A stretch of 64,000 nt of DNA. Source: Candidatus Acidiferrales bacterium (GTDB taxonomy: Bacteria > Patescibacteriota > Microgenomatia > Levybacterales > UBA12049). Position numbers and translations under genes: made by a program. Positions 1 to 64,000 of this stretch are shown piece by piece (positions within the stretch are counted from its first letter, which is position 1; every line of letters begins with the position of its first letter). The notes below the pieces were generated by a model. That model was not told the DNA's origin and did no database searches. It was given only the letters and a program-made list of their open reading frames with translations. Where the stretch lies: NCBI GenBank assembly GCA_035533875.1, contig DATLSZ010000031.1, positions 871 to 64,870 of the forward strand. The letters are read 5' to 3'.

Positions 1-151
1 AAACACTCGCTCCTTTTTTCTTTGCAATATCAATGGTTTTATCTTGAGAATGATCATCAATAACGATCCATTCATCACACCAGGAGACACTGTCGAGACA
101 CCGACCGATATTCTTCTCTTCATTTTTTGTTATTATTACAGCAGATATCAT
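1..151 (-). CDS. Glycosyltransferase family 2, N-terminal fragment (gene runs off the left edge)
   Basis: Not in the ORF track (too short). Reverse-strand ATG at 151..149 gives MISAVIITKNEEKNIGRCLDSVSWCDEWIVIDDHSQDKTIDIAKKKGASV, a canonical GT2 N-terminus (beta-strand + NEE + IDD.S.D.T). It starts 27 nt after the stop of 179..1594 on the same strand. Confidence 0.55.
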   Translation of the reverse strand, partial: MISAVIITKNEEKNIGRCLDSVSWCDEWIVIDDHSQDKTIDIAKKKGASV

Positions 152-178
152 AATTCTTCAATCTTATATCCTTAATCT

Positions 179-1594
179 TTAATCTCTTTTAGATAAATGT
201 ATTCCCTTATGATCTTCTCCAATAAAGAAAATTAACTTTTCTGGCTTATCGGACGGACCATGTCCAAGCCACCAGGTTAGATAATCATAGTTTAAATCAA
301 AGTTTGGAAACCAGCTTCCAGGCCCTTTCGCTTTAATATTATAGTCTCTACCATTTGCTTCTTGGGTTACAATTTTAGCAATGTGCAGTCTCTGCGCATA
401 TGTAATATATTCAAAATAATTATTTTTTAAAAGTGAATATATATTCAGTATACCAATAGCGATGAGTAAAAGAATAGTTATAAAAAAATATCTTCTTTTG
501 AATTTATCTACAACATAAGCTGTTAATAACAGAATGAATGGAAAAATTACCGGCACATAAGCACCCGAAGTTGTTTTATTCGCCAGATATCCTAGTATCA
601 GTAACGCATTCATAACACCAACCAGTATCATACCGATATGATATTTTTTATGTTTAATAGTTTGATAGAAACGGTAGTAAAAAAATCCAAAGGTGGTGAT
701 TAGGATGATACAAGCAATGATGCCGCTCATCGCGAATATAAGCATCTGGTATTGTTGCAAAGCGAAGGCGAAAACTTCACTCCATCCTGTCGATTCAGTA
801 ATAGTATGAATACTAGGAAAACCAAAAATAAGCAGTATATGATAGATGATCCATGCGGTAAATTTCAATGTCTGAGGAAATCCATGATGGATATCATACA
901 ATAGCATTGGAGACATTGGAACAAACCAAGCAATTATAGATAATAAAATAACTTTTTTATCTCGCACTATTTTTATCCAGGATGTTTTCTTCCAAATCCC
1001 ATAAAACAGAACAATAAAAAAAGATATACCGAGCGTGGTTGTTGCAAGTTCAAAATTATAAAGTACTGCAAGAAGAAATATACAGATAGAAAAATAATAT
1101 CTGTTCCCTTTTACCCATTTTAAAAGTGCTAAGAGAAATAGAAGAGTAAAAAAGGGTATCGGACTCGTATGATAAGGCGTCCTGGCATTGATTATCACCA
1201 ATGGAGAAGTTGCATAAAGAAAAGATGCAATAGTACCAACATTTTCTGAAAAATATAATTTTCCAACAAGATATATGAGATATACACTAATTACACCTAA
1301 AACTATAGTCATATAAGCACCACTGAGTGGTTCAAAATGAAATAGCCACAACATAAAAACGAGGATATATGTCCAATACGCACCCTGATGAAGCCACAGA
1401 TGACTTGCCGTAATACCAACCAACGGATAACTTTTTCCAAAAACAACATCTCTTGCGGCTAAATAAAACCACCCTTGATCACCGATAAAAGGCATCAATT
1501 CATTAATCCTAAAAATGAGAAGAACTGCAGCGAGGAATAATATAGAAAATAATAATAATTTCCTCATGGAAATATTATACAGTACGTCTTTCAT
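179..1594 (-). CDS. Polytopic membrane protein, GT-C fold, ArnT/PMT-like glycosyltransferase
   Basis: 471 aa with more than 10 predicted hydrophobic helices. Early loop motif FIGDQGWFYLAARDVVFG resembles the Asp-containing first loop of the ArnT/PMT_2 family. It sits in an operon with GT2 and methyltransferase genes. Confidence 0.55.
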   Translation of the reverse strand: MKDVLYNISMRKLLLFSILFLAAVLLIFRINELMPFIGDQGWFYLAARDVVFGKSYPLVGITASHLWLHQGAYWTYILVFMLWLFHFEPLSGAYMTIVLGVISVYLIYLVGKLYFSENVGTIASFLYATSPLVIINARTPYHTSPIPFFTLLFLLALLKWVKGNRYYFSICIFLLAVLYNFELATTTLGISFFIVLFYGIWKKTSWIKIVRDKKVILLSIIAWFVPMSPMLLYDIHHGFPQTLKFTAWIIYHILLIFGFPSIHTITESTGWSEVFAFALQQYQMLIFAMSGIIACIILITTFGFFYYRFYQTIKHKKYHIGMILVGVMNALLILGYLANKTTSGAYVPVIFPFILLLTAYVVDKFKRRYFFITILLLIAIGILNIYSLLKNNYFEYITYAQRLHIAKIVTQEANGRDYNIKAKGPGSWFPNFDLNYDYLTWWLGHGPSDKPEKLIFFIGEDHKGIHLSKRD

Positions 1595-2327
1595 AATATA
1601 TCAAATTTGTTCCGCAATATAATCTATTTACAAACGGCAGTCTTTCCATAACAGGCTGTATTACTTGTAAGATAGATACCGCAAAATCTGGGCAGAAATA
1701 AGGAACAATACCGAAAAACTGTTGGTCTTTCACAATAAATCCAGCATTGATGAACCAACTATTAAGTTTTGGTGGCCAAAAGGATTTTTCTTCATGCTGC
1801 TTATGATAGGGGGAAAGCTTCTCTATTAATTTTATAATAGGATTGTAACCATTTGGCTCCAACACAATTATCCTTTTTGATAAAGGACTTAGAACGTTAA
1901 CCGCTCTTTCAGGATCATAAAGATGATGTAATACTCCACGGATCACGATGACATCAAAGGAATTTGTATCAAATACTTTATTTGCATCATATACATTAAT
2001 GGTTTTAAATATAATATTCCTTTTATCTTTTTTTAGTACCAACCGTCGAGCCGCTTGTATAGCATTTTTTGCATAGTCAAAGCCTACTATTTTTTCAGGG
2101 TGTGCTCGCAGAAGAAGTTCAAGTGTAAAGGTACCATCACCACATCCGACATCAAGAACAGTGGTTTTTCTGCCAACCTTTGACTGTAAAATTTTGATAA
2201 GTTCATCGGATTGTCTTTTTGTCGCGCTATATGCCGAACTTTTTTCAAAATTTGTATACCGATATTTACCGGTAGCTTGAATATCATCATTAAATACATC
2301 AATGTTTTTTTCTTTTTTTCTTTTCAT
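1575..2327 (-). CDS. Class I SAM-dependent methyltransferase
   Basis: Motif I VLDVGCGDGTFTLELL, followed by VIVIRGVLHHLYDP (post-I/II motifs). Confidence 0.75.
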   Translation of the reverse strand: MKRKKEKNIDVFNDDIQATGKYRYTNFEKSSAYSATKRQSDELIKILQSKVGRKTTVLDVGCGDGTFTLELLLRAHPEKIVGFDYAKNAIQAARRLVLKKDKRNIIFKTINVYDANKVFDTNSFDVIVIRGVLHHLYDPERAVNVLSPLSKRIIVLEPNGYNPIIKLIEKLSPYHKQHEEKSFWPPKLNSWFINAGFIVKDQQFFGIVPYFCPDFAVSILQVIQPVMERLPFVNRLYCGTNLIYYERRTV

Positions 2328-2336
2328 GAGAATAAT

Positions 2337-3233
2337 TTATCTCTTTACCAAGATTCCGATATTGCCAGCACTGATAGTAATTGAGGCGTTATCCAACGAT
2401 AATAGCTGAAGAACACTCGTTATAAAAATTTTTATACTATTATGTAATGGACTCATACGGATCCAATATCGTAATGGATATCTATTTTTAACCGTAAATG
2501 TTTCCAGGACAGTAAACCCGTTTTTTTCAAACAATTTTGCAAGACTTTTTTTATTGAATAGATAAATATGCTCTATATCAAAAATCGGAGACTTTTCGCC
2601 AAATATTTTTACTGATAATCCATCAGTATCATGGACAATAAATAACGCTTTTCCTTCTTTTTTCAAAACCATATGAACTGCTGATAAAAATCTATTTGGA
2701 TCGATAATGTGATCAAGCGTTTGAAAACAACACACAATATCAAATAAATTTTTTTTAAAGATATCTTTTTTAAACATGTTCACTTTTATATTTTTTTGTA
2801 ACCATTTCGGTGCCTTTTTAACAGATGCTTCTCCTGGTTCTATCCCCCATACATTCTTTACTCCCATTGTTATTGCTTCTTCAAGAAAAAACCCATTACC
2901 GCAACCAATATCAAGAAGAGAAATGTTGCTCCGCTTTTTTTTGTTTAAAACTTTTTTTAAATAATACCCATATGTTTTCTTTAGATAATCTGATTCAACT
3001 GTATAAGTAAACTTACTCTTTGCATACAATTTCGTAATCTCTCCCGCGGACAAAATAGGATTTGAAAATAGTAAACCGCATCTTATACATTTTACGAATC
3101 GAAAATGTATTCTGTCCGGTATTCTTCTTGCAGAAAATGTTTCTGAAGTGATTTTTTCTGGAAGAAAATTTGCTTTAAATAATTCTTGTATTTCCTGATC
3201 TTTTCCGCAAATTGCACATTGAAGTGTCGTCAT
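2337..3233 (-). CDS. SAM-dependent methyltransferase with N-terminal 4-Cys zinc-ribbon
   Basis: CAICGK...CIRCG at the N-terminus; motif I LLDIGCGNGFFLEEA; CCFQTLDHIIDP. Confidence 0.7.
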   Translation of the reverse strand: MTTLQCAICGKDQEIQELFKANFLPEKITSETFSARRIPDRIHFRFVKCIRCGLLFSNPILSAGEITKLYAKSKFTYTVESDYLKKTYGYYLKKVLNKKKRSNISLLDIGCGNGFFLEEAITMGVKNVWGIEPGEASVKKAPKWLQKNIKVNMFKKDIFKKNLFDIVCCFQTLDHIIDPNRFLSAVHMVLKKEGKALFIVHDTDGLSVKIFGEKSPIFDIEHIYLFNKKSLAKLFEKNGFTVLETFTVKNRYPLRYWIRMSPLHNSIKIFITSVLQLLSLDNASITISAGNIGILVKR

Positions 3234-3267
3234 AATTTCTCTATAGTAGTAACCACAAGTATACCGT

Positions 3268-4221
3268 ATGACTTTTCAGAAAAAAAGCCGTGTTTTTATA
3301 ACAGGAGCCAATGGATTTGTCGGTGCCAACATTACCCGAAAACTGATTCAAAATAATTATGAAGTACATGTCCTCAATCGTTCAAAAATACCTACCTGGA
3401 GACTAAAAGATATACAACGTATGATAACTATTCATCACGGTGACATAACAAATTTTCCCCAACTTAAAAAAATTCTCAAAAAAATCCAACCTGAATATAT
3501 TATCCATCTTGCCGTATACGGCGCATATCACTATCAATCTGAACTTGAAAAAATGATACAGGTTAATATTGAAGGAACTAAAAATCTCCTTGAGGCTTCA
3601 AAGGATATTCCTTATCGGTGTTTTATCAATACGGGCAGCTCCTCAGAATATGGTTATAAAGATACATCGATGAAAGAAACAGATTATTGTGAGCCAGTAA
3701 GCTATTATGCGTCTACAAAACTTGCTGCAACACACCTTTGCAAAGTATTTGCACTCGTCAATAATAAACCAATAATGACATTCCGTTTATTCTCCGTGTA
3801 TGGTCCTTATGAAGCGCCGACTCGGCTAATTCCAGTTATTATGAAAACACTTATTCAAAAGAATACAATAAAACTTACTCCGGGCACTCAGCGCAGGGAT
3901 TTTATTTATGTAGAAGACGTTTGCAATGCTTACCTCAGTGCTTTAAAGCTAGGGAAAAAACTGCAGGGAGAGATATGTAATCTCGGCACAGGGAAAGAAT
4001 ATACGAACGATGAAATAGTGAATACGTTATTTAAAGTAACAAACAAAAGTACAGTTGTTGAAAAAGGCGCGTACCCAAAAAGATCATGGGATACACCCCA
4101 TTGGAAAGCGAACATTATTCATACGAAAAAAGTATTGTCATGGAAGCCAACCTATACTATTGACAAAGGATTGAATAGCACTTATTCTTGGTTTGAACAA
4201 AACGCTCATTTTTATCAATAA
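3268..4221 (+). CDS. NAD-dependent epimerase/dehydratase (extended SDR)
   Basis: Rossmann motif ITGANGFVGAN; catalytic YYASTKLAA (YxxxK); length 317 aa. Confidence 0.8.
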   Translation: MTFQKKSRVFITGANGFVGANITRKLIQNNYEVHVLNRSKIPTWRLKDIQRMITIHHGDITNFPQLKKILKKIQPEYIIHLAVYGAYHYQSELEKMIQVNIEGTKNLLEASKDIPYRCFINTGSSSEYGYKDTSMKETDYCEPVSYYASTKLAATHLCKVFALVNNKPIMTFRLFSVYGPYEAPTRLIPVIMKTLIQKNTIKLTPGTQRRDFIYVEDVCNAYLSALKLGKKLQGEICNLGTGKEYTNDEIVNTLFKVTNKSTVVEKGAYPKRSWDTPHWKANIIHTKKVLSWKPTYTIDKGLNSTYSWFEQNAHFYQ

Positions 4222-4230
4222 AAACCAATC

Positions 4231-4962
4231 ATGCAGCACTTTTCGCTAAAGAAACTTACTCGGGATCAAAAAAAACTGAGGAAACGTATTCTTAAAATAA
4301 GTCATGAATCCCGTCTTTCACATCTTGGTTCCTGTCTCAGCGCTATAGATCTCATCGATACAATTTATAAAGTTAAAAAGAAAGATGAAAAATTTATTCT
4401 TTCAAACGGCCATGCAGGAATCGCCTGGTATGCAGTCTTGGAAAAATATGGTTATATTCAAGATGCAAATAGTATTAAAAATTTACACGTCCATCCAGAT
4501 AGAAATACCCAGCTCGATATTCACGTCTCAACAGGGAGTTTGGGACAAGGACTTCCTATTGCGTTAGGTATGGCTCTTGCAGATAGAAAACGACAGGTGT
4601 ACTGTATGCTTTCGGACGGAGAGTGCGCGGAAGGGAGCATTTGGGAAGCTCTTCGTATTGCTGTTGAAAAAAAAGTTACCAATTTAAAAATTATTATTAA
4701 TGCTAACGGCTGGTCAGCATATGATAAAGTAAATCTCACCTATCTTTCAAAAAGAATTAAAGCATTTGGTTTTATTATCCATAAAGTGAATGGACATGAT
4801 AATAATCATATTTTAAAAAAAATTACTATAGGACAGACAAGTCCCACAGTTTTATATGCTTATACTACTGTTGAACAGTTCCCTTTTCTTACCGGTCAAG
4901 ATGCTCATTATTACACAATGACCGATGAAGATTATACAAAAGCAAAAAAGTTACTTTCATGA
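4231..4962 (+). CDS. Transketolase-like ThDP enzyme, N-terminal (PP-domain) subunit
   Basis: SNGHAGIAWYAVL, STGSLGQGLPIALGMALA and LSDGECAEGSIWEAL are the transketolase N-terminal ThDP/Mg motifs. Confidence 0.8.
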   Translation: MQHFSLKKLTRDQKKLRKRILKISHESRLSHLGSCLSAIDLIDTIYKVKKKDEKFILSNGHAGIAWYAVLEKYGYIQDANSIKNLHVHPDRNTQLDIHVSTGSLGQGLPIALGMALADRKRQVYCMLSDGECAEGSIWEALRIAVEKKVTNLKIIINANGWSAYDKVNLTYLSKRIKAFGFIIHKVNGHDNNHILKKITIGQTSPTVLYAYTTVEQFPFLTGQDAHYYTMTDEDYTKAKKLLS

Positions 4963-5465
4963 AAATAATCCCGCTACACAAAAAAATTATGAGGGCAGCA
5001 TTTTCTTATGAAATTCATAAGCAAATGAAGAAAAATAAAGATATTTGGGTGATTGTTGGTGATTTCGGCTACAAAATGTGGGATGCCGTCCGCAAGGATT
5101 ATCCCGACAGATATATCAATGTTGGTGCTTCCGAACAGGCAATGCTTGGCATTGCAATTGGTTTGGCATTGGAAGAGAAAATTCCTATCGTCTATACGGC
5201 AACAACCTTTCTTCTCTATCGTCCATTTGAAGCAATTAGAAATTATCTTCATTATGAAAAAATACCGGTTAAATTAATTGGGTCCGGGCGTGATAAAGAT
5301 TATTTTCATGATGGTATTTCACACTGGGCTGAGGACGATAAAGATATTATGGCTGTACTCAGTAATATTCAATCTTATTGGCCAAACGAAATAAACGAAA
5401 TGCCGGTTCTTATCAATAAGATGCTGAAGAGTAATGAGCCGTGGTATATTAATTTAAGAAGATAA
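4959..5465 (+). CDS. Transketolase-like ThDP enzyme, Pyr-domain-only second subunit (lacks the TKC domain)
   Basis: NVGASEQAMLGIAIGLAL, HDGISHWAEDD, ends PWYINLRR. Only 168 aa, against about 300 aa for usual split-TK C subunits. 4-nt overlap with the upstream subunit. Confidence 0.7.
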   Translation: MKIIPLHKKIMRAAFSYEIHKQMKKNKDIWVIVGDFGYKMWDAVRKDYPDRYINVGASEQAMLGIAIGLALEEKIPIVYTATTFLLYRPFEAIRNYLHYEKIPVKLIGSGRDKDYFHDGISHWAEDDKDIMAVLSNIQSYWPNEINEMPVLINKMLKSNEPWYINLRR

Positions 5466-6406
5466 TGAAGAAAAAAATCTCCGCTATTATAGCCTGCTAT
5501 AAAGATGCACAAGCAATACCGATAATGTATAGACGCATTACAAAAACTTTCCAAAAGCTAAAAATCGATTACGAAATTATTTTTGTAAATGATGGGAGTC
5601 CGGATGATACGGAAAAAAAACTGCTTATCATAACATCTAAAGACAAACATGTTATCGCCGTAAATCATTCGAGGAATTTTGGTTCACAAATGGCGTTTAC
5701 TAGCGGTATGGAAATAGCCAAAGGAGATAGCATTGTTTTTCTTGATGGTGATTTACAGGATCCCCCTGAATTGATTGAAAAATTTTATCAAAAATGGATC
5801 AAAGGCTATGATGTCGTGTATGGAATTAGAACAAAACGTGAAGCACCATTACTAATGGCAATTGCGTACAAATTATTTTATCGAATATTCCATAAAATTT
5901 CTTATATTCAGATACCTCTTGACGCTGGCGATTTTTCGCTCATTGATAGAAAAGTAGTCGATGTGCTCAAGCAATTTCCGGAAAGAGACCGTTTTCTTCG
6001 TGGACTCAGAGCATGGGTCGGATTCAAACAAACAGGAATACCGTATGTGAGACCGGAAAGGATGTTTGGTAAAACAACAAACAGTCTTTTGAAAAACTTT
6101 CAGTGGGCAACAAAAGGAATTTTTTCATTCTCGTATGTCCCGCTGCAACTGATGACAATACTTTCACTTTTTGTCTTTCTTATAGCACTAATAGGTATGA
6201 TCATACAAATTATTCTTAGATTTCTGTTGCCGAATACTCCTGTCGGAGTCACAACAATACTCGTTGTTGTCCTTTTTATTGGAGCAATCCAACTCTTGGG
6301 AATAAGTATACTAGGAGAATATATAGCAAAGATATTTGAAGAAGTAAAACAGCGTCCAAAATTCGTAGTAAAAAGTATATTTAGATATCCATCATCAAAA
6401 AAATAA
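5465..6406 (+). CDS. GT2 polyprenyl-phosphate glycosyltransferase (GtrB/ArnC/DPM1-like) with two C-terminal TM helices
   Basis: ISAIIACYKD, FVNDGSPDDT, LDGDLQDPPE; two C-terminal TM helices followed by GEYIAKIFEEVKQRPKFVV, the family signature. Confidence 0.8.
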   Translation: MKKKISAIIACYKDAQAIPIMYRRITKTFQKLKIDYEIIFVNDGSPDDTEKKLLIITSKDKHVIAVNHSRNFGSQMAFTSGMEIAKGDSIVFLDGDLQDPPELIEKFYQKWIKGYDVVYGIRTKREAPLLMAIAYKLFYRIFHKISYIQIPLDAGDFSLIDRKVVDVLKQFPERDRFLRGLRAWVGFKQTGIPYVRPERMFGKTTNSLLKNFQWATKGIFSFSYVPLQLMTILSLFVFLIALIGMIIQIILRFLLPNTPVGVTTILVVVLFIGAIQLLGISILGEYIAKIFEEVKQRPKFVVKSIFRYPSSKK

Positions 6407-6420
6407 CTAATAATTTTCAA

Positions 6421-7614
6421 CTAAGTCACATTCGTATATGTTGCATCAGTCAAGATTCCAATTATTCTTTTGCTTATTGTAACGATATTATAATTCTTTA
6501 AAGCCTTCTTATAACCATTTTCAGCAAACAGCTCTCTTTTTTTGCTGTCTTTGTATAAAGAAATTACAGCTTTTGCTAACTCTTTCTCATCCCCTGTCTT
6601 AAAAAGCAAACCCGATTTTTGATCGTCGATAATTTCTGGTACCGGCCCCATTTCACTACCAACGGTCGGCAATCGATGCATCATCGCTTCTATAAGAACA
6701 ACCCCAAACCCTTCCATATCCCAAACAGTCGGAAATACAAAAAGATCCATACTGTCATAATACCGCTGTGTATCTTTAACAAAGCCTGTGAAATAGACAT
6801 ACTTTTCAAGTCCTAGATTCGTAACCAGCTGGCGATAATAATTCAAATCAGGACCGTCGCCAACGATAAGTAATCTTGCCAAAGGTGCTTTTTTAATCAC
6901 ATAAGGCATAGCTTTTATGAGAATATCTTGCCCTTTTTCTCTTGTCTGTCGGGATATATTGCCGATGACAATACAATTGCTCCATTCGGGTATTAATGCT
7001 TTTTTAGTACTCTTTTGTTTATTTACAACTTTTGTGCCGCACGGAATAATATGAAGTTTTGCAAGAGAAACTCTAGCATCAGTAATGAGACTCTGCTGTG
7101 TATTTCTCGTTGGGACAATGACTGCCGCCGGAAGATGTTTTGTGAGTCGATACGCAACTTTTGGAAATTTCATCAGCTTATTAAATACCGTCTGTAACGG
7201 CCCATATTCAATCCAGACAACAGGTATATCAAAAAATGATGCAATCCATGTCACTAGTAATTTTTCGGAATATCCGCTCATTAGAATGACACCTACATGA
7301 TTTTTTTTATACGTTCTAAGTAGTTTGGAATAAAATAGCAATGCGTACGGAAGAAATAATATACTTTTTATCAGTCCTCGGTAATTTCCTATAATATCGA
7401 AGATAAATGGTATCTCGGTTGTTTTGACGGGAAATTTTTTCGCTCTGTCAAAAAATTTCCCTTTATTGCTAGCAATGAACACTTTTGAGTCCGCTTTGAG
7501 AAAGTTTTCGACCAAAGAAAGCATATATGTCTCAGCCCCACCCAAATCCGGCGATTGCATAACTATACCAAGGTTGAGTTGTTTTTTGGAACCTATTTTA
7601 TTCATATTAACCAC
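6421..7614 (-). CDS. GT4 (GT-B fold) glycosyltransferase
   Basis: N-terminal DLGGAETY; C-terminal EX7E region MEGFGVVLIEAMMHRLPTVGS. Confidence 0.75.
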   Translation of the reverse strand: MVNMNKIGSKKQLNLGIVMQSPDLGGAETYMLSLVENFLKADSKVFIASNKGKFFDRAKKFPVKTTEIPFIFDIIGNYRGLIKSILFLPYALLFYSKLLRTYKKNHVGVILMSGYSEKLLVTWIASFFDIPVVWIEYGPLQTVFNKLMKFPKVAYRLTKHLPAAVIVPTRNTQQSLITDARVSLAKLHIIPCGTKVVNKQKSTKKALIPEWSNCIVIGNISRQTREKGQDILIKAMPYVIKKAPLARLLIVGDGPDLNYYRQLVTNLGLEKYVYFTGFVKDTQRYYDSMDLFVFPTVWDMEGFGVVLIEAMMHRLPTVGSEMGPVPEIIDDQKSGLLFKTGDEKELAKAVISLYKDSKKRELFAENGYKKALKNYNIVTISKRIIGILTDATYTNVT

Positions 7615-7711
7615 AAGCGTATTCTAGCACATATCACCAAATCACCATTTGAAAAGTTAAGAATATCTTATAGATATTTATATCTTTATTTTGTAAAATA
7701 AATTAATTCAT

Positions 7712-8608
7712 ATGAATCTATTTAGTAAAGTTATAGCAAATCTACAAATCTACAAAAAAGATCTTAAGACAAAAGGAATTTATTGGTCAATTGTCCATAG
7801 ACTTTATAAAGTCCCATCACTAAAAAAACAACTTGTACCAATCGTCAACAAGTTGAAACCGGATTTTGTAATCGCGCAAAACCATAAGATTTATATTGAT
7901 AAAAAGGATTCAATAGTATCTGAAGTTTTATTGTCAGAAAAAATATGGGAACCGTACGAGACAAAAATTATCAAAAGGAAAATAAAAAAAGGAGATATCG
8001 TTGTTGATATCGGTGCCCATATCGGATATTATACATTGATTGCAGCGAGTATCGTTGGTGATAAAGGAAAAGTTTACGCATTTGAACCGGATCCGAGTAA
8101 TTTCCACCTATTAAAGAAAAACATTAATGTAAACGGCTATACAAATGTTGTCACGGTTAATAAAGCCGTCTCAAACAAAAACGGCAACAAACGCCTTTAT
8201 TTAAATGATGAAAACAGAGGAGATCATAGAGTATTTGATTCAGGGGACAAAAGAAAATCTATTGCAATTGCTGTAGTGACACTTGATGATTTTTTCAAAG
8301 ATAAAAAAGAAACCATAGACTTTATGAAAATGGACATTCAAGGTTCTGAAGTATTTGCAATGAAAGGTGCAAGGAAAATAGTAGATAAGAGTAAAAAAAT
8401 AAAATTCATCACTGAATTTATGCCGTTCGAACTGGATCAAAGTGGCAGTAGCGCAGAAGAATATCTTAGGCTACTTAAGAATAATAAATTCAAAATATAC
8501 CGGCTTGATGAAGTGAGAGAGAAACTAATACCGATAAATCCCGAAAAACTACTCAGGTTGTATAATGACAATAAACATTACCTTACTAATTTATTATGCT
8601 ATCGATAA
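7712..8608 (+). CDS. FkbM-family methyltransferase
   Basis: VVDIGAHIGYYTLIAA, KVYAFEPDPSNFHLLKKN, MDIQGSE are typical FkbM motifs. Confidence 0.7.
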   Translation: MNLFSKVIANLQIYKKDLKTKGIYWSIVHRLYKVPSLKKQLVPIVNKLKPDFVIAQNHKIYIDKKDSIVSEVLLSEKIWEPYETKIIKRKIKKGDIVVDIGAHIGYYTLIAASIVGDKGKVYAFEPDPSNFHLLKKNINVNGYTNVVTVNKAVSNKNGNKRLYLNDENRGDHRVFDSGDKRKSIAIAVVTLDDFFKDKKETIDFMKMDIQGSEVFAMKGARKIVDKSKKIKFITEFMPFELDQSGSSAEEYLRLLKNNKFKIYRLDEVREKLIPINPEKLLRLYNDNKHYLTNLLCYR

Positions 8609-10524
8609 TTGCTTTTTCTTTTCCTCAAAAGTAAAACAAGGAAACCCCATATACCTATTGAAATGAATGTCGTTACAGCACCGACTACAAACCGAGATGA
8701 GTTAAATGTTAATACATACGTATGAATTCCTTTAACTGCATTAAACTCTAGAAACCGCGAAGAGAATAATTTTGCTGATTTTCCATCTATTGTAATTTGC
8801 CAGCCTGGATAATAACTTTCAAGCATTACTATTTTATTCAGATTATCATTGCTTTTCGCTTTTATAGTAAATGTATTCAAACCGATTTCTGTAGTTAAGA
8901 TATTATTCGTAATCTTCTTTTTATTTAACTCTGAGTAAACAAAAGGCGTATCACTGGTCACGCGAAAAACCGTAGTATCTTTATAGGTAAAATATTTTTT
9001 GATGTTAAATACAAACGGTTCGGATAATTTAACGCTACTGTCAATAATAAAGTATTTCGGTGCTATGTCATTATATGTTTTAGTCTGGAAAAAATCGTAT
9101 GGAGTAAAATGTTCTGCTGGACTATCTTTCATCTGCAATCCGTAATTATCTTCAAGAAGAAGCTGTTGATTATCAACTGCAACATTCTGTGGCAGGCCGC
9201 TTTGGTCAAGAAATGCTCCTATATAATATTTTGACGGATCTTTCTGTTTAAGCATCGATAACGTTACTTTATATGATGGGTTTATTATCTTAAGTTGTTT
9301 TCGGATAAGAATATATTCAGAAAAGACAAAAGTTATAAGCAGGTTGACAATAAGTAATGCCAGGACATAATTTTCAATTCCTATTCTTCTTGTCGTTTTT
9401 TTTAACTGTGTAAATTTTTGAAAACCTATCCCTGCCATAATAATAACGATTACTGACATGAACGCAAATATATTCGAGGGAACATGGAAGAGTTGGAGCT
9501 TCGAAAATACAATAAGCAAATAATGATACGGATTGAGATTCCAAGCTGGCATAGATACCAGAGCAAATGTCATCAATAATATATACAATAAATGCTTATA
9601 ATCATTGGAGATTTTCTTAAAATAGTAAAAGAAAAAGAAAATACCTATGAGAAGCAATGGACCTATAAAAGTAATCTTCCCCCACCATGCAAAATCAGTC
9701 GTTATGAATTGTTTGGTGCCGGTTAAGATAAACGGAAGTTTTATAGGTAAAAAAATATAATAAAGCATGCTGATCGGATTTTGCGATCCAGTGTATGGTT
9801 CGATGACATGGTAAATATAACTTGGTAATTCCGTAAATGGAAATAATTTTATTGCTGAAAAAAAAGGAATCAATAAAATAGTTACTAAAACGATAAAACT
9901 TTTTTTACGGCCTAAAACAAGATAGTAAAGAAAAGTTATCCCAAGCGCAATACAACCATAAAGAAAATTATAAAAATCTCCCGAGAAATAAATCAATGTT
10001 AGTACCAAAGAAGTTAACCCGGACCACAATATCGAAAACTTTTGGACTGAACGGAAAAGACAATATAAAAATAAGGGTAATAAAGGATATGATAGAATTT
10101 TTTCTGAATGGCCTGCAGTTATTCTTGAAACAAAATACCCACTGCTTGCATAAATTAGTCCCAAAAGAAACGAGATATTCTTATTTATTACAAAATAGCG
10201 GCAGAGGATATAAATTGTAAAAATTGCAAATATTAGTGAAATAGTGTAAATAACTTTGAAAGCAACATCTATTGGAAAACTCAATACCGACAAAGCGACA
10301 AGAGGGTTGTAAAAAGAATAAGTTGGATCAGCTATCATTGGCAGACCTTGATCAATATATGGAACCCACTGTGGAAAACTGTGACTTTGATAAATTACGT
10401 TTTTGGTATAAACAAGAGGAGTGATATTATCATTAATATCATTGCTTCTTAGTATATGTGAATCTAAAATTAAAGGAGCTAAAAAAATAAGTACAAATAT
10501 TATTGAAGCAATTATATATTTCAT
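8599..10524 (-). CDS. YfhO-like polytopic membrane protein (putative GT-C glycosyltransferase)
   Basis: 641 aa. Many N-terminal TM helices, an extracytoplasmic C-terminal domain with LESYYPGWQITIDGKSAKL, and a final TM helix. This is the YfhO architecture and its YYPGW motif. Confidence 0.6.
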   Translation of the reverse strand: MKYIIASIIFVLIFLAPLILDSHILRSNDINDNITPLVYTKNVIYQSHSFPQWVPYIDQGLPMIADPTYSFYNPLVALSVLSFPIDVAFKVIYTISLIFAIFTIYILCRYFVINKNISFLLGLIYASSGYFVSRITAGHSEKILSYPLLPLFLYCLFRSVQKFSILWSGLTSLVLTLIYFSGDFYNFLYGCIALGITFLYYLVLGRKKSFIVLVTILLIPFFSAIKLFPFTELPSYIYHVIEPYTGSQNPISMLYYIFLPIKLPFILTGTKQFITTDFAWWGKITFIGPLLLIGIFFFFYYFKKISNDYKHLLYILLMTFALVSMPAWNLNPYHYLLIVFSKLQLFHVPSNIFAFMSVIVIIMAGIGFQKFTQLKKTTRRIGIENYVLALLIVNLLITFVFSEYILIRKQLKIINPSYKVTLSMLKQKDPSKYYIGAFLDQSGLPQNVAVDNQQLLLEDNYGLQMKDSPAEHFTPYDFFQTKTYNDIAPKYFIIDSSVKLSEPFVFNIKKYFTYKDTTVFRVTSDTPFVYSELNKKKITNNILTTEIGLNTFTIKAKSNDNLNKIVMLESYYPGWQITIDGKSAKLFSSRFLEFNAVKGIHTYVLTFNSSRFVVGAVTTFISIGIWGFLVLLLRKRKSNYR

Positions 10525-10591
10525 TATTTATAATTTATAAATAGCATAAAAACTTATATGAATAATAAAATAACAAACTTTACAATGCAAG

Positions 10592-11416
10592 TCACTTCTC
10601 GATATTCCCTTTACTGAAAAAAATTCCAACGAACATACCTAGGTCATAGATAAACTTAAAAACCATATATTGTAGTGGAGCTCCCATTATAATTTTTCTC
10701 AACGCGTTTCTTAAAGAATTAATAAAACAATAACGGAACAAATTCGTAAAAGTCTTTTTAGACATCGCCCCCCTCCCTATCCAACGGGAAGAATAATACA
10801 CTTCACTTAATGATTCAGGATTATAATGATATGATATCGCTCCAGTAGCGCAGAGTGCTTGCTCATGCAATTTATCCGCAATTGTACCGTCATCAAAATA
10901 ACCTTTCTTCGGATCAAAACCTCCGACTCTTATGAAAGAACTTTTCAAAATCGCACGAAAGACAACAATTTTATCGGGTAAAATTTCGGGTGCATGTCTG
11001 CCAGGTGGTAAATCTGAATTGATTCTCCAGCAATCTGCCCAGATATTATCAGGATTTGCAATTAGCTCATCTTTATTAAAGGTACCTACTACGCCTTTTT
11101 TTATTATTGGATCTATAAGTTTTTCTATATACTTTTTGTCATATTTCATATCTGCATCAAGAAACGCCAATATCTCACCTTTTGCCAGTCCAGCCCCATA
11201 ATTTCTTGCAATTCCTGGTCCTTGATGTTTTTGCCGAAATAACTGAATATCATATTTATTTGCAATATCCAGACTTTTATCCGTCGAGCCGTCATCAATA
11301 ATAATTATTTCAGTATATTTATACGTTTGGTTTATTAAAGAAGATAGACAATAAGTAAGATATCTTTCTTCGTTATAGACAGGGATAATTATTGATACCA
11401 GAGGAGACTTTTTCAT
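10592..11416 (-). CDS. GT2 glycosyltransferase
   Basis: VSIIIPVYNEERYL, IIIIDDGSTDKS, FLDADM (DxD). Confidence 0.8.
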   Translation of the reverse strand: MKKSPLVSIIIPVYNEERYLTYCLSSLINQTYKYTEIIIIDDGSTDKSLDIANKYDIQLFRQKHQGPGIARNYGAGLAKGEILAFLDADMKYDKKYIEKLIDPIIKKGVVGTFNKDELIANPDNIWADCWRINSDLPPGRHAPEILPDKIVVFRAILKSSFIRVGGFDPKKGYFDDGTIADKLHEQALCATGAISYHYNPESLSEVYYSSRWIGRGAMSKKTFTNLFRYCFINSLRNALRKIIMGAPLQYMVFKFIYDLGMFVGIFFSKGNIEK

Positions 11417-12000
11417 ACTATCTTTTTAGCAACACAAACAAAACTCCATTGTTTGATACAAGGAGTAAGTTTAATAATTTTGAAACCACCTATCGTTTCA
11501 AGCATGTTTTTAAAACTTTCTTTTGTAAATGCATGTTTGTGTGTCGGATCCAATTTTATTGTATCGAGAGCTCCTTCATCAGGAATTACAATCCCAAGTA
11601 TACCTCCTTTTTTTAGAACACGCTTCCATTCTTTTAAAGTTTTCACCGGATCTACATAGTGTTCTAGATTGTGTCTTGCTACCACATAATCTAGCGTACC
11701 ATCGACAAACATATACAAATTATCACCAGATGCGCAAATATCTGCCTGACTGAATTGTCTTCTTTCCGATCCATGCTTTCCTGGTACACCCTTTGGTGTA
11801 AGATCTACACCCAAGGCATTAGGGTGAGTTTTCCTTGAACCACAACCCACATCAATGCCTAATCCTATGCAATATGGATAAAGAGACATTCTTTCGGGAT
11901 CATCCGGCAACTGCGTATTTTGTTGAGGAAACGCATCAGAATAAAAATAAAGAATAATACGTTTTATAGCGCCATTTATTTTATGTAATAAATTTTTCAT
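11413..12000 (-). CDS. SAM-dependent methyltransferase (type 11-like)
   Basis: GIDVGCGSRK and ARHNLEHYVDPVKTLKEWKRVLKKGGILGIVIP; 4-nt overlap with the downstream GT2. Confidence 0.65.
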   Translation of the reverse strand: MKNLLHKINGAIKRIILYFYSDAFPQQNTQLPDDPERMSLYPYCIGLGIDVGCGSRKTHPNALGVDLTPKGVPGKHGSERRQFSQADICASGDNLYMFVDGTLDYVVARHNLEHYVDPVKTLKEWKRVLKKGGILGIVIPDEGALDTIKLDPTHKHAFTKESFKNMLETIGGFKIIKLTPCIKQWSFVCVAKKIV

Positions 12001-13244
12001 TGCTCTATTGTAACAAATTTACGTTCTTTTATTACAAGCACTGCTGAATATAAAGATGTTAAGAAAATTATTAGTTGCGTCACGACTGTCACCCAGCTAG
12101 CGCCAATGAAGGAGTACTTGGGAATCAATATAAGATTAAGTCCGATATTGATAATTGCAGCGATAACAGCGAATTTGAATAAAAGAAACTGTTTGTGTCC
12201 TACGACACCGATATTAAGAAAAAAGCCAGACAAAATGCTCACTGTTAATGCAAAAGATAATATCTGTAGTGATGGAATTGCGGGATAATATTTTTCCCCA
12301 CCCAAAAAATAGAGAAACGGCTTGGCAAGAAAAAATAAACCGATATTACCAATTACGGCGATTATAAATGTATAGAATATATACTTACGAAAATCTCTTT
12401 TAAATTCGGCCTTACTTCTATGTGCTGAAAAAAGTGGAAAGAGCGTCTGCGTATATAATCCGCCAAAAACCATAAGTACTTCAAATATTTTATATGAAAT
12501 GCCATAATACCCGACATCGGGAAATTGATTTGGATTATAAAAATATGGCAGGATAAGTGAATCAATTTTAAAAAAAATAACACTTGCTAATACTCCTGCA
12601 CCGAGAGGCCATGATTCATTAGCAATACCGATCATTCGTTTTTTATCAAACAGATACTGTATCTTCTTATGTAAAAAAGATTTTGAAACAAAAAAACCAA
12701 CAACCATCCCGATACTTGTCGCAAAAATAAACGAAAGAAATGGTAAATGGAAATAAGCAGCAGATACCAATAAAACAGTATTAATTACTGCAATGGTAAT
12801 TTGTGCAACAACAACTTTACTGAATAGAAATTTTGCTTGAAATACTGACCAGATAAGAGCAGATAGCATAGAAAAAATATTCACAATCGCATAAATAATT
12901 ACTCCGATTTTGACTTCTTCAGAATAAGGAAATATAAATATAGACAAACTCCCAAATCCAATAAAAATAATGCTCAACAATAATCTCAATCCAAAAACAT
13001 AAGATATCAACGTATTATCTGCTTTTTTAGCAGCGATATCCCGCAGCAAAACAGTTCCCAACCCAAAGTCAGCTAATATCGTCAAAAAGCTAACAAAATT
13101 CAAAACCAGGTTATATTCCCCCATGTGCTCTACATCAAAATAATGAGCTAACACACCAAAACTAACAACTCCAAGTCCAGATGTAACAATTTTACCAATA
13201 GATAAATAAAAGGTATTGAGAAAGACTTTTTTTTCGTTATTCAT
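11997..13244 (-). CDS. MOP-superfamily polysaccharide flippase (Wzx-like)
   Basis: 415 aa with about 12 hydrophobic helices; N-terminus NTFYLSIGKIVTSGLGVVSFGVLAHYF...MGEYNLVLNF is typical of Wzx/polysaccharide biosynthesis proteins. Confidence 0.65.
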   Translation of the reverse strand: MNNEKKVFLNTFYLSIGKIVTSGLGVVSFGVLAHYFDVEHMGEYNLVLNFVSFLTILADFGLGTVLLRDIAAKKADNTLISYVFGLRLLLSIIFIGFGSLSIFIFPYSEEVKIGVIIYAIVNIFSMLSALIWSVFQAKFLFSKVVVAQITIAVINTVLLVSAAYFHLPFLSFIFATSIGMVVGFFVSKSFLHKKIQYLFDKKRMIGIANESWPLGAGVLASVIFFKIDSLILPYFYNPNQFPDVGYYGISYKIFEVLMVFGGLYTQTLFPLFSAHRSKAEFKRDFRKYIFYTFIIAVIGNIGLFFLAKPFLYFLGGEKYYPAIPSLQILSFALTVSILSGFFLNIGVVGHKQFLLFKFAVIAAIINIGLNLILIPKYSFIGASWVTVVTQLIIFLTSLYSAVLVIKERKFVTIEQ

Positions 13245-14463
13245 ATTTCTTAGTCCTCAATTCTTTCCATACAAATATCCCGGTAAACGGTAAAGCGATA
13301 ACAGAACTTATCAACGCGGCAATTGCTGCACCAACAATTCCGTAAAGAGAGACAAGAGGAATAATTAAGAGGACTAATCCCAAACTGGTAATAAATGTTG
13401 TGATCATTGGTATTTTTTGTTTTTTCATACTATAAAAAAGTGCCGATGATGTACCAGTAAGTGCGCGTAATAATCCAACACCTGCCAGAAAAGGCAATAC
13501 TATTTCAATACCTGACCATTTATTACCCAGTAACCAAACGAAAAGTCCCGGAAACAAAATAATGATAAGCACAAACGGAATGGTCAGCGTTAAACTGATA
13601 AAGATTGACTTCGAAAATTCGTTGCGCAAATGGAACATATCATCTGAAATCTTTACAAGAATTGGCATGCCGACATACTGAAAAACTTTCCCAACTTCAG
13701 TCAGCGGCATAACAGCTAATGAATATGCAAGCTGATAAATACCTAAAGAAGAGGCCCCCAACAACCGCCCAACAACGATATTATCTGCATTCTCAAAAAG
13801 GTAATCAAAAATACCCCCAAAGGTAATCCATTTGCCGCCATGAAATATTTTTTTGATATATTCTTTTTTGAAAGATAGCCAGGGACGTGGTGAAATTACG
13901 GCAAAGGATAAAATTACCTCAACTATAACACCTGACAGTAATCCGACAACGATTCCGATCGGATTTTTCGTCAGGTAAGTAACGATAACAGAGGTTACCG
14001 TATCAACAACAAGAACTGTAAACCGATACGAGAAATCTTTTCCGAACTGTAAGTTTTTTTGCAATTTTACAACAGCAGGATTGATAAACCCTCTTAAAAG
14101 CGGCACTATACTCATAAACTGCAACAATATCAAAGCTTGCGGTGAATGAAAAAAACCAGCAATAAATGGAGAAGAAAAATATAACGCAAATGTTATCACA
14201 ATTCCTCTTGCGATGGAAACAATCCACGCAGATGAAATAAAATCTTCAATCTCTTTTTCCTGAACAAGTACGATATTGACACCTGTTTCAGTGATTACCT
14301 CTAGTAAGCCGAGAGTCAAAAGCGCTATCCCATATGCACCAAATTGTGAAGGAGCAAGGATGCGAGCAAGGATTATCGTTTCTAAAAATCCTATACCTTT
14401 TGTTGAAAACCGCAAAAACCCAATAAGTGAGATCCCTTTAATAACATCTTTTGTATGACTCAT
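13237..14463 (-). CDS. MOP-superfamily polysaccharide flippase (Wzx-like), second copy
   Basis: 408 aa polytopic; LETIILARILAPSQFGAYGIALL is the classic N-terminal motif of polysaccharide biosynthesis/flippase proteins. 8-nt overlap with the next flippase. Confidence 0.7.
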   Translation of the reverse strand: MSHTKDVIKGISLIGFLRFSTKGIGFLETIILARILAPSQFGAYGIALLTLGLLEVITETGVNIVLVQEKEIEDFISSAWIVSIARGIVITFALYFSSPFIAGFFHSPQALILLQFMSIVPLLRGFINPAVVKLQKNLQFGKDFSYRFTVLVVDTVTSVIVTYLTKNPIGIVVGLLSGVIVEVILSFAVISPRPWLSFKKEYIKKIFHGGKWITFGGIFDYLFENADNIVVGRLLGASSLGIYQLAYSLAVMPLTEVGKVFQYVGMPILVKISDDMFHLRNEFSKSIFISLTLTIPFVLIIILFPGLFVWLLGNKWSGIEIVLPFLAGVGLLRALTGTSSALFYSMKKQKIPMITTFITSLGLVLLIIPLVSLYGIVGAAIAALISSVIALPFTGIFVWKELRTKKYE

Positions 14464-14487
14464 ATTTTTTTATCAATCGGTATATCC

Positions 14488-15429
14488 CTAGAAAGGGTAT
14501 ATTTTCAACATACCCAAAATCGTTCCTTTAATAACTGCACTATCAGCAATAAGCTGCAATGATGGCAAAAAATATATTGCTTGCCATTCTTTTATGTATT
14601 TATAATTTTTAACTATTGACCAATAGAGATATCCAATTATGAGAACAGACAAACAGACGAGCGGCAAAACTGATTTCATTATTATAGCCGATAAGAGAAG
14701 TAAAAGCGCGACTGTATAGCGAAAGAAGAGGAAAACTACTTTTGGACGGTAAATTCCTGCTTCCGCGTCTCCATAAGCAAACCTGAAGAACATAATAAAT
14801 GCTTGTTTGTAACTGCTTCTTGGTATCCAATAGACAACTGCATCTTTTCGAAATATGATTTTTACATTTTCCTTTTCCAGTCTTTTAGCAAATGCATAGT
14901 CTTCATTGTGTGATAATTTCTCATTAAATCCCCCTATCTTTTTCCATATATCTTTGGTAAAAGCAACCGAGCGTGTTGCTGGTAAAAAGTGGTCTGGATC
15001 GACACGGTCCGGCATCACAAGAACATAGGGAATAAGACATTTTTGAAATACATTTTTTGCGAGCCCTTTATAATATCCAGCAACAACATCTACGGTAACA
15101 TCTTTAAACGGCTCTGTTATATTCTTTACCCAGTCCTTATCCAGAACATTACCTGCATCAGTACATATTATAATATCACCAGTTGCATTTTTGATCGCTT
15201 CATTTCTTCCTACTGCCCTATTCCCCTTTTTAACTAAAATAATAAACTTACCCTTATATTCCCTGACTTTCGATCTAAAATCTTTAACCTTAGTTACTGT
15301 CGAGTCAATACTCCCTCCATCGGTAATAATAATTTCGTCCGGCGGCTTTGTTTGCGACAAAATGGAATCAAGAAACCTGTCAATAGTTTTTGCTTCGTTA
15401 AATACCGTAGTAATAAAAGATATTTTCAT
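14488..15429 (-). CDS. GT2 glycosyltransferase with C-terminal TM helices
   Basis: ISFITTVFNEAKTI, IIITDGGSIDST, ICTDAGN; three hydrophobic helices at the C-terminus. Confidence 0.75.
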   Translation of the reverse strand: MKISFITTVFNEAKTIDRFLDSILSQTKPPDEIIITDGGSIDSTVTKVKDFRSKVREYKGKFIILVKKGNRAVGRNEAIKNATGDIIICTDAGNVLDKDWVKNITEPFKDVTVDVVAGYYKGLAKNVFQKCLIPYVLVMPDRVDPDHFLPATRSVAFTKDIWKKIGGFNEKLSHNEDYAFAKRLEKENVKIIFRKDAVVYWIPRSSYKQAFIMFFRFAYGDAEAGIYRPKVVFLFFRYTVALLLLLSAIIMKSVLPLVCLSVLIIGYLYWSIVKNYKYIKEWQAIYFLPSLQLIADSAVIKGTILGMLKIYPF

Positions 15430-16916
15430 TTCACCAGGATAAGATAATCATCGATTTTTTTCTCTACATGATAGTGCGCGATAATATATTTTGAAAGAAG
15501 ATCTTTGTTCACGTAAATAGATTTATTAGCAATAACAAGAGGAGTATTTTTTACTTTAATTTCTTGTATCATTTCCGTCTGAACATCTTTAGTAAATATT
15601 TGTCCGGAGAAAAAGATGAACTTCGTCGGATTTCTTTTATCTGTCACAAGATAAAATGATGGGGAAAATGAATCAACAAACAAATAATTATTTGATACTG
15701 GATATTTATCAATATAATTATCAATTCCTGCAAGCAGTTCATGAGTCTTTTGATCAGTTAAGATACCCAACTTTGGATTTTGTGTATAAATATTCTGTTG
15801 TATTAACGGTGTATACCATCGATAATAATTACTAAATAGTGCTGTATAAAAACCTAAGATGAATAATATAATAAAGAAACTAAAACTCACAATTTTAATA
15901 TACTTATTGTTATTTAAAACAAGTATTACTAGTAAAGGAACACCAATGATAGATAACAGTGGTACGAGATGGACATAATCGGTCGTCGGTCGGATGCCGA
16001 TCATATAATAGAGTGCAGTAAATGATGCGAGAAAGATAATTTTTTTGTTCTTCTTAAATGCCAACCATACTGCATAAAGTGATACCAATAATGGAGACAG
16101 ATAAAACAATGTTTTAACAATTTGTTTATACCAAACGCCAGGATAAATAAATGGCGTATTTTGATTGCCTTGAAGAATGATTTGCTGAATCATGAAATAA
16201 TACATATCATTGACAAACGGAATAAACGTGTTGGTAAAAGCAAAATAAACAACCATAACCATAGGAAACATGCATATTCCAAAAATATGAGCTACTATGA
16301 ATTTCTTTTTCTGTGCATTTTTCTCAAAGAAAAAGAATATTAAATTATTCAGAAGTAATGCGACACCAAAATTCTGCTTGAATAATATTGTAAGTCCTGT
16401 TGTTACACCAGCAATAAAATAGAGTTTGGAATTTTTTTTACTAATCAAGAGGAGAAGCACTGTCAGTATACCACTCCATAAGGTATACATGACCGGCCAG
16501 GCAAAGTTCACATGCATCGGTCCCCAGACAACAAAAAGCAAAACAGGAATCAAATAAGCAAATACACTCTTACTATTACTAATAGTATTTGAAATCTTGT
16601 ATAAAATATAAACTGTTAATAATGAAAAACCCATTGTTATCAATCTTGCAGAATTAAAACTTACCCCAATCAATTTGAAACCAATGGCAATGATATAAAT
16701 AAGACCTGGCGTATAGATAAAGTGAAAATCACGGTATGGTAACTGCCCATCCAGAATCCGTTGTGCAGGACTGAGAATCCATCCTTCATCATCGATAATA
16801 AATCCTCTGGTAAAGACATATCCCAAACACAAAATTATAATAAGAAAAATACAATAAGTAAGAACGGAAGCTACTTTTTTGGAAGAAATGAACTGTATCA
16901 CTCTATTTACAAACAT
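15426..16916 (-). CDS. Polytopic membrane protein, GT-C-like (ArnT/GT87-like) glycosyltransferase
   Basis: 496 aa, more than 10 helices; first-loop motif IIDDEGWILSPAQRILDGQLPYRDFHFIYTPG, shared in form with 33857..35428. Confidence 0.5.
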   Translation of the reverse strand: MFVNRVIQFISSKKVASVLTYCIFLIIILCLGYVFTRGFIIDDEGWILSPAQRILDGQLPYRDFHFIYTPGLIYIIAIGFKLIGVSFNSARLITMGFSLLTVYILYKISNTISNSKSVFAYLIPVLLFVVWGPMHVNFAWPVMYTLWSGILTVLLLLISKKNSKLYFIAGVTTGLTILFKQNFGVALLLNNLIFFFFEKNAQKKKFIVAHIFGICMFPMVMVVYFAFTNTFIPFVNDMYYFMIQQIILQGNQNTPFIYPGVWYKQIVKTLFYLSPLLVSLYAVWLAFKKNKKIIFLASFTALYYMIGIRPTTDYVHLVPLLSIIGVPLLVILVLNNNKYIKIVSFSFFIILFILGFYTALFSNYYRWYTPLIQQNIYTQNPKLGILTDQKTHELLAGIDNYIDKYPVSNNYLFVDSFSPSFYLVTDKRNPTKFIFFSGQIFTKDVQTEMIQEIKVKNTPLVIANKSIYVNKDLLSKYIIAHYHVEKKIDDYLILVK

Positions 16917-16953
16917 GGTTAATCTCTCTATAATTCTACCATATCTGAACTAA

Positions 16954-18198
16954 ATGACGAAAAAAATTGTAACAGTAATCGGAATTGGAAGAGTGGGATT
17001 GCCTCTGGCATTGGTAATTGCGAATGAAGGATATACAGTATATGGCATCGGTAGAGACAAAACAAAAATCGAACAGCTGAAAAATCAAAAGATGCCATTT
17101 CTCGAAGAAGGAAAGGAACTGCTCAAACTGTATGTCAATAAAACTTTTTTCCCCACAACTTCCTTTGATAGTATTAATAAATCTCATGTTATCATTCTGA
17201 CTCTCGGAACGCCAATCGATGAGAACATGAATCCGGTTCTTGATCAGATCAATGCTGTCATAGATAAAATTATTCCTTACTTAAAAACGAACCAATTAAT
17301 AATCCTGAGAAGTACGCTTTCCCCAAACACCACAAAATACGTTAAAGATATCATTGAGATGAAAACAAAACTAAAAGTAGGCAAAGATTTATTTATCGCG
17401 TTCTGTCCGGAACGGATAGCGCAAGGAAAATCGGTACAGGAGATCAAAGAAATCCCGCAAATTATCGGTGGTATCGATATAAAATCATCCAAACACGCTC
17501 GTCTCTTTTTTGAAAGCCTCGGCATTCAGTGTCTGACAACCGATGCGACAAGTGCCGAACTTGCCAAACTCTTTACCAATATGTACCGCTACATCTCGTT
17601 TGCCATTGCCAACGAATTTTTTGTTATCGCAGAAAATTTTAATAGAAACATCAGTGAAATCGTAACATTGGTAAATGATGGGTATAAAAGAAATGGACTT
17701 GCGCTACCAGGATTTACCGCTGGACCGTGTCTCTTCAAAGATGGCTTTTTTCTTATCAATGACAATCCGTATCTTGATCTCATAACAGCGAGCTGGAAAA
17801 TAAATGAAGCAATGCCGCTGTTTTTGGTAAAAAAGCTCAAAGAAAGGATAAAACTCAAAGGCAAACGAGTCGTGATTCTCGGACTCGCATTCAAACCCGA
17901 AATCGACGACACTCGGGAGTCTCTGAGTTTCAAACTCCGAAAATCCCTCTTGCGTGAACACGCTGATGTGATTCTTCACGACCCGTATGTCAAACAGTAT
18001 TCGCGACAAAAAATTCATCATTCTTTGGAAGAAGCATTGGAAGGAGCACACGCGGTCATCATCGCAACCAAACATAATGAATATGTAAAGAAGCGGTCTG
18101 AAATTTTGGAAGCTGTCAAAGGACAAACTTATATATGCGATGTTTGGAATATGTTTGAAAGCAACAAACTTCTTTTTCGCGCAAGACAACTAAAATAA
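16954..18198 (+). CDS. Nucleotide-sugar dehydrogenase (UDP-glucose/GDP-mannose dehydrogenase family)
   Basis: VIGIGRVGLPLA, AFCPERIAQGKS, GFTAGPCLFKDG (catalytic Cys), LGLAFKPEIDDTRES. Confidence 0.85.
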   Translation: MTKKIVTVIGIGRVGLPLALVIANEGYTVYGIGRDKTKIEQLKNQKMPFLEEGKELLKLYVNKTFFPTTSFDSINKSHVIILTLGTPIDENMNPVLDQINAVIDKIIPYLKTNQLIILRSTLSPNTTKYVKDIIEMKTKLKVGKDLFIAFCPERIAQGKSVQEIKEIPQIIGGIDIKSSKHARLFFESLGIQCLTTDATSAELAKLFTNMYRYISFAIANEFFVIAENFNRNISEIVTLVNDGYKRNGLALPGFTAGPCLFKDGFFLINDNPYLDLITASWKINEAMPLFLVKKLKERIKLKGKRVVILGLAFKPEIDDTRESLSFKLRKSLLREHADVILHDPYVKQYSRQKIHHSLEEALEGAHAVIIATKHNEYVKKRSEILEAVKGQTYICDVWNMFESNKLLFRARQLK

Positions 18199-18199
18199 T

Positions 18200-19219
18200 A
18201 TGAAAGTACTCGTCACAGGTTCCCAAGGATTTATTGGCGGCTATCTTGTTGAGGAACTTATTAATCAAGGACACAGTGTCGTTGGAATCGATAATTATTC
18301 AAAGTATGGACGCGTTGATAAAAACTATGATAAAAATCCAAATTATCAATTCGTCAAAGGTGATGTCAAAGATATCGAACTCTTAAAAAAGTTACTGAAA
18401 GACTGTGATCACGTAATCGCCGGCGCAGCAAGAATTGGCGGTATCAGCTATTTTCATGAATTTGCGTATGATCTTATCGCTGAAAACGAAAGAATTACCG
18501 CTTCCACCTTTGATGCAGCTATCGACGCATTTCTTCATCATAAACTCAAAAAAATAACTATTATTTCATCAAGCATGGTCTATGAATCAACAGATGTCTA
18601 CCCTACTCCTGAAGACATATTGAAAAAAACGCCTCCACCGCAATCTACCTATGGTTTTCAAAAATTGTCATGTGAATATTTTGCCAAAGGTGCTTGGGAA
18701 CAGTACAAACTCCCGTATACAATTGTCCGGCCGTTCAATTGTGTTGGTATTGGAGAAATGCGTGCAAAATCTGACAAACAGATTAAAAGCAGCAATGTCA
18801 AACTCGCAATGAGCCATGTCATACCAGATCTTGTACAAAAAGTTTTAAAAGGCCAAAAGCCGCTTCATATTTTGGGTCAAGGGAATCAGATCCGCTGTTA
18901 TACGTATGGCGGAGATATTGCAAAAGGTATTATACTTGCAATGAATTCTACAAAAGCAAAAAATGAAGATTTTAACATCTCTTCACCCGAAGAAACGACT
19001 GTCCTAAAACTTGCAAAACTTATCTGGAAAAAAATCAATGGAGACAAACCGTTCAGCTATGTCAGCGACAAACCCTTTGTTTATGATGTCCAGAAGAGAA
19101 TACCGGATACAACAAAAGCAAAAAGGATTCTTGGTTTTGAGGCGACAACATCACTTGATGCAATGCTTGATGAAGTAATACCATGGATCAGAAAGCAAAT
19201 TGAGTTAGGAACAATCTAA
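18200..19219 (+). CDS. NAD-dependent epimerase/dehydratase (extended SDR)
   Basis: VTGSQGFIGGYL; YGFQKLSCE (YxxxK); immediately follows the dehydrogenase. Confidence 0.8.
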   Translation: MKVLVTGSQGFIGGYLVEELINQGHSVVGIDNYSKYGRVDKNYDKNPNYQFVKGDVKDIELLKKLLKDCDHVIAGAARIGGISYFHEFAYDLIAENERITASTFDAAIDAFLHHKLKKITIISSSMVYESTDVYPTPEDILKKTPPPQSTYGFQKLSCEYFAKGAWEQYKLPYTIVRPFNCVGIGEMRAKSDKQIKSSNVKLAMSHVIPDLVQKVLKGQKPLHILGQGNQIRCYTYGGDIAKGIILAMNSTKAKNEDFNISSPEETTVLKLAKLIWKKINGDKPFSYVSDKPFVYDVQKRIPDTTKAKRILGFEATTSLDAMLDEVIPWIRKQIELGTI

Positions 19220-19923
19220 TGAAATTATCAATAATTATTCCTGTTTATCATGAAGAAAAAAATATAGAAAAAGTGATCAAGCAGCTTTCTTTAAAGGTCA
19301 AAACTCCACATGAGACACTGATTGTCTATGATACAAAAAAAGACCCGACTTATGCGGTAGCGAAAAAGATTCTTCCTAAATACAAACTTGTAAAGCTTGT
19401 TGAAAATAAAATCGGAAACAAAAGAGGTGTCATAAATGCTATAAAAACCGGCATACAAAAAGCGAAAGGATCTGCATTGGTTATTGTCATGGCTGATCTT
19501 TCCGATGATTTAAAAATCATTGATCCCATGATCTCTCTAACAGAAAAAGGTTATGACATCGTCTGCGGTTCGCGGTATATGAAGCAAGGGAAAAAAATCG
19601 GTGGACCCTTTTTTAAAACACTCCTCTCCAAAATTGCCGGGTTAACATTATTTTATTTCTTTCAAATTCCTACTCATGATGCAACAAATGCTTTCAAAAT
19701 GTATAAAAAAAATATTTTTGAAACTATTCACATTAAAAGCACTGGTGGTTTTGAATATTCCCTTGAGATAATAATTAAAGCACATAAATTAGGTTATAGA
19801 ATAACCGAAATCCCATCAATCTGGAAAGACAGAGAAGCAGGAAAATCAAATTTCAAACTTTTCCGATGGCTTCCGAAATATATCATGACTTACGCGCTTA
19901 TTTTCAAACATATTGAGAAATGA
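19219..19923 (+). CDS. GT2, dolichyl/polyprenyl-phosphate mannosyltransferase (DPM1)-like, soluble form
   Basis: LSIIIPVYHEEKNI, VMADLSDD, GGFEYSLEIIIKAHKLGYRITEIP...REAGKSNF. Confidence 0.7.
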   Translation: MKLSIIIPVYHEEKNIEKVIKQLSLKVKTPHETLIVYDTKKDPTYAVAKKILPKYKLVKLVENKIGNKRGVINAIKTGIQKAKGSALVIVMADLSDDLKIIDPMISLTEKGYDIVCGSRYMKQGKKIGGPFFKTLLSKIAGLTLFYFFQIPTHDATNAFKMYKKNIFETIHIKSTGGFEYSLEIIIKAHKLGYRITEIPSIWKDREAGKSNFKLFRWLPKYIMTYALIFKHIEK

Positions 19924-19929
19924 TGAGGT

Positions 19930-20586
19930 ATGCAAAAATTAACTATTGAAAAAAAACTATATAAAAATAGATTTGGCAAAGAATTCAAAAAAAGAAACGC
20001 TCTATGGAGTATTTTGTGCAAACAATTTTTTCAACAATTTATTTTCACAAATGATATCGTTCTTGATGTGGCAACAGGATACGGCGAATTTATCAATAAT
20101 ATTACCTGCAAGAAAAAATTTGCGCTTGATATTAATCCTGATTCAAAAAAATATATGCAGTCCACTGTCACTTTTTTACTTTGTCCTTCAACTAAGATCA
20201 AACTCAAAGAAAAGTCAGTCGATAAAATATTTCTCAGCAATTTTTTCGAGCATATAACCCGTGAAGAAATTTTACAAACGATAACAGAATTTCATCGAAT
20301 ACTCAAGCCTTCTGGGAAAATTCTTATTTTACAACCCAATATCCGGTTTTGTTCCAAAGATTATTGGATGTTTTTTGATCATATCACTCCTATTGATGAT
20401 CGTGCACTTGAAGAAGCATTTTCGTATGCAGGATTCAAAACTGATTTGAGAATAGAAAGATTTTTACCGTTTACTACCAAAAGTGCGATGCCGCAACACC
20501 CTTTTTTTGTTCACCTCTATTTATCGCTGAAACCTGCATGGCGAATCTTTGGCAAACAGAGTTTTTTAATTTTTGAAAAAACATAG
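19930..20586 (+). CDS. SAM-dependent methyltransferase
   Basis: VLDVATGYGEFI; FFEHITREEILQTITEFHRILKPSGKILILQPN. Confidence 0.65.
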   Translation: MQKLTIEKKLYKNRFGKEFKKRNALWSILCKQFFQQFIFTNDIVLDVATGYGEFINNITCKKKFALDINPDSKKYMQSTVTFLLCPSTKIKLKEKSVDKIFLSNFFEHITREEILQTITEFHRILKPSGKILILQPNIRFCSKDYWMFFDHITPIDDRALEEAFSYAGFKTDLRIERFLPFTTKSAMPQHPFFVHLYLSLKPAWRIFGKQSFLIFEKT

Positions 20587-20629
20587 ATGAGCATTGAATA
20601 CAAAATTCTGTTCATCTATAATCAAAAAC

Positions 20630-21352
20630 ATGCTGAAAGAAATATCGGTTGTTTTTCCGGCGTTTAACGAAGAAGGAAATATCGTAAAAGCGGTAACCGA
20701 TGCAGATAAATATCTGAAAAAAACTTTCAAGCATTACGAAATAATCGTTGTTAATAACGGAAGCCGTGATAAGACAAAGGCACACGTAGTAGATATTATT
20801 AAATTAAACAAGCATATAAAACTAATTAATTTGCCAATTAATAAAGGATATGGCGGAGGGCTGCGTGCAGGATTTGCAAAAGCCAAATATGAACTCATAT
20901 TCTATACTGATGCAGATAATCAATTTGATATAAAAGAGATCAAACTTCTCCTTCCCTATATTCAAAAATATGATCTCATCTGCGGATATCGAAAAAAACG
21001 CAATGACCCATTGATGCGTGTTTTTACCGCCGGTGTATACAATATCATGATCAATGTACTTTTCAGACTCGGCATTCGCGATGTTGATTGTGCATTCAAA
21101 ATATATAAAAAAAATGTGTTTGATACTCTCAAACTTCATTCCAATACCGGATTCATTGACGCAGAGATTCTTATCAAGGCAAAAAAAGCTGGCTTTACTT
21201 TTTCTCCCCAGGTCGGTGTATCACATTACCCAAGACTAGTCGGTGCAACAACATATGAACTAGGTCCACGAGGACAACTTTTTGCTTTTGTTAAACCACA
21301 AGTAGTAATTGATATCCTGAAAGAAATAAAGACGCTCTGGAGAGAACTATGA
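20630..21352 (+). CDS. GT2, DPM1-like glycosyltransferase
   Basis: The ORF track starts at TTG 20594. I prefer ATG 20630 (MLKEISVVFPAFNEEGNI) because GT2 proteins start a few residues before this strand. IIVVNNGSRDKT, YTDADNQFD. Confidence 0.75.
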   Translation: MLKEISVVFPAFNEEGNIVKAVTDADKYLKKTFKHYEIIVVNNGSRDKTKAHVVDIIKLNKHIKLINLPINKGYGGGLRAGFAKAKYELIFYTDADNQFDIKEIKLLLPYIQKYDLICGYRKKRNDPLMRVFTAGVYNIMINVLFRLGIRDVDCAFKIYKKNVFDTLKLHSNTGFIDAEILIKAKKAGFTFSPQVGVSHYPRLVGATTYELGPRGQLFAFVKPQVVIDILKEIKTLWREL

Positions 21353-22275
21353 AAATTGTTGTAACAGGTGGAGCCGGATTTATCGGCTCACATATAACTG
21401 AGCTACTTTGTGATAAAAAACATTCAGTAAAAGTTATCGATAATTTATCTTTTGGATATGAACGCTTTATTGACAATCGAGCACAATTTATCAAAGGCGA
21501 TATAAATGATGAAAAGCTTTTGAAACGCGTATTGAAAGGTGCAGATGCAGTTGTTCATCTTGCAGCATCAAGCATCATTAAATTCTCTTATGACAATCCC
21601 CTATCGTATTTTGAAAATAACCTCATAAATGGTGTTAAGCTTTTGGATGCAATGAGAATTAACAGAGTAAGCAAAATTATAAATTCATCAACAGCAGCAG
21701 TATATGGAAATCCTCGAACTATTCCGGTTAAAGAGGACGACTTTAAAGAACCGATGAATACATATGGTGCATCCAAACTCGCATTCGAAGAAGCACTTTG
21801 CGCATACTATCATGCGTATGGCATCGATAGTGTTTCTCTCAGATATTTTAATGCTTATGGACCTCGTGATGAACAAAAACCCGCTACCCGCGCAGTACCT
21901 ATGTGGATGAAAGCAATTATCACAAACAAGCCGGTTGAAATGTATTGGAACGGTAAACAAATCAGAGATTATATCTTTGTTAAAGATATTGCAAAAGCGC
22001 ATATCGATGTTCTAAAATTGCGAGGATTACACTATTATAATATCGGATCAGGTAACGGTATTATGATGAAAAATATCATCACAACTATAGAGAAAATAGC
22101 CGGAAAAAAACTAAAAACAATTGATAAAGGAGAAAGAAAAGGAGATCCAGCCAAACTCGTTGCTGATATTTCAAAAATCAAGCGCGAAGTCAGCTGGGAA
22201 CCGCGGACTACACTATTTGAAGGCTTACAAAAAACATTTGAATATTACAATCAGACATTATCTAATAAAATATGA
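21349..22275 (+). CDS. UDP-glucose 4-epimerase-like SDR
   Basis: VTGGAGFIGSH, YGASKLAFE, 308 aa; 4-nt overlaps on both sides. Confidence 0.75.
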   Translation: MKIVVTGGAGFIGSHITELLCDKKHSVKVIDNLSFGYERFIDNRAQFIKGDINDEKLLKRVLKGADAVVHLAASSIIKFSYDNPLSYFENNLINGVKLLDAMRINRVSKIINSSTAAVYGNPRTIPVKEDDFKEPMNTYGASKLAFEEALCAYYHAYGIDSVSLRYFNAYGPRDEQKPATRAVPMWMKAIITNKPVEMYWNGKQIRDYIFVKDIAKAHIDVLKLRGLHYYNIGSGNGIMMKNIITTIEKIAGKKLKTIDKGERKGDPAKLVADISKIKREVSWEPRTTLFEGLQKTFEYYNQTLSNKI

Positions 22276-23252
22276 TCATTTCCAAAACTCCACTTCGTAT
22301 CAGTTTTGTCGGCGGCGGATCCGATATGGCTTCGTTTTATCAACATGAACCGGGAGCTGTAGTCTCGACTACAATTAACAAATACGTATACATAGCTGTT
22401 AATAAAAAATTCGATGATGCAATCCGGTTGAGTTATAAGGAAACAGAGAATGTACCTGATATTTCAAAACTTAAACATAACATCGCTCGAGAGACTTTGC
22501 GATTTCTCAAAATAAAGCAAGGGATTGAAATTTCTTCAATTGGCGATATTCCGGCAGAAACAGGGCTTGCAACTTCAGGTGCCTATACTGTTGGCTTGCT
22601 TAATGCTCTTATTACCTATCAAGGAAAAAGGATGACAGCGGAAGAATTAGCAAGAAACGCTTCAATCATTGAGATAGAAAAAGTAGGCCGTCCAATCGGC
22701 AAACAGGATCAGTATGTAGAAGCATATGGAGGGTTGAATTATATACAATTTAACCCGAACGGGTCTGTAAAAGTAGTGCCGATAAAACTTACTCCTGCAA
22801 AAAAAAAGAAACTCCAGTCACATCTCTTGCTTTTTTACACTGGATACGTTGCCTCTTCAGCAAAAGTTTTATCTAAGCAAAAGCAAATCATGGCAAAACA
22901 AATAGACAAACGGGCAATTATGTCTCAAATGGTAGGCTTGGCAAAAACATTAAAAAAAGAATTGCAGAAAGGAAATATAGATTCTTTTGGAAAACTGCTT
23001 CATGAAAATTGGCTACTTAAGAAAAAAATGGCAGGAGGAATAACAAATCGTAAAATAGATGAATGGTATGAGCAAGCGATAAAAAACGGTGCAATAGGTG
23101 GAAAAATTTGTGGTTCAGGCGGGAGAGGATTTCTGCTCCTCTATGCACCCCCACTTTCGCATAAAAAAATTAATGCAGCTTTATCAGAATTACAACAAGT
23201 AGACTTTTCATTTGAAGAAAAAGGGAGTACAATAATATACAATCAAGCATGA
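22272..23252 (+). CDS. hddA: GHMP sugar kinase, D-glycero-alpha-D-manno-heptose-7-phosphate kinase (HddA)-like
   Basis: N-terminus IISKTPLRISFVGGGSDM and GHMP motif PAETGLATSGAYTVGLLNAL; sits next to gmhA and the hddC::gmhB fusion. Confidence 0.7.
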   Translation: MIISKTPLRISFVGGGSDMASFYQHEPGAVVSTTINKYVYIAVNKKFDDAIRLSYKETENVPDISKLKHNIARETLRFLKIKQGIEISSIGDIPAETGLATSGAYTVGLLNALITYQGKRMTAEELARNASIIEIEKVGRPIGKQDQYVEAYGGLNYIQFNPNGSVKVVPIKLTPAKKKKLQSHLLLFYTGYVASSAKVLSKQKQIMAKQIDKRAIMSQMVGLAKTLKKELQKGNIDSFGKLLHENWLLKKKMAGGITNRKIDEWYEQAIKNGAIGGKICGSGGRGFLLLYAPPLSHKKINAALSELQQVDFSFEEKGSTIIYNQA

Positions 23253-23965
23253 AAAAAAAGAAATCAGAAATAAATGCTTTTATTCAAGAATACCTCAACG
23301 AAGTTAAAAACGCTCTTACAACTCTTGATACCAACACAATTCAAAACGCACTGAACATGATTATTAACGCGCATCAAAAGGGAAAAAGAGTATTTATTTT
23401 CGGCAACGGAGGAAGTGCATCAACAGCTTCTCATATGGCTTGTGATTTGGGAAAGGGTACGCTTTCAAGATTTTATGACAATAAAGAAAAACGACTTCGC
23501 GTCATGTCACTCAATGATAATATGGCACTTCTGACAGCGTATGCCAATGATCTTTCTTTTGAACACGCATTCGTTCAGCAACTGAAAAACTTGGTGGAAA
23601 AAGGAGATCTTGTTATCGTTCTTTCAGGCAGCGGCAACAGTAAAAATCTTATCAAAGCAATAAAATACGCAAAAGATAGAGGAGCGAAAACGATCGGCAT
23701 ACTTGGTTTTAAACACGGCGGCAAACTCGCTGAAATGGTTGACTGCGGCATCATTGTGCAAAGTAGCCATTATGGACCAGTCGAGGACATTCATCTGGTA
23801 TTGAATCATCTCCTGGCGTCTTGTTTTGCAAAAATCAAACGTGAGTATGAAATAGATAAACCGGCAAAAAATAAAGCAGTTCCCTACCCAAATAATTTTC
23901 TTGTTGAAGATGTAAAAATAAAAGATACAAAAAAACAGGATAAAAGAAATGCTACAGTACTCTAA
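23249..23965 (+). CDS. gmhA: Phosphoheptose (sedoheptulose-7-P) isomerase, SIS domain, with Lys-rich C-terminal tail
   Basis: RVFIFGNGGSASTASHMACDLGKG and VLSGSGNSKN are SIS/GmhA motifs. About 40 extra C-terminal residues compared with typical GmhA of about 195 aa. Confidence 0.8.
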   Translation: MKKKKSEINAFIQEYLNEVKNALTTLDTNTIQNALNMIINAHQKGKRVFIFGNGGSASTASHMACDLGKGTLSRFYDNKEKRLRVMSLNDNMALLTAYANDLSFEHAFVQQLKNLVEKGDLVIVLSGSGNSKNLIKAIKYAKDRGAKTIGILGFKHGGKLAEMVDCGIIVQSSHYGPVEDIHLVLNHLLASCFAKIKREYEIDKPAKNKAVPYPNNFLVEDVKIKDTKKQDKRNATVL

Positions 23966-23971
23966 TTCTAC

Positions 23972-25171
23972 ATGCGAAAGATAAAACAGGCAGTTATTCT
24001 GGCAGGCGGTCAAGGAACCCGACTTCGTCCTCTGACGAATAACACACCCAAACCCCTAATTCCAATCAACGGTAAACCATTTGTTCAATACATACTAGAA
24101 AACTTAAAAGAAAATAATATAAGAGAAGTTGTGTTTCTTGTCGGGTATCTAGGTGACAAAATAGAAGAATATTTTGGTGACGGAAGTAAATTTGGGTTAA
24201 AAATATCCTATTCTTATTCACCTATTGAATTCGATACCGGATCACGTATCAGAGAAGCGAGAAAACTTTTTGATGATACGTTTTTGCTTCTTTTTTGCGA
24301 TAATTACTGGCCGCTTGACCTAAAAGAGTTATTAAAATTTTATAATAACGTGGGTACTCCGGCTTCTGTAACTATTTATAAGAACTTTTATAATTATACA
24401 ATTAACAAAATAAAAGTTACTGATAAAAATTTGGTCGAAATTTATGATAAAACAGGCAAGTCAGCGGGATTAAACGGAGTTGATATCGGATATTTTATTC
24501 TAAAAAAGAATTTATTACGAAATCTACCCAAAGAAAACTTCTCTTTTGAAAAAGTGATAATGCAAAAATTAATTACCGAGAAACAACTCGCAGGCTTTAT
24601 GTCAAGTCATAAATACTATGGTTTAAGTAATTTGGAAAGGATACAGGATATAGAAAATTATTTCAAACCGAAGAATGTAATCTTCCTGGATCGGGATGGT
24701 ATTATTAATAAGAAGCCTCCGAGGGCTGATTATGTCAAATCTTGGGATGAATTTCATCTGTTGCCACATGCACTTGAAGCGCTCAAACTATTGACGAAAC
24801 AAAATTATGATATTTATATTGTGACCAATCAAGCTGGCATCGGCAGAGGTATGATGACAGAAAAGGATTTACAAACTATCCATAAGAATTTTCTAAAAAT
24901 ATGTAATGATAACGGAATCACGATAAAACAAATCTACTTTTGCCCTCATGATTGGAATACAAATTGTGAATGCAGGAAACCCAAACCAGGTATGTTCTTT
25001 CAAGCAGCCGCCGAACATAATTTTGATCTCACAAAAGCCCTCTTTATCGGCGATGACGATAGAGATAAGATCGCAGGAGAAGTAGCAGGATGTAAAACAT
25101 ATCTCATGAAACCAAATTCCAGTCTCTTAAAAAAAGTAAAAAGTATTGTTGATCCTAGAATTCTTATTTAA
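23972..25171 (+). CDS. Fusion: sugar-1-phosphate nucleotidyltransferase (HddC-like) + D,D-heptose-1,7-bisphosphate phosphatase (GmhB, HAD)
   Basis: N-terminal half: AVILAGGQGTRLRPLTNNTPKPLIPI. C-terminal half: FLDRDGIIN, VTNQAGIGRG, CPHDWNTNCECRKPKPGM (GmhB Zn-Cys motif), GDDDRD. Confidence 0.75.
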   Translation: MRKIKQAVILAGGQGTRLRPLTNNTPKPLIPINGKPFVQYILENLKENNIREVVFLVGYLGDKIEEYFGDGSKFGLKISYSYSPIEFDTGSRIREARKLFDDTFLLLFCDNYWPLDLKELLKFYNNVGTPASVTIYKNFYNYTINKIKVTDKNLVEIYDKTGKSAGLNGVDIGYFILKKNLLRNLPKENFSFEKVIMQKLITEKQLAGFMSSHKYYGLSNLERIQDIENYFKPKNVIFLDRDGIINKKPPRADYVKSWDEFHLLPHALEALKLLTKQNYDIYIVTNQAGIGRGMMTEKDLQTIHKNFLKICNDNGITIKQIYFCPHDWNTNCECRKPKPGMFFQAAAEHNFDLTKALFIGDDDRDKIAGEVAGCKTYLMKPNSSLLKKVKSIVDPRILI

Positions 25172-25241
25172 TTTAGTATAGAATATAAAAAATCTTGATG
25201 ATAAGATCTCTTTGAACATAATTCATATTATTCTTTAATTT

Positions 25242-26018
25242 ATGAAAGTAATTATACTCTGCGGTGGAATAGGAACACGACTTAAAGAAGAAACAGAATT
25301 CAAACCCAAGCCAATGGTCTATGTCGGGAACAAGCCGATCATCTGGCACATAATGAAGCATTATGCGCTTTTCGGACATAATGAATTCATACTCGCATTG
25401 GGCTACAAAGCAGATTATATAAAAGAGTTTTTTCTCAATCAAAAAGCGTTTACTACAGATTTTACTCTCGATACAGTAACACATAAAACTAAATTTTACC
25501 TCAAAAACAGATCTGAGAATGAAATAGATGATTTTAAAATTACGTTTGTTGATACCGGTTTGGATTCATTAATTGGAGAGCGTTTACTCAGGTGTAAAGA
25601 ATATGTTAAAGATGAAGATACATTTATGGTAACGTATGGTGACGGTGTAAGTGATCTTAATATCAATAAACTAATAAATTTTCATAAAAAACAAGGTACA
25701 ATCGGCACAGTTACTGGAGTACATCCTCGTACCAAATACGGTTTAATAAAAATCGCAAATAACAATATTGTAGAAAAGTTTCAAGAGAAACCCGTGCTTT
25801 CAGATTGGGTAAGTGGCGGCTATATGGTATTTAATAAAAAAATCTTTTCGTATATACGTTCCGATGAAATGGAAATTGAAGCACTTAAAAAATTGATTAA
25901 GAAAAAGCAATTATCAATCTACAAACACCAAGGATTCTGGTTCGCCGTTGACACGTATAAAGAATTAGAGGATCTCAATAAAATCTGGAACGAAAATCCT
26001 CCATGGAAATTATGGTAA
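25242..26018 (+). CDS. rfbF: Glucose-1-phosphate cytidylyltransferase
   Basis: MKVIILCGGIGTRLKEETEFKPKPMV..GNKPIIWHIMKHY, TYGDGVSDLNI, C-terminal PPWKLW; 258 aa. Closely matches my recollection of RfbF. Confidence 0.9.
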   Translation: MKVIILCGGIGTRLKEETEFKPKPMVYVGNKPIIWHIMKHYALFGHNEFILALGYKADYIKEFFLNQKAFTTDFTLDTVTHKTKFYLKNRSENEIDDFKITFVDTGLDSLIGERLLRCKEYVKDEDTFMVTYGDGVSDLNINKLINFHKKQGTIGTVTGVHPRTKYGLIKIANNNIVEKFQEKPVLSDWVSGGYMVFNKKIFSYIRSDEMEIEALKKLIKKKQLSIYKHQGFWFAVDTYKELEDLNKIWNENPPWKLW

Positions 26019-26974
26019 AAATGCTCAAAAATGAAAATATATTAGTTACAGGCGGAACTGGTTTTGTTGGATCACATCTCATCGAGGAACTTATTAAACA
26101 AAAAGCAAGTATTGTGACTACATATCAATTTCAGAATCCGAAATCATATTTTTTTACACAAAAAATGGATAAAAAGGTCACTTTAGTTAATACTAACGTC
26201 TGTGATTATAACGCTCTTTTTCATATTGTAACAAAATACGACATACGCTACATTTTCCATTTAGCTGCACAGCCTTTGGTAGACGTTGCGTATTATAATC
26301 CTGCACAAACAATTAAAACTAATATTATCGGCACTCTTAATATTCTCGAAACCGCAAGACAATATCCTCATTTAAAAGGAATCATTATTACTTCTTCAGA
26401 TAAAGCATATGGAAAAACAAAAAAGAATAAATATATGGAAGATGATTCACTTTCAGGAGACCATCCTTATGAAGTATCTAAATCAGCTGCGGATCTTTTA
26501 TCAAATACATATTTCAAAACATATAATACTCCTTTAGCAATCGTCCGGTTTGGAAATATATATGGCGAGGGAGATATGAACTTTTCCAGATTAATTCCCG
26601 GCACATTAAAAGCCATAATAGATAAAGAAATACTTGAAATAAGAAGTGACGGTACATATATCAGAGATTATCTATACGTAAAAGATGTTATTAAAGGGTA
26701 TATTGCGTTAATGACAGATATAGAGACACTCAAGGGCAATGCTTTTAATTTCGGATCTGAAGAAACGTTATCGGTATTGGAAGTCATAAATAAAATTGAA
26801 TCAATACTAAAAAGAAAAGTCGATGTTAAAATTCTCAAATCAGCCAAGAACGAAATACCGCATCAATCCCTTGATTATGCAAAAGTACGTAAAATGCTTA
26901 ACTGGAAACAAAAATATACATTTGATAAAACAATTCCAAATATATATAAATATTACAATAAGCTCTTAACGTAA
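26003..26974 (+). CDS. NDP-hexose (CDP-glucose) 4,6-dehydratase-like SDR
   Basis: VTGGTGFVGSHL, SSDKAYG, YEVSKSAADLL; directly follows rfbF. Start is ambiguous (ATG at 26003, 26012 or 26021). Confidence 0.6.
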   Translation: MEIMVKMLKNENILVTGGTGFVGSHLIEELIKQKASIVTTYQFQNPKSYFFTQKMDKKVTLVNTNVCDYNALFHIVTKYDIRYIFHLAAQPLVDVAYYNPAQTIKTNIIGTLNILETARQYPHLKGIIITSSDKAYGKTKKNKYMEDDSLSGDHPYEVSKSAADLLSNTYFKTYNTPLAIVRFGNIYGEGDMNFSRLIPGTLKAIIDKEILEIRSDGTYIRDYLYVKDVIKGYIALMTDIETLKGNAFNFGSEETLSVLEVINKIESILKRKVDVKILKSAKNEIPHQSLDYAKVRKMLNWKQKYTFDKTIPNIYKYYNKLLT

Positions 26975-27096
26975 TTCCATTGTATTTACAAAAAGACATT
27001 TTATAACGCACTGTTATAATAAAAGGAATATTGAAAAAATAGAAGCTAACTGTTACACTGTTTGGACAAAATAAACAATAAAAATTATTATTAAAA

Positions 27097-27993
27097 ATGA
27101 AACAAACGATCAGTATTGTTATACCAGCTTTTAATGAAGAACGCGTTATCCTCAAATTAACTACTGCACTTATCCATGCTATGAATGCTCTCCCCCAATT
27201 TGAATTTGAAACAATTATTGTTGAGCACGGATCAACAGACGATACATTTAATCAACTTCTAAAAGCGAGAAAGAAGGATAAAAGAATAAAGATTCTCAAA
27301 CTTGCAAAAAATGTCGGCTGTGACGGTGGCATAATTGCGGGATTGACGTATGCAACAGGTGATGCAGCTATTGTAATGATGGCAGATTTACAGGATAATC
27401 CGAATGCAATTCCACAATTTATCAAAAAATGGCAGGAGGGATATCATGTTGTGTATGCCGTCGTTACTAAACGTCCTCATGTCAAATTCTACAAACAACT
27501 CGGTGCTCTTATTTTTTATAAAATTATGAATTATTTTTCAAATGGTTTAATGCCTGAAAATGTCAGTGATTTTCGACTCATGGATAAATCAGTTTATAGA
27601 GCACTGACAGCGATGCCAGAACATAATAAATTTTTTCGGGGACTAGTTGCTTGGAGCGGCTTTCGACAAACGGGAATACCGGTACCACGAGCAGAAAGAG
27701 CTGCTGGTGAACCAAAGTCAGATTTCAGAACTCTTTTCAAAGTAGCTTCAAATGGGATTATTTCTTTTTCAAATTTCCCATTACGAATTCCCTGGTTATT
27801 TTCAGTACTTTTTTTTCTTGGAGGAGTTATTGCATTACTGTTCACCAACACATTAATAAGTATTCTTTTATTTTCTTTTGCCTTTTTAATGATAGTAATG
27901 GGTATACAAGGAGAATATATTGCTAGAATATTTGAAGAAACCAGAAAAAGACCAAATTTTATTGTTCAAGAACTGCATGGTCTTAAAATATGA
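27097..27993 (+). CDS. GT2 polyprenyl-phosphate glycosyltransferase (GtrB/ArnC-like) with two C-terminal TM helices
   Basis: ISIVIPAFNEERVI, MADLQDNP, two TM helices, then GEYIARIFEETRKRPNFIV. Paralogous in form to 5465..6406. Confidence 0.8.
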   Translation: MKQTISIVIPAFNEERVILKLTTALIHAMNALPQFEFETIIVEHGSTDDTFNQLLKARKKDKRIKILKLAKNVGCDGGIIAGLTYATGDAAIVMMADLQDNPNAIPQFIKKWQEGYHVVYAVVTKRPHVKFYKQLGALIFYKIMNYFSNGLMPENVSDFRLMDKSVYRALTAMPEHNKFFRGLVAWSGFRQTGIPVPRAERAAGEPKSDFRTLFKVASNGIISFSNFPLRIPWLFSVLFFLGGVIALLFTNTLISILLFSFAFLMIVMGIQGEYIARIFEETRKRPNFIVQELHGLKI

Positions 27994-28868
27994 AAACAAA
28001 AAGAGTTAAAGTCGGTATCATCGGTACTGGGAATATCGGTAGTGATCTTTTAAAAAAAGTATTGCGGTCTCATTATTTAGAATGCGGGATATTTACCGGA
28101 CAAAACCCGGATTCCGAAGGAATAAAACGGGCAAAAAAATTAGGAGTAACGACTTCATTTACTTCAATTAAAGCCATCACAGAAAATCCTGACTCATGTG
28201 ATATCGTATTTGATGCTACAAACGCCGAATCACATCTAAAACATGCACCTATTCTGAAAAAAATGGGGAAATTTGTTATAGATTTAACACCTTCTCGAAT
28301 AGGCAAAATGTGTGTACCTGTTATCAATATGACCGAATGTCTAAATGAACAAAATATTAATATGGTAACGTGCGGAGGACAGGTCACTATACCTATAATC
28401 TCAGCTATTATGTCAGTTCATCCGAATACCAAATATGTAGAGATTGTTGGAAGCATTGCATCTAAATCTGCAGGAATTGGTACAAGGAATAATATCGATA
28501 AATATACACAAACGACTAAAGATGCGATTGAAATGCTTGCTAAGGCACCTCTGGCAAAAGCAATTATTATACTTAATCCAGCTGATCCTCCAATAACAAT
28601 GCATAATACGATCTATGCACAAATTGATAACCCTAATCTTGATTTACTAAAAAAGGCAATAGATGTAACTGCGAAAAAAGTCAAACAATATGTTCCTGGG
28701 TATCATGTTGTCGTTGGACCAATCGCTGACAATGATAAAGTAACGATTATGATAGAGGTCCGTGGTGCAGGAGATTTTCTTCCGGCATATGCTGGCAATT
28801 TAGATGTTATCAATGCAGCTGCGATAACGGCTGCAGAAGCATATGCACAAAAAAAACTTCTTGTTTAA
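27990..28868 (+). CDS. Acetaldehyde dehydrogenase (acetylating), DmpF/MhpF family
   Basis: VGIIGTGNIGSDLLKKVLRS, FDATNAESH, NMVTCGGQVTIP (catalytic Cys), IASKSAGIGTR, ILNPADPP, LPAYAGNLD. Collinear with DmpF as I recall it. Confidence 0.9.
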   Translation: MKTKRVKVGIIGTGNIGSDLLKKVLRSHYLECGIFTGQNPDSEGIKRAKKLGVTTSFTSIKAITENPDSCDIVFDATNAESHLKHAPILKKMGKFVIDLTPSRIGKMCVPVINMTECLNEQNINMVTCGGQVTIPIISAIMSVHPNTKYVEIVGSIASKSAGIGTRNNIDKYTQTTKDAIEMLAKAPLAKAIIILNPADPPITMHNTIYAQIDNPNLDLLKKAIDVTAKKVKQYVPGYHVVVGPIADNDKVTIMIEVRGAGDFLPAYAGNLDVINAAAITAAEAYAQKKLLV

Positions 28869-28874
28869 GATATT

Positions 28875-29918
28875 ATGGAAAATAATTTACTTATTGTCGA
28901 TTCAACTCTCAGGGATGGCTCACACGCACTCGGTCATCAACTATCTGCTGAGATTATTACAACATACGCAAGGGGAGCTGAAGAAGCTAGACTTCCGTTA
29001 ATTATAGTTGGTCATGGAAACGGTCTAGGCGCTTCCTCCCTTCAACTTGGCATTTCATTATTACCTGATAAAGAAATGCTATTGACTGCAAAAAAGCAGT
29101 TAAAAAAAACCAAACTAGGAGCTTTTATGATACCGGGTTTTGGTACTATTAAGAATGATTTACAACCAGCTATTAAAATCGGGATTGAAGTGCTAATGGT
29201 CGCAAGTCATTGTACTGAAGCAAACATTACAAAAGAGCATATCATGTATGCAACAAGTACTGGTATAGAAACATATGGTGTACTTATGATGTCTCATATG
29301 ATATCAGCAGAAGAGCTCTTACAACAAGCATTATATATGCAATCATATGGCGCAAAAGGTGTATTGTTAATGGACTCTGCCGGTGCATATCTTCCCGAAG
29401 ATGTAACAAAAAAAGTTTCTACTTTGGTGAAAGGATTAAAAATCGCTGTTGGATTTCACGCGCACAATAATCTCGGAATGGCCATTGCAAATTCTGTTGC
29501 AGCGGTAAAGGCTGGGGCTACAATTATTGATACGACATCTCGAGGATTGGGAGCGGGTGCTGGAAATTGTCAGCTTGAAGTATTTGTAGCGGTGATGGAA
29601 AAAATGGGTATCAAGACTGAACTTAATTTATATAAACTTATGGATAATAGTGAATATATTGCAACAATTATGAAAAAGCCGCAAGAGATAAGCAGCATTG
29701 GGTTAACGAGCGGACTTGCTGGTGTTTTTTCAGGTTTTGCACCTCATGCGCTGAAACATGCAAAGACATTCAACCTTGATCCTCGTGATATACTTATGGA
29801 ATTGGGACGCAGAAAAGTCATCGCAGGACAGGAAGATATTATTATTGATGTAGCGGTATATTTGAAGAACAAAAATGATATAAAAGAAACAACAGATGAG
29901 ATTGAGGCGTTATTATAA
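28875..29918 (+). CDS. 4-hydroxy-2-oxovalerate aldolase, DmpG/MhpE family
   Basis: DSTLRDGSHALGHQ, VGHGNGLGASS, DSAGAYLPEDV, GFHAHNNLGMAIANS; 6 nt after the dehydrogenase gene. Confidence 0.85.
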   Translation: MENNLLIVDSTLRDGSHALGHQLSAEIITTYARGAEEARLPLIIVGHGNGLGASSLQLGISLLPDKEMLLTAKKQLKKTKLGAFMIPGFGTIKNDLQPAIKIGIEVLMVASHCTEANITKEHIMYATSTGIETYGVLMMSHMISAEELLQQALYMQSYGAKGVLLMDSAGAYLPEDVTKKVSTLVKGLKIAVGFHAHNNLGMAIANSVAAVKAGATIIDTTSRGLGAGAGNCQLEVFVAVMEKMGIKTELNLYKLMDNSEYIATIMKKPQEISSIGLTSGLAGVFSGFAPHALKHAKTFNLDPRDILMELGRRKVIAGQEDIIIDVAVYLKNKNDIKETTDEIEALL

Positions 29919-29921
29919 TCT

Positions 29922-31739
29922 ATGAATGTCGCAGACTTTATTATTAACTTTTTAAGCAGTAAAGGCGTTAATACTATTTTTATGGTAACCGGTGGTCAAG
30001 CAATGTTCTTAAATGATGCCGTCTTCAGGAATAAAAAAATAAAACCAATTTTTACTCATCATGAACAAGCTGCCAGTATGGCAGCAGAAGCGTATGGGAG
30101 AACAAAGGGAGATCTTGGCGTTGCAATGGTAACTGCCGGACCAGGAGCAATAAACGCGCTAAATGGCGTTGTCGGCGGATGGGTTGATTCTTCACCAATG
30201 ATGATCATTTCGGGACAAACAAATACTTCAGTAAGTCAATATATGATAGACCATCCAATACGCCAGTACGGCGTTCAAGGGATAAATACAAAAGCACACG
30301 TAAGTGCATCAACGAAATATTTTAAAACTGTCGACGATCCTGCAAAAATATTATACTATCTGGAAAAAGCCTATTATCTTGCGACAACAGGTCGAACAGG
30401 TCCTGTTTGGTTAGAAGTTCCCCTGGACATGCAGCGTACAGAAGTGCCTCTCAAACTCTTAAAAAAGTTTGAAAACCCAAGAGATACTATAAATGAAGTT
30501 TTGCTGAAACGTTCCACTGAAAATGTCATATCATCATTTTCAAAAGCAAAAAGACCACTCATTGTTGCCGGACAAGGAATACATATTGCCAAAGCTGAAA
30601 AAGAATTTGTTAAGCTTTTAAAAACACTTAAGCCTGCAGTTGTAACAACGCGGCTAGGTATTGACCTTATTAACAGCAATAATCCCTTATTCGTTGGACG
30701 TCCCGGTCTCTATGGAGATAGATATGCAAATATAGCAGTACAAAATGCGGATCTTATCTTAATTTTGGGAGCCAGAATGGACACTGGTATTATCGGATAT
30801 CATCCTCAAGACTGGGGAAGACATGCAAAAAAAATAGTAGTCGATAACGACGAAGAAGAATTAAAAAAACCTGGAATACGAATTGATCTTTCTATCAAAA
30901 ACGATATCAGTGACTTTCTCCAGATATTAAATCAAAAACTGACTAAGAAAAAAATGCCAAGTTATACAAAATGGATTACTATTTGTAACAACTGGAAAAA
31001 GAGATATCCTACTGTACTGCCTTCTTATAAAAATGAACATCCTGTTAACAGTTATTATTTTACTGAGCAATTATCACTTGCGGCAGATAAAAAAGACATG
31101 ATTCTTGTCGATACAAGTTCTCCTTTTCATGTCGTTTGTCAGGCATGGAATATAAAATTAGGTCAGCGTTTTTTAACTACCGGCGGAATTTCCACAATGG
31201 GATACTGGCCCGCGGGGATAGGGATGGCGATGACAGATCTTAAAAAAAGAACACTTATTCTTACAGGTGATGGTTGCTTGCAGATGAATCTTCAAGAATT
31301 GGCAACGATAAAACAAAATAACTTGCCAATCAAATTATTTATCTTTAATAACAATGGATATCTTCTCATCAGACATACACAAAAAACACATATGGAAGGT
31401 CGTTTCATGGGAGAAAGTCCTAAAACAGGTCTCTTTATTCCCGATTCAATCAAAATTGCAAAAGTGTATGGAATAAAAGGAGTAAGAATTCATAACACTA
31501 AAGAACTCGACAAAAAAATTAAAGAAGTTTTGGAATATCCAGGTCCGGTTATTTGTGACGTAATGACTCCGCAGTGGCAACTGATCATTCCACGAATCTC
31601 GTCTCAGAAAGCATCTGATGGAACACTGATTTCAAAACCTTATGAAGATCTGTTTCCTTTTTTAAGTACTGAAGAACTGAAAGCCAACATGGTTGCGGAA
31701 AAGAGTAAAAGTGAGGTCTCCATAATCGATGAAGAATAA
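29922..31739 (+). CDS. ThDP-dependent enzyme, acetolactate-synthase large-subunit/YerE-like
   Basis: N-terminal Pyr domain HEQAASMAAEAYGR..GVAMVTAGPGAINAL; ThDP motif LTGDGCLQMNLQEL...FIFNNNGY; 605 aa. No small regulatory subunit is adjacent. Confidence 0.85.
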   Translation: MNVADFIINFLSSKGVNTIFMVTGGQAMFLNDAVFRNKKIKPIFTHHEQAASMAAEAYGRTKGDLGVAMVTAGPGAINALNGVVGGWVDSSPMMIISGQTNTSVSQYMIDHPIRQYGVQGINTKAHVSASTKYFKTVDDPAKILYYLEKAYYLATTGRTGPVWLEVPLDMQRTEVPLKLLKKFENPRDTINEVLLKRSTENVISSFSKAKRPLIVAGQGIHIAKAEKEFVKLLKTLKPAVVTTRLGIDLINSNNPLFVGRPGLYGDRYANIAVQNADLILILGARMDTGIIGYHPQDWGRHAKKIVVDNDEEELKKPGIRIDLSIKNDISDFLQILNQKLTKKKMPSYTKWITICNNWKKRYPTVLPSYKNEHPVNSYYFTEQLSLAADKKDMILVDTSSPFHVVCQAWNIKLGQRFLTTGGISTMGYWPAGIGMAMTDLKKRTLILTGDGCLQMNLQELATIKQNNLPIKLFIFNNNGYLLIRHTQKTHMEGRFMGESPKTGLFIPDSIKIAKVYGIKGVRIHNTKELDKKIKEVLEYPGPVICDVMTPQWQLIIPRISSQKASDGTLISKPYEDLFPFLSTEELKANMVAEKSKSEVSIIDEE

Positions 31740-32583
31740 ATTGAAAGTTTTATTATTAGGAGGTTCTGGTTTTGTTGGTAAAAATATTTTGGAACAACTT
31801 TCTTCTAAATATATTATTCTCTCTCCTACACATCAAGAACTTGACCTTTTGAATGAAGAAGCAGTAGTAAAATTTTTTAGAAAGAATAAGCCTGATGTCG
31901 TTATTTATGCTATCAATCTCGGTGGAACTCGTAAAAAACAAGACACTGCCGATACGTTTAGTGATAACTTACAAATGTTCTTTAATGTTGTCAGATGCAA
32001 AAAATATTTTAAAAAAATGATCTTTCTTGGTTCTGGAGCAGAATACGATAAAAGAAATCCTCTTATCAAAGTAAAAGAAACCGATTTTGATAAAAGTATT
32101 CCTACGGATTATTATGGATTATATAAATATATTTGCTCTAAGTATATTGAGGGTTCTAAAAATATTATTAACTTAAGAATCTTTGGTCTATTCGGAAAGT
32201 ATGAAGACCATACAATAAGGTTTATCTCAAATGCAATTCGAAATGTAATTGATAACGGTTCAATTCTGATGAACCAAAACGTATATTTTGATTATGTTTA
32301 CATAAACGATTTTATTCGTATTCTCGATTATTTTATTTCTAATAAGCCAAAATATAAATTCTATAATATCGGAACTGGTAAACCTGTGGATCTTATCAAA
32401 ATTGCTCAAATGATAAACAAACTGGATGGGAAAAACAAGAAAATTATTATCAAAAAAACCGGGTTAGGCAAAGACTATACCTGTGACAATTCCCGGTTGA
32501 TAGAAGAACTACCTAATTTTTCATTCACACCTTTTCAAAAATCTTTGAAAATACTTTATCAATATTACTCTAAAAATAAGTAA
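31729..32583 (+). CDS. SDR NDP-sugar 4-ketoreductase (RmlD / GDP-fucose-synthase-like)
   Basis: LLLGGSGFVGKN, ELDLLNEEAVVKFFRKNKPDVVIYAI (RmlD/Fcl-type signature), YGLYKYICS (YxxxK). Confidence 0.65.
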   Translation: MKNKLKVLLLGGSGFVGKNILEQLSSKYIILSPTHQELDLLNEEAVVKFFRKNKPDVVIYAINLGGTRKKQDTADTFSDNLQMFFNVVRCKKYFKKMIFLGSGAEYDKRNPLIKVKETDFDKSIPTDYYGLYKYICSKYIEGSKNIINLRIFGLFGKYEDHTIRFISNAIRNVIDNGSILMNQNVYFDYVYINDFIRILDYFISNKPKYKFYNIGTGKPVDLIKIAQMINKLDGKNKKIIIKKTGLGKDYTCDNSRLIEELPNFSFTPFQKSLKILYQYYSKNK

Positions 32584-32586
32584 GTA

Positions 32587-33801
32587 TTATTTGTATATTT
32601 TTATAAACTTGTTAAATGTATCTTCTATTTTCTTGAGGTGCTTTTCTTCTAATCCTTGATGGCAACCAATTAAAAATCCTCGTTCCATTACTTCCTCTGT
32701 CATAGGAAAAGATTTCAAAAACGTTTTATGCTTTATGTTGCTAAACCCGGGTTGTTTGGTAATTACACCGGTAAATATCGGTCGAGTCTGAATGTTATTT
32801 TTTTCAAGAAATGTCAAAAGATCTACACGGCTGAAAGGAGCTAGTTTTTTTATTGTTAGCGGAAAAGCTAACCACTGTGTCTGAACAAGTGGATCTTGTT
32901 CCGGGAGTATAAATAGATTTTCATATTTCTTAAAGAATGAATGCAATTTTTTAAAATTAGTCTCTCTTATTTTTTTAAACTTATTCAGCTTTTTCAGCTG
33001 TGCATTACCAAAAGCAGAACCTATTTCCATTGGTAGAAAATTATACCCGATATCGGTGAAAATAAATTTAGCATCATACGGAAGTTGACCAATTTTAGTC
33101 TTATATCGAGATCCTATATCTTCTGTTTCCCCTATGAGAGCAGACCCTCTTCCCCACCCGCGTAATGTTTTTGCTTTATCTGCATACTTTTGTGAATCAA
33201 CTAAAAGCATTCCGCCATTTCCCCCTGCAGTAATAATATGCGATCCATAAAAACTGGTTGTACATATGTCCCCAAATTCGCCAACCTTCTTTTTGTTAAA
33301 TGTCGCTCCCAATGTATCACAAGAATCAAGAATAACAAACAAATTATGTTTTTTCGCGATCTTCTTAATTCTAACAAGATCCGGAACATTTCCGAGAAGA
33401 AATGGAATCATAAGAGCACGAGTCTTAGTGGTAATTGCTTTTTCAACTTGATCAAGATTGAGTATATAACTTCCCTTTTCGACATCAACAAATACTGGAA
33501 TAAGATCTTTCATAATAAGAGGAGCAACAGTTGTTGAAAAGGTGAGAATCGGTGTTATTACTTCCGACCCCTTTTGAATATTAAGAATTTCAATAGCAAG
33601 TAAATTAGCAGATGACCCTGAATTGACTGTAATACCAATTGATTTCCCAAAGAGAGAGGCAACTTTTTTTTCAAATTCTGCCGTTTCTTTCCCCATGATG
33701 GTACGGTGTTCACGTAAAACAGCTAGCACTCGTTCTTCTTCTTCTTTACCGTGGACCGCTAACCCATATGGAACTCGAAGATTATCTTGTTGTTTCGGCA
33801 T
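32587..33801 (-). CDS. DegT/DnrJ/EryC1-fold NDP-4-keto-6-deoxyhexose 3-dehydratase (E1/RfbH-ColD-like, His active site)
   Basis: VNSGSSANLLA, ILDSCDTLGA, SFYGSHIITAGG (His at the Lys position). Overall collinear with RfbH as recalled. Lacks the Cys-rich Fe-S motif. Confidence 0.7.
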   Translation of the reverse strand: MPKQQDNLRVPYGLAVHGKEEEERVLAVLREHRTIMGKETAEFEKKVASLFGKSIGITVNSGSSANLLAIEILNIQKGSEVITPILTFSTTVAPLIMKDLIPVFVDVEKGSYILNLDQVEKAITTKTRALMIPFLLGNVPDLVRIKKIAKKHNLFVILDSCDTLGATFNKKKVGEFGDICTTSFYGSHIITAGGNGGMLLVDSQKYADKAKTLRGWGRGSALIGETEDIGSRYKTKIGQLPYDAKFIFTDIGYNFLPMEIGSAFGNAQLKKLNKFKKIRETNFKKLHSFFKKYENLFILPEQDPLVQTQWLAFPLTIKKLAPFSRVDLLTFLEKNNIQTRPIFTGVITKQPGFSNIKHKTFLKSFPMTEEVMERGFLIGCHQGLEEKHLKKIEDTFNKFIKIYK

Positions 33802-33856
33802 AAATAGATTATATGGTTAAGAATATAACTTTGCAAGTAGAAATAGCTAAATTTTT

Positions 33857-35428
33857 TCATTCAAGCGATGCAATTAATGCAGTATCATAGGTATTCCATC
33901 TGGCGATAGAGGTATAACCTTTGAATTTATGAATATCTTCGTTTTGAACCATAACAAGCGGTTTATAAGCATAAATATATTGAGAAAGTTTTTGATCAAA
34001 TGGATACAAGCCTGAAGTAGCACCGCTGTAATTAACATAGAGAGGCAAAACATTAATCGAACTATCAGTAAAAGTCAAATAGAGTGGATCAGATGTATCT
34101 ATTACAAAATGCTTATTTGGATGTTTTTTTAAGTAATCATTCATAGTTTTTGATACATCCGCATAATATAACGCTTCTTTTGATGATACGTGCATACCTT
34201 TAAGCACATAAGGATAGGTCATATAAACATTATTCTTCTTAACTTTATTTATGGCATCTGAGATTCCACTAAGGGAAACAATTATAATTGAACATACTGT
34301 TACTAGTAAAAAAAATAAAGATAGTATTTGTAGTAGCTTTTGTCTTTGTTTAATATAATTAAATTTCCTAAAAACGTCCGTTTGGTTGTAGGCTTTATTT
34401 AAGAAATATACGAATAAGCCAATTGCAGGAGTTATAGCCCAGTACTCATGAGAATCATCTACTGTCGGATATATTTGAATTAATGATGAGATACAAATAA
34501 TACTGACGCCAAAATTTTTGATTGAATTTATATCTTTATTATTTTTTAGTGAAATAAATGATTTGATGAAAAATAGTAAAACGCATAAATTGATTAGTAA
34601 ATACAATGGATGAGTATAAAAATAATAACCAGCAGTTATTAAAAATGAGTTCCCGATTATTCGACCCTCAATATAACCTTCACGGATATTTTGCAACCAA
34701 TAATCCCACGTGGCATTATTTGCAATTAACCAAATAAAAAATGTGCTATAAGTTGTCAGGAATCCTGCGGTAAGTGTCCTAATGCTTTGTAAAGCAACTT
34801 TTTTATTCAAAATTTTAAAAAAGTATAATATGATAAAAAAAGTATTGAGTGCTAAAAAAAGTAGTAAATAAGGCTGTTTTGATAGAAATGCAAGACAAGC
34901 AACAATTCCCAAAACAAATATATCGAAAGATGATTTAAAAATTTTTCTATCTTTTATAAATTGAAATTTGTCTAAAAATATAAAGAGTGCAATGGTAGTA
35001 AATAACATTCCATAAACGGAAGCCCATGGGAATAGAATACTATAATAATAAGGCGCTAAAAATACCCAAAGAATTAATGAAACAACAGTAAGTTTAACCG
35101 AAAGATACTTCTCCCAAATCAGCCAAAGGAATAATCCGGTAATTGCATAAAGTATCGCAGTGGTTAACCGTATAACTAATACATATTGACCAAATAAATA
35201 AACCGAAATTCCTTGAATAAATGACGGTATTGGACCATAATGCGTATAGGTATCTCTAAAAAGTATTTTCCCCTGGGATATGTCAACCGCTGTTTTAAAC
35301 ATTATGCCGTCATGATGAGAATCGATATCAAATTGTGCGAAAAAAGAAGCAATTGCCAAAACAGAGAAAAATATCACTATCATTAACAAAATCCTGAATA
35401 TATTACTGTTTCTAAAAGTCTGTTTCAT
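33857..35428 (-). CDS. Polytopic membrane protein, GT-C-like
   Basis: 523 aa, more than 10 helices. First-loop motif DIDSHHDGIMFKTAVDISQGKILFRDTYTHYGP resembles that of 15426..16916; C-terminal soluble domain. Confidence 0.45.
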   Translation of the reverse strand: MKQTFRNSNIFRILLMIVIFFSVLAIASFFAQFDIDSHHDGIMFKTAVDISQGKILFRDTYTHYGPIPSFIQGISVYLFGQYVLVIRLTTAILYAITGLFLWLIWEKYLSVKLTVVSLILWVFLAPYYYSILFPWASVYGMLFTTIALFIFLDKFQFIKDRKIFKSSFDIFVLGIVACLAFLSKQPYLLLFLALNTFFIILYFFKILNKKVALQSIRTLTAGFLTTYSTFFIWLIANNATWDYWLQNIREGYIEGRIIGNSFLITAGYYFYTHPLYLLINLCVLLFFIKSFISLKNNKDINSIKNFGVSIICISSLIQIYPTVDDSHEYWAITPAIGLFVYFLNKAYNQTDVFRKFNYIKQRQKLLQILSLFFLLVTVCSIIIVSLSGISDAINKVKKNNVYMTYPYVLKGMHVSSKEALYYADVSKTMNDYLKKHPNKHFVIDTSDPLYLTFTDSSINVLPLYVNYSGATSGLYPFDQKLSQYIYAYKPLVMVQNEDIHKFKGYTSIARWNTYDTALIASLE

Positions 35429-35560
35429 AAAAAAATTTCATAGAGTCACATCAATAATCTATACATCGTTTAAACATATTTATCCAAATAGCCTATTTGA
35501 CCAATCATTGACTCATCATTTATTATATCTCATCTGAAACGATCTTGAATCATCCATTCT

Positions 35561-35628
35561 ATTTACTCACTACTATAATTTATAATATTTCCAAAAATAT
35601 ATTGATGTGTTATAGTTAGTGAGTAAAT
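35561..35628. promoter_or_regulatory. Long imperfect inverted repeat in the divergent intergenic region upstream of the paralog pair
   Basis: atttactcactactataa (35561-35578) against ttatagttagtgagtaaat (35610-35628): 12 bp perfect plus 6 bp after a 1-nt bulge, 31-nt spacer, ending 19 nt before ATG 35648. Confidence 0.5.
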
Positions 35629-35647
35629 TGATATATATAATTAAACT

Positions 35648-37435
35648 ATGGTAGATCCATATCACATGGTACTGGTAAATGTAATAGCAAGCATAATCCT
35701 ATTAATTGGTATCGTTATTTATTATTACATTTACCCAAAAAAAAAGATTAATCTTCTTTTTTTATTAATTATTATTTCCCTTTTGCCTCTGATAAGCTTA
35801 CTCAGGAAAGGAACATATGAGAGCGGACTTTTATCAGAAAATGTTGGTGTTGTAATTTCATTTTATAATTCACTCATGGATGGTATTTTGAAGCCGATGT
35901 GGTCTGCAAATGCTTGCTCAGGATACGGATGTCCGTTATTTATTTTTCAATACCCGCTTCCCTTTTATGTCGCATCTTTTTTCCATTACGTAGGATTTTC
36001 ATTTATATCAAGTGTAAAATTAATGCTCGCTGTAGCATTTATTGCATCCGGCGTGGCAATGTATTTCTGGGCTAAAGACGAGTTAGGAAAAATCTCAGGA
36101 TTCAGTGCCTCGATTTTTTATTTATTTGCACCATATCATCTCGCTTCGATGCATTTTAGAGTTTCAGTCGGTGAAGTCCTTTCATTTGTTTTTCCACCAC
36201 TCGTACTTTTATTCTCAAAAAAAATAGTTGAAACTGGTAAATTCTATTGGATATTTTTAAGCGCTGCGGCTCTTGCTTTATTAGTACTCTCACATCAAGT
36301 AACGTCTTTTGCCACATTTCCTTTTATTATCGCTTATATTATTTTTATGTATTTCAGAAATAAAAATAAAGAAATCAAATATTTTCTTTACAGTTTTATG
36401 TCAATTTTATTAGGAATATTTCTATCTGCTTTTTACTGGATACCTGTACTGGCCGAAAGGAACTATATGAAATTAGCGTTAGCTAACGAAGTTGTGTTTC
36501 AACCCTTTTGGTATTATATTTATTCACCATTTCAATATCGTTTTGGCTTATTATTTCAAGGACAACATGGTGAGCTGTATACAAATGTTGGATATGCTTC
36601 TCTTATAATCTTAGCAATATCTTTATTTCTTCACTTTACAAACAGAATAAATAAATCAAATAGAAGTTTCTACTTATTTTTGCTCGTATCTTTTTTTATC
36701 TATTTCATCATGATGCAACAAATAACAAGTCCTATATGGTACTCAAATCACATTTTAATTGATATTGAATTTACTTGGCGTTTTTTAATTGAAATTTCTT
36801 TTATTATTGCTATGATTGCTGGAATTACTCTCAAATCTATTAACAAAAAATGGTTTACAATACTAGTTTGTATGTTTGCGATACTAGTCACAATCCTTAA
36901 TTGGGGGAACAGAAAAATGCTTTCGCAGGTTACAGATACAAATTTTATAAATGCTCCTATGTATATTGAAAAACCATGTATAACAGAGCTATCAACTCCA
37001 ATTTGGGTAGATAATTGTGCTTCTTGGATAGGTACATTTCCCAAAAATCATCTTCAAGTTTTAAAGGGTAATGCGACTGTCAAACAAATTTATCGGACAT
37101 CGATAAAACATTCTTATGTTGTTGATGCAAATACACGTGTACTATTAAAAGAAAATACCTATTATTATCCGGGTTGGACTGTTTATGCAAATGATAAGGA
37201 AATTCCTATTATTAAAAATAATTCACAATACAAAGGAATAATCACGTTTAATCTTCCAAAGGGGTTATATAAAATTGATGTTGTATTTAAAAGAACTCTT
37301 GACCGTATAATCGGAGATACTATCAGCTTAATTACGTTTATTTTACTCATAATAATCGCTCTTTTAAAAAAAATATTACTTTTATTAAATAGTAAAAAGT
37401 TTAAAAAAAGTAAACGATTAATAATTAAACTATGA
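35648..37435 (+). CDS. YfhO/PTPS-related-type polytopic membrane protein (putative GT-C), paralog A
   Basis: 595 aa, multi-TM; C-terminal extracytoplasmic domain with ENTYYYPGWTVYANDKEIPI and a terminal TM helix. About half of the residues are identical to 37432..39198 by eye. Confidence 0.6.
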   Translation: MVDPYHMVLVNVIASIILLIGIVIYYYIYPKKKINLLFLLIIISLLPLISLLRKGTYESGLLSENVGVVISFYNSLMDGILKPMWSANACSGYGCPLFIFQYPLPFYVASFFHYVGFSFISSVKLMLAVAFIASGVAMYFWAKDELGKISGFSASIFYLFAPYHLASMHFRVSVGEVLSFVFPPLVLLFSKKIVETGKFYWIFLSAAALALLVLSHQVTSFATFPFIIAYIIFMYFRNKNKEIKYFLYSFMSILLGIFLSAFYWIPVLAERNYMKLALANEVVFQPFWYYIYSPFQYRFGLLFQGQHGELYTNVGYASLIILAISLFLHFTNRINKSNRSFYLFLLVSFFIYFIMMQQITSPIWYSNHILIDIEFTWRFLIEISFIIAMIAGITLKSINKKWFTILVCMFAILVTILNWGNRKMLSQVTDTNFINAPMYIEKPCITELSTPIWVDNCASWIGTFPKNHLQVLKGNATVKQIYRTSIKHSYVVDANTRVLLKENTYYYPGWTVYANDKEIPIIKNNSQYKGIITFNLPKGLYKIDVVFKRTLDRIIGDTISLITFILLIIIALLKKILLLLNSKKFKKSKRLIIKL

Positions 37436-39198
37436 TTGACTCATATAAAATGATTGAAATAAATATTTTGACAAGTTTGGTGGTCGGTATTGGAATTATT
37501 ATTTACTATTATATATTTCCTAAAAAAAAACCAAAACCTCTGTATCTTCTTATTCTCATTTCTCTACTGCCATTAATTAGTATTCTTCGGAGAGGTACTT
37601 ACGAAAGTGGAGATCTTTCATTTCATATAAAGTTAGCGATGCAATTTTTTGAAAACTTACAACAAGGAATTTTAATCCCTGAATGGATTCCGAGACACTG
37701 TAGCGGATATGGATGCCCAATATTTATCTATATGTTTTTTTTGCCATATTATGTCGTTTCTTTTTTTCATGTTATTGGGTTTTCATTTATTGCAAGCATG
37801 AAATCTTTGATAGCTCTTTCCTTTATTTCCTCTGGTGTTGGTATGTTTCTATGGATAAAAAAAGAACTCGGTGAAAAAGCCGGTTTTACTGCAGCAATAT
37901 TTTATCTCTATGCACCTTATCATCTCATGGATATGCACTTTAGGGTTGATATCGGCGAATTATTATCAATAGCACTTCTTCCTTTTATATTTTTATTTAC
38001 CAAACTTTTTATGGAAACATCCCGGCCTATCTATTTTATCAGCAATGCGGTAGTCTTGGCTCTTTTGATCCTTTCACATCAAGTAACTGCATATGTTACG
38101 TTCCCGCTCGCAATTCTCTATATCATATTTATCTTGAAAAGAAATAAAAAGATAAAATTATCAATTATATTATTTACTTTAACTTCATTTTTATTTGGAC
38201 TTCTCTTATCAAGTTTCTACTGGATTCCGATATTATTTGAAAAGCAGTACATTTTATATAATGCCGATAACATAATTCAATTTATTCCTGTAAGCTACTT
38301 TTTTTATACTCCCGGCCGTTTTGGACTTCTCTATCAGGGACATCATGGAGAATTATATTATAGTATCGGATATACAGAGTGGTTCGTTATCATTTTAAGT
38401 ATATATCTATTACTAAAAAAGAAAATACATGGAATTACCAAAACATTTCTTATAATTAACCTATTATTATTCACAGTATTCTTCTTCATGATGCTGTCAA
38501 TTTCAAACCCTTTATGGCAGCATCTCCCTCTTCTGAAGAGTTTCCAATTCTCATGGAGATTACTTATAGAAGAAATCTTTTTCATCTCAATTATAGCTGG
38601 TATCCTTGTAAAAACAATTAATCAGAATACGTTTACTCTTTTTCTTTGTTCAATCACGGTTCTTTATACCATACTGAATTGGGGTAATAGAACTATGCTG
38701 CCTAATGTTACAGATAAAACCTTAAACAATGAGCTTGTCTTTAAAGAATATCCGGGACAAGTTGATATAACTACTCCAAAGTGGGTTGATCAATACAAGC
38801 CTTGGATTGGGACCGTACCCGAAAACCATATTGACATTTTATCTGGACAAGCAAAAATCAAAGAGCTTGAAAGAATTACTACCAAGCATAAATATATAAT
38901 ATCTACAAAAACGAATGTCAGTCTGAAAGAAAATACGTATTATTATCCAGGATGGGAGGTTTTTATAAATAATCAACAAGTGCCGATTAATTATAGAGAT
39001 AAAAAATATCCTGGTGTTATAATGTTTAATCTTAAAAAAGGATTATATTATATAGATATCGTTTTCAGAGATACCCCAGACAGATTAATTAGTAAGTGGG
39101 TAAGCGGAATTACTGCAATATTTTTGCTTTTATACACAATTTATCTACTAACTATGAGCAATCTACCCAAACGGCTACGATTGTCTCCAAAGCGATAA
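37432..39198 (+). CDS. YfhO/PTPS-related-type polytopic membrane protein (putative GT-C), paralog B
   Basis: 588 aa; collinear with paralog A (LISLLPLISILRRGTYESGD, CSGYGCPIF, SHQVTAY, ENTYYYPGWEVFINNQQVPI). ATGA overlap with A. Confidence 0.6.
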   Translation: MIDSYKMIEINILTSLVVGIGIIIYYYIFPKKKPKPLYLLILISLLPLISILRRGTYESGDLSFHIKLAMQFFENLQQGILIPEWIPRHCSGYGCPIFIYMFFLPYYVVSFFHVIGFSFIASMKSLIALSFISSGVGMFLWIKKELGEKAGFTAAIFYLYAPYHLMDMHFRVDIGELLSIALLPFIFLFTKLFMETSRPIYFISNAVVLALLILSHQVTAYVTFPLAILYIIFILKRNKKIKLSIILFTLTSFLFGLLLSSFYWIPILFEKQYILYNADNIIQFIPVSYFFYTPGRFGLLYQGHHGELYYSIGYTEWFVIILSIYLLLKKKIHGITKTFLIINLLLFTVFFFMMLSISNPLWQHLPLLKSFQFSWRLLIEEIFFISIIAGILVKTINQNTFTLFLCSITVLYTILNWGNRTMLPNVTDKTLNNELVFKEYPGQVDITTPKWVDQYKPWIGTVPENHIDILSGQAKIKELERITTKHKYIISTKTNVSLKENTYYYPGWEVFINNQQVPINYRDKKYPGVIMFNLKKGLYYIDIVFRDTPDRLISKWVSGITAIFLLLYTIYLLTMSNLPKRLRLSPKR

Positions 39199-40197
39199 AT
39201 ATATTGTAACCATTTTTTCCCATGTTTGGTTTTTGACCCACTGATGTCCTTTTTCGATCATTAGCTTTTCTTCCTTGGGATGTTTTAAATAATAGACAAT
39301 TTTCTCTACCAACTTTCTCGGATCATTTTCAATAATAATCCACTTTGCGTACGGAGCCATTCGCAAATAATCTTCTTTTATAGGGTTGTCATAAACTGCA
39401 AAAACTAATCTACGAGCGGCTAAAGCTTCAAGTATTGAGAGATACCGTGATACAAAGGCATAGTGATAATTAACAAAATACTTTTCAGGATCATTTTGAA
39501 AACCAAGTACATTGAATTTTTTTACTAATTTGTCCTTATCTTTTCCATCACCGACAAATGTGAGATCGAATTTGGGATATTTCTTTCGCAAAATTTCAAC
39601 AGTTTTTGCGTACATCATCGCACCTGTTTGATCATCAAGCCTCCCAATAAATACTGCAGAATAGTTATCTTTAATCTTAAATCTTAAATCCTTATTCTCA
39701 TTTATATCCGTTGCTCCATACGATACAAACGCCGGCATCGTCCCATACCATTTCGGAATAAAATCCCCTATACAAATATTCCCCCAAGAAAGTTTCTCAG
39801 AAATTTTTCTCATCCAAATAGCTCTTTTTCTAATCGGAAAGCTCTCATATCCATGAAAGGTTGCATAGACTGGTTTGTGTGGGTAAAGAAAGCGAAATGG
39901 TAAATACCAAAAGAAAACATCATGACAATGTACAACATCTGCACCTTGTATCAATTTTCTCAACCGCAACATCTCTTTCCATATTCTAAATTTTTTAAAC
40001 CAGTTGTTTTTACCAGCATTGATTCTAAAAATTTTAATTGTATCTTTCTCATCTGTTAAACGAGTCTTTTCCGATATCTCTGTAATGACAATCACTTCAT
40101 GTTTGTCTTGTATCAATCTTTTTGATATTTCCATTACATGTTTCTCTACACCGCCGATATGAGGATAGAATCGTCTACACAAAAAAACAATTTTCAT
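39175..40197 (-). CDS. GT4 (GT-B fold) glycosyltransferase
   Basis: MKIVFLCRRFYPHIGGVEKHV N-terminus is typical of GT4. 340 aa. Convergently overlaps 37432..39198 by 24 nt. Confidence 0.65.
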   Translation of the reverse strand: MKIVFLCRRFYPHIGGVEKHVMEISKRLIQDKHEVIVITEISEKTRLTDEKDTIKIFRINAGKNNWFKKFRIWKEMLRLRKLIQGADVVHCHDVFFWYLPFRFLYPHKPVYATFHGYESFPIRKRAIWMRKISEKLSWGNICIGDFIPKWYGTMPAFVSYGATDINENKDLRFKIKDNYSAVFIGRLDDQTGAMMYAKTVEILRKKYPKFDLTFVGDGKDKDKLVKKFNVLGFQNDPEKYFVNYHYAFVSRYLSILEALAARRLVFAVYDNPIKEDYLRMAPYAKWIIIENDPRKLVEKIVYYLKHPKEEKLMIEKGHQWVKNQTWEKMVTIYLSLWRQS

Positions 40198-40257
40198 ATT
40201 GTTTGCATTATACTAGAATAGACACGCAAGAAACAATTTTGTATACTTATCAACAAT

Positions 40258-40995
40258 ATGCGGAAGAAAAAAACAAAATTATATGAGAATTTTCATGATG
40301 ACAGAAAACTGCAAAAGAGAATTATTAACGAGAATAACTTCACATACCGAGAATTAATAAAATTGTTAAATCCATATTTAAATAACGTACACAAAGTACT
40401 GGATATTGGCTCAGGGGTAGGTACGATCGATTTTTACCTGGCATCTAAAGGGAAAAAAGTCACTGGAATTGAAATTTCCGAAAACGCTGTTGAAATAGCG
40501 GGAGCAAATGCACAACTTTTTAATTTGGACAAAAAAATTGAATACATCACTGCGGAATTTCCCAACAAAGTTAAGAATAAAGATTATGATCTTGTGCTAT
40601 TTTCAGAAGTAATAGAACATCTGGAAGATGACGCCAAAGCACTTAATGATATTTGGAAAGTATTAAAACCGGGAGGTATCTTAGTTATTACTACGCCTTC
40701 AAAAAATGCTCCGTTATATCGCATGGGATTGTTAAATAAATTTGATAAAGATGTCGGGCACTTACGACGATATACTTTACTTGAAATAGAAGCATTAGTG
40801 AAAAATAGTGGTTTTAATATTATTAAATCTGGAGTCCATGAAGGCATCTTGAGAAACTTTTTATTTACCAATCCAAGCGCAGGAAAACTACTTAAATTTG
40901 TAAAATGGCAAATTTCAGATATCGTAACGTTAATTGATTATGCAACAATTCAGCTATTTGGAGAATCAAATATCCACCTCATCGCAAAAAAATAA
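40258..40995 (+). CDS. Class I SAM-dependent methyltransferase
   Basis: VLDIGSGVGTIDFYLA, VTGIEISENAV, LFSEVIEHLEDD, LKPGGILVITTP. Confidence 0.8.
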   Translation: MRKKKTKLYENFHDDRKLQKRIINENNFTYRELIKLLNPYLNNVHKVLDIGSGVGTIDFYLASKGKKVTGIEISENAVEIAGANAQLFNLDKKIEYITAEFPNKVKNKDYDLVLFSEVIEHLEDDAKALNDIWKVLKPGGILVITTPSKNAPLYRMGLLNKFDKDVGHLRRYTLLEIEALVKNSGFNIIKSGVHEGILRNFLFTNPSAGKLLKFVKWQISDIVTLIDYATIQLFGESNIHLIAKK

Positions 40996-41045
40996 TATAA
41001 CTACTGTAAAAATATAACTCATCCATTTTGATATGTTTTGTATTC

Positions 41046-41073
41046 TTGACAAATTCTAACTCATCTATATAAG
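41046..41073 (+). promoter_or_regulatory. Candidate sigma70-type promoter for 41083..42984
   Basis: TTGACA at 41046-41051, 16-nt spacer, TATAAG at 41068-41073. The ATG is only 10 nt downstream, so the transcript would be nearly leaderless. Confidence 0.3.
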
Positions 41074-41082
41074 CTATTATAG

Positions 41083-42984
41083 ATGAGCAAAAACTACTAT
41101 AGATTTGACATAAGAACCATTTGTTTTCTTTTTACTTTGTTTTTACTATTTCTTTCTGCGGTTCCTAAAAGCTATGCAAGTGTTCTTTTTGAAGACGATT
41201 TTAATGATACAAATGGTACACAATTATCTGCACATAATCAAAAATGGCAAGGGTATCCGGGACTGAATTATGGAATTATTAATAATAATCAAGTTCAAAG
41301 TAGTAATAACTCTAATTCTAGATATTTTCTTTTTTCATATAATAATCTAACAGATTACTGTGTGCAAGCTAATTTCTCATATCCTTTACCTCAAACGCAA
41401 ATTGGTGATTTCTTTGACCTTAATACTAGAATGAATACAACACAACCAACGCATGACTATAATTTAAGTATAAACACAAATAATAACTTATACTTCAGTA
41501 TAGATTACAGTTTAACACTATTCTCTCAAACTATCAATCTTTCCAGCGGAACACATACTGCAAAGCTTTGTTCTGTTGGCTCCAAACATAGTATTTATAT
41601 TGACAACAACATCATTACTACTGTCACTGATAGTACTTACTCATCAGGTGCTCCAGGATTTGACTTAGGCAATAATACTCCTATAGATAATTTCATAGTT
41701 ACTTCTGCTACCCCAGCCTTTCTCTCCGTACCGTATTTCAATCAGAATTCATTACCCTGGGGAACGACTGAATACGATCATGCGAAAATGCTAGGAGCAA
41801 ATGATTCGACTATGCAGCGTTGGGGATGTGCAGTGACATCTGTTGCTATGGTATTGAACTATCATGGAATCACGCAATTTGCTGATGGAACGCCAATTGA
41901 TCCAGGATCACTGAATGAATGGCTGAACGATCCTAAAAACAATGGCTATTTATATGGATATGGCATGAATGGTTGGTATTCTTATCTCGATTGGGCTTCA
42001 ATCGGCACATTAACCCAAAATTTATATGATGCAGGGAAATCACCAGTAAAGCTAGAGTATAATGCTATCGTTGGCTCGCCAACGCAACAAGCAAAAACAA
42101 CTTTGGATAATGATTTGATGACAGGAAATGATCTTGGTTCATACCCAGATATTCTTTGGGTAAGCAACGCGTCTACTTCTGGACATTTTGTTGTTGCAAA
42201 AGGCGTAGAAGGCAATACTTATACAATAAACGATCCTGAATGGAACGTAACAGATCTTTCATCGTTTAATAATACCTATATGCAAATTGGCCGTTACATC
42301 CCCTCCCACAGTAATCTTAGTTATTTGAATCTTGTCGTAAATCCTGATGTAGAAATACTCGTAACAGATCCTCAAAATCGCAAAACCGGTAACATGATTC
42401 AGAACGGTCAAATGCAGAGTTTTAATGAGATACCTAATGCTTCTTATGAGTTTGCTCCTCCTATTAGCAATCCCGATAATCACGGAAAACTAGAACAATT
42501 AGGAACTGGAGTAAATGAGTTTTTGTTACCCAAACCAATAGATGGTAACTATATTATCACACTATCCAGTAAAACCAATCAGTATTACACTATTAATATT
42601 GCTTCTTTTGAACAAAATGGCATGAATAATCTCAACAAAATATATGGGTTGGTAGATCCGAATATGAATAATAACTTTACGATCGACTTCTCCCAAACCA
42701 ATCAGTCTAGTGCGCATAAATCCGTTACTTTCGAAACTACTATACGAGATATTCAGGATGCTCAAAAATTACATCTTCTCAATAAAGTCATCGCGGACGG
42801 TCTCATAATTACTGTAAAGAATGCTCAAAGACAATTTGGAAAGCATAATGATGTAACTAAAAAACTGCTTGATCTGGGTATTAAACTCCTCAAGCAAAGC
42901 AATAATCATAGTTACGCTATCTCGCCAATTGCATATTCTATACTTCTAGACGACTTTACAACGCTTGAGAGTTCAATCCAATAA
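41083..42984 (+). CDS. Secreted protein: ConA/LamG-like lectin domain + peptidase C39-like (papain-fold) domain + C-terminal region of unknown function
   Basis: Signal peptide (ICFLFTLFLLFLSAVPKSYA/S). N-terminal VLFEDDFND...APGFDLG...IDNFIV has the jelly-roll lectin pattern. The centre, VPYFNQNSLPWG...WGCAVTSVAMVLNYHG...SGHFVVAKG...INDP, matches the C39_2-type Cys/His/Asp arrangement. Confidence 0.55.
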   Translation: MSKNYYRFDIRTICFLFTLFLLFLSAVPKSYASVLFEDDFNDTNGTQLSAHNQKWQGYPGLNYGIINNNQVQSSNNSNSRYFLFSYNNLTDYCVQANFSYPLPQTQIGDFFDLNTRMNTTQPTHDYNLSINTNNNLYFSIDYSLTLFSQTINLSSGTHTAKLCSVGSKHSIYIDNNIITTVTDSTYSSGAPGFDLGNNTPIDNFIVTSATPAFLSVPYFNQNSLPWGTTEYDHAKMLGANDSTMQRWGCAVTSVAMVLNYHGITQFADGTPIDPGSLNEWLNDPKNNGYLYGYGMNGWYSYLDWASIGTLTQNLYDAGKSPVKLEYNAIVGSPTQQAKTTLDNDLMTGNDLGSYPDILWVSNASTSGHFVVAKGVEGNTYTINDPEWNVTDLSSFNNTYMQIGRYIPSHSNLSYLNLVVNPDVEILVTDPQNRKTGNMIQNGQMQSFNEIPNASYEFAPPISNPDNHGKLEQLGTGVNEFLLPKPIDGNYIITLSSKTNQYYTINIASFEQNGMNNLNKIYGLVDPNMNNNFTIDFSQTNQSSAHKSVTFETTIRDIQDAQKLHLLNKVIADGLIITVKNAQRQFGKHNDVTKKLLDLGIKLLKQSNNHSYAISPIAYSILLDDFTTLESSIQ

Positions 42985-43098
42985 GGACTTTCCGTACTCG
43001 TTTCTCCGATAATACTATGCTATACTCTGTTAATATGGGTAGGTTATGATAAATAATTTGCCCTTTTTTTGTTATCCAGTCACATAAAATCCAACATA

Positions 43099-43779
43099 AT
43101 GAAAGTATCAGCGATTGTTCCGGCATATAACGAGGAAAAAAAAATCGGTCATGTACTCGACACATTAACAAAGTGTAAATCAATCGATGAAGTAATATGC
43201 GTCAATGATGGATCAAGCGATAAGACTGCTGAAATTGCAAAATCCTACAAAAAAGTTGTCGTAATTGAGCTGCCAAAAAATTGCGGCAAGGCATATGCAG
43301 TCATGCAGGGTGTAATACAAGCAAAAGGAGATATAATTCTTTTTATCGACGCTGATCTTGTTGGATTAACAGCAAGTAAAATAAATTCTCTTATTGATCC
43401 ACTCAAAGAAGATACGCATGATGCTGCAATTGGATATAAACTTGGCAGTAAATTTGACATATTTTTTATTCCGCTTGGCGGAGAGAGAGCTTATTTTAAA
43501 AAAGACATACTCCCTCTTGCCGAACACGCAAAAGATAAAGGATTTGGGCTAGAATTATATCTCAACTATGCGTTTAAGGAAAAAAGGGTTAAACTTTTGG
43601 GACTAAGAGGTGTATCACATACATTAAAACATGTAAAATATTCTTATAGAAAAGCAGCAACAAATACAGTAACTGAGATTGTTGATATAATTTCTGAAAT
43701 TTTTAAACAAAGAAACCCAGTCAAATTTTTTATCCATGCCTATCTTTACCCTTTTTATATAAAACAACGAGTAAAATAA
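43099..43779 (+). CDS. GT2 glycosyltransferase
   Basis: The ORF track starts at TTG 43069; I prefer ATG 43099 (MKVSAIVPAYNEEKKIG). VNDGSSDKT, FIDADL. Confidence 0.75.
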   Translation: MKVSAIVPAYNEEKKIGHVLDTLTKCKSIDEVICVNDGSSDKTAEIAKSYKKVVVIELPKNCGKAYAVMQGVIQAKGDIILFIDADLVGLTASKINSLIDPLKEDTHDAAIGYKLGSKFDIFFIPLGGERAYFKKDILPLAEHAKDKGFGLELYLNYAFKEKRVKLLGLRGVSHTLKHVKYSYRKAATNTVTEIVDIISEIFKQRNPVKFFIHAYLYPFYIKQRVK

Positions 43780-43850
43780 CTCTTCAAATTTCTAAATGTT
43801 ATCGCTATTGTAGTTTGACGCGCATCATAGTAAAATATACACTACATAGT

Positions 43851-44645
43851 ATGAAAGATAGCTTCTTAAAAGTTTCTGTCGTAATCCCAGTGCACAACGA
43901 GGAAAAATATATCGGACGATGCCTGGACAGCCTCATGAAGCAAAATATCAAACCCGAAGAAATTATTATCGTTGATAATAATTCGACTGACAGTTCTGTA
44001 GAAATCGCAAAAAAATATCCTGTCAGAATAATCAGTGAAAAACAGCAAGGTATCACTCCCGCAAGGAACCGGGGATTTAATGAGGCAAGATTTGATATTA
44101 TTGCTCGAACTGACGCTGATACGATACTTCCAATCAACTGGATAAAACGTATCAAAAATGCTTTTGCAGATGAACAACTAGTAGGTATTTCAGGTCCGGC
44201 TTCCTTTTATGATTTGCCCAAAATTTTTAAACGTTCATGGCAATCGAAAACTACCTCAATCCAGTTTATCAAATCTTATAATTCAATTGTGAGACAAATC
44301 CTCAAACATGATTGCCTGTACGGACCAAACCTAGCTATCCGAAAAAATGAGTGGAATAAAATTAAAAATTCGGTATGTCTTGATGACAGTAAAGTCCATG
44401 AGGATATTGACTTAGCAATTCACCTTGCTCCACTGGGAAAAATTAAATTTATCCGTACATTGACGGTAAAAACATCTGTTAGACGGTGGAAGAGGCCGGA
44501 AGCGTATATAGAATACCTCTACAGAGGCTTGAAGTCCATACAAAGGCATAAACAGCTTGCAGTGAAACAGCGAAGCAAGCAGTTCGTTAAAAAAGTTGTT
44601 GAGAAAGCATTCTTTTTTGACCAAATACCTTCAGATTTTAAGTGA
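43851..44645 (+). CDS. GT2 glycosyltransferase
   Basis: The ORF track starts at TTG 43815; I prefer ATG 43851 (MKDSFLKVSVVIPVHNEEKYIGRCL). IIVDNNSTDSS, RTDADT. Confidence 0.75.
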   Translation: MKDSFLKVSVVIPVHNEEKYIGRCLDSLMKQNIKPEEIIIVDNNSTDSSVEIAKKYPVRIISEKQQGITPARNRGFNEARFDIIARTDADTILPINWIKRIKNAFADEQLVGISGPASFYDLPKIFKRSWQSKTTSIQFIKSYNSIVRQILKHDCLYGPNLAIRKNEWNKIKNSVCLDDSKVHEDIDLAIHLAPLGKIKFIRTLTVKTSVRRWKRPEAYIEYLYRGLKSIQRHKQLAVKQRSKQFVKKVVEKAFFFDQIPSDFK

Positions 44646-44653
44646 CGGGAATT

Positions 44654-45700
44654 TCAACTATATAACGAGTTATAATAAGAAAGCAATTTACTTCCTACCT
44701 CTTCAATAGAAAAATCTTTCGCAAGAGACAAGCTCAAGTCCTGTGCTTTATTATATTCTTTCTTGTCAGATTTTAATTTTTTAATTATTTCTACAAACTG
44801 AGCATTTGTTTGACAGGCATAATAACTCTTGTTATAGAGATAACGATATTCAGTCAGATCCCGTAAGATAAGGGGTAATCCACACGCCGCAGCCTCAATA
44901 ATTACCAACCCTTGGGTTTCCTGATAGGAAGGAAAAAATAATATATCCGCTATATTAAAAAGCTCTGGCATTTCTTCATATGGAAAATTTCCTAACAAAG
45001 AAAGATTTTTAGGCAGCTTCTTTTTCAAAAAAGATTTTTCTATTCCAGCGTGGATGAGACTTGCCGAATTTCCTCCAACCCAAACGAATTTGTAAAATGG
45101 AAGTTCTTTTGCAACAGCAATAAAATCTTTTATTCCTTTTCGTTGTATTAATTGCCCCGCTCCCAATATAACAAATTCATCTTCTTTGATACCAAATCTT
45201 TTCCTTACTTTTTTTCTTAATTGTTTGTCTTGTTTAAAAAAATGAGTATCGACAGGATTTGCAACAATAGCCATATTTTTTGTAACTCCGAGTTTTTTCA
45301 ATTCTTCCTCGATTAACGAACTAAACGGTAAAATTAAATCTGCTCTATTATAAAAAAATGTGAGATATTTTTTGAATATACCGCCCCAATATTGACTGCC
45401 TTTAAAGGTACCTACCATAGTCGCAGGAAGTGTATGTGAACTGACTACGGTACGTTTGCTGGTAAGTAATTTATATAACGCAAATAATCCAAGGCTGTGT
45501 ATGTGCGTTATATCAGCTCCACCAAAAGAGTTAATTTTAACGGATATATTATTTTTGCGGAGAAGATTGACATGATTGGTAAACGCGATATGCATTCCCC
45601 GGAAGAAATTTGGGAAATATTTAGATTCAGAAATAACATTTATAGTCATAGATAGCGATTTATCAAAACCAACATTTGTGACGCATATGTTATTTTCCAA
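44654..45700 (-). CDS. GT4 (GT-B fold) glycosyltransferase
   Basis: C-terminal EX7E region FPSYQETQGLVIIEAAACGLP; 348 aa. Confidence 0.75.
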   Translation of the reverse strand: MENNICVTNVGFDKSLSMTINVISESKYFPNFFRGMHIAFTNHVNLLRKNNISVKINSFGGADITHIHSLGLFALYKLLTSKRTVVSSHTLPATMVGTFKGSQYWGGIFKKYLTFFYNRADLILPFSSLIEEELKKLGVTKNMAIVANPVDTHFFKQDKQLRKKVRKRFGIKEDEFVILGAGQLIQRKGIKDFIAVAKELPFYKFVWVGGNSASLIHAGIEKSFLKKKLPKNLSLLGNFPYEEMPELFNIADILFFPSYQETQGLVIIEAAACGLPLILRDLTEYRYLYNKSYYACQTNAQFVEIIKKLKSDKKEYNKAQDLSLSLAKDFSIEEVGSKLLSYYNSLYS

Positions 45701-45726
45701 ATATACTGGTTAATATACTTGGTAAG

Positions 45727-45800
45727 TGGCCATTGAGGGATTCGAACCTTCGACCTTTCGAATGTGAATCGAACGCTCTAACCAACTGAGCTAAATGGCC
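45727..45800 (-). tRNA. tRNA-Val (anticodon CAC)
   Basis: Hand-folded from the reverse complement: acceptor GGCCATT/AATGGCC, D-arm GCTC-AGTTGGTTA-GAGC, anticodon arm TTCGA-TTCACAT-TCGAA (CAC), variable AGGTC, T-arm GAAGG-TTCGAAT-CCCTC (one A.C mismatch), discriminator A. CCA is not encoded. Confidence 0.9.
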
Positions 45801-45863
45801 AGTAAAACTTATTCTACCATATTATCGTTGACAAATGAGGCTTCAAATTGAGATAATCAACAG

Positions 45864-46439
45864 ATGGAATTCGCAAGGAAGGCATACTTTTTTACTCTTG
45901 ATCTTCTCCAAACAGTTCTCCTTGCTGCTTCAATTTTTCTTGTTATCTATATCTTTTTGTTCAGACCGTTTCAAGTGAGTGGAGATTCAATGTATCCGAC
46001 TTTTAAAAATGGAGAATATATTTTAACCAATCTTATTGCAGTCAAAACCAACGGCATCCAACGTGGCGATGTTATAGTCTTCCAAGCGCCGCCGGATCAT
46101 GAAAAGGACTTTATCAAACGCGTTATCGGTCTTCCAGGCGATATTGTGGAACTCAAAAAAGGCAATGTCTATATAAATGGCAAAAGGCTCGATGAAAGTG
46201 CGTACCTCTCAAGCGATGTCAAAACATATGGGGGCGCTTTCTTAAAAGATGGCCAACCATTCACTGTTCCACTAGACAATTATATTGTATTCGGTGATAA
46301 CAGACCATTTAGTTCTGACTCACGTGAGTGGGGGCTTCTTGCAACAAAGGCAATTATCGGCAAATCTTTCTTTGTTTACTGGCCGATCAACCATATGCGT
46401 CTCGTTCATAATCCATTCCCCGCATCCCTGCAGAAGTAG
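45864..46439 (+). CDS. lepB: Signal peptidase I
   Basis: N-terminal TM helix; SGDSMYPTF (catalytic Ser), KRVIGLPGD (Lys), GDNRPFSSDSREWG. Confidence 0.85.
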   Translation: MEFARKAYFFTLDLLQTVLLAASIFLVIYIFLFRPFQVSGDSMYPTFKNGEYILTNLIAVKTNGIQRGDVIVFQAPPDHEKDFIKRVIGLPGDIVELKKGNVYINGKRLDESAYLSSDVKTYGGAFLKDGQPFTVPLDNYIVFGDNRPFSSDSREWGLLATKAIIGKSFFVYWPINHMRLVHNPFPASLQK

Positions 46440-46489
46440 TAATAAATCAAAAAATCTTGCTGTACTTGAAGTTTTTGTAACCAATAGTT

Positions 46490-47311
46490 TTATTTCGTGA
46501 GGATATCGTGGATTTGCTTCAGTTTTTCTGTAGTTACTTCCGGATTTCCTTTTATGATCAAAGTCACGCGTGCGAGTTTGCTGGATTGGAATATCTGTAC
46601 TTTATCAAATGTGTGCTTCTCTTCTATTTCCTTGGCCATTTGGTCTTGTTCAGGTACCCATAATTGATCTTTGGGGCCTGGAGGTTCTTTCTGCTGAACA
46701 TCTCCTTTAACTTTTCTTGCCAGTTCTTCAGTCTGCCGTACTGTATAGTTATCACGAAGAATTGTCTTAAAGACATCCAACATCAATTTAACATCTCCAA
46801 GGGACAGTAAGGGCCTTACATGACCTTCTGTGATGACTCCAGCAACCAAAGCGTCTTTTATCGCATCTGGTAGTGATAGCAATCTAATCGTATTAGAGAC
46901 GGCAGGCACACTTTTACCGACTCTTTTGGCAACTTCCGTTGTCCCAAGACCAAACTCATCAATAAGTCTTCGGTAAGCAAGTGCCTTTTCAATAGGATTC
47001 AAATCTTCTCGCTGGACATTTTCGACGATAGACATTTCAAGCATTCGCTGCGGTGTTGTTTCTTTTACTACGACAGGTACATATTGCAGTCCTAGGACCT
47101 TTGCTGCTCGCCATCGTCGTTCTCCAGCGATAATCTGATACCCGGCAGGAGTCTTTGCCACAACAATCGGCTCCAATATCCCTTGTTCACGGATTGATTC
47201 GACTAGGTCTGTCAAAGAATCGGGTGTGATAACTCCACGAGGTTGAAGTGGATTTGACTGTAGTTGATTTGTTTCCAGCTCGTAAATTCTTTCTCCTGTT
47301 GCGTTATCCAT
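46490..47311 (-). CDS. parB: ParB/Spo0J-family partition protein
   Basis: PNPLQPR-type box (SNPLQPRG), [23 protein letters not shown], and HTH region [20 protein letters not shown]. Confidence 0.85.
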
Positions 47312-47555
47312 GAATTACCTCAACATATTTCTTGCCTTTTAGTGTTTTGAAGTTGACTTTGCCTTCCTGCATTGCAAAAAGGGTAAAGTCCTTCCCCATT
47401 GCTACGCCAGGACCTGCGTTGAATTTTGTGCCCTTTTGACGGACAATGATATTTCCAGTAGTTGCAGATTCGCCGCCATATAATTTAACTCCACGGCGTT
47501 TCGATCGAGAGTCTCTATTTCCTTTTACTGATCCTTGTGCTTTTGTATGTGCCAT
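47304..47555 (-). CDS. rpmA: 50S ribosomal protein L27
   Basis: [28 protein letters not shown]...[12 protein letters not shown]. Confidence 0.95.
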
Positions 47556-47604
47556 AGTATTCTTTCTAAAATTTTTCTATATGTGAAAATTTCTCTTATA
47601 TTAC

Positions 47605-47624
47605 GACAACTTTTCACAGTTGTC
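47605..47624 (-). other. 7-bp stem hairpin between rplU and rpmA
   Basis: gacaact-tttcac-agttgtc in the 117-nt rplU-rpmA spacer. No flanking U-run, so not a clear terminator. Confidence 0.3.
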
Positions 47625-47672
47625 AAGCCCACTCGTTGTAAATGAATAATTTAATAGATCTTATATTTTATT

Positions 47673-48017
47673 TTAATTTTGAGGGACAGTCTTCTTATCA
47701 GGTTTGCCCGACAAACTCGTGATTTCGACTTTGGTCAATTGAGCTCGAAATCCTTGTACTTTCCGGTATCTGGCTTTTGCTTTAAATTTGGCAACACGCA
47801 CTTTGTCACCTTTTACCTGCTCCAGCACTTTCGCTGTTACTGCAACATTTTCAAGATACGGAGTGCCAACTTGCACGGTTTCACCATCAACCGCCAGTAA
47901 CACTTTATCAAGGGCATAGTTGGACCCCGGCTCTGCTTTTATTTTATCAAGTTCAAGAACCTGTCCTTCTGTGACTTTGTATTGTTTTCCCCCGCTTGTG
48001 ATAACTGCATATTTCAT
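47673..48017 (-). CDS. rplU: 50S ribosomal protein L21
   Basis: MKYAVITSGGKQYKVTEGQVL...KFKAKARYRKVQGFR. I use the internal ATG at 48017 rather than the ORF-track start at 48074, whose extra 19 aa overlap the ftsW/rodA end. Confidence 0.9.
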   Translation of the reverse strand: MKYAVITSGGKQYKVTEGQVLELDKIKAEPGSNYALDKVLLAVDGETVQVGTPYLENVAVTAKVLEQVKGDKVRVAKFKAKARYRKVQGFRAQLTKVEITSLSGKPDKKTVPQN

Positions 48018-48039
48018 AGTATGTATTATACCAAAGCTT

Positions 48040-49116
48040 CTATCTAATTTCCAGCACGTTTTTATGTTTCTCACCCGAACTCATCGCAGATAGTAATCCA
48101 AGAAAAATAAAGCTTGATAACAACGAACTCCCGCCAAACGAAACAAACGGCAAAGGGACACCTACAATAGGCATGATTCCCAGGTTCATGCCGATATTCA
48201 CAAAGGCGGGGATAAGAAAAAATCCGAATGCACAGGCTGCAAAAATCCGATTAAACCGGTCACTGGTAGTACTAAATATCCGAAATATTCGATAGCAAAG
48301 AAATAACAAAGCTGCAATAACTATTAGTCCTCCGACAAAACCAAGCCCTTCAGCAATTGTTGCAAAAACAAAATCTGTCTGCCGCTCCGGAAGAAAGCGC
48401 AATCCTGATTGGGTTCCCTCAGAGAGACCTTTGCCAAAGAATGCTCCCGATCCAACAGCGATCAGTGCCTGGATGCTATTATATGAAACTCCGAGCGGAT
48501 CGGATTGTGGATTCAAGAACGTCAAGATTCTATTTCTCTGATACGTATGTAATTTTGTCCAAATAATTGGCATAAGAATTAATACCGGCAAAAAAAGTAA
48601 GACAAACCAAAGAATCGGATAGCCATCAATGAGCAGGACAAATAACGCAACAAGCAGATAGAGCAACGCACTCCCCAAATCGGGCTGAAAATAGACGAGA
48701 AGAAAAACAGGGAGAATAAGAAAAACAGATAAAAGGAATGATTTTACCGATACTTTTTGTTGTTCTGCAAGCATTGAGGCAAAAATCAAAGCCAAAAACG
48801 GCTTAAGAATTTCAGAGAATTGCAACTGTACGCCGAAAATATCAAACCATCGTACAGCTCCATGACTCTCAATACCGATCGCAAGTGTAATTAAAAGTAA
48901 AATCAGAGACGTAATGTAAATTGGCCACTTGAGCTGCTTTATAAATTCGATATTGATTTGAGAAAAAAAGAAAAAAGCTCCTGCGGCTACAGCAAGCGAC
49001 AGGAGTTGGTTTCTGAAGAAATCAAAATTCAACGATAATAATGTCACCAAACTTACCGAGACAAGAACGACAACAGGAAGTAATAACAAAAAATCAACTC
49101 GGAGAGCCTTTCTCAT
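48040..49116 (-). CDS. SEDS-family peptidoglycan polymerase (FtsW/RodA)
   Basis: 358 aa with about 10 TM helices; QPDLGSALLY, RFLPERQTDFVFATIAEGLGFVGG, VPLPFVSFGGSS. Confidence 0.85.
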   Translation of the reverse strand: MRKALRVDFLLLLPVVVLVSVSLVTLLSLNFDFFRNQLLSLAVAAGAFFFFSQINIEFIKQLKWPIYITSLILLLITLAIGIESHGAVRWFDIFGVQLQFSEILKPFLALIFASMLAEQQKVSVKSFLLSVFLILPVFLLVYFQPDLGSALLYLLVALFVLLIDGYPILWFVLLFLPVLILMPIIWTKLHTYQRNRILTFLNPQSDPLGVSYNSIQALIAVGSGAFFGKGLSEGTQSGLRFLPERQTDFVFATIAEGLGFVGGLIVIAALLFLCYRIFRIFSTTSDRFNRIFAACAFGFFLIPAFVNIGMNLGIMPIVGVPLPFVSFGGSSLLSSFIFLGLLSAMSSGEKHKNVLEIR

Positions 49117-49148
49117 ACAATACTAAACCATATCTAAAAAACTATTAT

Positions 49149-51971
49149 TCAAATTCTTTTTACCGCAAATGTTCCTTTGGTTAACGATTTTACCAGCGCC
49201 TGCTGTTTTATATATGACTCAAATTCGGTAGGCCAACTTTCAAGTGAAACAGCAACCTGCTCATCGAGTGCTGTACCAATTTTCTTTCTTTCATCCTGAA
49301 TCTTACGGACAATGTCTCGAGCTTCACCCTCGGCTTTTAATTCGGGGGTAATTGTTAAATCAAGATCAACAGCAAGTTCACCTTTTTTATAAGTAACCTT
49401 TTTAACATTTAATTCTTTAAGCAACAGTTCTTCCAAATCTTCGGACAGTTTATTTTTTAAAGAATAGGTAAGGTTGCGGAGTGGTTGGCGAACTTTAATT
49501 TGCGATTCTTTTCTCTTTGACAAAGCAATTTCAACAATTTTACGAACCATATCCATTTCCAGATTAATGTTTTCATCAATTGATTGCACTTTTTCAGGCC
49601 AATTTGCTAAATGAACTGATTCTTCTCCCGTTAGATTTCTATAAATTTCCTCAGCGATAAACGGCGTGATAGGAGCAATAAGTTTGCAAACAGTCGTTAA
49701 AACTTGATATGTCGTAGCATAAAAAGCATCTTTATCAGAGTTATTTTCAACTCTTGGTCCAACTCGTTCCCTGCTCCGGCGGATATACCAAGTCGATAAA
49801 TCATCAACAAATACTTTTATCGCATCAATCGCGGAAACCGTATCATAACCATCAAGCGTTACAGTAACCATCCTCGTTGTCTCATGCAATCGTGCCAAAA
49901 TCCATTGATCTAGTATATTATTACTTTCCTTATTTGAACCTTTCTTATTATCCCAGCCATCAAGAAGCGCGTTACTGACAAAAAAATTATAGACATTCCA
50001 TAATATAAGCATTGTGGAACGAACTTGCATTTTGTACTGTTCTTCGGAAATAAGAATATCTTCCCCATGCATCACAGGACTGCCAAGAAGGTACAAGCGC
50101 AGTGCGTCGCCTCCGTATTTCTCAAGCATTTCTCTCGGATCAGGATAATTTTTAAAATTCTTACTCATCTTCCGCCCATCTGATCCAAGAATGACTCCCT
50201 CAACCAGTACATTTCGGGCAAGAATATTTTTCCTGTCAGGATTGAGCTCCAACGCATTTGCGATCACGTGCAATACATAAAACCATGCACGGATTTGCCC
50301 TGTATATTCACCGATAAAGTCAGGCGGATAAAAACTCTCAAGAGGCGGCTGTTTCCCAAATGGATAATGCCGTTCACCAAATGACGCTGATCCTGCTTCA
50401 ATCCAGCTGTCCAAAACTTCCGGTACTCTATGCGCCTTCTTGCCGCACTTATCACATGTTACAATCACTTCATCAATATCAGGCTTATGCAATTCTACTA
50501 TCTTTTGCCCTGATTTCTCTTCCAATTCCTTAATCGATCCGGGAACGAATCGTTCACCACATTCACATTCCCATACGGGCACAGGACTCCCCCAGTAGCG
50601 GTTGCGTGAGATATTCCAATCAGGTGCATTTTCCAAACTTTTCAAGAAACGACCATGTTTGAAATGCTTGGGGAACCAATTGACCAATTCATTGGTCTCT
50701 TTCATCTGTTTTTTGAGCTTCTGGACATTGACATACCATGCGGTAATCGGCGCATAGTACAATCGCGTATGACATCTCCAGCAGAGAGGTACACGATGTG
50801 GACGCTTTTCGTTTTCGTAAACTAATCCTCGTTTTGTAAGATCCTCGTCAACGACCTTGTTCGCTTTGAGATAATACAAGCCGCCGAATTGCGGGACATC
50901 GGATTTGATTTGCCCTTCTTCATCTACATGCAGCTCAATATGAATATTATGCTCCTGCATGACTTTCAAATCCTCTTCACCATAAGCTGCAATTGTCACA
51001 ATGCCAGTTCCTTCATCATCAGTGACAAAATCACCAGGGACGACGACAAATGCTTTTTCTCCATCTTTGATCTTGTCTTTATAATAGTCATAATGAGGCT
51101 CAAAAGCTTTCCCTACCAACTCTGATCCTTTATATTCCTGAACAATCTTATATGGCCTTTTGTTACCCAACTCTTTTACTGTCGACTTTGCCAAGATATA
51201 AAACTCGTCTTCTTGCTGTACTTTGACATAAATAAATTTCGGATTGACCGCAAGTGCTGGGGTAACAATCTTATTCCATGGTGTTGTTGACCAAGCTAAA
51301 AAATATGTATTAGCTTCATTAATAACTTTATATTTATATGTTGTCCCATCTTCTTCGATCTCTTTATAATTATCAGCGTCCATAGCAACTTCAAAATTAG
51401 AAATCGGTGTGGCGCAATGGGGACAATAGAGAGAAACTTTCAATCCTTTATAGATATAATCCTTATCGTACATCTGCTTGAATACCCACATGACCGATTC
51501 CATATAGGGTGTATCCCACGTTTTGTAAGCATTTTTGAAATCTACCCAGCGGCCAATACGGTCAACATACCATTCCCAATCAGATGAAATAATATTGACA
51601 TAATGCTTGCATTCATCAATAAATTTTTTAATACCGACTACTTCTTCAATATCTTTTTTGCGTGCGATTTCAAGCTCATTTTCAACCTTATTTTCAATCG
51701 GCAATCCATGTCCATCCCAGCCCCAGACACGACGAACTCGATAGCCTTTCATCGTCCAATATCGACCGAAAACATCTTTTGGAAGACTTGAAAGAAGCGA
51801 TCCATAATGCGGCATCCCGGTCACAAACGGCGGCCCATCAAGAAATGTCCAATCACCATTCGGTGCGTCTTTTTCAACGGACTTTTCAAATGTTTTATTT
51901 TTCTTCCAATACTTGGTGATTTCCTCTTCTACTTTTGCAAAATCAACTTTTGGAGATACGGATTTTAGCAT
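49149..51971 (-). CDS. ileS: Isoleucyl-tRNA synthetase (type 2, eukaryote-like)
   Basis: FLDGPPFVTGMPHYGS (HIGH region), WGWDGHGLPIE, RQRYWG-like NRYWGSPVPVW, KMSKNFKNYPDP (KMSKS as in type-2 IleRS). Confidence 0.8.
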   Translation of the reverse strand: MLKSVSPKVDFAKVEEEITKYWKKNKTFEKSVEKDAPNGDWTFLDGPPFVTGMPHYGSLLSSLPKDVFGRYWTMKGYRVRRVWGWDGHGLPIENKVENELEIARKKDIEEVVGIKKFIDECKHYVNIISSDWEWYVDRIGRWVDFKNAYKTWDTPYMESVMWVFKQMYDKDYIYKGLKVSLYCPHCATPISNFEVAMDADNYKEIEEDGTTYKYKVINEANTYFLAWSTTPWNKIVTPALAVNPKFIYVKVQQEDEFYILAKSTVKELGNKRPYKIVQEYKGSELVGKAFEPHYDYYKDKIKDGEKAFVVVPGDFVTDDEGTGIVTIAAYGEEDLKVMQEHNIHIELHVDEEGQIKSDVPQFGGLYYLKANKVVDEDLTKRGLVYENEKRPHRVPLCWRCHTRLYYAPITAWYVNVQKLKKQMKETNELVNWFPKHFKHGRFLKSLENAPDWNISRNRYWGSPVPVWECECGERFVPGSIKELEEKSGQKIVELHKPDIDEVIVTCDKCGKKAHRVPEVLDSWIEAGSASFGERHYPFGKQPPLESFYPPDFIGEYTGQIRAWFYVLHVIANALELNPDRKNILARNVLVEGVILGSDGRKMSKNFKNYPDPREMLEKYGGDALRLYLLGSPVMHGEDILISEEQYKMQVRSTMLILWNVYNFFVSNALLDGWDNKKGSNKESNNILDQWILARLHETTRMVTVTLDGYDTVSAIDAIKVFVDDLSTWYIRRSRERVGPRVENNSDKDAFYATTYQVLTTVCKLIAPITPFIAEEIYRNLTGEESVHLANWPEKVQSIDENINLEMDMVRKIVEIALSKRKESQIKVRQPLRNLTYSLKNKLSEDLEELLLKELNVKKVTYKKGELAVDLDLTITPELKAEGEARDIVRKIQDERKKIGTALDEQVAVSLESWPTEFESYIKQQALVKSLTKGTFAVKRI

Positions 51972-52014
51972 AGGTCTAATTGTAGTTGAAAAACAAAGCT
52001 AATTCAAGAGAAGC

Positions 52015-52070
52015 TCTGATATTCTGAAAATCTGACTTTCTGATAATCCGAGTATTCCGAGTTTTCTAAA
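52015..52070. repeat. Degenerate 8-nt periodic array upstream of ileS
   Basis: tctgatat|tctgaaaa|tctgactt|tctgataa|tccgagta|ttccgagt|tttctaaa, read directly; lies 44-99 nt upstream of the ileS start (minus strand). Confidence 0.6.
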
Positions 52071-52099
52071 AACGATATATCTAGAGAATAAATGGAGGT

Positions 52100-52648
52100 T
52101 TATTGTGCACACCAGTAGCATTTCGTTGACCCGCCTTGTGAGATACAACTTGAATTCCCTGTCGTTGAGCCAGCATCATCGACATATTTTGTATTTGAAT
52201 CGACTTGCTGCGCATGTGATTGCGGCAGAAAGCATGCCATGGTATCGTTGGCATCTCCGGTAGTATTGGTAACATAAATTTTACCTAAGTTTGATGCATT
52301 AATAAATGAACTCTTTAACTCACCCTCTGGAATAAGAACATTCGAGAGACACCCTTTTAAGCTTGTTAGGGATACTGCTGAAAACGTTGTGCCACCCGAG
52401 TAGCACCCACTGCTCGTCCATGGGAGCTCATTATGAGCGGAGTAATATTGAACCGTTGAGCTGATAAATTCTGAGGCAGTATTTTTAAGACTTGTATCCT
52501 GAGCCTTATTGAGCTGTTCAACAGGATTGATAGCTGCAAGGAGAGCAGCAGCCAATATGCCGAGAATTCCGAGTACGACAAGAAGCTCAATAAGCGTAAA
52601 ACCTTTTTGATATGATTTTTTCAATAACTTAGACAGCGTTCCCAACAT
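52100..52648 (-). CDS. Type IV pilin-like protein (prepilin N-terminal cleavage/methylation domain)
   Basis: Leader MLGTLSKLLKKSYQKG then FTLIELLVVLGILGILAAALLAAI; C-terminal Cys pairs. Confidence 0.8.
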   Translation of the reverse strand: MLGTLSKLLKKSYQKGFTLIELLVVLGILGILAAALLAAINPVEQLNKAQDTSLKNTASEFISSTVQYYSAHNELPWTSSGCYSGGTTFSAVSLTSLKGCLSNVLIPEGELKSSFINASNLGKIYVTNTTGDANDTMACFLPQSHAQQVDSNTKYVDDAGSTTGNSSCISQGGSTKCYWCAQ

Positions 52649-52671
52649 ATATAGAAATTTAACTTATACTC

Positions 52672-52701
52672 ATTACAACACAGACGGGCAAAAATTGTCA
52701 A
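52672..52701 (-). promoter_or_regulatory. Candidate sigma70-type promoter for the pilin-like gene
   Basis: Minus strand: TTGACA (52701-52696), 18-nt spacer, TGTAAT (52677-52672), about 24 nt upstream of ATG 52648. Confidence 0.3.
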
Positions 52702-52740
52702 TAGCAAGAAAAGTATGAATTCTGTGAGAATCATTAGCTC

Positions 52741-53550
52741 TTAGCTTTCTTTGTCAGAATAAAGGAACTGTTCTTTCCCAAACACATAATAGCTCACCAA
52801 AAGTATACATAATTGTAAGACACTAATAATGTCAAAACCGGTTGTCTCCGACTGCGGTTGCGGAAAAATCATTCCGAACATGATTGATCCGCTGTAGAGG
52901 ATTGCGTTTGCAATAAGCGTCGTTCTCCACCAATTCCACTTGTATTGTTTAAACCCTAAAAGCACCCACAGCCAAAAAATGAGCAATGGCGAAACCATCA
53001 TGATGAAAAATGGGTTAACAGACTGTTTTGTATCAACAGCGTCACCTTGCGGGAAAAAAGCTAAGACAAAAAAGCAAAATGTAAGAATACTTGAATATCC
53101 CCACAATGCCATTTGTATCATCCCCCAATGAAATCTGGTATTTTTTTTCGTTTTCTTTTTTGCTTTTGGTTCATATAATTCTCCTTTGGATAGTTTGAAA
53201 AGTGCATAAAGAAACGGAATATCTATCGCGGTATCAATCAGTGCATCAGGCACTGAATAATCTGGATACACCAATAAATACGCTACGTATTTGAGATATG
53301 CTGGAGGCAAAAAACCAATCAGAAAATATACTGCGTCGAAAATAAGATAGTATAAAAAAACATATTTCCATATCGTTTTTGAAAGATTATGTTTTTTAAA
53401 TGCGTACGAATATAATCCAAACAGCGCAGGAACAGTGGCGAGAATTAAAAAACAATGAAGAAAAATATTTTGTTTGGCATGATCAAAGAGACTTAAGATT
53501 GATAAACAGTCAAGAATGACTATAATCCAAAAATAAATTTTCCACCACAT
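52741..53550 (-). CDS. Polytopic membrane protein, unknown function
   Basis: 269 aa with about 8 hydrophobic helices; no motif recognised. Confidence 0.4.
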   Translation of the reverse strand: MWWKIYFWIIVILDCLSILSLFDHAKQNIFLHCFLILATVPALFGLYSYAFKKHNLSKTIWKYVFLYYLIFDAVYFLIGFLPPAYLKYVAYLLVYPDYSVPDALIDTAIDIPFLYALFKLSKGELYEPKAKKKTKKNTRFHWGMIQMALWGYSSILTFCFFVLAFFPQGDAVDTKQSVNPFFIMMVSPLLIFWLWVLLGFKQYKWNWWRTTLIANAILYSGSIMFGMIFPQPQSETTGFDIISVLQLCILLVSYYVFGKEQFLYSDKES

Positions 53551-53596
53551 AAGCGTGCGTAGATTATACCAGAGAAACGCGCTTTATGTTTATAGT

Positions 53597-56236
53597 TTAT
53601 TTGATGCAGTTTGCAGTAATTTGATTGAGCTCAGTAGACCAATACGCTGGTAAGGTATTGTAGGGGTTACCACTGTTGGAATTGTCAGTAATATATACAG
53701 TTCCTGCATTTCGCTGTTTTGCAAGATTAAGAGCCGATGTTACGTTATTCGCAGAGGTTGCATAGACAACTACCGACATTTTACTGGCAGCAGTGGTCTT
53801 AACATAGCCTGGCACGCTATCATTTACGAAACTTGTATAAGGCCCTTCAAAAACATTAAATGTCGCATCTAAATTCATATATGCCTGATCAGGATACGTC
53901 CCTGGATTGAGAATAACTTTTGAACCGGTTGCGCTATTGTGTACATAATTAATAAGAGTCTGATAGTAAGAAAGCCCAGTTGCATTTGAAGACATTTCAT
54001 CAAACATAATACTTGTCAGGCCATATAATTTTTTGTAACCTGCAACAGCTGTCTCTACAGATGAGATACTCTTTTTCCCATACGCTGTATCTACATATGC
54101 ATACATGCTCATTTTTGCTGCCTTTGCTTTTTGCACCTGCGCTAAAAGATTCTGATCGACATTCGTTCCTGGACCGGAGGCTGGATTAAAAATAAAGCCG
54201 ACGGTTGAAGGCATATCTTTACTACTCAATAATTCAGGCCAATAAGATGGTGGATAGAAATAGGCAGGATCAACCACGTTGGGACAAGCTGCAGTATTTG
54301 TTCCTACTTGGGTCCCGGAGGGTACTGTTTGCACTATAGTCGGTTTGGTCGCAGAATTTGTTACTGGTATAGGTGAGGTGGATGCACCCGATGTTGGATG
54401 GGTAGTATTAGTAGGTTGAGGACAGGGTGTCGTGGTAACTGGGAAATTGACACCCAATTGCTGGAATAGCAACTGCAGAATGAGCAGGAGTAATTGAATA
54501 AACTGTTGTAAAATTCCCCTCTTCGTTGCTGCATGATGTTTGTAATGATACGATTGAATTTTTCCAATATTTTGCGAATTCAAGGATTTTGCTTGTGTTG
54601 TTGTACACGGATTAATCGTGATTGACGGAAACTGTACTCCTGAAGGGCTACCTGGCACTGAACTTACTGAAGGATTATCAGATGGGGTAGTCGAAATTTT
54701 CTTTGTAGGTGATGGAGATGGACACGAACCAAGACAGACAAAGTTGGAGGGTATGGGATTTCCAGGAGTTGCTTTCGCAACTGTTGGCGTATTATTTGGA
54801 ACTGCAAATGCTGTTAAATTATTATTATCAAGTGCAAAAATATGTCCGTTAACAACTGCCGGGCTTTGCCAATGCATACTACCGATTTGCCCAGTCCATA
54901 ATATCGTCCCCTTCGTAGGATCAATCGCTTTAACTGCTCCGTTTGATTGCGTGAACAGAATGCCATTCACCATAAGTGGGGAGGTATTCCCTGTACCGTT
55001 TTTTGTATAGACTTGCTGTAAACGATTATTTGAAACTTTGTAAGCGTAGAGATTGTTACACATATCAGTCACAAAAACCCATGTAGTATTGCTGCTGTCT
55101 GCCCAGGAAATTGGATGAGAAAAAATATTACAGTTAACGGAAAGTGTCTGTAATTCACCACCAGTATGATCCGGACCGCCTTTCCCGGAAAGATTTTTAA
55201 GATTGAGAACGCGTACTTTATTATCTTTCCCTCCCTGAATACCCAGTTCCAAACCCGGAATTATCCCAACAACGGCACTTCCAAGATCTGCATCATCGTC
55301 CTGCAATTGTTGGAAATTTGTTGGGGTGTATGTATCAATAATTTTAGAAAGGTCTGAATTAAGCTCAACAATTGAGTCACCCAAATTATTTGGAGGCGCA
55401 TATATGCCGTTTCCACTAGAAATAAATACATTGCCGGTATTCACATCAACTACAGTACCGGGCCTTGCCCATACTCCGGATTGATGATTAGAACAATTTC
55501 CGCTTAGTAATGATTTATTATTGGTACATAACGTATTAAAAACTGTGACTGCACCGGTTGACAGATTTTTCGAGACAATATGGCCCACATATTGTCCTGC
55601 ATCTCCGACGTAAGCACTGATAGCCACATATAAACGGCCGTTTCCAATAGCAAGGGCTGATGATCCTTTTTCAACATTTGGGATAACCGTTGCAGTGAGT
55701 GGCCAGCCGCCTGAGGTATCTTCTATACCAGTGCCAACACGATATTTATGCACTTTTCCATCTTTTCCATAATTGTAAATAAACTGATCGCCAGGATCGA
55801 TTGCCGGAGAGCTTGTGGTAATCCCTCCACCTCCTGATGTCGACACACTCCAGACCTGCTTGCCTGATGCATCATCAATAGCAACCAGTCCGCCATTTTT
55901 TGTTGTCACAAAGACAAGATTTTTTACCCCCTGCCCTGTTGATACTCCAGAAAGATACACAGGTGAACCATCTGATGAAACCGGCGCCTGCCAGACCTTT
56001 CGCAATGATGACAGTGTTGATCTATTGATATATGGATCATTGCTGATTCCGCTTTTTTCTGCGTTACCATCAAATTGCTGCCACGCGACTGAACCTGCTG
56101 CACTTGCATTGTAGGTTGTGTCATTTTGGTTTGTTTGCTGCTGAGGATTTGTAAATAAAATAATTATAATCAAACTTAACATGAGGACAAAAAATGCGAC
56201 GATATAATGAGGTCTTTTCAACTTTTTTCTTTTCAT
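53597..56236 (-). CDS. Anchored/secreted fusion: PQQ-like beta-propeller + Pro/Ser/Thr linkers + Spherulin-4 (GH135-like) domain
   Basis: N-terminal anchor KRPHYIVAFFVLMLSLIIIILF. Propeller repeats (GGLVAIDDASGKQVWS, AVKAIDPTKGTILWTG). C-terminal YFYPPSYWPEL, FIFNPASGPG, YAYVDTAYGKK, IMFDE, ILNPGTY, NVFEG match the Spherulin4 pattern as recalled. Confidence 0.6.
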   Translation of the reverse strand: MKRKKLKRPHYIVAFFVLMLSLIIIILFTNPQQQTNQNDTTYNASAAGSVAWQQFDGNAEKSGISNDPYINRSTLSSLRKVWQAPVSSDGSPVYLSGVSTGQGVKNLVFVTTKNGGLVAIDDASGKQVWSVSTSGGGGITTSSPAIDPGDQFIYNYGKDGKVHKYRVGTGIEDTSGGWPLTATVIPNVEKGSSALAIGNGRLYVAISAYVGDAGQYVGHIVSKNLSTGAVTVFNTLCTNNKSLLSGNCSNHQSGVWARPGTVVDVNTGNVFISSGNGIYAPPNNLGDSIVELNSDLSKIIDTYTPTNFQQLQDDDADLGSAVVGIIPGLELGIQGGKDNKVRVLNLKNLSGKGGPDHTGGELQTLSVNCNIFSHPISWADSSNTTWVFVTDMCNNLYAYKVSNNRLQQVYTKNGTGNTSPLMVNGILFTQSNGAVKAIDPTKGTILWTGQIGSMHWQSPAVVNGHIFALDNNNLTAFAVPNNTPTVAKATPGNPIPSNFVCLGSCPSPSPTKKISTTPSDNPSVSSVPGSPSGVQFPSITINPCTTTQAKSLNSQNIGKIQSYHYKHHAATKRGILQQFIQLLLLILQLLFQQLGVNFPVTTTPCPQPTNTTHPTSGASTSPIPVTNSATKPTIVQTVPSGTQVGTNTAACPNVVDPAYFYPPSYWPELLSSKDMPSTVGFIFNPASGPGTNVDQNLLAQVQKAKAAKMSMYAYVDTAYGKKSISSVETAVAGYKKLYGLTSIMFDEMSSNATGLSYYQTLINYVHNSATGSKVILNPGTYPDQAYMNLDATFNVFEGPYTSFVNDSVPGYVKTTAASKMSVVVYATSANNVTSALNLAKQRNAGTVYITDNSNSGNPYNTLPAYWSTELNQITANCIK

Positions 56237-56315
56237 GTATTCTCAGAATAGGAATACCTGAACTATTTGTCAATGCTATTCGTCGAGGCTTGATATTCTT
56301 TGTTCTTAAGAGTTT

Positions 56316-56927
56316 ATGACAAGAAAAATATTTTTTTTTATTTTTGGAATAATTCTTACTATTATCCTTATTATTATCGGCACTGTATTTTTTGGCAGGA
56401 GACAGACACTCTCTCCAAGTCCCAAAATGCAAAAAACTCCGCAAATAGCAAACAGTCCATCATATACAATAGTAGACTCTTCCTCATCACCGAAATCAGC
56501 CAAAACAGTTACCCAGGATAAAATTTTCAGGGAAGCTGGTACCTCAGATAATTCACTGCAAAGATTTGTTATTAAAAGCTCTGTTGATGGGTCAATCAGG
56601 GAAATTTTTGGAGTGAATGAATCAGATATTACCTTTGAAAAAATCCAGCCGGAAAACTGGTCACCGACAAATAAATTTCTTTTTGTGTTTATCGATTATT
56701 CAAACAGACGGGATGTGATTTTTCTTAAAACGGATGGAAAATTTACCAATGGAAACTATTATCTTCACTCAACTGGTCTATATCCGAATATGAATGTCCT
56801 GAGCGCGACATGGATTGATACCCAAACGTTGGAGCTGCAGACAAAAGATATAAACACAAATCTTCCTCAAAAATATCTGGTCAATTTTGATGATGACACA
56901 GGAATTGTAACACCGGAGTCGAAGTAA
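56316..56927 (+). CDS. N-terminally anchored protein, unknown function
   Basis: 203 aa; TM helix IFFFIFGIILTIILIIIGTVFF, then a soluble beta-rich region. No motif recognised. Confidence 0.4.
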   Translation: MTRKIFFFIFGIILTIILIIIGTVFFGRRQTLSPSPKMQKTPQIANSPSYTIVDSSSSPKSAKTVTQDKIFREAGTSDNSLQRFVIKSSVDGSIREIFGVNESDITFEKIQPENWSPTNKFLFVFIDYSNRRDVIFLKTDGKFTNGNYYLHSTGLYPNMNVLSATWIDTQTLELQTKDINTNLPQKYLVNFDDDTGIVTPESK

Positions 56928-56939
56928 TACTATCTCAAT

Positions 56940-58241
56940 TTAGAGACAAGAATAGTCGTAGTCAAAATTTGTGGAGTATTGCGTCATGACTACAAATCCG
57001 CCGGTTGTAAGTGGAGTTAAAGAACAATTCGATTGTGCGCTGCTGAGATCCGTTGCACCTGGCCGCCAATTTCGTAAACCGTTAAGATTGCTGTTTGATG
57101 GGACAGACCCTACGATTGTTCCCCACTGAAAATTTGTCGAGTAGATACCAACCACTATCCCTTTTGACTGGAAATATGTAACCATTGCTTCCAGATCAAC
57201 ACGGTTTCTATTCAACGCATCACTCGAGCCGGAGTCCCAACTGTTTGTCGTCTCAACATCAAGCCACCATGGATAATCTGATGGTATCGCATCTACTCCT
57301 GCTGCTATTGCGGCAGGAATGAATTTTTGCTGTACATCTGCAACCGCACGATTCCACCCATACTGCCATGCACAAGCAGTTGAGTCGGTTCCGTCACATG
57401 TACCATATGGATTTGGTGATGTATCACCCAATGGATCTGTATTATTTACCGGCCATGTCCCTAACAATCCCGGATTGCCTGTATTAACGTACAATTGAAC
57501 CTTGGCCTGATTTGCTGTACCAAGTGATTGCCCTGCCCACAATAATTCAGTGCTGAGACATGGATTGGTAGTCGTGGCAATTCCGCCATTAATGCCAACA
57601 ATGCCAAACCCCTGTCCTGTCGGGAATGTATTCCCGCATTGGGGATAAGAGATATCATTGCCTACTTTTGTAATTGTCGGTGTGGGGGTAGGAATAGTTG
57701 TTGGAGTCGGCGTAGCGGTTGCTGTAGGTGTGGGAGTCAAAGTCATTGTCGGTGTGGGGGTAGCAGTTGGTGTCGGTGTCAATGTCATCGTCGGTGTTGG
57801 GGTAGCTGTTGGCGTTATTGTAAGAGTCGGCGTAGGGGTATCCATTACAGAAGGAGCGGGTATAGCGGTTGGTGTAATAGTATTAGTTGGCGTTGGTGAT
57901 GGCATGGCGGTTGGCGAAGCTGTTGGTGTAAGCTCATCGGTTGGTGTCGGCGTATCATTTGGAGTTGGGGTTGGAGTGGGCGTAAATGAAGTTGTTGGTG
58001 TGGGGGCTGCTGTAGCGGTTGGTGTCGGTGTCAATGTCATCGTCGGAGTTGGGGTAGCTGTTGGTATTACCGTAGGGGTAGTAATCTCACTTGTCGGTAT
58101 AGGGGTATCGGTAGGTGTAACCGATATAGCAATAGTGGGGGTAGGAGTAATTTTCACAGTATTGGCGGATATAAGAAAAGGGAAAGGAGAAGCAAAATAA
58201 AGAGTTAAAAAATGAAGGCAGGCGAGCAGAATACCGAACAT
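56940..58241 (-). CDS. Secreted protein: about 165-aa Thr/Pro repeat region + GH25/DUF1906-like (lysozyme-like TIM-barrel) domain
   Basis: Signal peptide; TPTPT-type repeats over residues about 31-195. C-terminal domain begins VGNDISYPQCG..GFGIVGING and ends with Trp-rich WWLDVE...GIVVGIYST, resembling GxDxSxxQ hydrolase-like domains. Confidence 0.5.
   Translation of the reverse strand: MFGILLACLHFLTLYFASPFPFLISANTVKITPTPTIAISVTPTDTPIPTSEITTPTVIPTATPTPTMTLTPTPTATAAPTPTTSFTPTPTPTPNDTPTPTDELTPTASPTAMPSPTPTNTITPTAIPAPSVMDTPTPTLTITPTATPTPTMTLTPTPTATPTPTMTLTPTPTATATPTPTTIPTPTPTITKVGNDISYPQCGNTFPTGQGFGIVGINGGIATTTNPCLSTELLWAGQSLGTANQAKVQLYVNTGNPGLLGTWPVNNTDPLGDTSPNPYGTCDGTDSTACAWQYGWNRAVADVQQKFIPAAIAAGVDAIPSDYPWWLDVETTNSWDSGSSDALNRNRVDLEAMVTYFQSKGIVVGIYSTNFQWGTIVGSVPSNSNLNGLRNWRPGATDLSSAQSNCSLTPLTTGGFVVMTQYSTNFDYDYSCL
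57657..58151 (-). repeat. In-frame Thr/Pro-coding repeat region containing three near-identical 45-nt units
   Basis: Units at about 57722-57766 and 57767-57812 (tandem) and 58019-58064 (dispersed). For example, ggtgtcggtgtcaatgtcatcgtcgg(t/a)gttggggtagctgttgg occurs twice with 1 mismatch. Each unit encodes PTATPTPTMTLTPTP. Confidence 0.85.
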
Positions 58242-58344
58242 AGTAAAATTAAACCATAAAAAATCCTATCCTGTCAACCCGAATATTGCGTTCGTAAAAA
58301 CTACACTAAATACAATTACCAATTTTCGCGTTATCACTAAAAGC

Positions 58345-59943
58345 TTAATACGTAGACATTGATTGAATTACTGGAACTGCTATATTTACACTTGTCGTTA
58401 AATTCCCTGAACTGTCAGGACTAATTTCAAACCAATATCCATCAGTTGTACTGAAAGTACGGTTTATCTCATCTATTAAATCTTGAGAAGTTAGTCCATT
58501 TGTTTTTGCTCTAATTTCCAATAATATAATAGCTTTATTGTTTGCACTTCGTGCTAAAAATATAACTTGTTGTGCAAATTGATAATATTCAGCTGACGAA
58601 GGTGCATTTTCTGCATGTATATCAAATATATCAGAATATTGCGCCAAACTCGCTATTTGTGCTTGAAGATACCCAGTATATTTATCGGGAGCGGAAGGTT
58701 CAAGTACATTTGAAAGATCTGCTGCAGGCGAATTCATAAAGAGTAACCCATGCTGATGTACCAACTGTTCTGCTTGAGGAACATATGTAAAGGGATGTTG
58801 TTGTTCATCAGGAGGTGTTCCTGCCCAATTCTCGTTATCATAAAGTATCACTTTTATATTTGCTGGTATTTGATTTTGTGCAAAAGCATTCATTATTTCT
58901 TGGTAACTCTGAAAACTTTCAACATGAGTTGCGTTTGGTAATGGATCAACACCAGATTGTCCTTTAATAATAACCTCATATGTTTTTGGTGTATTTATCG
59001 ACTGTATAAAATGTGAGCCGACAGGCGTTGCATTCAACGCAGTTGCAGCATTTTGTTCTATTACCCAATATTTTGTTTGCGCAGTAGGCTGAACTGTTAT
59101 TTGAGGTAACGGTTGCGACGAGCACCATCCACCTAGCGGTGCAACGGGTAAAGTACAGAAACCAGGCTTACAGGCAGGTCGAGGGGTACAAGTAGGCGTG
59201 GGAGTTTCAGCTGTAGTCTGTGAAGGGGATGGTGTTCCTTCTTTTTGTTCTATTACCCACCGTAACCGCGAAGATCCGTCATCCTGCCACTGCTCTATAG
59301 GCGCTCCCCTGCCTTGGGTACAAGATGTAATACCAATTGCCATTCCGCTCTTCTTATTAATCACCGTATAAGTATTATTACCATTTGAAGAAGGCACAAT
59401 CTCCCACTCTTCACTTAGCGACGGAGAAGTAAGATTTCGTTGTATAATAGGTATTCCTTGCTGCGGAACATTTTTTTCAAGAGATAAATACATAAAACTA
59501 CTCATTGGTCGAATTGTATAATTTCCATCACTTAACTGAGTAATCTCCCATCTTCTATCTTTATTCCAACCATTATCTGTCCACGGCCATTGGATGATAG
59601 GTGCACCATCTTTCATCGAGTTATCGCTTACATCAAGTGTCTGACCACTACACTTATTTAAAAACCGATAGACATTACCTGATACAATTCCTGAATACGA
59701 TGCATGACTGGCTGCATTGTGTTGTTGTAATGCCCCGTTAACAGTGACAAAAAGTGTTATTAATAAGACTACTCCACCAAGCATAGACAATTTGGTGAAT
59801 AATGATTTTTTCGGACCAATCGATTTTATCGGTTCATAAGAATGGTCATTGGAATGAGGTGTAGAAAACGAAGGCGGAGGAGTACTCTCAAAATTTTGTT
59901 CCATATTGTCAACTATTATAGTAGAGCATACCGTGATAATCAT
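58345..59943 (-). CDS. Anchored protein: ricin-type beta-trefoil lectin + TP linker + C-terminal TIM-barrel-like domain of unknown function
   Basis: TM helix LSMLGGVVLLITLFVTV. The ricin region runs from YRFLNKCSGQTLDV..APIIQWPW..RWEI to APIEQWQDDGSSRLRWVI (QxW-type repeats). Start may be the internal MEQNFEST at 59904. Confidence 0.6.
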   Translation of the reverse strand: MIITVCSTIIVDNMEQNFESTPPPSFSTPHSNDHSYEPIKSIGPKKSLFTKLSMLGGVVLLITLFVTVNGALQQHNAASHASYSGIVSGNVYRFLNKCSGQTLDVSDNSMKDGAPIIQWPWTDNGWNKDRRWEITQLSDGNYTIRPMSSFMYLSLEKNVPQQGIPIIQRNLTSPSLSEEWEIVPSSNGNNTYTVINKKSGMAIGITSCTQGRGAPIEQWQDDGSSRLRWVIEQKEGTPSPSQTTAETPTPTCTPRPACKPGFCTLPVAPLGGWCSSQPLPQITVQPTAQTKYWVIEQNAATALNATPVGSHFIQSINTPKTYEVIIKGQSGVDPLPNATHVESFQSYQEIMNAFAQNQIPANIKVILYDNENWAGTPPDEQQHPFTYVPQAEQLVHQHGLLFMNSPAADLSNVLEPSAPDKYTGYLQAQIASLAQYSDIFDIHAENAPSSAEYYQFAQQVIFLARSANNKAIILLEIRAKTNGLTSQDLIDEINRTFSTTDGYWFEISPDSSGNLTTSVNIAVPVIQSMSTY

Positions 59944-60046
59944 GTCAATACAGTTTTTATAATTGGCAACTAATTTCTTTTATAAAAAAGGGTTTCTGGA
60001 ATAATTGTTATTGAAAACCAAAAAAACGTAAATGTGGTGAGTGAAG

Positions 60047-60928
60047 TTATTCTGCCAGATTATTCCAGTCTTCTGAAAATTTCTGCAGGCCTTTATCTGT
60101 GAGCTGATGTGAGATATCGAATGTGCTCCAATCTTTTGACAAATCTAAGGATGTATACATAATTGGGGTAAGATTATCAGATTTATATTCAAACTGTGTA
60201 TCAGGAACCGGCATGCCTTTTTCAGCCCATTCTATATAAATTTTCAACGGCGCAGTCACCATATCTGTCCCATAGGCAAAACAAGCCATCAAATGTTCAT
60301 AGGTACGGATACTTGCCGCCAAAACAGCCACATGATGATCCGAATCCTGATACATCTGCATTAAATTTCTAATAAGATCCATCCCGTTCTCTCCTCTGTC
60401 ATCAAGTCGCCCGATAAACGGTGAAACAAAAACGTTCTTAAGTCCTGAAAGAGATTGAGATTGCGTTTTGTGTGTTGCAGCATAGACGGCAGCTGCCTGC
60501 TCCTGACTAAAAACAAGTGTCATATTGACACGAATACCTTCTTGTATAGCCCGCTCTGCAGCCTCAAGTCCTGCCGCAGTTGTCGGATATTTAATATGTG
60601 CATTGGGAATCCAGGTATACATGTCTTTTCCTTGAGCAAATAATTCATCTGCATCGGACTGTGCATTGGCATCGACTTCTATTGAAACTGAACCATCAGG
60701 GATCATTGCGGAGATCTCGCTCACGACATCTTTATAGAATGACATAACCTCTTCTTTTGAGAACTTTTTCCCATTTGCTAATCGTTCCTGCGCCTGAGGA
60801 TTTTTCGCAATTAGAGAAGGATTGGTGGTCTGTCCGTCCAAAAAACCAAGTATCGATAATAACTCACGAGTCTCCTTCGGATCGCCACTGTCTAAAAGTA
60901 TTTTCGTTTGCAGATTCGCAGGCCTCAT
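60047..60928 (-). CDS. tal: Transaldolase-family protein
   Basis: ILLDSGDPKE, GQTTNPSLIAKN, IKYPTT, FVSPFIGRLDD (Schiff-base Lys region context). Confidence 0.8.
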   Translation of the reverse strand: MRPANLQTKILLDSGDPKETRELLSILGFLDGQTTNPSLIAKNPQAQERLANGKKFSKEEVMSFYKDVVSEISAMIPDGSVSIEVDANAQSDADELFAQGKDMYTWIPNAHIKYPTTAAGLEAAERAIQEGIRVNMTLVFSQEQAAAVYAATHKTQSQSLSGLKNVFVSPFIGRLDDRGENGMDLIRNLMQMYQDSDHHVAVLAASIRTYEHLMACFAYGTDMVTAPLKIYIEWAEKGMPVPDTQFEYKSDNLTPIMYTSLDLSKDWSTFDISHQLTDKGLQKFSEDWNNLAE

Positions 60929-60986
60929 ATCAAAATATATTGTACCACAAATAAGAAATTTTATTGGCAGTTGAAGAAGAATGTTT

Positions 60987-61380
60987 AACTAATTCCTCTG
61001 TCTTAAGAATACGAAGATTCTTTAGCACTATTTTTTAAGATCAATAAAGTGTCAATTTTTATTTATTTCTCTCGCCTCTCGTGTATACCAACCCAAACAA
61101 AACCATCCCATCCCAAAAACAGTAGAAACGATAAATATAAGAAGAATAAAAAGTAATGGTATGTAATAGAACTCACCGTACTTCACTCACGCTTCTATAT
61201 TACATACATTCCTTTGGATGTATACGAATAGTAGTATATAAAAATCAAGCTCATATGTATATGATTCGCATCACATACTTGTTGATGTATATATAATGCT
61301 CACAAACGTTTGCAAGGAACAGCTGTTATGAGGTAACAAAAGGGAAAATAATAAATACTACTTCAAAACTAATTCCTCTG
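60987..61380. repeat. 14-nt exact direct repeat pair bracketing about 380 bp of noncoding DNA
   Basis: aactaattcctctg at 60987-61000 and at 61367-61380; the second copy lies 35 nt upstream of the truncated ABC ATPase ORF. Confidence 0.7.
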
Positions 61381-61414
61381 ACGTAAAAAAATGAAGCTTT
61401 ACTGACCGGCTGCT

Positions 61415-61822
61415 TTGAAAGCAACTACTTGCATAACCTCATCACCGCTTTGTGCTGCAGTGGCACTTGATAGTGAGAGTGACGGACACAAAGAACATGC
61501 AGAAAAACTTTTAACCCTTGTCGGTCTTGAAGACAGATTGCATTATTATCCAAATGAATTATCAGGAGGACAACAACAACGAGTCGCTTTTGCACACGCG
61601 TTGATTAATCATCCAAAAATACTTTTTGCAGATGAACCAACAGCAAATCTTGATACCACTTCTTCCAAAACAGTGCTTGATATTTTTTTGAAGTTAAATA
61701 GGGAGGAAAAATTAACAATCATCATGGTAACGCATGAGCCTGACTATGCAAAATTGGCAAAACGGAATATAGAACTTCTCGATGGTTTAATTGTTATAGA
61801 TGCTAAAATAAAAAATAAGTAG
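61415..61822 (+). pseudogene. 5'-truncated ABC transporter ATP-binding protein (MacB/LolD-like) remnant
   Basis: Retains the signature LSGGQQQRVA, Walker B ILFADEPTANLD and H-loop MVTHEP. Has no Walker A or Q-loop (about 100 N-terminal residues missing). Begins at a TTG, and there is no adjacent permease gene. Confidence 0.7.
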
Positions 61823-61840
61823 TTATATTAAAATATCCTG

Positions 61841-64000
61841 TCAAGAAATATTACCTTGCTTTTGTTGTATAACTTTCATTACTTCGCTTATCTGCATCCA
61901 TAAAAATGTCCAAATCCACACAAACCCTATCTCCCCAAGTGTTAATCTACCCGACATCAGAAAACCAGTAAATGCCAATCCAGTGGCAATAAGCTGTGTT
62001 ATTGATGTTGCCCAAATGACTTGTTTACTTGGCAGAAATTTCCACCACCTTTGTTTCGTGTGTGCCACATAAATAAGCATGTGTCCTGAGACGGTAAGTT
62101 TTAAGAAGTACATAGTCTGAATAACTGTCCAATCCAGATGCCAGATATTTCGTACAATAAAAAATAAGAGAAGACTATTTACAACGCCAACCATTCCAAA
62201 AAGTGAACTCAAAGTAAACCGCTTTTTTACATCTATCTTTGATGGACTGTTGGTAATTTTGACATTATCATAAGCAAGAGAAATAATTGGAATATCATTA
62301 AGAAGTGCTATGAGGATAATTTGCAACGCTGTCATAGGATACACACCATACAAAATACCCAAAACAGCAATGGTAATAATAAGCCTGAGGCTTTCTGAGA
62401 TGCGGTAAAGTGAGTAGGTATAAATGCGCTCAAATATCTTTCGGCTTTCAATAATAGCGTCCCGAATAACGCTGATGCCGTCCGATAACAGAACTATGTC
62501 TGCTGTGGCTTTAAGCGCTGTCACAGCATTTTTAACGGCTATGCCGACATTTGCTGCTTTCAGTGCTGGCAAATCATTGATGCCATCACCATTGGAAGCG
62601 ACAATAAAAAACTTCTTTGCTTGTTGGACAAGTCTGAATTTATCTTCCGGCAATATCTCGGCAAACGCTCCGGTACTTTGGAAAAATGTGACATTGACGG
62701 TGTCCCAGTTGGTTTTATCCAATACTTCTTTTGTGACAATCTTGCCATCAGTAAGAGCAAGTTGTTTGGCAATATTTTCTGCAATGGCTCTGTTATCTCC
62801 TGTTACCATCGCAACGCCAATACCGTTTTCTTTCAAAAATTGTACGACAGATTTGGCGTCTGGGCGTAACGTATCCGACAAGGCAAGTAACCCTACCATC
62901 TTCATTTGCTTTTCTTCTTTGCTATTTACAGCAAGAGCAATAGCAAGAGTTCGGTCCCCGTTATGTGCCAGAGTATCAACTTCTTTATTAAACTTTTCCA
63001 GCGTCGGTTTATCCTGTATGCAAAGCCTTGCAATAATCTGTGGTGCGCCAACAGAAATAACCATGTCCTTGTTGTCTTTGTTAATAACAATAGTGCTTCG
63101 TTTTCTTTCCGCATCGGCAGGAATAAAATCAGCTTTGGTGAATGCCGCAATAGTCAGGTTGAATTCTTTTGTCTTCTGAATGATTGCCGCATCAATAGGA
63201 TTGTCGCTTTCTGATGTCGCAAGCATTGAGGCATACCTCAACACATCGTTATTGGTGAAACCATCATACGCATGGATGTCTTGGATAGTAATTTTATTTT
63301 CTGTGAGCGTTCCTGTTTTATCGGTAAGTAAAAAGTTGACATTTGCCAAATCCTCAAGAGCAGAAAGACGACGAACAATGACATTTTTTGTCGCAAGTGC
63401 TAATACACCAAATTCAATAATAAGCGTCATCACTGTTGGTAGACTGATAGGAATACCTGCGATAAGAAGGCTTAAATCGAGCGTGAGGAGTTCTAAAAAA
63501 GATGCTTTTTTCAAAAGAAACACAACGGTTAAAATGACGACTGCAATAAGGCTAAGTACGGTGAGAAATCTGGAAATGCTGATGATGTCTTTTTCTAGTA
63601 AGCTCTTTTTCTTAACCAGCTCAACTGAGAAGAGTGTTTTCCCGAAATTAGTCTTTGCCCCTGTGGCTGTAACTTCAATTACAGCAATACCACTTGCGAT
63701 AAATGAACCTGAGGACACGGTATCGTTTACTTTTTTATCTTTTGGTAAAGATTCCCCCGTTAGGGCAGATTCATTCGCTGATACGTGATTCGCTTCGACA
63801 ATCTTTCCATCAGCAGGAATGACTTCCCCTGAGGCAAGTTTAATGACATCACCAATGACAAGCATGCGTGAAGCGATATCTTGCCATTTATTATCTCGGA
63901 ATACTTTCGTTTTTTGTTCCAATGTTTCGTTGAGCTTTTTTATGGCGCTGTCTGCTTTATTTTCCTGCCACAATGTTATGAGTATATTGAGAACAAGTAA
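61841..64000 (-). CDS. P-type ATPase, type III (H+/Mg2+)-like, N-terminus beyond the right edge
   Basis: ALTGESLP, LLTDKTGTLTENK, MVTGDN, GDGINDLPALKAANVGIAV. The frame is open to position 64000. Confidence 0.85.
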   Translation of the reverse strand, partial: LLVLNILITLWQENKADSAIKKLNETLEQKTKVFRDNKWQDIASRMLVIGDVIKLASGEVIPADGKIVEANHVSANESALTGESLPKDKKVNDTVSSGSFIASGIAVIEVTATGAKTNFGKTLFSVELVKKKSLLEKDIISISRFLTVLSLIAVVILTVVFLLKKASFLELLTLDLSLLIAGIPISLPTVMTLIIEFGVLALATKNVIVRRLSALEDLANVNFLLTDKTGTLTENKITIQDIHAYDGFTNNDVLRYASMLATSESDNPIDAAIIQKTKEFNLTIAAFTKADFIPADAERKRSTIVINKDNKDMVISVGAPQIIARLCIQDKPTLEKFNKEVDTLAHNGDRTLAIALAVNSKEEKQMKMVGLLALSDTLRPDAKSVVQFLKENGIGVAMVTGDNRAIAENIAKQLALTDGKIVTKEVLDKTNWDTVNVTFFQSTGAFAEILPEDKFRLVQQAKKFFIVASNGDGINDLPALKAANVGIAVKNAVTALKATADIVLLSDGISVIRDAIIESRKIFERIYTYSLYRISESLRLIITIAVLGILYGVYPMTALQIILIALLNDIPIISLAYDNVKITNSPSKIDVKKRFTLSSLFGMVGVVNSLLLFFIVRNIWHLDWTVIQTMYFLKLTVSGHMLIYVAHTKQRWWKFLPSKQVIWATSITQLIATGLAFTGFLMSGRLTLGEIGFVWIWTFLWMQISEVMKVIQQKQGNIS

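Follow-up and report, generated by a model that had tools for sequence, protein, structure and literature searches.

The window, by which we mean the whole 64,000-nt stretch of DNA that was analysed, contains a genuine set of clustered genes for a rare deoxysugar with a long branch. From homology and synteny we infer, with a probability of roughly 75%, that these genes form a self-contained cassette whose product is an acyl-branched 3,6-dideoxyhexose of the erwiniose type. Eight ORFs lie at 25242-33801, seven on the plus strand and the last (32587-33801) on the minus strand. Along the plus-strand genes the spacing runs, in order, through a 16-nt overlap, a 122-nt gap, a 4-nt overlap, gaps of 6 and 3 nt and an 11-nt overlap; the minus-strand 3-dehydratase gene converges on the SDR gene at 31729-32583, with 3 nt between them. 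The coordinates, overlaps and gaps given for these eight genes in a sequence-only reading of the same DNA match the ORF listing exactly, the motifs that it quoted are all found in the translations of the respective genes, and its family calls are upheld by profile scans of the Pfam/NCBIfam type.

The gene combination and its proposed mechanism were already published for Pectobacterium in 2022, and the window is a further member of a known pathway; the remark in the sequence-only reading that it was not aware of a biochemical characterisation of this combination was out of date. In the erwiniose mechanism of Pectobacterium atrosepticum, proposed and partly shown in vitro, ErwJ forms acetaldehyde and ErwI forms (R)-4-hydroxy-2-oxopentanoate, after which ErwE and then ErwF act (Steitz et al. 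2022, PMC9306805). The (4R)-selective ErwE accepted 4-hydroxy-2-oxopentanoate with a ketone surrogate and rejected pyruvate, a rejection that excluded a branch-first order (PMC9306805). The erwiniose cluster of P. atrosepticum SCRI1043 shares with the window a YerE-like ThDP carboligase, an SDR reductase, a BphI-like aldolase and a BphJ-like acylating dehydrogenase beside deoxyhexose genes, a likeness drawn by enzyme family, and the two agree in proposed mechanism and in class of product. Gene order may differ, being J-I-E-F in the window, whereas the Pectobacterium accessions, which are numbered consecutively, suggest E-F-J-I. The hosts also differ, that of the window being low-GC and probably a member of the Patescibacteria, and the other an enterobacterium with LPS.

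In the proposed pathway the branch would be prepared in parallel with the sugar nucleotide, starting with the conversion of acetyl-CoA to acetaldehyde by a predicted ErwJ/DmpF/BphJ-like acylating acetaldehyde dehydrogenase (27990..28868, plus strand). This protein scores 377.5 bits against TIGR03215 (cutoff 282), matches the PDB entries 7Z3S (311 bits) and DmpF, 1NVM_B (248 bits), and contains GIIGTGNIGSDLL at residue 9, MVTCGGQ at 125, within which the nucleophile Cys is conserved, and LPAYAGNLD at 264. The next gene (28875..29918, plus strand) encodes an ErwI/DmpG/BphI-like class II pyruvate aldolase with a DmpG communication domain, a score of 389.5 bits against TIGR03217 (cutoff 286) and DSTLRDGSHA at residue 9. 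Its 41% identity to DmpG is comparable to the 43% similarity reported between ErwI and BphI, and R17, D18, H21, H200 and H202 of DmpG are all retained. Attached to the dehydrogenase, this aldolase would join acetaldehyde and pyruvate to give 4-hydroxy-2-oxopentanoate, for which we propose the (4R) configuration. The pair has the fold, catalytic Arg/Asp/His, metal ligands, nucleophile Cys and communication domain in common with DmpFG, BphIJ and MhpEF, and both proteins exceed the equivalog cutoffs for these enzymes. The latter serve aromatic meta-cleavage, whereas the window pair stands outside that context and is proposed to work in the biosynthetic direction. As the sequence-only reading had also noted, there is no hydratase, dioxygenase or other meta-cleavage gene among the window ORFs of at least 150 aa.

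The configuration is suggested by two active-site positions. Both Y291 and L88 of DmpG are replaced by Phe in the window aldolase, and all 73 linked aldolases have Phe at the Tyr291 position and F, Y or H, all of them aromatic, at the Leu88 position. Engineered BphI variants with Y290F+L87W or Y290F+L87N are (4R)-specific (PMC3962088). Because the residues at the DmpG Tyr291 and Leu88 positions mirror the Y290F/L87W switch of BphI to (4R), the enantiomer used by ErwE, the Phe/Phe signature in place of BphI L87/Y290 predicts a (4R) rather than a (4S) product. An unlikely variant is that the same enzymes build another branch, for example from propionaldehyde derived from propionyl-CoA or from the (4S) acid, leading to a homolog or stereoisomer of erwiniose. 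BphI-type aldolases do take several short aldehydes, with BphI L89 gating chain length (PMC3962088), and the equivalent residue is Ile instead of Leu in 69 of the 73 linked aldolases; Ile and Leu are, however, of similar size, and the exchange is no reason to suppose that longer aldehydes are used. The better conversion by ErwE of the C6 acid 4-hydroxy-2-oxohexanoate than of the C5 acid (76% vs 49%, PMC9306805) and the L88 position, where 49 of the linked aldolases have Phe and 22 have Tyr, a split hinting that the products may be of several types, also speak for such a variant, but the default substrate of the dehydrogenase family is acetyl-CoA, and the Phe/aromatic signature favours (4R), as in erwiniose.

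Under the erwiniose-type reading, the C4-branching enzyme is proposed to be an ErwE/YerE-like ThDP- (probably also FAD-) dependent carboligase (29922..31739, plus strand) with three TPP-enzyme domains, GDGCLQMN at residue 449 and NNNGY at 476. It would decarboxylate 4-hydroxy-2-oxopentanoate and attach the 3-hydroxybutanoyl unit so formed to the keto sugar at C4. Its top NCBIfam match is acetolactate synthase, with 340 bits against TIGR00118 and thus far below the cutoff of 538, and neither ilvN nor ilvC is present among the window ORFs of at least 150 aa. Among solved structures the YerE-like JanthE matches best (8RPH, 374 bits, 34% identity), while true AHAS entries in the PDB reach at most 220 bits. 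The second-best solved match is 5AHK, probably PpYerE. Since identity to JanthE is only 34% and 5AHK is barely above AHAS (229 vs 220 bits), the assignment to the YerE class rests on the JanthE match together with gene context, which support a YerE-like enzyme rather than IlvB; the choice between these two that the sequence-only reading had raised falls to YerE. The side-chain ketone would then be reduced by an ErwF/YerF-like NAD(P)H-dependent extended SDR (31729..32583, plus strand; PF01370, PF04321), whose gene shares 11 nt with the end of the ThDP gene. SDR homologs (41-58% identity) occur in 15 of the 42 fully flanked loci described below, and in L005 and L050 they are the next gene 3' of the ThDP gene.

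Linkage was counted over species-representative loci, of which 68 had enough upstream sequence and 42 were fully flanked. The order DmpF-DmpG-ThDP is found in 67 of the 68 informative loci, with median gaps of -4 nt and 14 nt, and in the exception (L007) a tblastn match to DmpF still lies at the expected place. Carriers are found, among others, in Patescibacteria, Omnitrophota and Elusimicrobiota and among cultured Clostridia; Clostridium gasigenes DSM 12272 and Lachnotalea glycerini DSM 28816 are examples of cultured carriers. Among the fully flanked loci, homologs of the nucleotidyltransferase (31/42), the 4,6-dehydratase (37/42) and the 3-dehydratase (37/42) lie near the ThDP gene, so that the triad recurs beside dideoxyhexose genes across phyla, the pattern for which the sequence-only reading had proposed a neighbourhood survey. 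The same locus is present, identical, in about 10 independent assemblies, its core is syntenic across dozens of species, and the arrangement is therefore not a product of chance; nine genes of L005 are syntenic with the window cassette. That DmpFG is a catabolic pair and the ThDP enzyme a biosynthetic acetolactate synthase, neighbours in a glycan island merely by chance, might be argued from the catabolic equivalog cutoffs that both DmpFG-type proteins exceed and from the top NCBIfam match of the ThDP protein. We hold this to be extremely improbable, given the score of that protein against the IlvB model, the lack of ilvN, ilvC and meta-cleavage genes among the ORFs searched, and stereochemistry-determining residues that differ from those of DmpG and BphI in every linked aldolase. 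Chance adjacency is effectively refuted by the synteny across phyla.

A further alternative is a C2 branching of the yersiniose type. In Yersinia pseudotuberculosis the route to yersiniose A (DdhA-D, YerE, YerF) resembles that proposed for the window in its CDP-4-keto-3,6-dideoxyhexose acceptor, its acyl-anion addition at C4 by a ThDP/FAD enzyme of AHAS-like fold, and its NAD(P)H reductase; in contrast to the proposal for the window, YerE takes pyruvate, so that the branch is C2, and no aldolase/dehydrogenase pair accompanies it. Were the donor here pyruvate or free acetaldehyde, DmpFG might supply or remove acetaldehyde and pyruvate, or the aldolase might extend an attached acetyl branch. JanthE accepts pyruvate as well as longer donors, in line with the use of pyruvate by YerE, and acetaldehyde supply had been raised as an alternative in the sequence-only reading. 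Nevertheless, we regard such a route as very unlikely: the tight and almost universal DmpF-DmpG-ThDP linkage and the intact aldolase active site are hard to explain unless the aldolase product is the donor, YerE systems do not need DmpFG, and the published ErwE rejects pyruvate. The main proposal of the sequence-only reading, that DmpFG has been co-opted for making a sugar and works in the aldol direction, providing a C5 donor for a YerE-like enzyme, is supported by the ThDP profile, the triad synteny and the lack of ilvN, ilvC and meta-cleavage genes among the window ORFs of at least 150 aa, and it is the published erwiniose scheme.

The acceptor sugar would begin with a sugar-1-phosphate nucleotidyltransferase, most likely an RfbF/DdhA-like glucose-1-P cytidylyltransferase (25242..26018, plus strand; PF00483, NTP_transferase), and a CDP-glucose 4,6-dehydratase-like SDR (26003..26974, plus strand; PF16363, PF01370), which together may form NDP-4-keto-6-deoxyglucose. 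The best NCBIfam models are TIGR02623 for the former (267 bits, full length, cutoff 300) and TIGR02622 for the latter (205 bits, cutoff 278; 176 bits for the dTDP-glucose dehydratase model). The nucleotide is probably CDP, a specificity that is uncertain because both proteins fall below their CDP equivalog cutoffs. Loss of the 3-OH to give a 4-keto-3,6-dideoxyhexose is then assigned to a predicted E1-lineage PMP-dependent NDP-4-keto-6-deoxyhexose 3-dehydratase (32587..33801, minus strand), which matches an RfbH-like DegT-family profile (354 bits, cutoff 423). By sequence it groups with Yersinia E1 (3BCX, best PDB match, 246 bits) and not with ColD, the GDP-4-keto-6-deoxymannose 3-dehydratase (149 bits). 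With both it shares the DegT family, PMP/PLP and a His where the Schiff-base Lys would otherwise stand (E1 H220). Of the E1 [2Fe-2S] ligands, C193 is retained, whereas S, L and I occupy the positions of C251, C253 and C261, the same pattern in 120/120 nearest homologs; the lack of an E1 Fe-S cluster motif is a further likeness to ColD. No E3 reductase occurs among the window ORFs of at least 150 aa. With three of the four ligands missing and no E3 found, the 3-dehydration step probably differs from the Yersinia route, with its canonical Fe-S E1 and E3 reductase, and the same two features set the window apart from Pectobacterium. The enzyme would probably act in a ColD-like, glutamate-driven manner without an E3 partner, as the missing ligands suggest. 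The sequence-only reading had combined these three genes into a route to the 4-keto-3,6-dideoxyhexose; the genes stand, but as the full Yersinia route the set falls short, an E3 reductase being needed as well.

Also unlike Pectobacterium, the window cassette has GtrB-like GT2 and GT-C genes embedded in it, which suggests polyprenyl phosphate as the carrier of the sugar. The GtrB/ArnC/PgfS-like GT2 (27097..27993, plus strand), a predicted polyprenyl-phosphate glycosyltransferase, matches PgfS (217 bits) and ArnC (120 bits) over the full length, both below cutoff, and has a hydrophobic stretch near its C-terminus (residues 227-276). Its stop overlaps the dehydrogenase start (4 nt), and homologs (44-55% identity) lie immediately 5' of DmpF in L005, L020, L022, L027 and L071. 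A multi-pass GT-C-like protein with about 8 hydrophobic segments (33857..35428, minus strand) is a candidate transferase for the lipid-linked sugar, with a weak PMT_2 match (22.8 bits, below the cutoff of 26.1); its gene precedes that of the dehydratase by 55 nt on the same strand and is transcribed first. The finished sugar would be loaded onto polyprenyl phosphate, probably by the GT2, and then passed by a GT-C protein to a cell-surface acceptor. GtrB-type enzymes are not established to use CDP-sugars as donors, which counts against the polyprenyl-phosphate step. As in GtrA/GtrB/Gtr(type), ArnC/ArnT and PgfS/PgfM, a membrane-anchored GT2 adjoins multi-pass GT-C proteins; the window differs in its donor, an unusual one if it is indeed a CDP-linked branched sugar, and in that no flippase is assigned. 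Two further GT-C/YfhO/PTPS_related-like membrane proteins (35648-37435 and 37432-39198, plus strand; PF10131), with 10-12 hydrophobic segments each, are possibly associated, and a homolog of these proteins (46-52% identity) immediately follows the dehydratase in the syntenic L005.

The cassette at 25242-33801 contains eight genes, and an ORF listing of the window returned exactly the coordinates, overlaps and gaps that the sequence-only reading had given for them. Every motif quoted in that reading was found again in the proteins, and Pfam and NCBIfam scans of all eight products upheld its family assignments. Candidates for the acceptor-sugar genes are present: a glucose-1-P cytidylyltransferase-like nucleotidyltransferase (25242-26018; best NCBIfam model 267 bits, cutoff 300), a CDP-glucose 4,6-dehydratase-like SDR (26003-26974; best model 205 bits, cutoff 278) and, on the minus strand, an RfbH-like DegT-family enzyme, the 3-dehydratase (32587-33801; NF011936, 354 bits, cutoff 423), each of which scores under its CDP-pathway equivalog cutoff. 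Between them lie a GT2 gene (27097-27993), an acylating acetaldehyde dehydrogenase (27990-28868; TIGR03215, 377.5 bits, cutoff 282), a 4-hydroxy-2-oxovalerate aldolase in which the DmpG communication domain is present (28875-29918; TIGR03217, 389.5 bits, cutoff 286), a ThDP enzyme for which the Pfam/NCBIfam scans return three domains (29922-31739), and an extended SDR (31729-32583) whose start falls inside the end of the ThDP gene. The GT2 gene shares 4 nt with the DmpF-like dehydrogenase gene, the DmpG-like aldolase gene begins 6 nt after the latter, and the ThDP gene follows 3 nt later. A promoter/terminator scan of 24900-36000 was uninformative because the counts equal the shuffled expectation (54 promoter-like sites versus 52.7; 6 terminator-like sites versus 5.2).

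This gene set has a published counterpart. Steitz et al. (2022) identified the genes for the ThDP enzyme ErwE and the reductase ErwF in Pectobacterium atrosepticum SCRI1043, where they adjoin genes for the BphI-like aldolase ErwI, the BphJ-like dehydrogenase ErwJ and the enzymes for CDP-4-keto-3,6-dideoxyglucose (PMC9306805). In the pathway proposed there, ErwJ provides acetaldehyde, ErwI forms (R)-4-hydroxy-2-oxopentanoate, ErwE attaches this acid to the keto sugar, and a reduction by ErwF then yields erwiniose (PMC9306805). ErwE was shown in vitro to join 4-hydroxy-2-oxopentanoate to a ketone surrogate with (1R,4R) selectivity, and it refuses pyruvate (PMC9306805). The branch is C4 in erwiniose and C6 in caryophyllose, on an identical acceptor (PMC9306805), in agreement with the structures that the sequence-only reading had named. 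The mechanism put forward in that reading, in which the DmpFG product serves as donor for the ThDP enzyme at C4 of the sugar, is supported, as the same scheme appears in Steitz et al. (PMC9306805). Its remark that no biochemical characterization of the combination was known to it does not stand; both the combination and the proposed mechanism were already in print (PMC9306805). Because the pathway logic is published, no new kind of biology is opened here. Judged by family and gene set, the window is probably a new member, and probably a CPR one, of the erwiniose-type pathway, and we place at roughly three in four the probability of its core mechanism, the addition of a DmpFG-type product to a keto sugar by a YerE-like ThDP enzyme; the length and configuration of the branch and the nucleotide carrier are the least certain points. 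Three features are predicted to vary from the published pathway: an E1-lineage dehydratase poor in Fe-S ligands, a (4R) aldolase signature, and delivery of the sugar by GtrB-like and GT-C proteins.

The closest solved relative of the ThDP enzyme is JanthE (8RPH; 374 bits, 34% identity), which its authors describe as a YerE-like enzyme (PMC12188165), and true AHAS entries reach at most 220 bits. The alternative that this protein is a canonical IlvB was rejected: its 340 bits on the IlvB equivalog model TIGR00118 fall about 200 bits short of the cutoff (538), and neither ilvN nor ilvC is found among window ORFs of at least 150 aa. By these comparisons the carboligase is a member of the YerE-like class, not a true acetolactate synthase. 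A related locus, L020, carries a second ThDP paralog directly after the first (10001-13624 of that locus; 39% identical to the window enzyme), a pairing that may reflect two branching reactions, in succession or as alternatives.

The aldolase and dehydrogenase resemble their catabolic counterparts DmpFG and BphIJ in catalytic residues, and both score above their equivalog cutoffs. The aldolase is 41% identical to DmpG and keeps R17, D18, H21, H200 and H202 (DmpG numbering), and the nucleophilic Cys of DmpF is kept in the dehydrogenase. The window pair differs from the catabolic systems in having no surrounding meta-cleavage operon and in lacking BphI L87 and Y290, the residues that determine (4S) selectivity. 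Both positions, which correspond to DmpG L88 and Y291, are Phe in the window aldolase. All 73 of the ThDP-linked aldolases have Phe at position 291; at position 88, 49 have Phe, 22 Tyr and 2 His, and at position 90, 69 have Ile. The catabolic comparators, two enzymes (1NVM and 8IH7), have Leu at 88 and Tyr at 291. In BphI, the Y290F substitution abolishes stereocontrol, and the L87W/Y290F and L87N/Y290F double variants are (4R)-specific (PMC3962088). Because the natural Phe/aromatic pair is like that of the engineered BphI variants, the window aldolase is predicted to be (4R)-selective, giving the same enantiomer that ErwE uses. Phe at DmpG position 291 together with an aromatic residue at position 88 is a signature that separates glycan-linked, probably (4R) aldolases from catabolic DmpG/BphI. 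An ordinary catabolic role for the pair, to which the conserved catalytic residues and equivalog scores would also be suited, was rejected: the (4S)-determining residues are replaced in 73/73 linked aldolases, and no meta-cleavage genes occur among window ORFs of at least 150 aa, where the absence of other meta-pathway genes noted from the sequence alone is confirmed.

Genomic context points to the same coupling of aldolase, dehydrogenase and carboligase. With an alignment of 25 ThDP subfamily members as query and one genome scanned per species, 190 species representatives were matched, and the best 80 loci of these (54-66% identity) were taken for analysis of neighboring genes, which were called by tblastn and ORF-level BLAST with the window proteins. 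Of the 68 loci with at least 2.1 kb of upstream sequence, 67 carry DmpF-like and DmpG-like genes immediately ahead of the ThDP gene in a colinear arrangement, with median gaps of -4 nt and 14 nt within the unit; the sole exception, L007, still has a tblastn match to DmpF (65%) in place. Among the 42 loci that extend for 8 kb or more in both directions, a nucleotidyltransferase is found in 31, a 4,6-dehydratase in 37 and a 3-dehydratase in 37, so that the recurrent linkage of dmpFG to glycan loci, a check named in the sequence-only reading, is borne out with dideoxyhexose genes nearby. Nine genes of L005, one of the related loci, are syntenic with the window. The hosts among the best 80 loci include MAGs of Patescibacteria, Omnitrophota, Elusimicrobiota, Planctomycetota and Lentisphaerota as well as the cultured Clostridium gasigenes DSM 12272, Lachnotalea glycerini DSM 28816 and Lachnospiraceae ZAX-1; Pectobacterium is not among these best 80 of the 190 matched loci. 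Aldolase, dehydrogenase and YerE-like carboligase thus form a widespread, tightly conserved three-gene unit that reaches uncultivated phyla and cultured Clostridia/Lachnospiraceae, and so is not confined to Pectobacterium and the mycobacterial systems of the literature consulted. Because the unit is so widespread and conserved, long-branched deoxysugars are predicted on many uncharacterized cell surfaces, and the cultured carriers are organisms in which such a sugar could be sought. For biocatalysis, the same loci are of interest as a source of naturally occurring aldolases predicted to be (4R)-selective and of ThDP carboligases that accept ketones.

The 3-dehydratase is nearest to Yersinia E1 (3BCX), the [2Fe-2S] enzyme, at 246 bits; ColD, which works without an Fe-S cluster, scores 149 bits. 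Alignment of the window segment SFYGSHIITAG with SFYPAHHITMG of E1 places a His at E1 H220, the Schiff-base Lys position and the residue that tells dehydratases from aminotransferases. Of the four cysteines that serve as [2Fe-2S] ligands in E1, C193 is also kept, and S, L and I stand at the positions of C251, C253 and C261. Canonical E1 enzymes with all four cysteines occur in 48 of the related loci, and the variant occurs in the window and five Patescibacteria-type loci. All 120 of the 120 nearest protein-database homologs share the variant pattern, with no Cys in the loop matching E1 residues 245-265, and for this reason we regard the clade of variant enzymes as large. Levybacteria carry the variant within an ordinary dideoxyhexose cassette, with neither a ThDP gene nor an E3-type gene within ±10 kb.

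E1 has a reductase partner, E3. Pfam scans found no ferredoxin/FNR-domain ORF of the E3 type among window ORFs of at least 150 aa, and a ferredoxin-motif search over ±10 kb found no E3-like ORF near either canonical-E1 or variant loci. Because canonical-E1 loci also have no E3 nearby, its absence from the neighborhood does not discriminate between the two dehydratase types. The missing Fe-S ligands, the one argument for E3 independence, suggest a putative ColD-like mechanism that would proceed without E3, and the comparison yields a candidate E3-independent 3-dehydratase clade.

For the fate of the sugar, the GT2 protein aligns over nearly full length to the PgfS (3-304 of 308) and ArnC (7-311 of 316) profiles, under the equivalog cutoff in both cases, and has a C-terminal hydrophobic segment at residues 227-276. 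A GT-C-like gene whose product has about eight hydrophobic segments lies on the minus strand directly upstream of the dehydratase gene, across a 55-nt gap, and is followed by two further GT-C-like genes. The GT2 domain, the C-terminal membrane segment and the adjacent GT-C-like partner are shared with GtrB, ArnC and PgfS systems, and in L005 the DmpF-DmpG-ThDP module lies between genes for a homologous GT2 and a homolog of the GT-C protein. The GT2 would move the sugar to polyprenyl phosphate, from which it would pass to an extracytoplasmic acceptor; this inferred delivery is the most speculative step of the scheme. Five multi-pass membrane proteins resembling GT-C, PMT_2, YfhO or PTPS_related families are encoded in one 45-kb island (179-1594, 15426-16916, 33857-35428, 35648-37435 and 37432-39198), and several of their genes adjoin GT2 genes. 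This abundance points to several extracytoplasmic glycosylation modules that depend on lipid carriers, in a genome that is probably without LPS. The fuller proposal, that LPS-less Patescibacteria-like bacteria rebuilt the pathway from an Fe-S-less, E3-independent E1-lineage clade that converged on ColD, a natural (4R) aldolase and GtrB-like/GT-C delivery, is tentative, and we consider it rather doubtful as a whole.

The window matches a metagenome contig (ENA ERZ27256799), and the cassette locus is present in about 10 assemblies. NCBI labels the identical proteins (P0001, P0121, P0241) as from a 'Candidatus Acidoferrales' MAG. The nearest named relatives of the IleRS at 49149-51971 are mostly Patescibacteria, Saccharimonadales and Levybacteria (68-73% identity), and the closest syntenic loci are from Microgenomates and Patescibacteria MAGs; because of these two observations we consider the label unreliable, and the host is probably a Patescibacteria (CPR) bacterium whose contig was mis-binned or mislabeled. 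Several loci with CPR-like synteny from 'uncultured Gammaproteobacteria' MAGs, for example L006 and L027, may be likewise mis-binned or mislabeled.

The cassette lies inside a glycan island of about 45 kb (1-45700; ~29-37% GC). Past tRNA-Val (45726-45800), GC is ~37-42% through 45800-64000, where housekeeping genes for a signal peptidase, ParB, FtsW and IleRS are found; the island may have been acquired horizontally or may just be compositionally distinct. It contains many GT2 and GT4 genes, two flippase-like genes, several methyltransferases and a heptose-nucleotide pathway. The last is complete and lies directly upstream of the cassette (21349-25171, plus strand), encoding a GalE-like SDR, an HddA-like heptose-7-P kinase, a GmhA isomerase and a 399-aa fusion of an HddC-like nucleotidyltransferase with a GmhB phosphatase; gene order and fusion are the same in the related loci L086 and L087. 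A second C-branching module, based on a split transketolase, may be present in the same island at 3268-6406. Its genes, all on the plus strand, encode an SDR (3268-4221), the TK-N piece (4231-4962), a pyrimidine-binding piece without a Transketolase_C domain (4959-5465) and a second PgfS/ArnC-like GT2 (5465-6406) that is 34% identical to the one in the cassette, and the GT-C-like gene at 179-1594 (minus strand) is near. The split-gene transketolases proposed to hydroxyacetylate keto sugars come from only 13 Streptomyces clusters and are uncharacterized enzymes (reviewed in PMC12247030). About 7 of the 80 related loci also have split pairs, at 30-38% identity, and in L086 and L087 such a pair is convergent with a gene for a variant-clade E1-like dehydratase.

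Several other proteins of the window bear domains of note. One, of 633 aa, is encoded inside the island at 41083-42984 (plus strand); it has a C39-like peptidase domain and weakly matches a phage baseplate hub (gp41-like) domain. Beyond it lie genes for a pilin-like protein (52100-52648), an 879-aa protein with a PQQ-like beta-propeller and a Spherulin4 domain (53597-56236, minus strand) and a 532-aa ricin-type lectin-domain protein (58345-59943, minus strand); the Spherulin4 and lectin-domain proteins may lie at the cell surface or bind carbohydrates, in connection with the glycan island.
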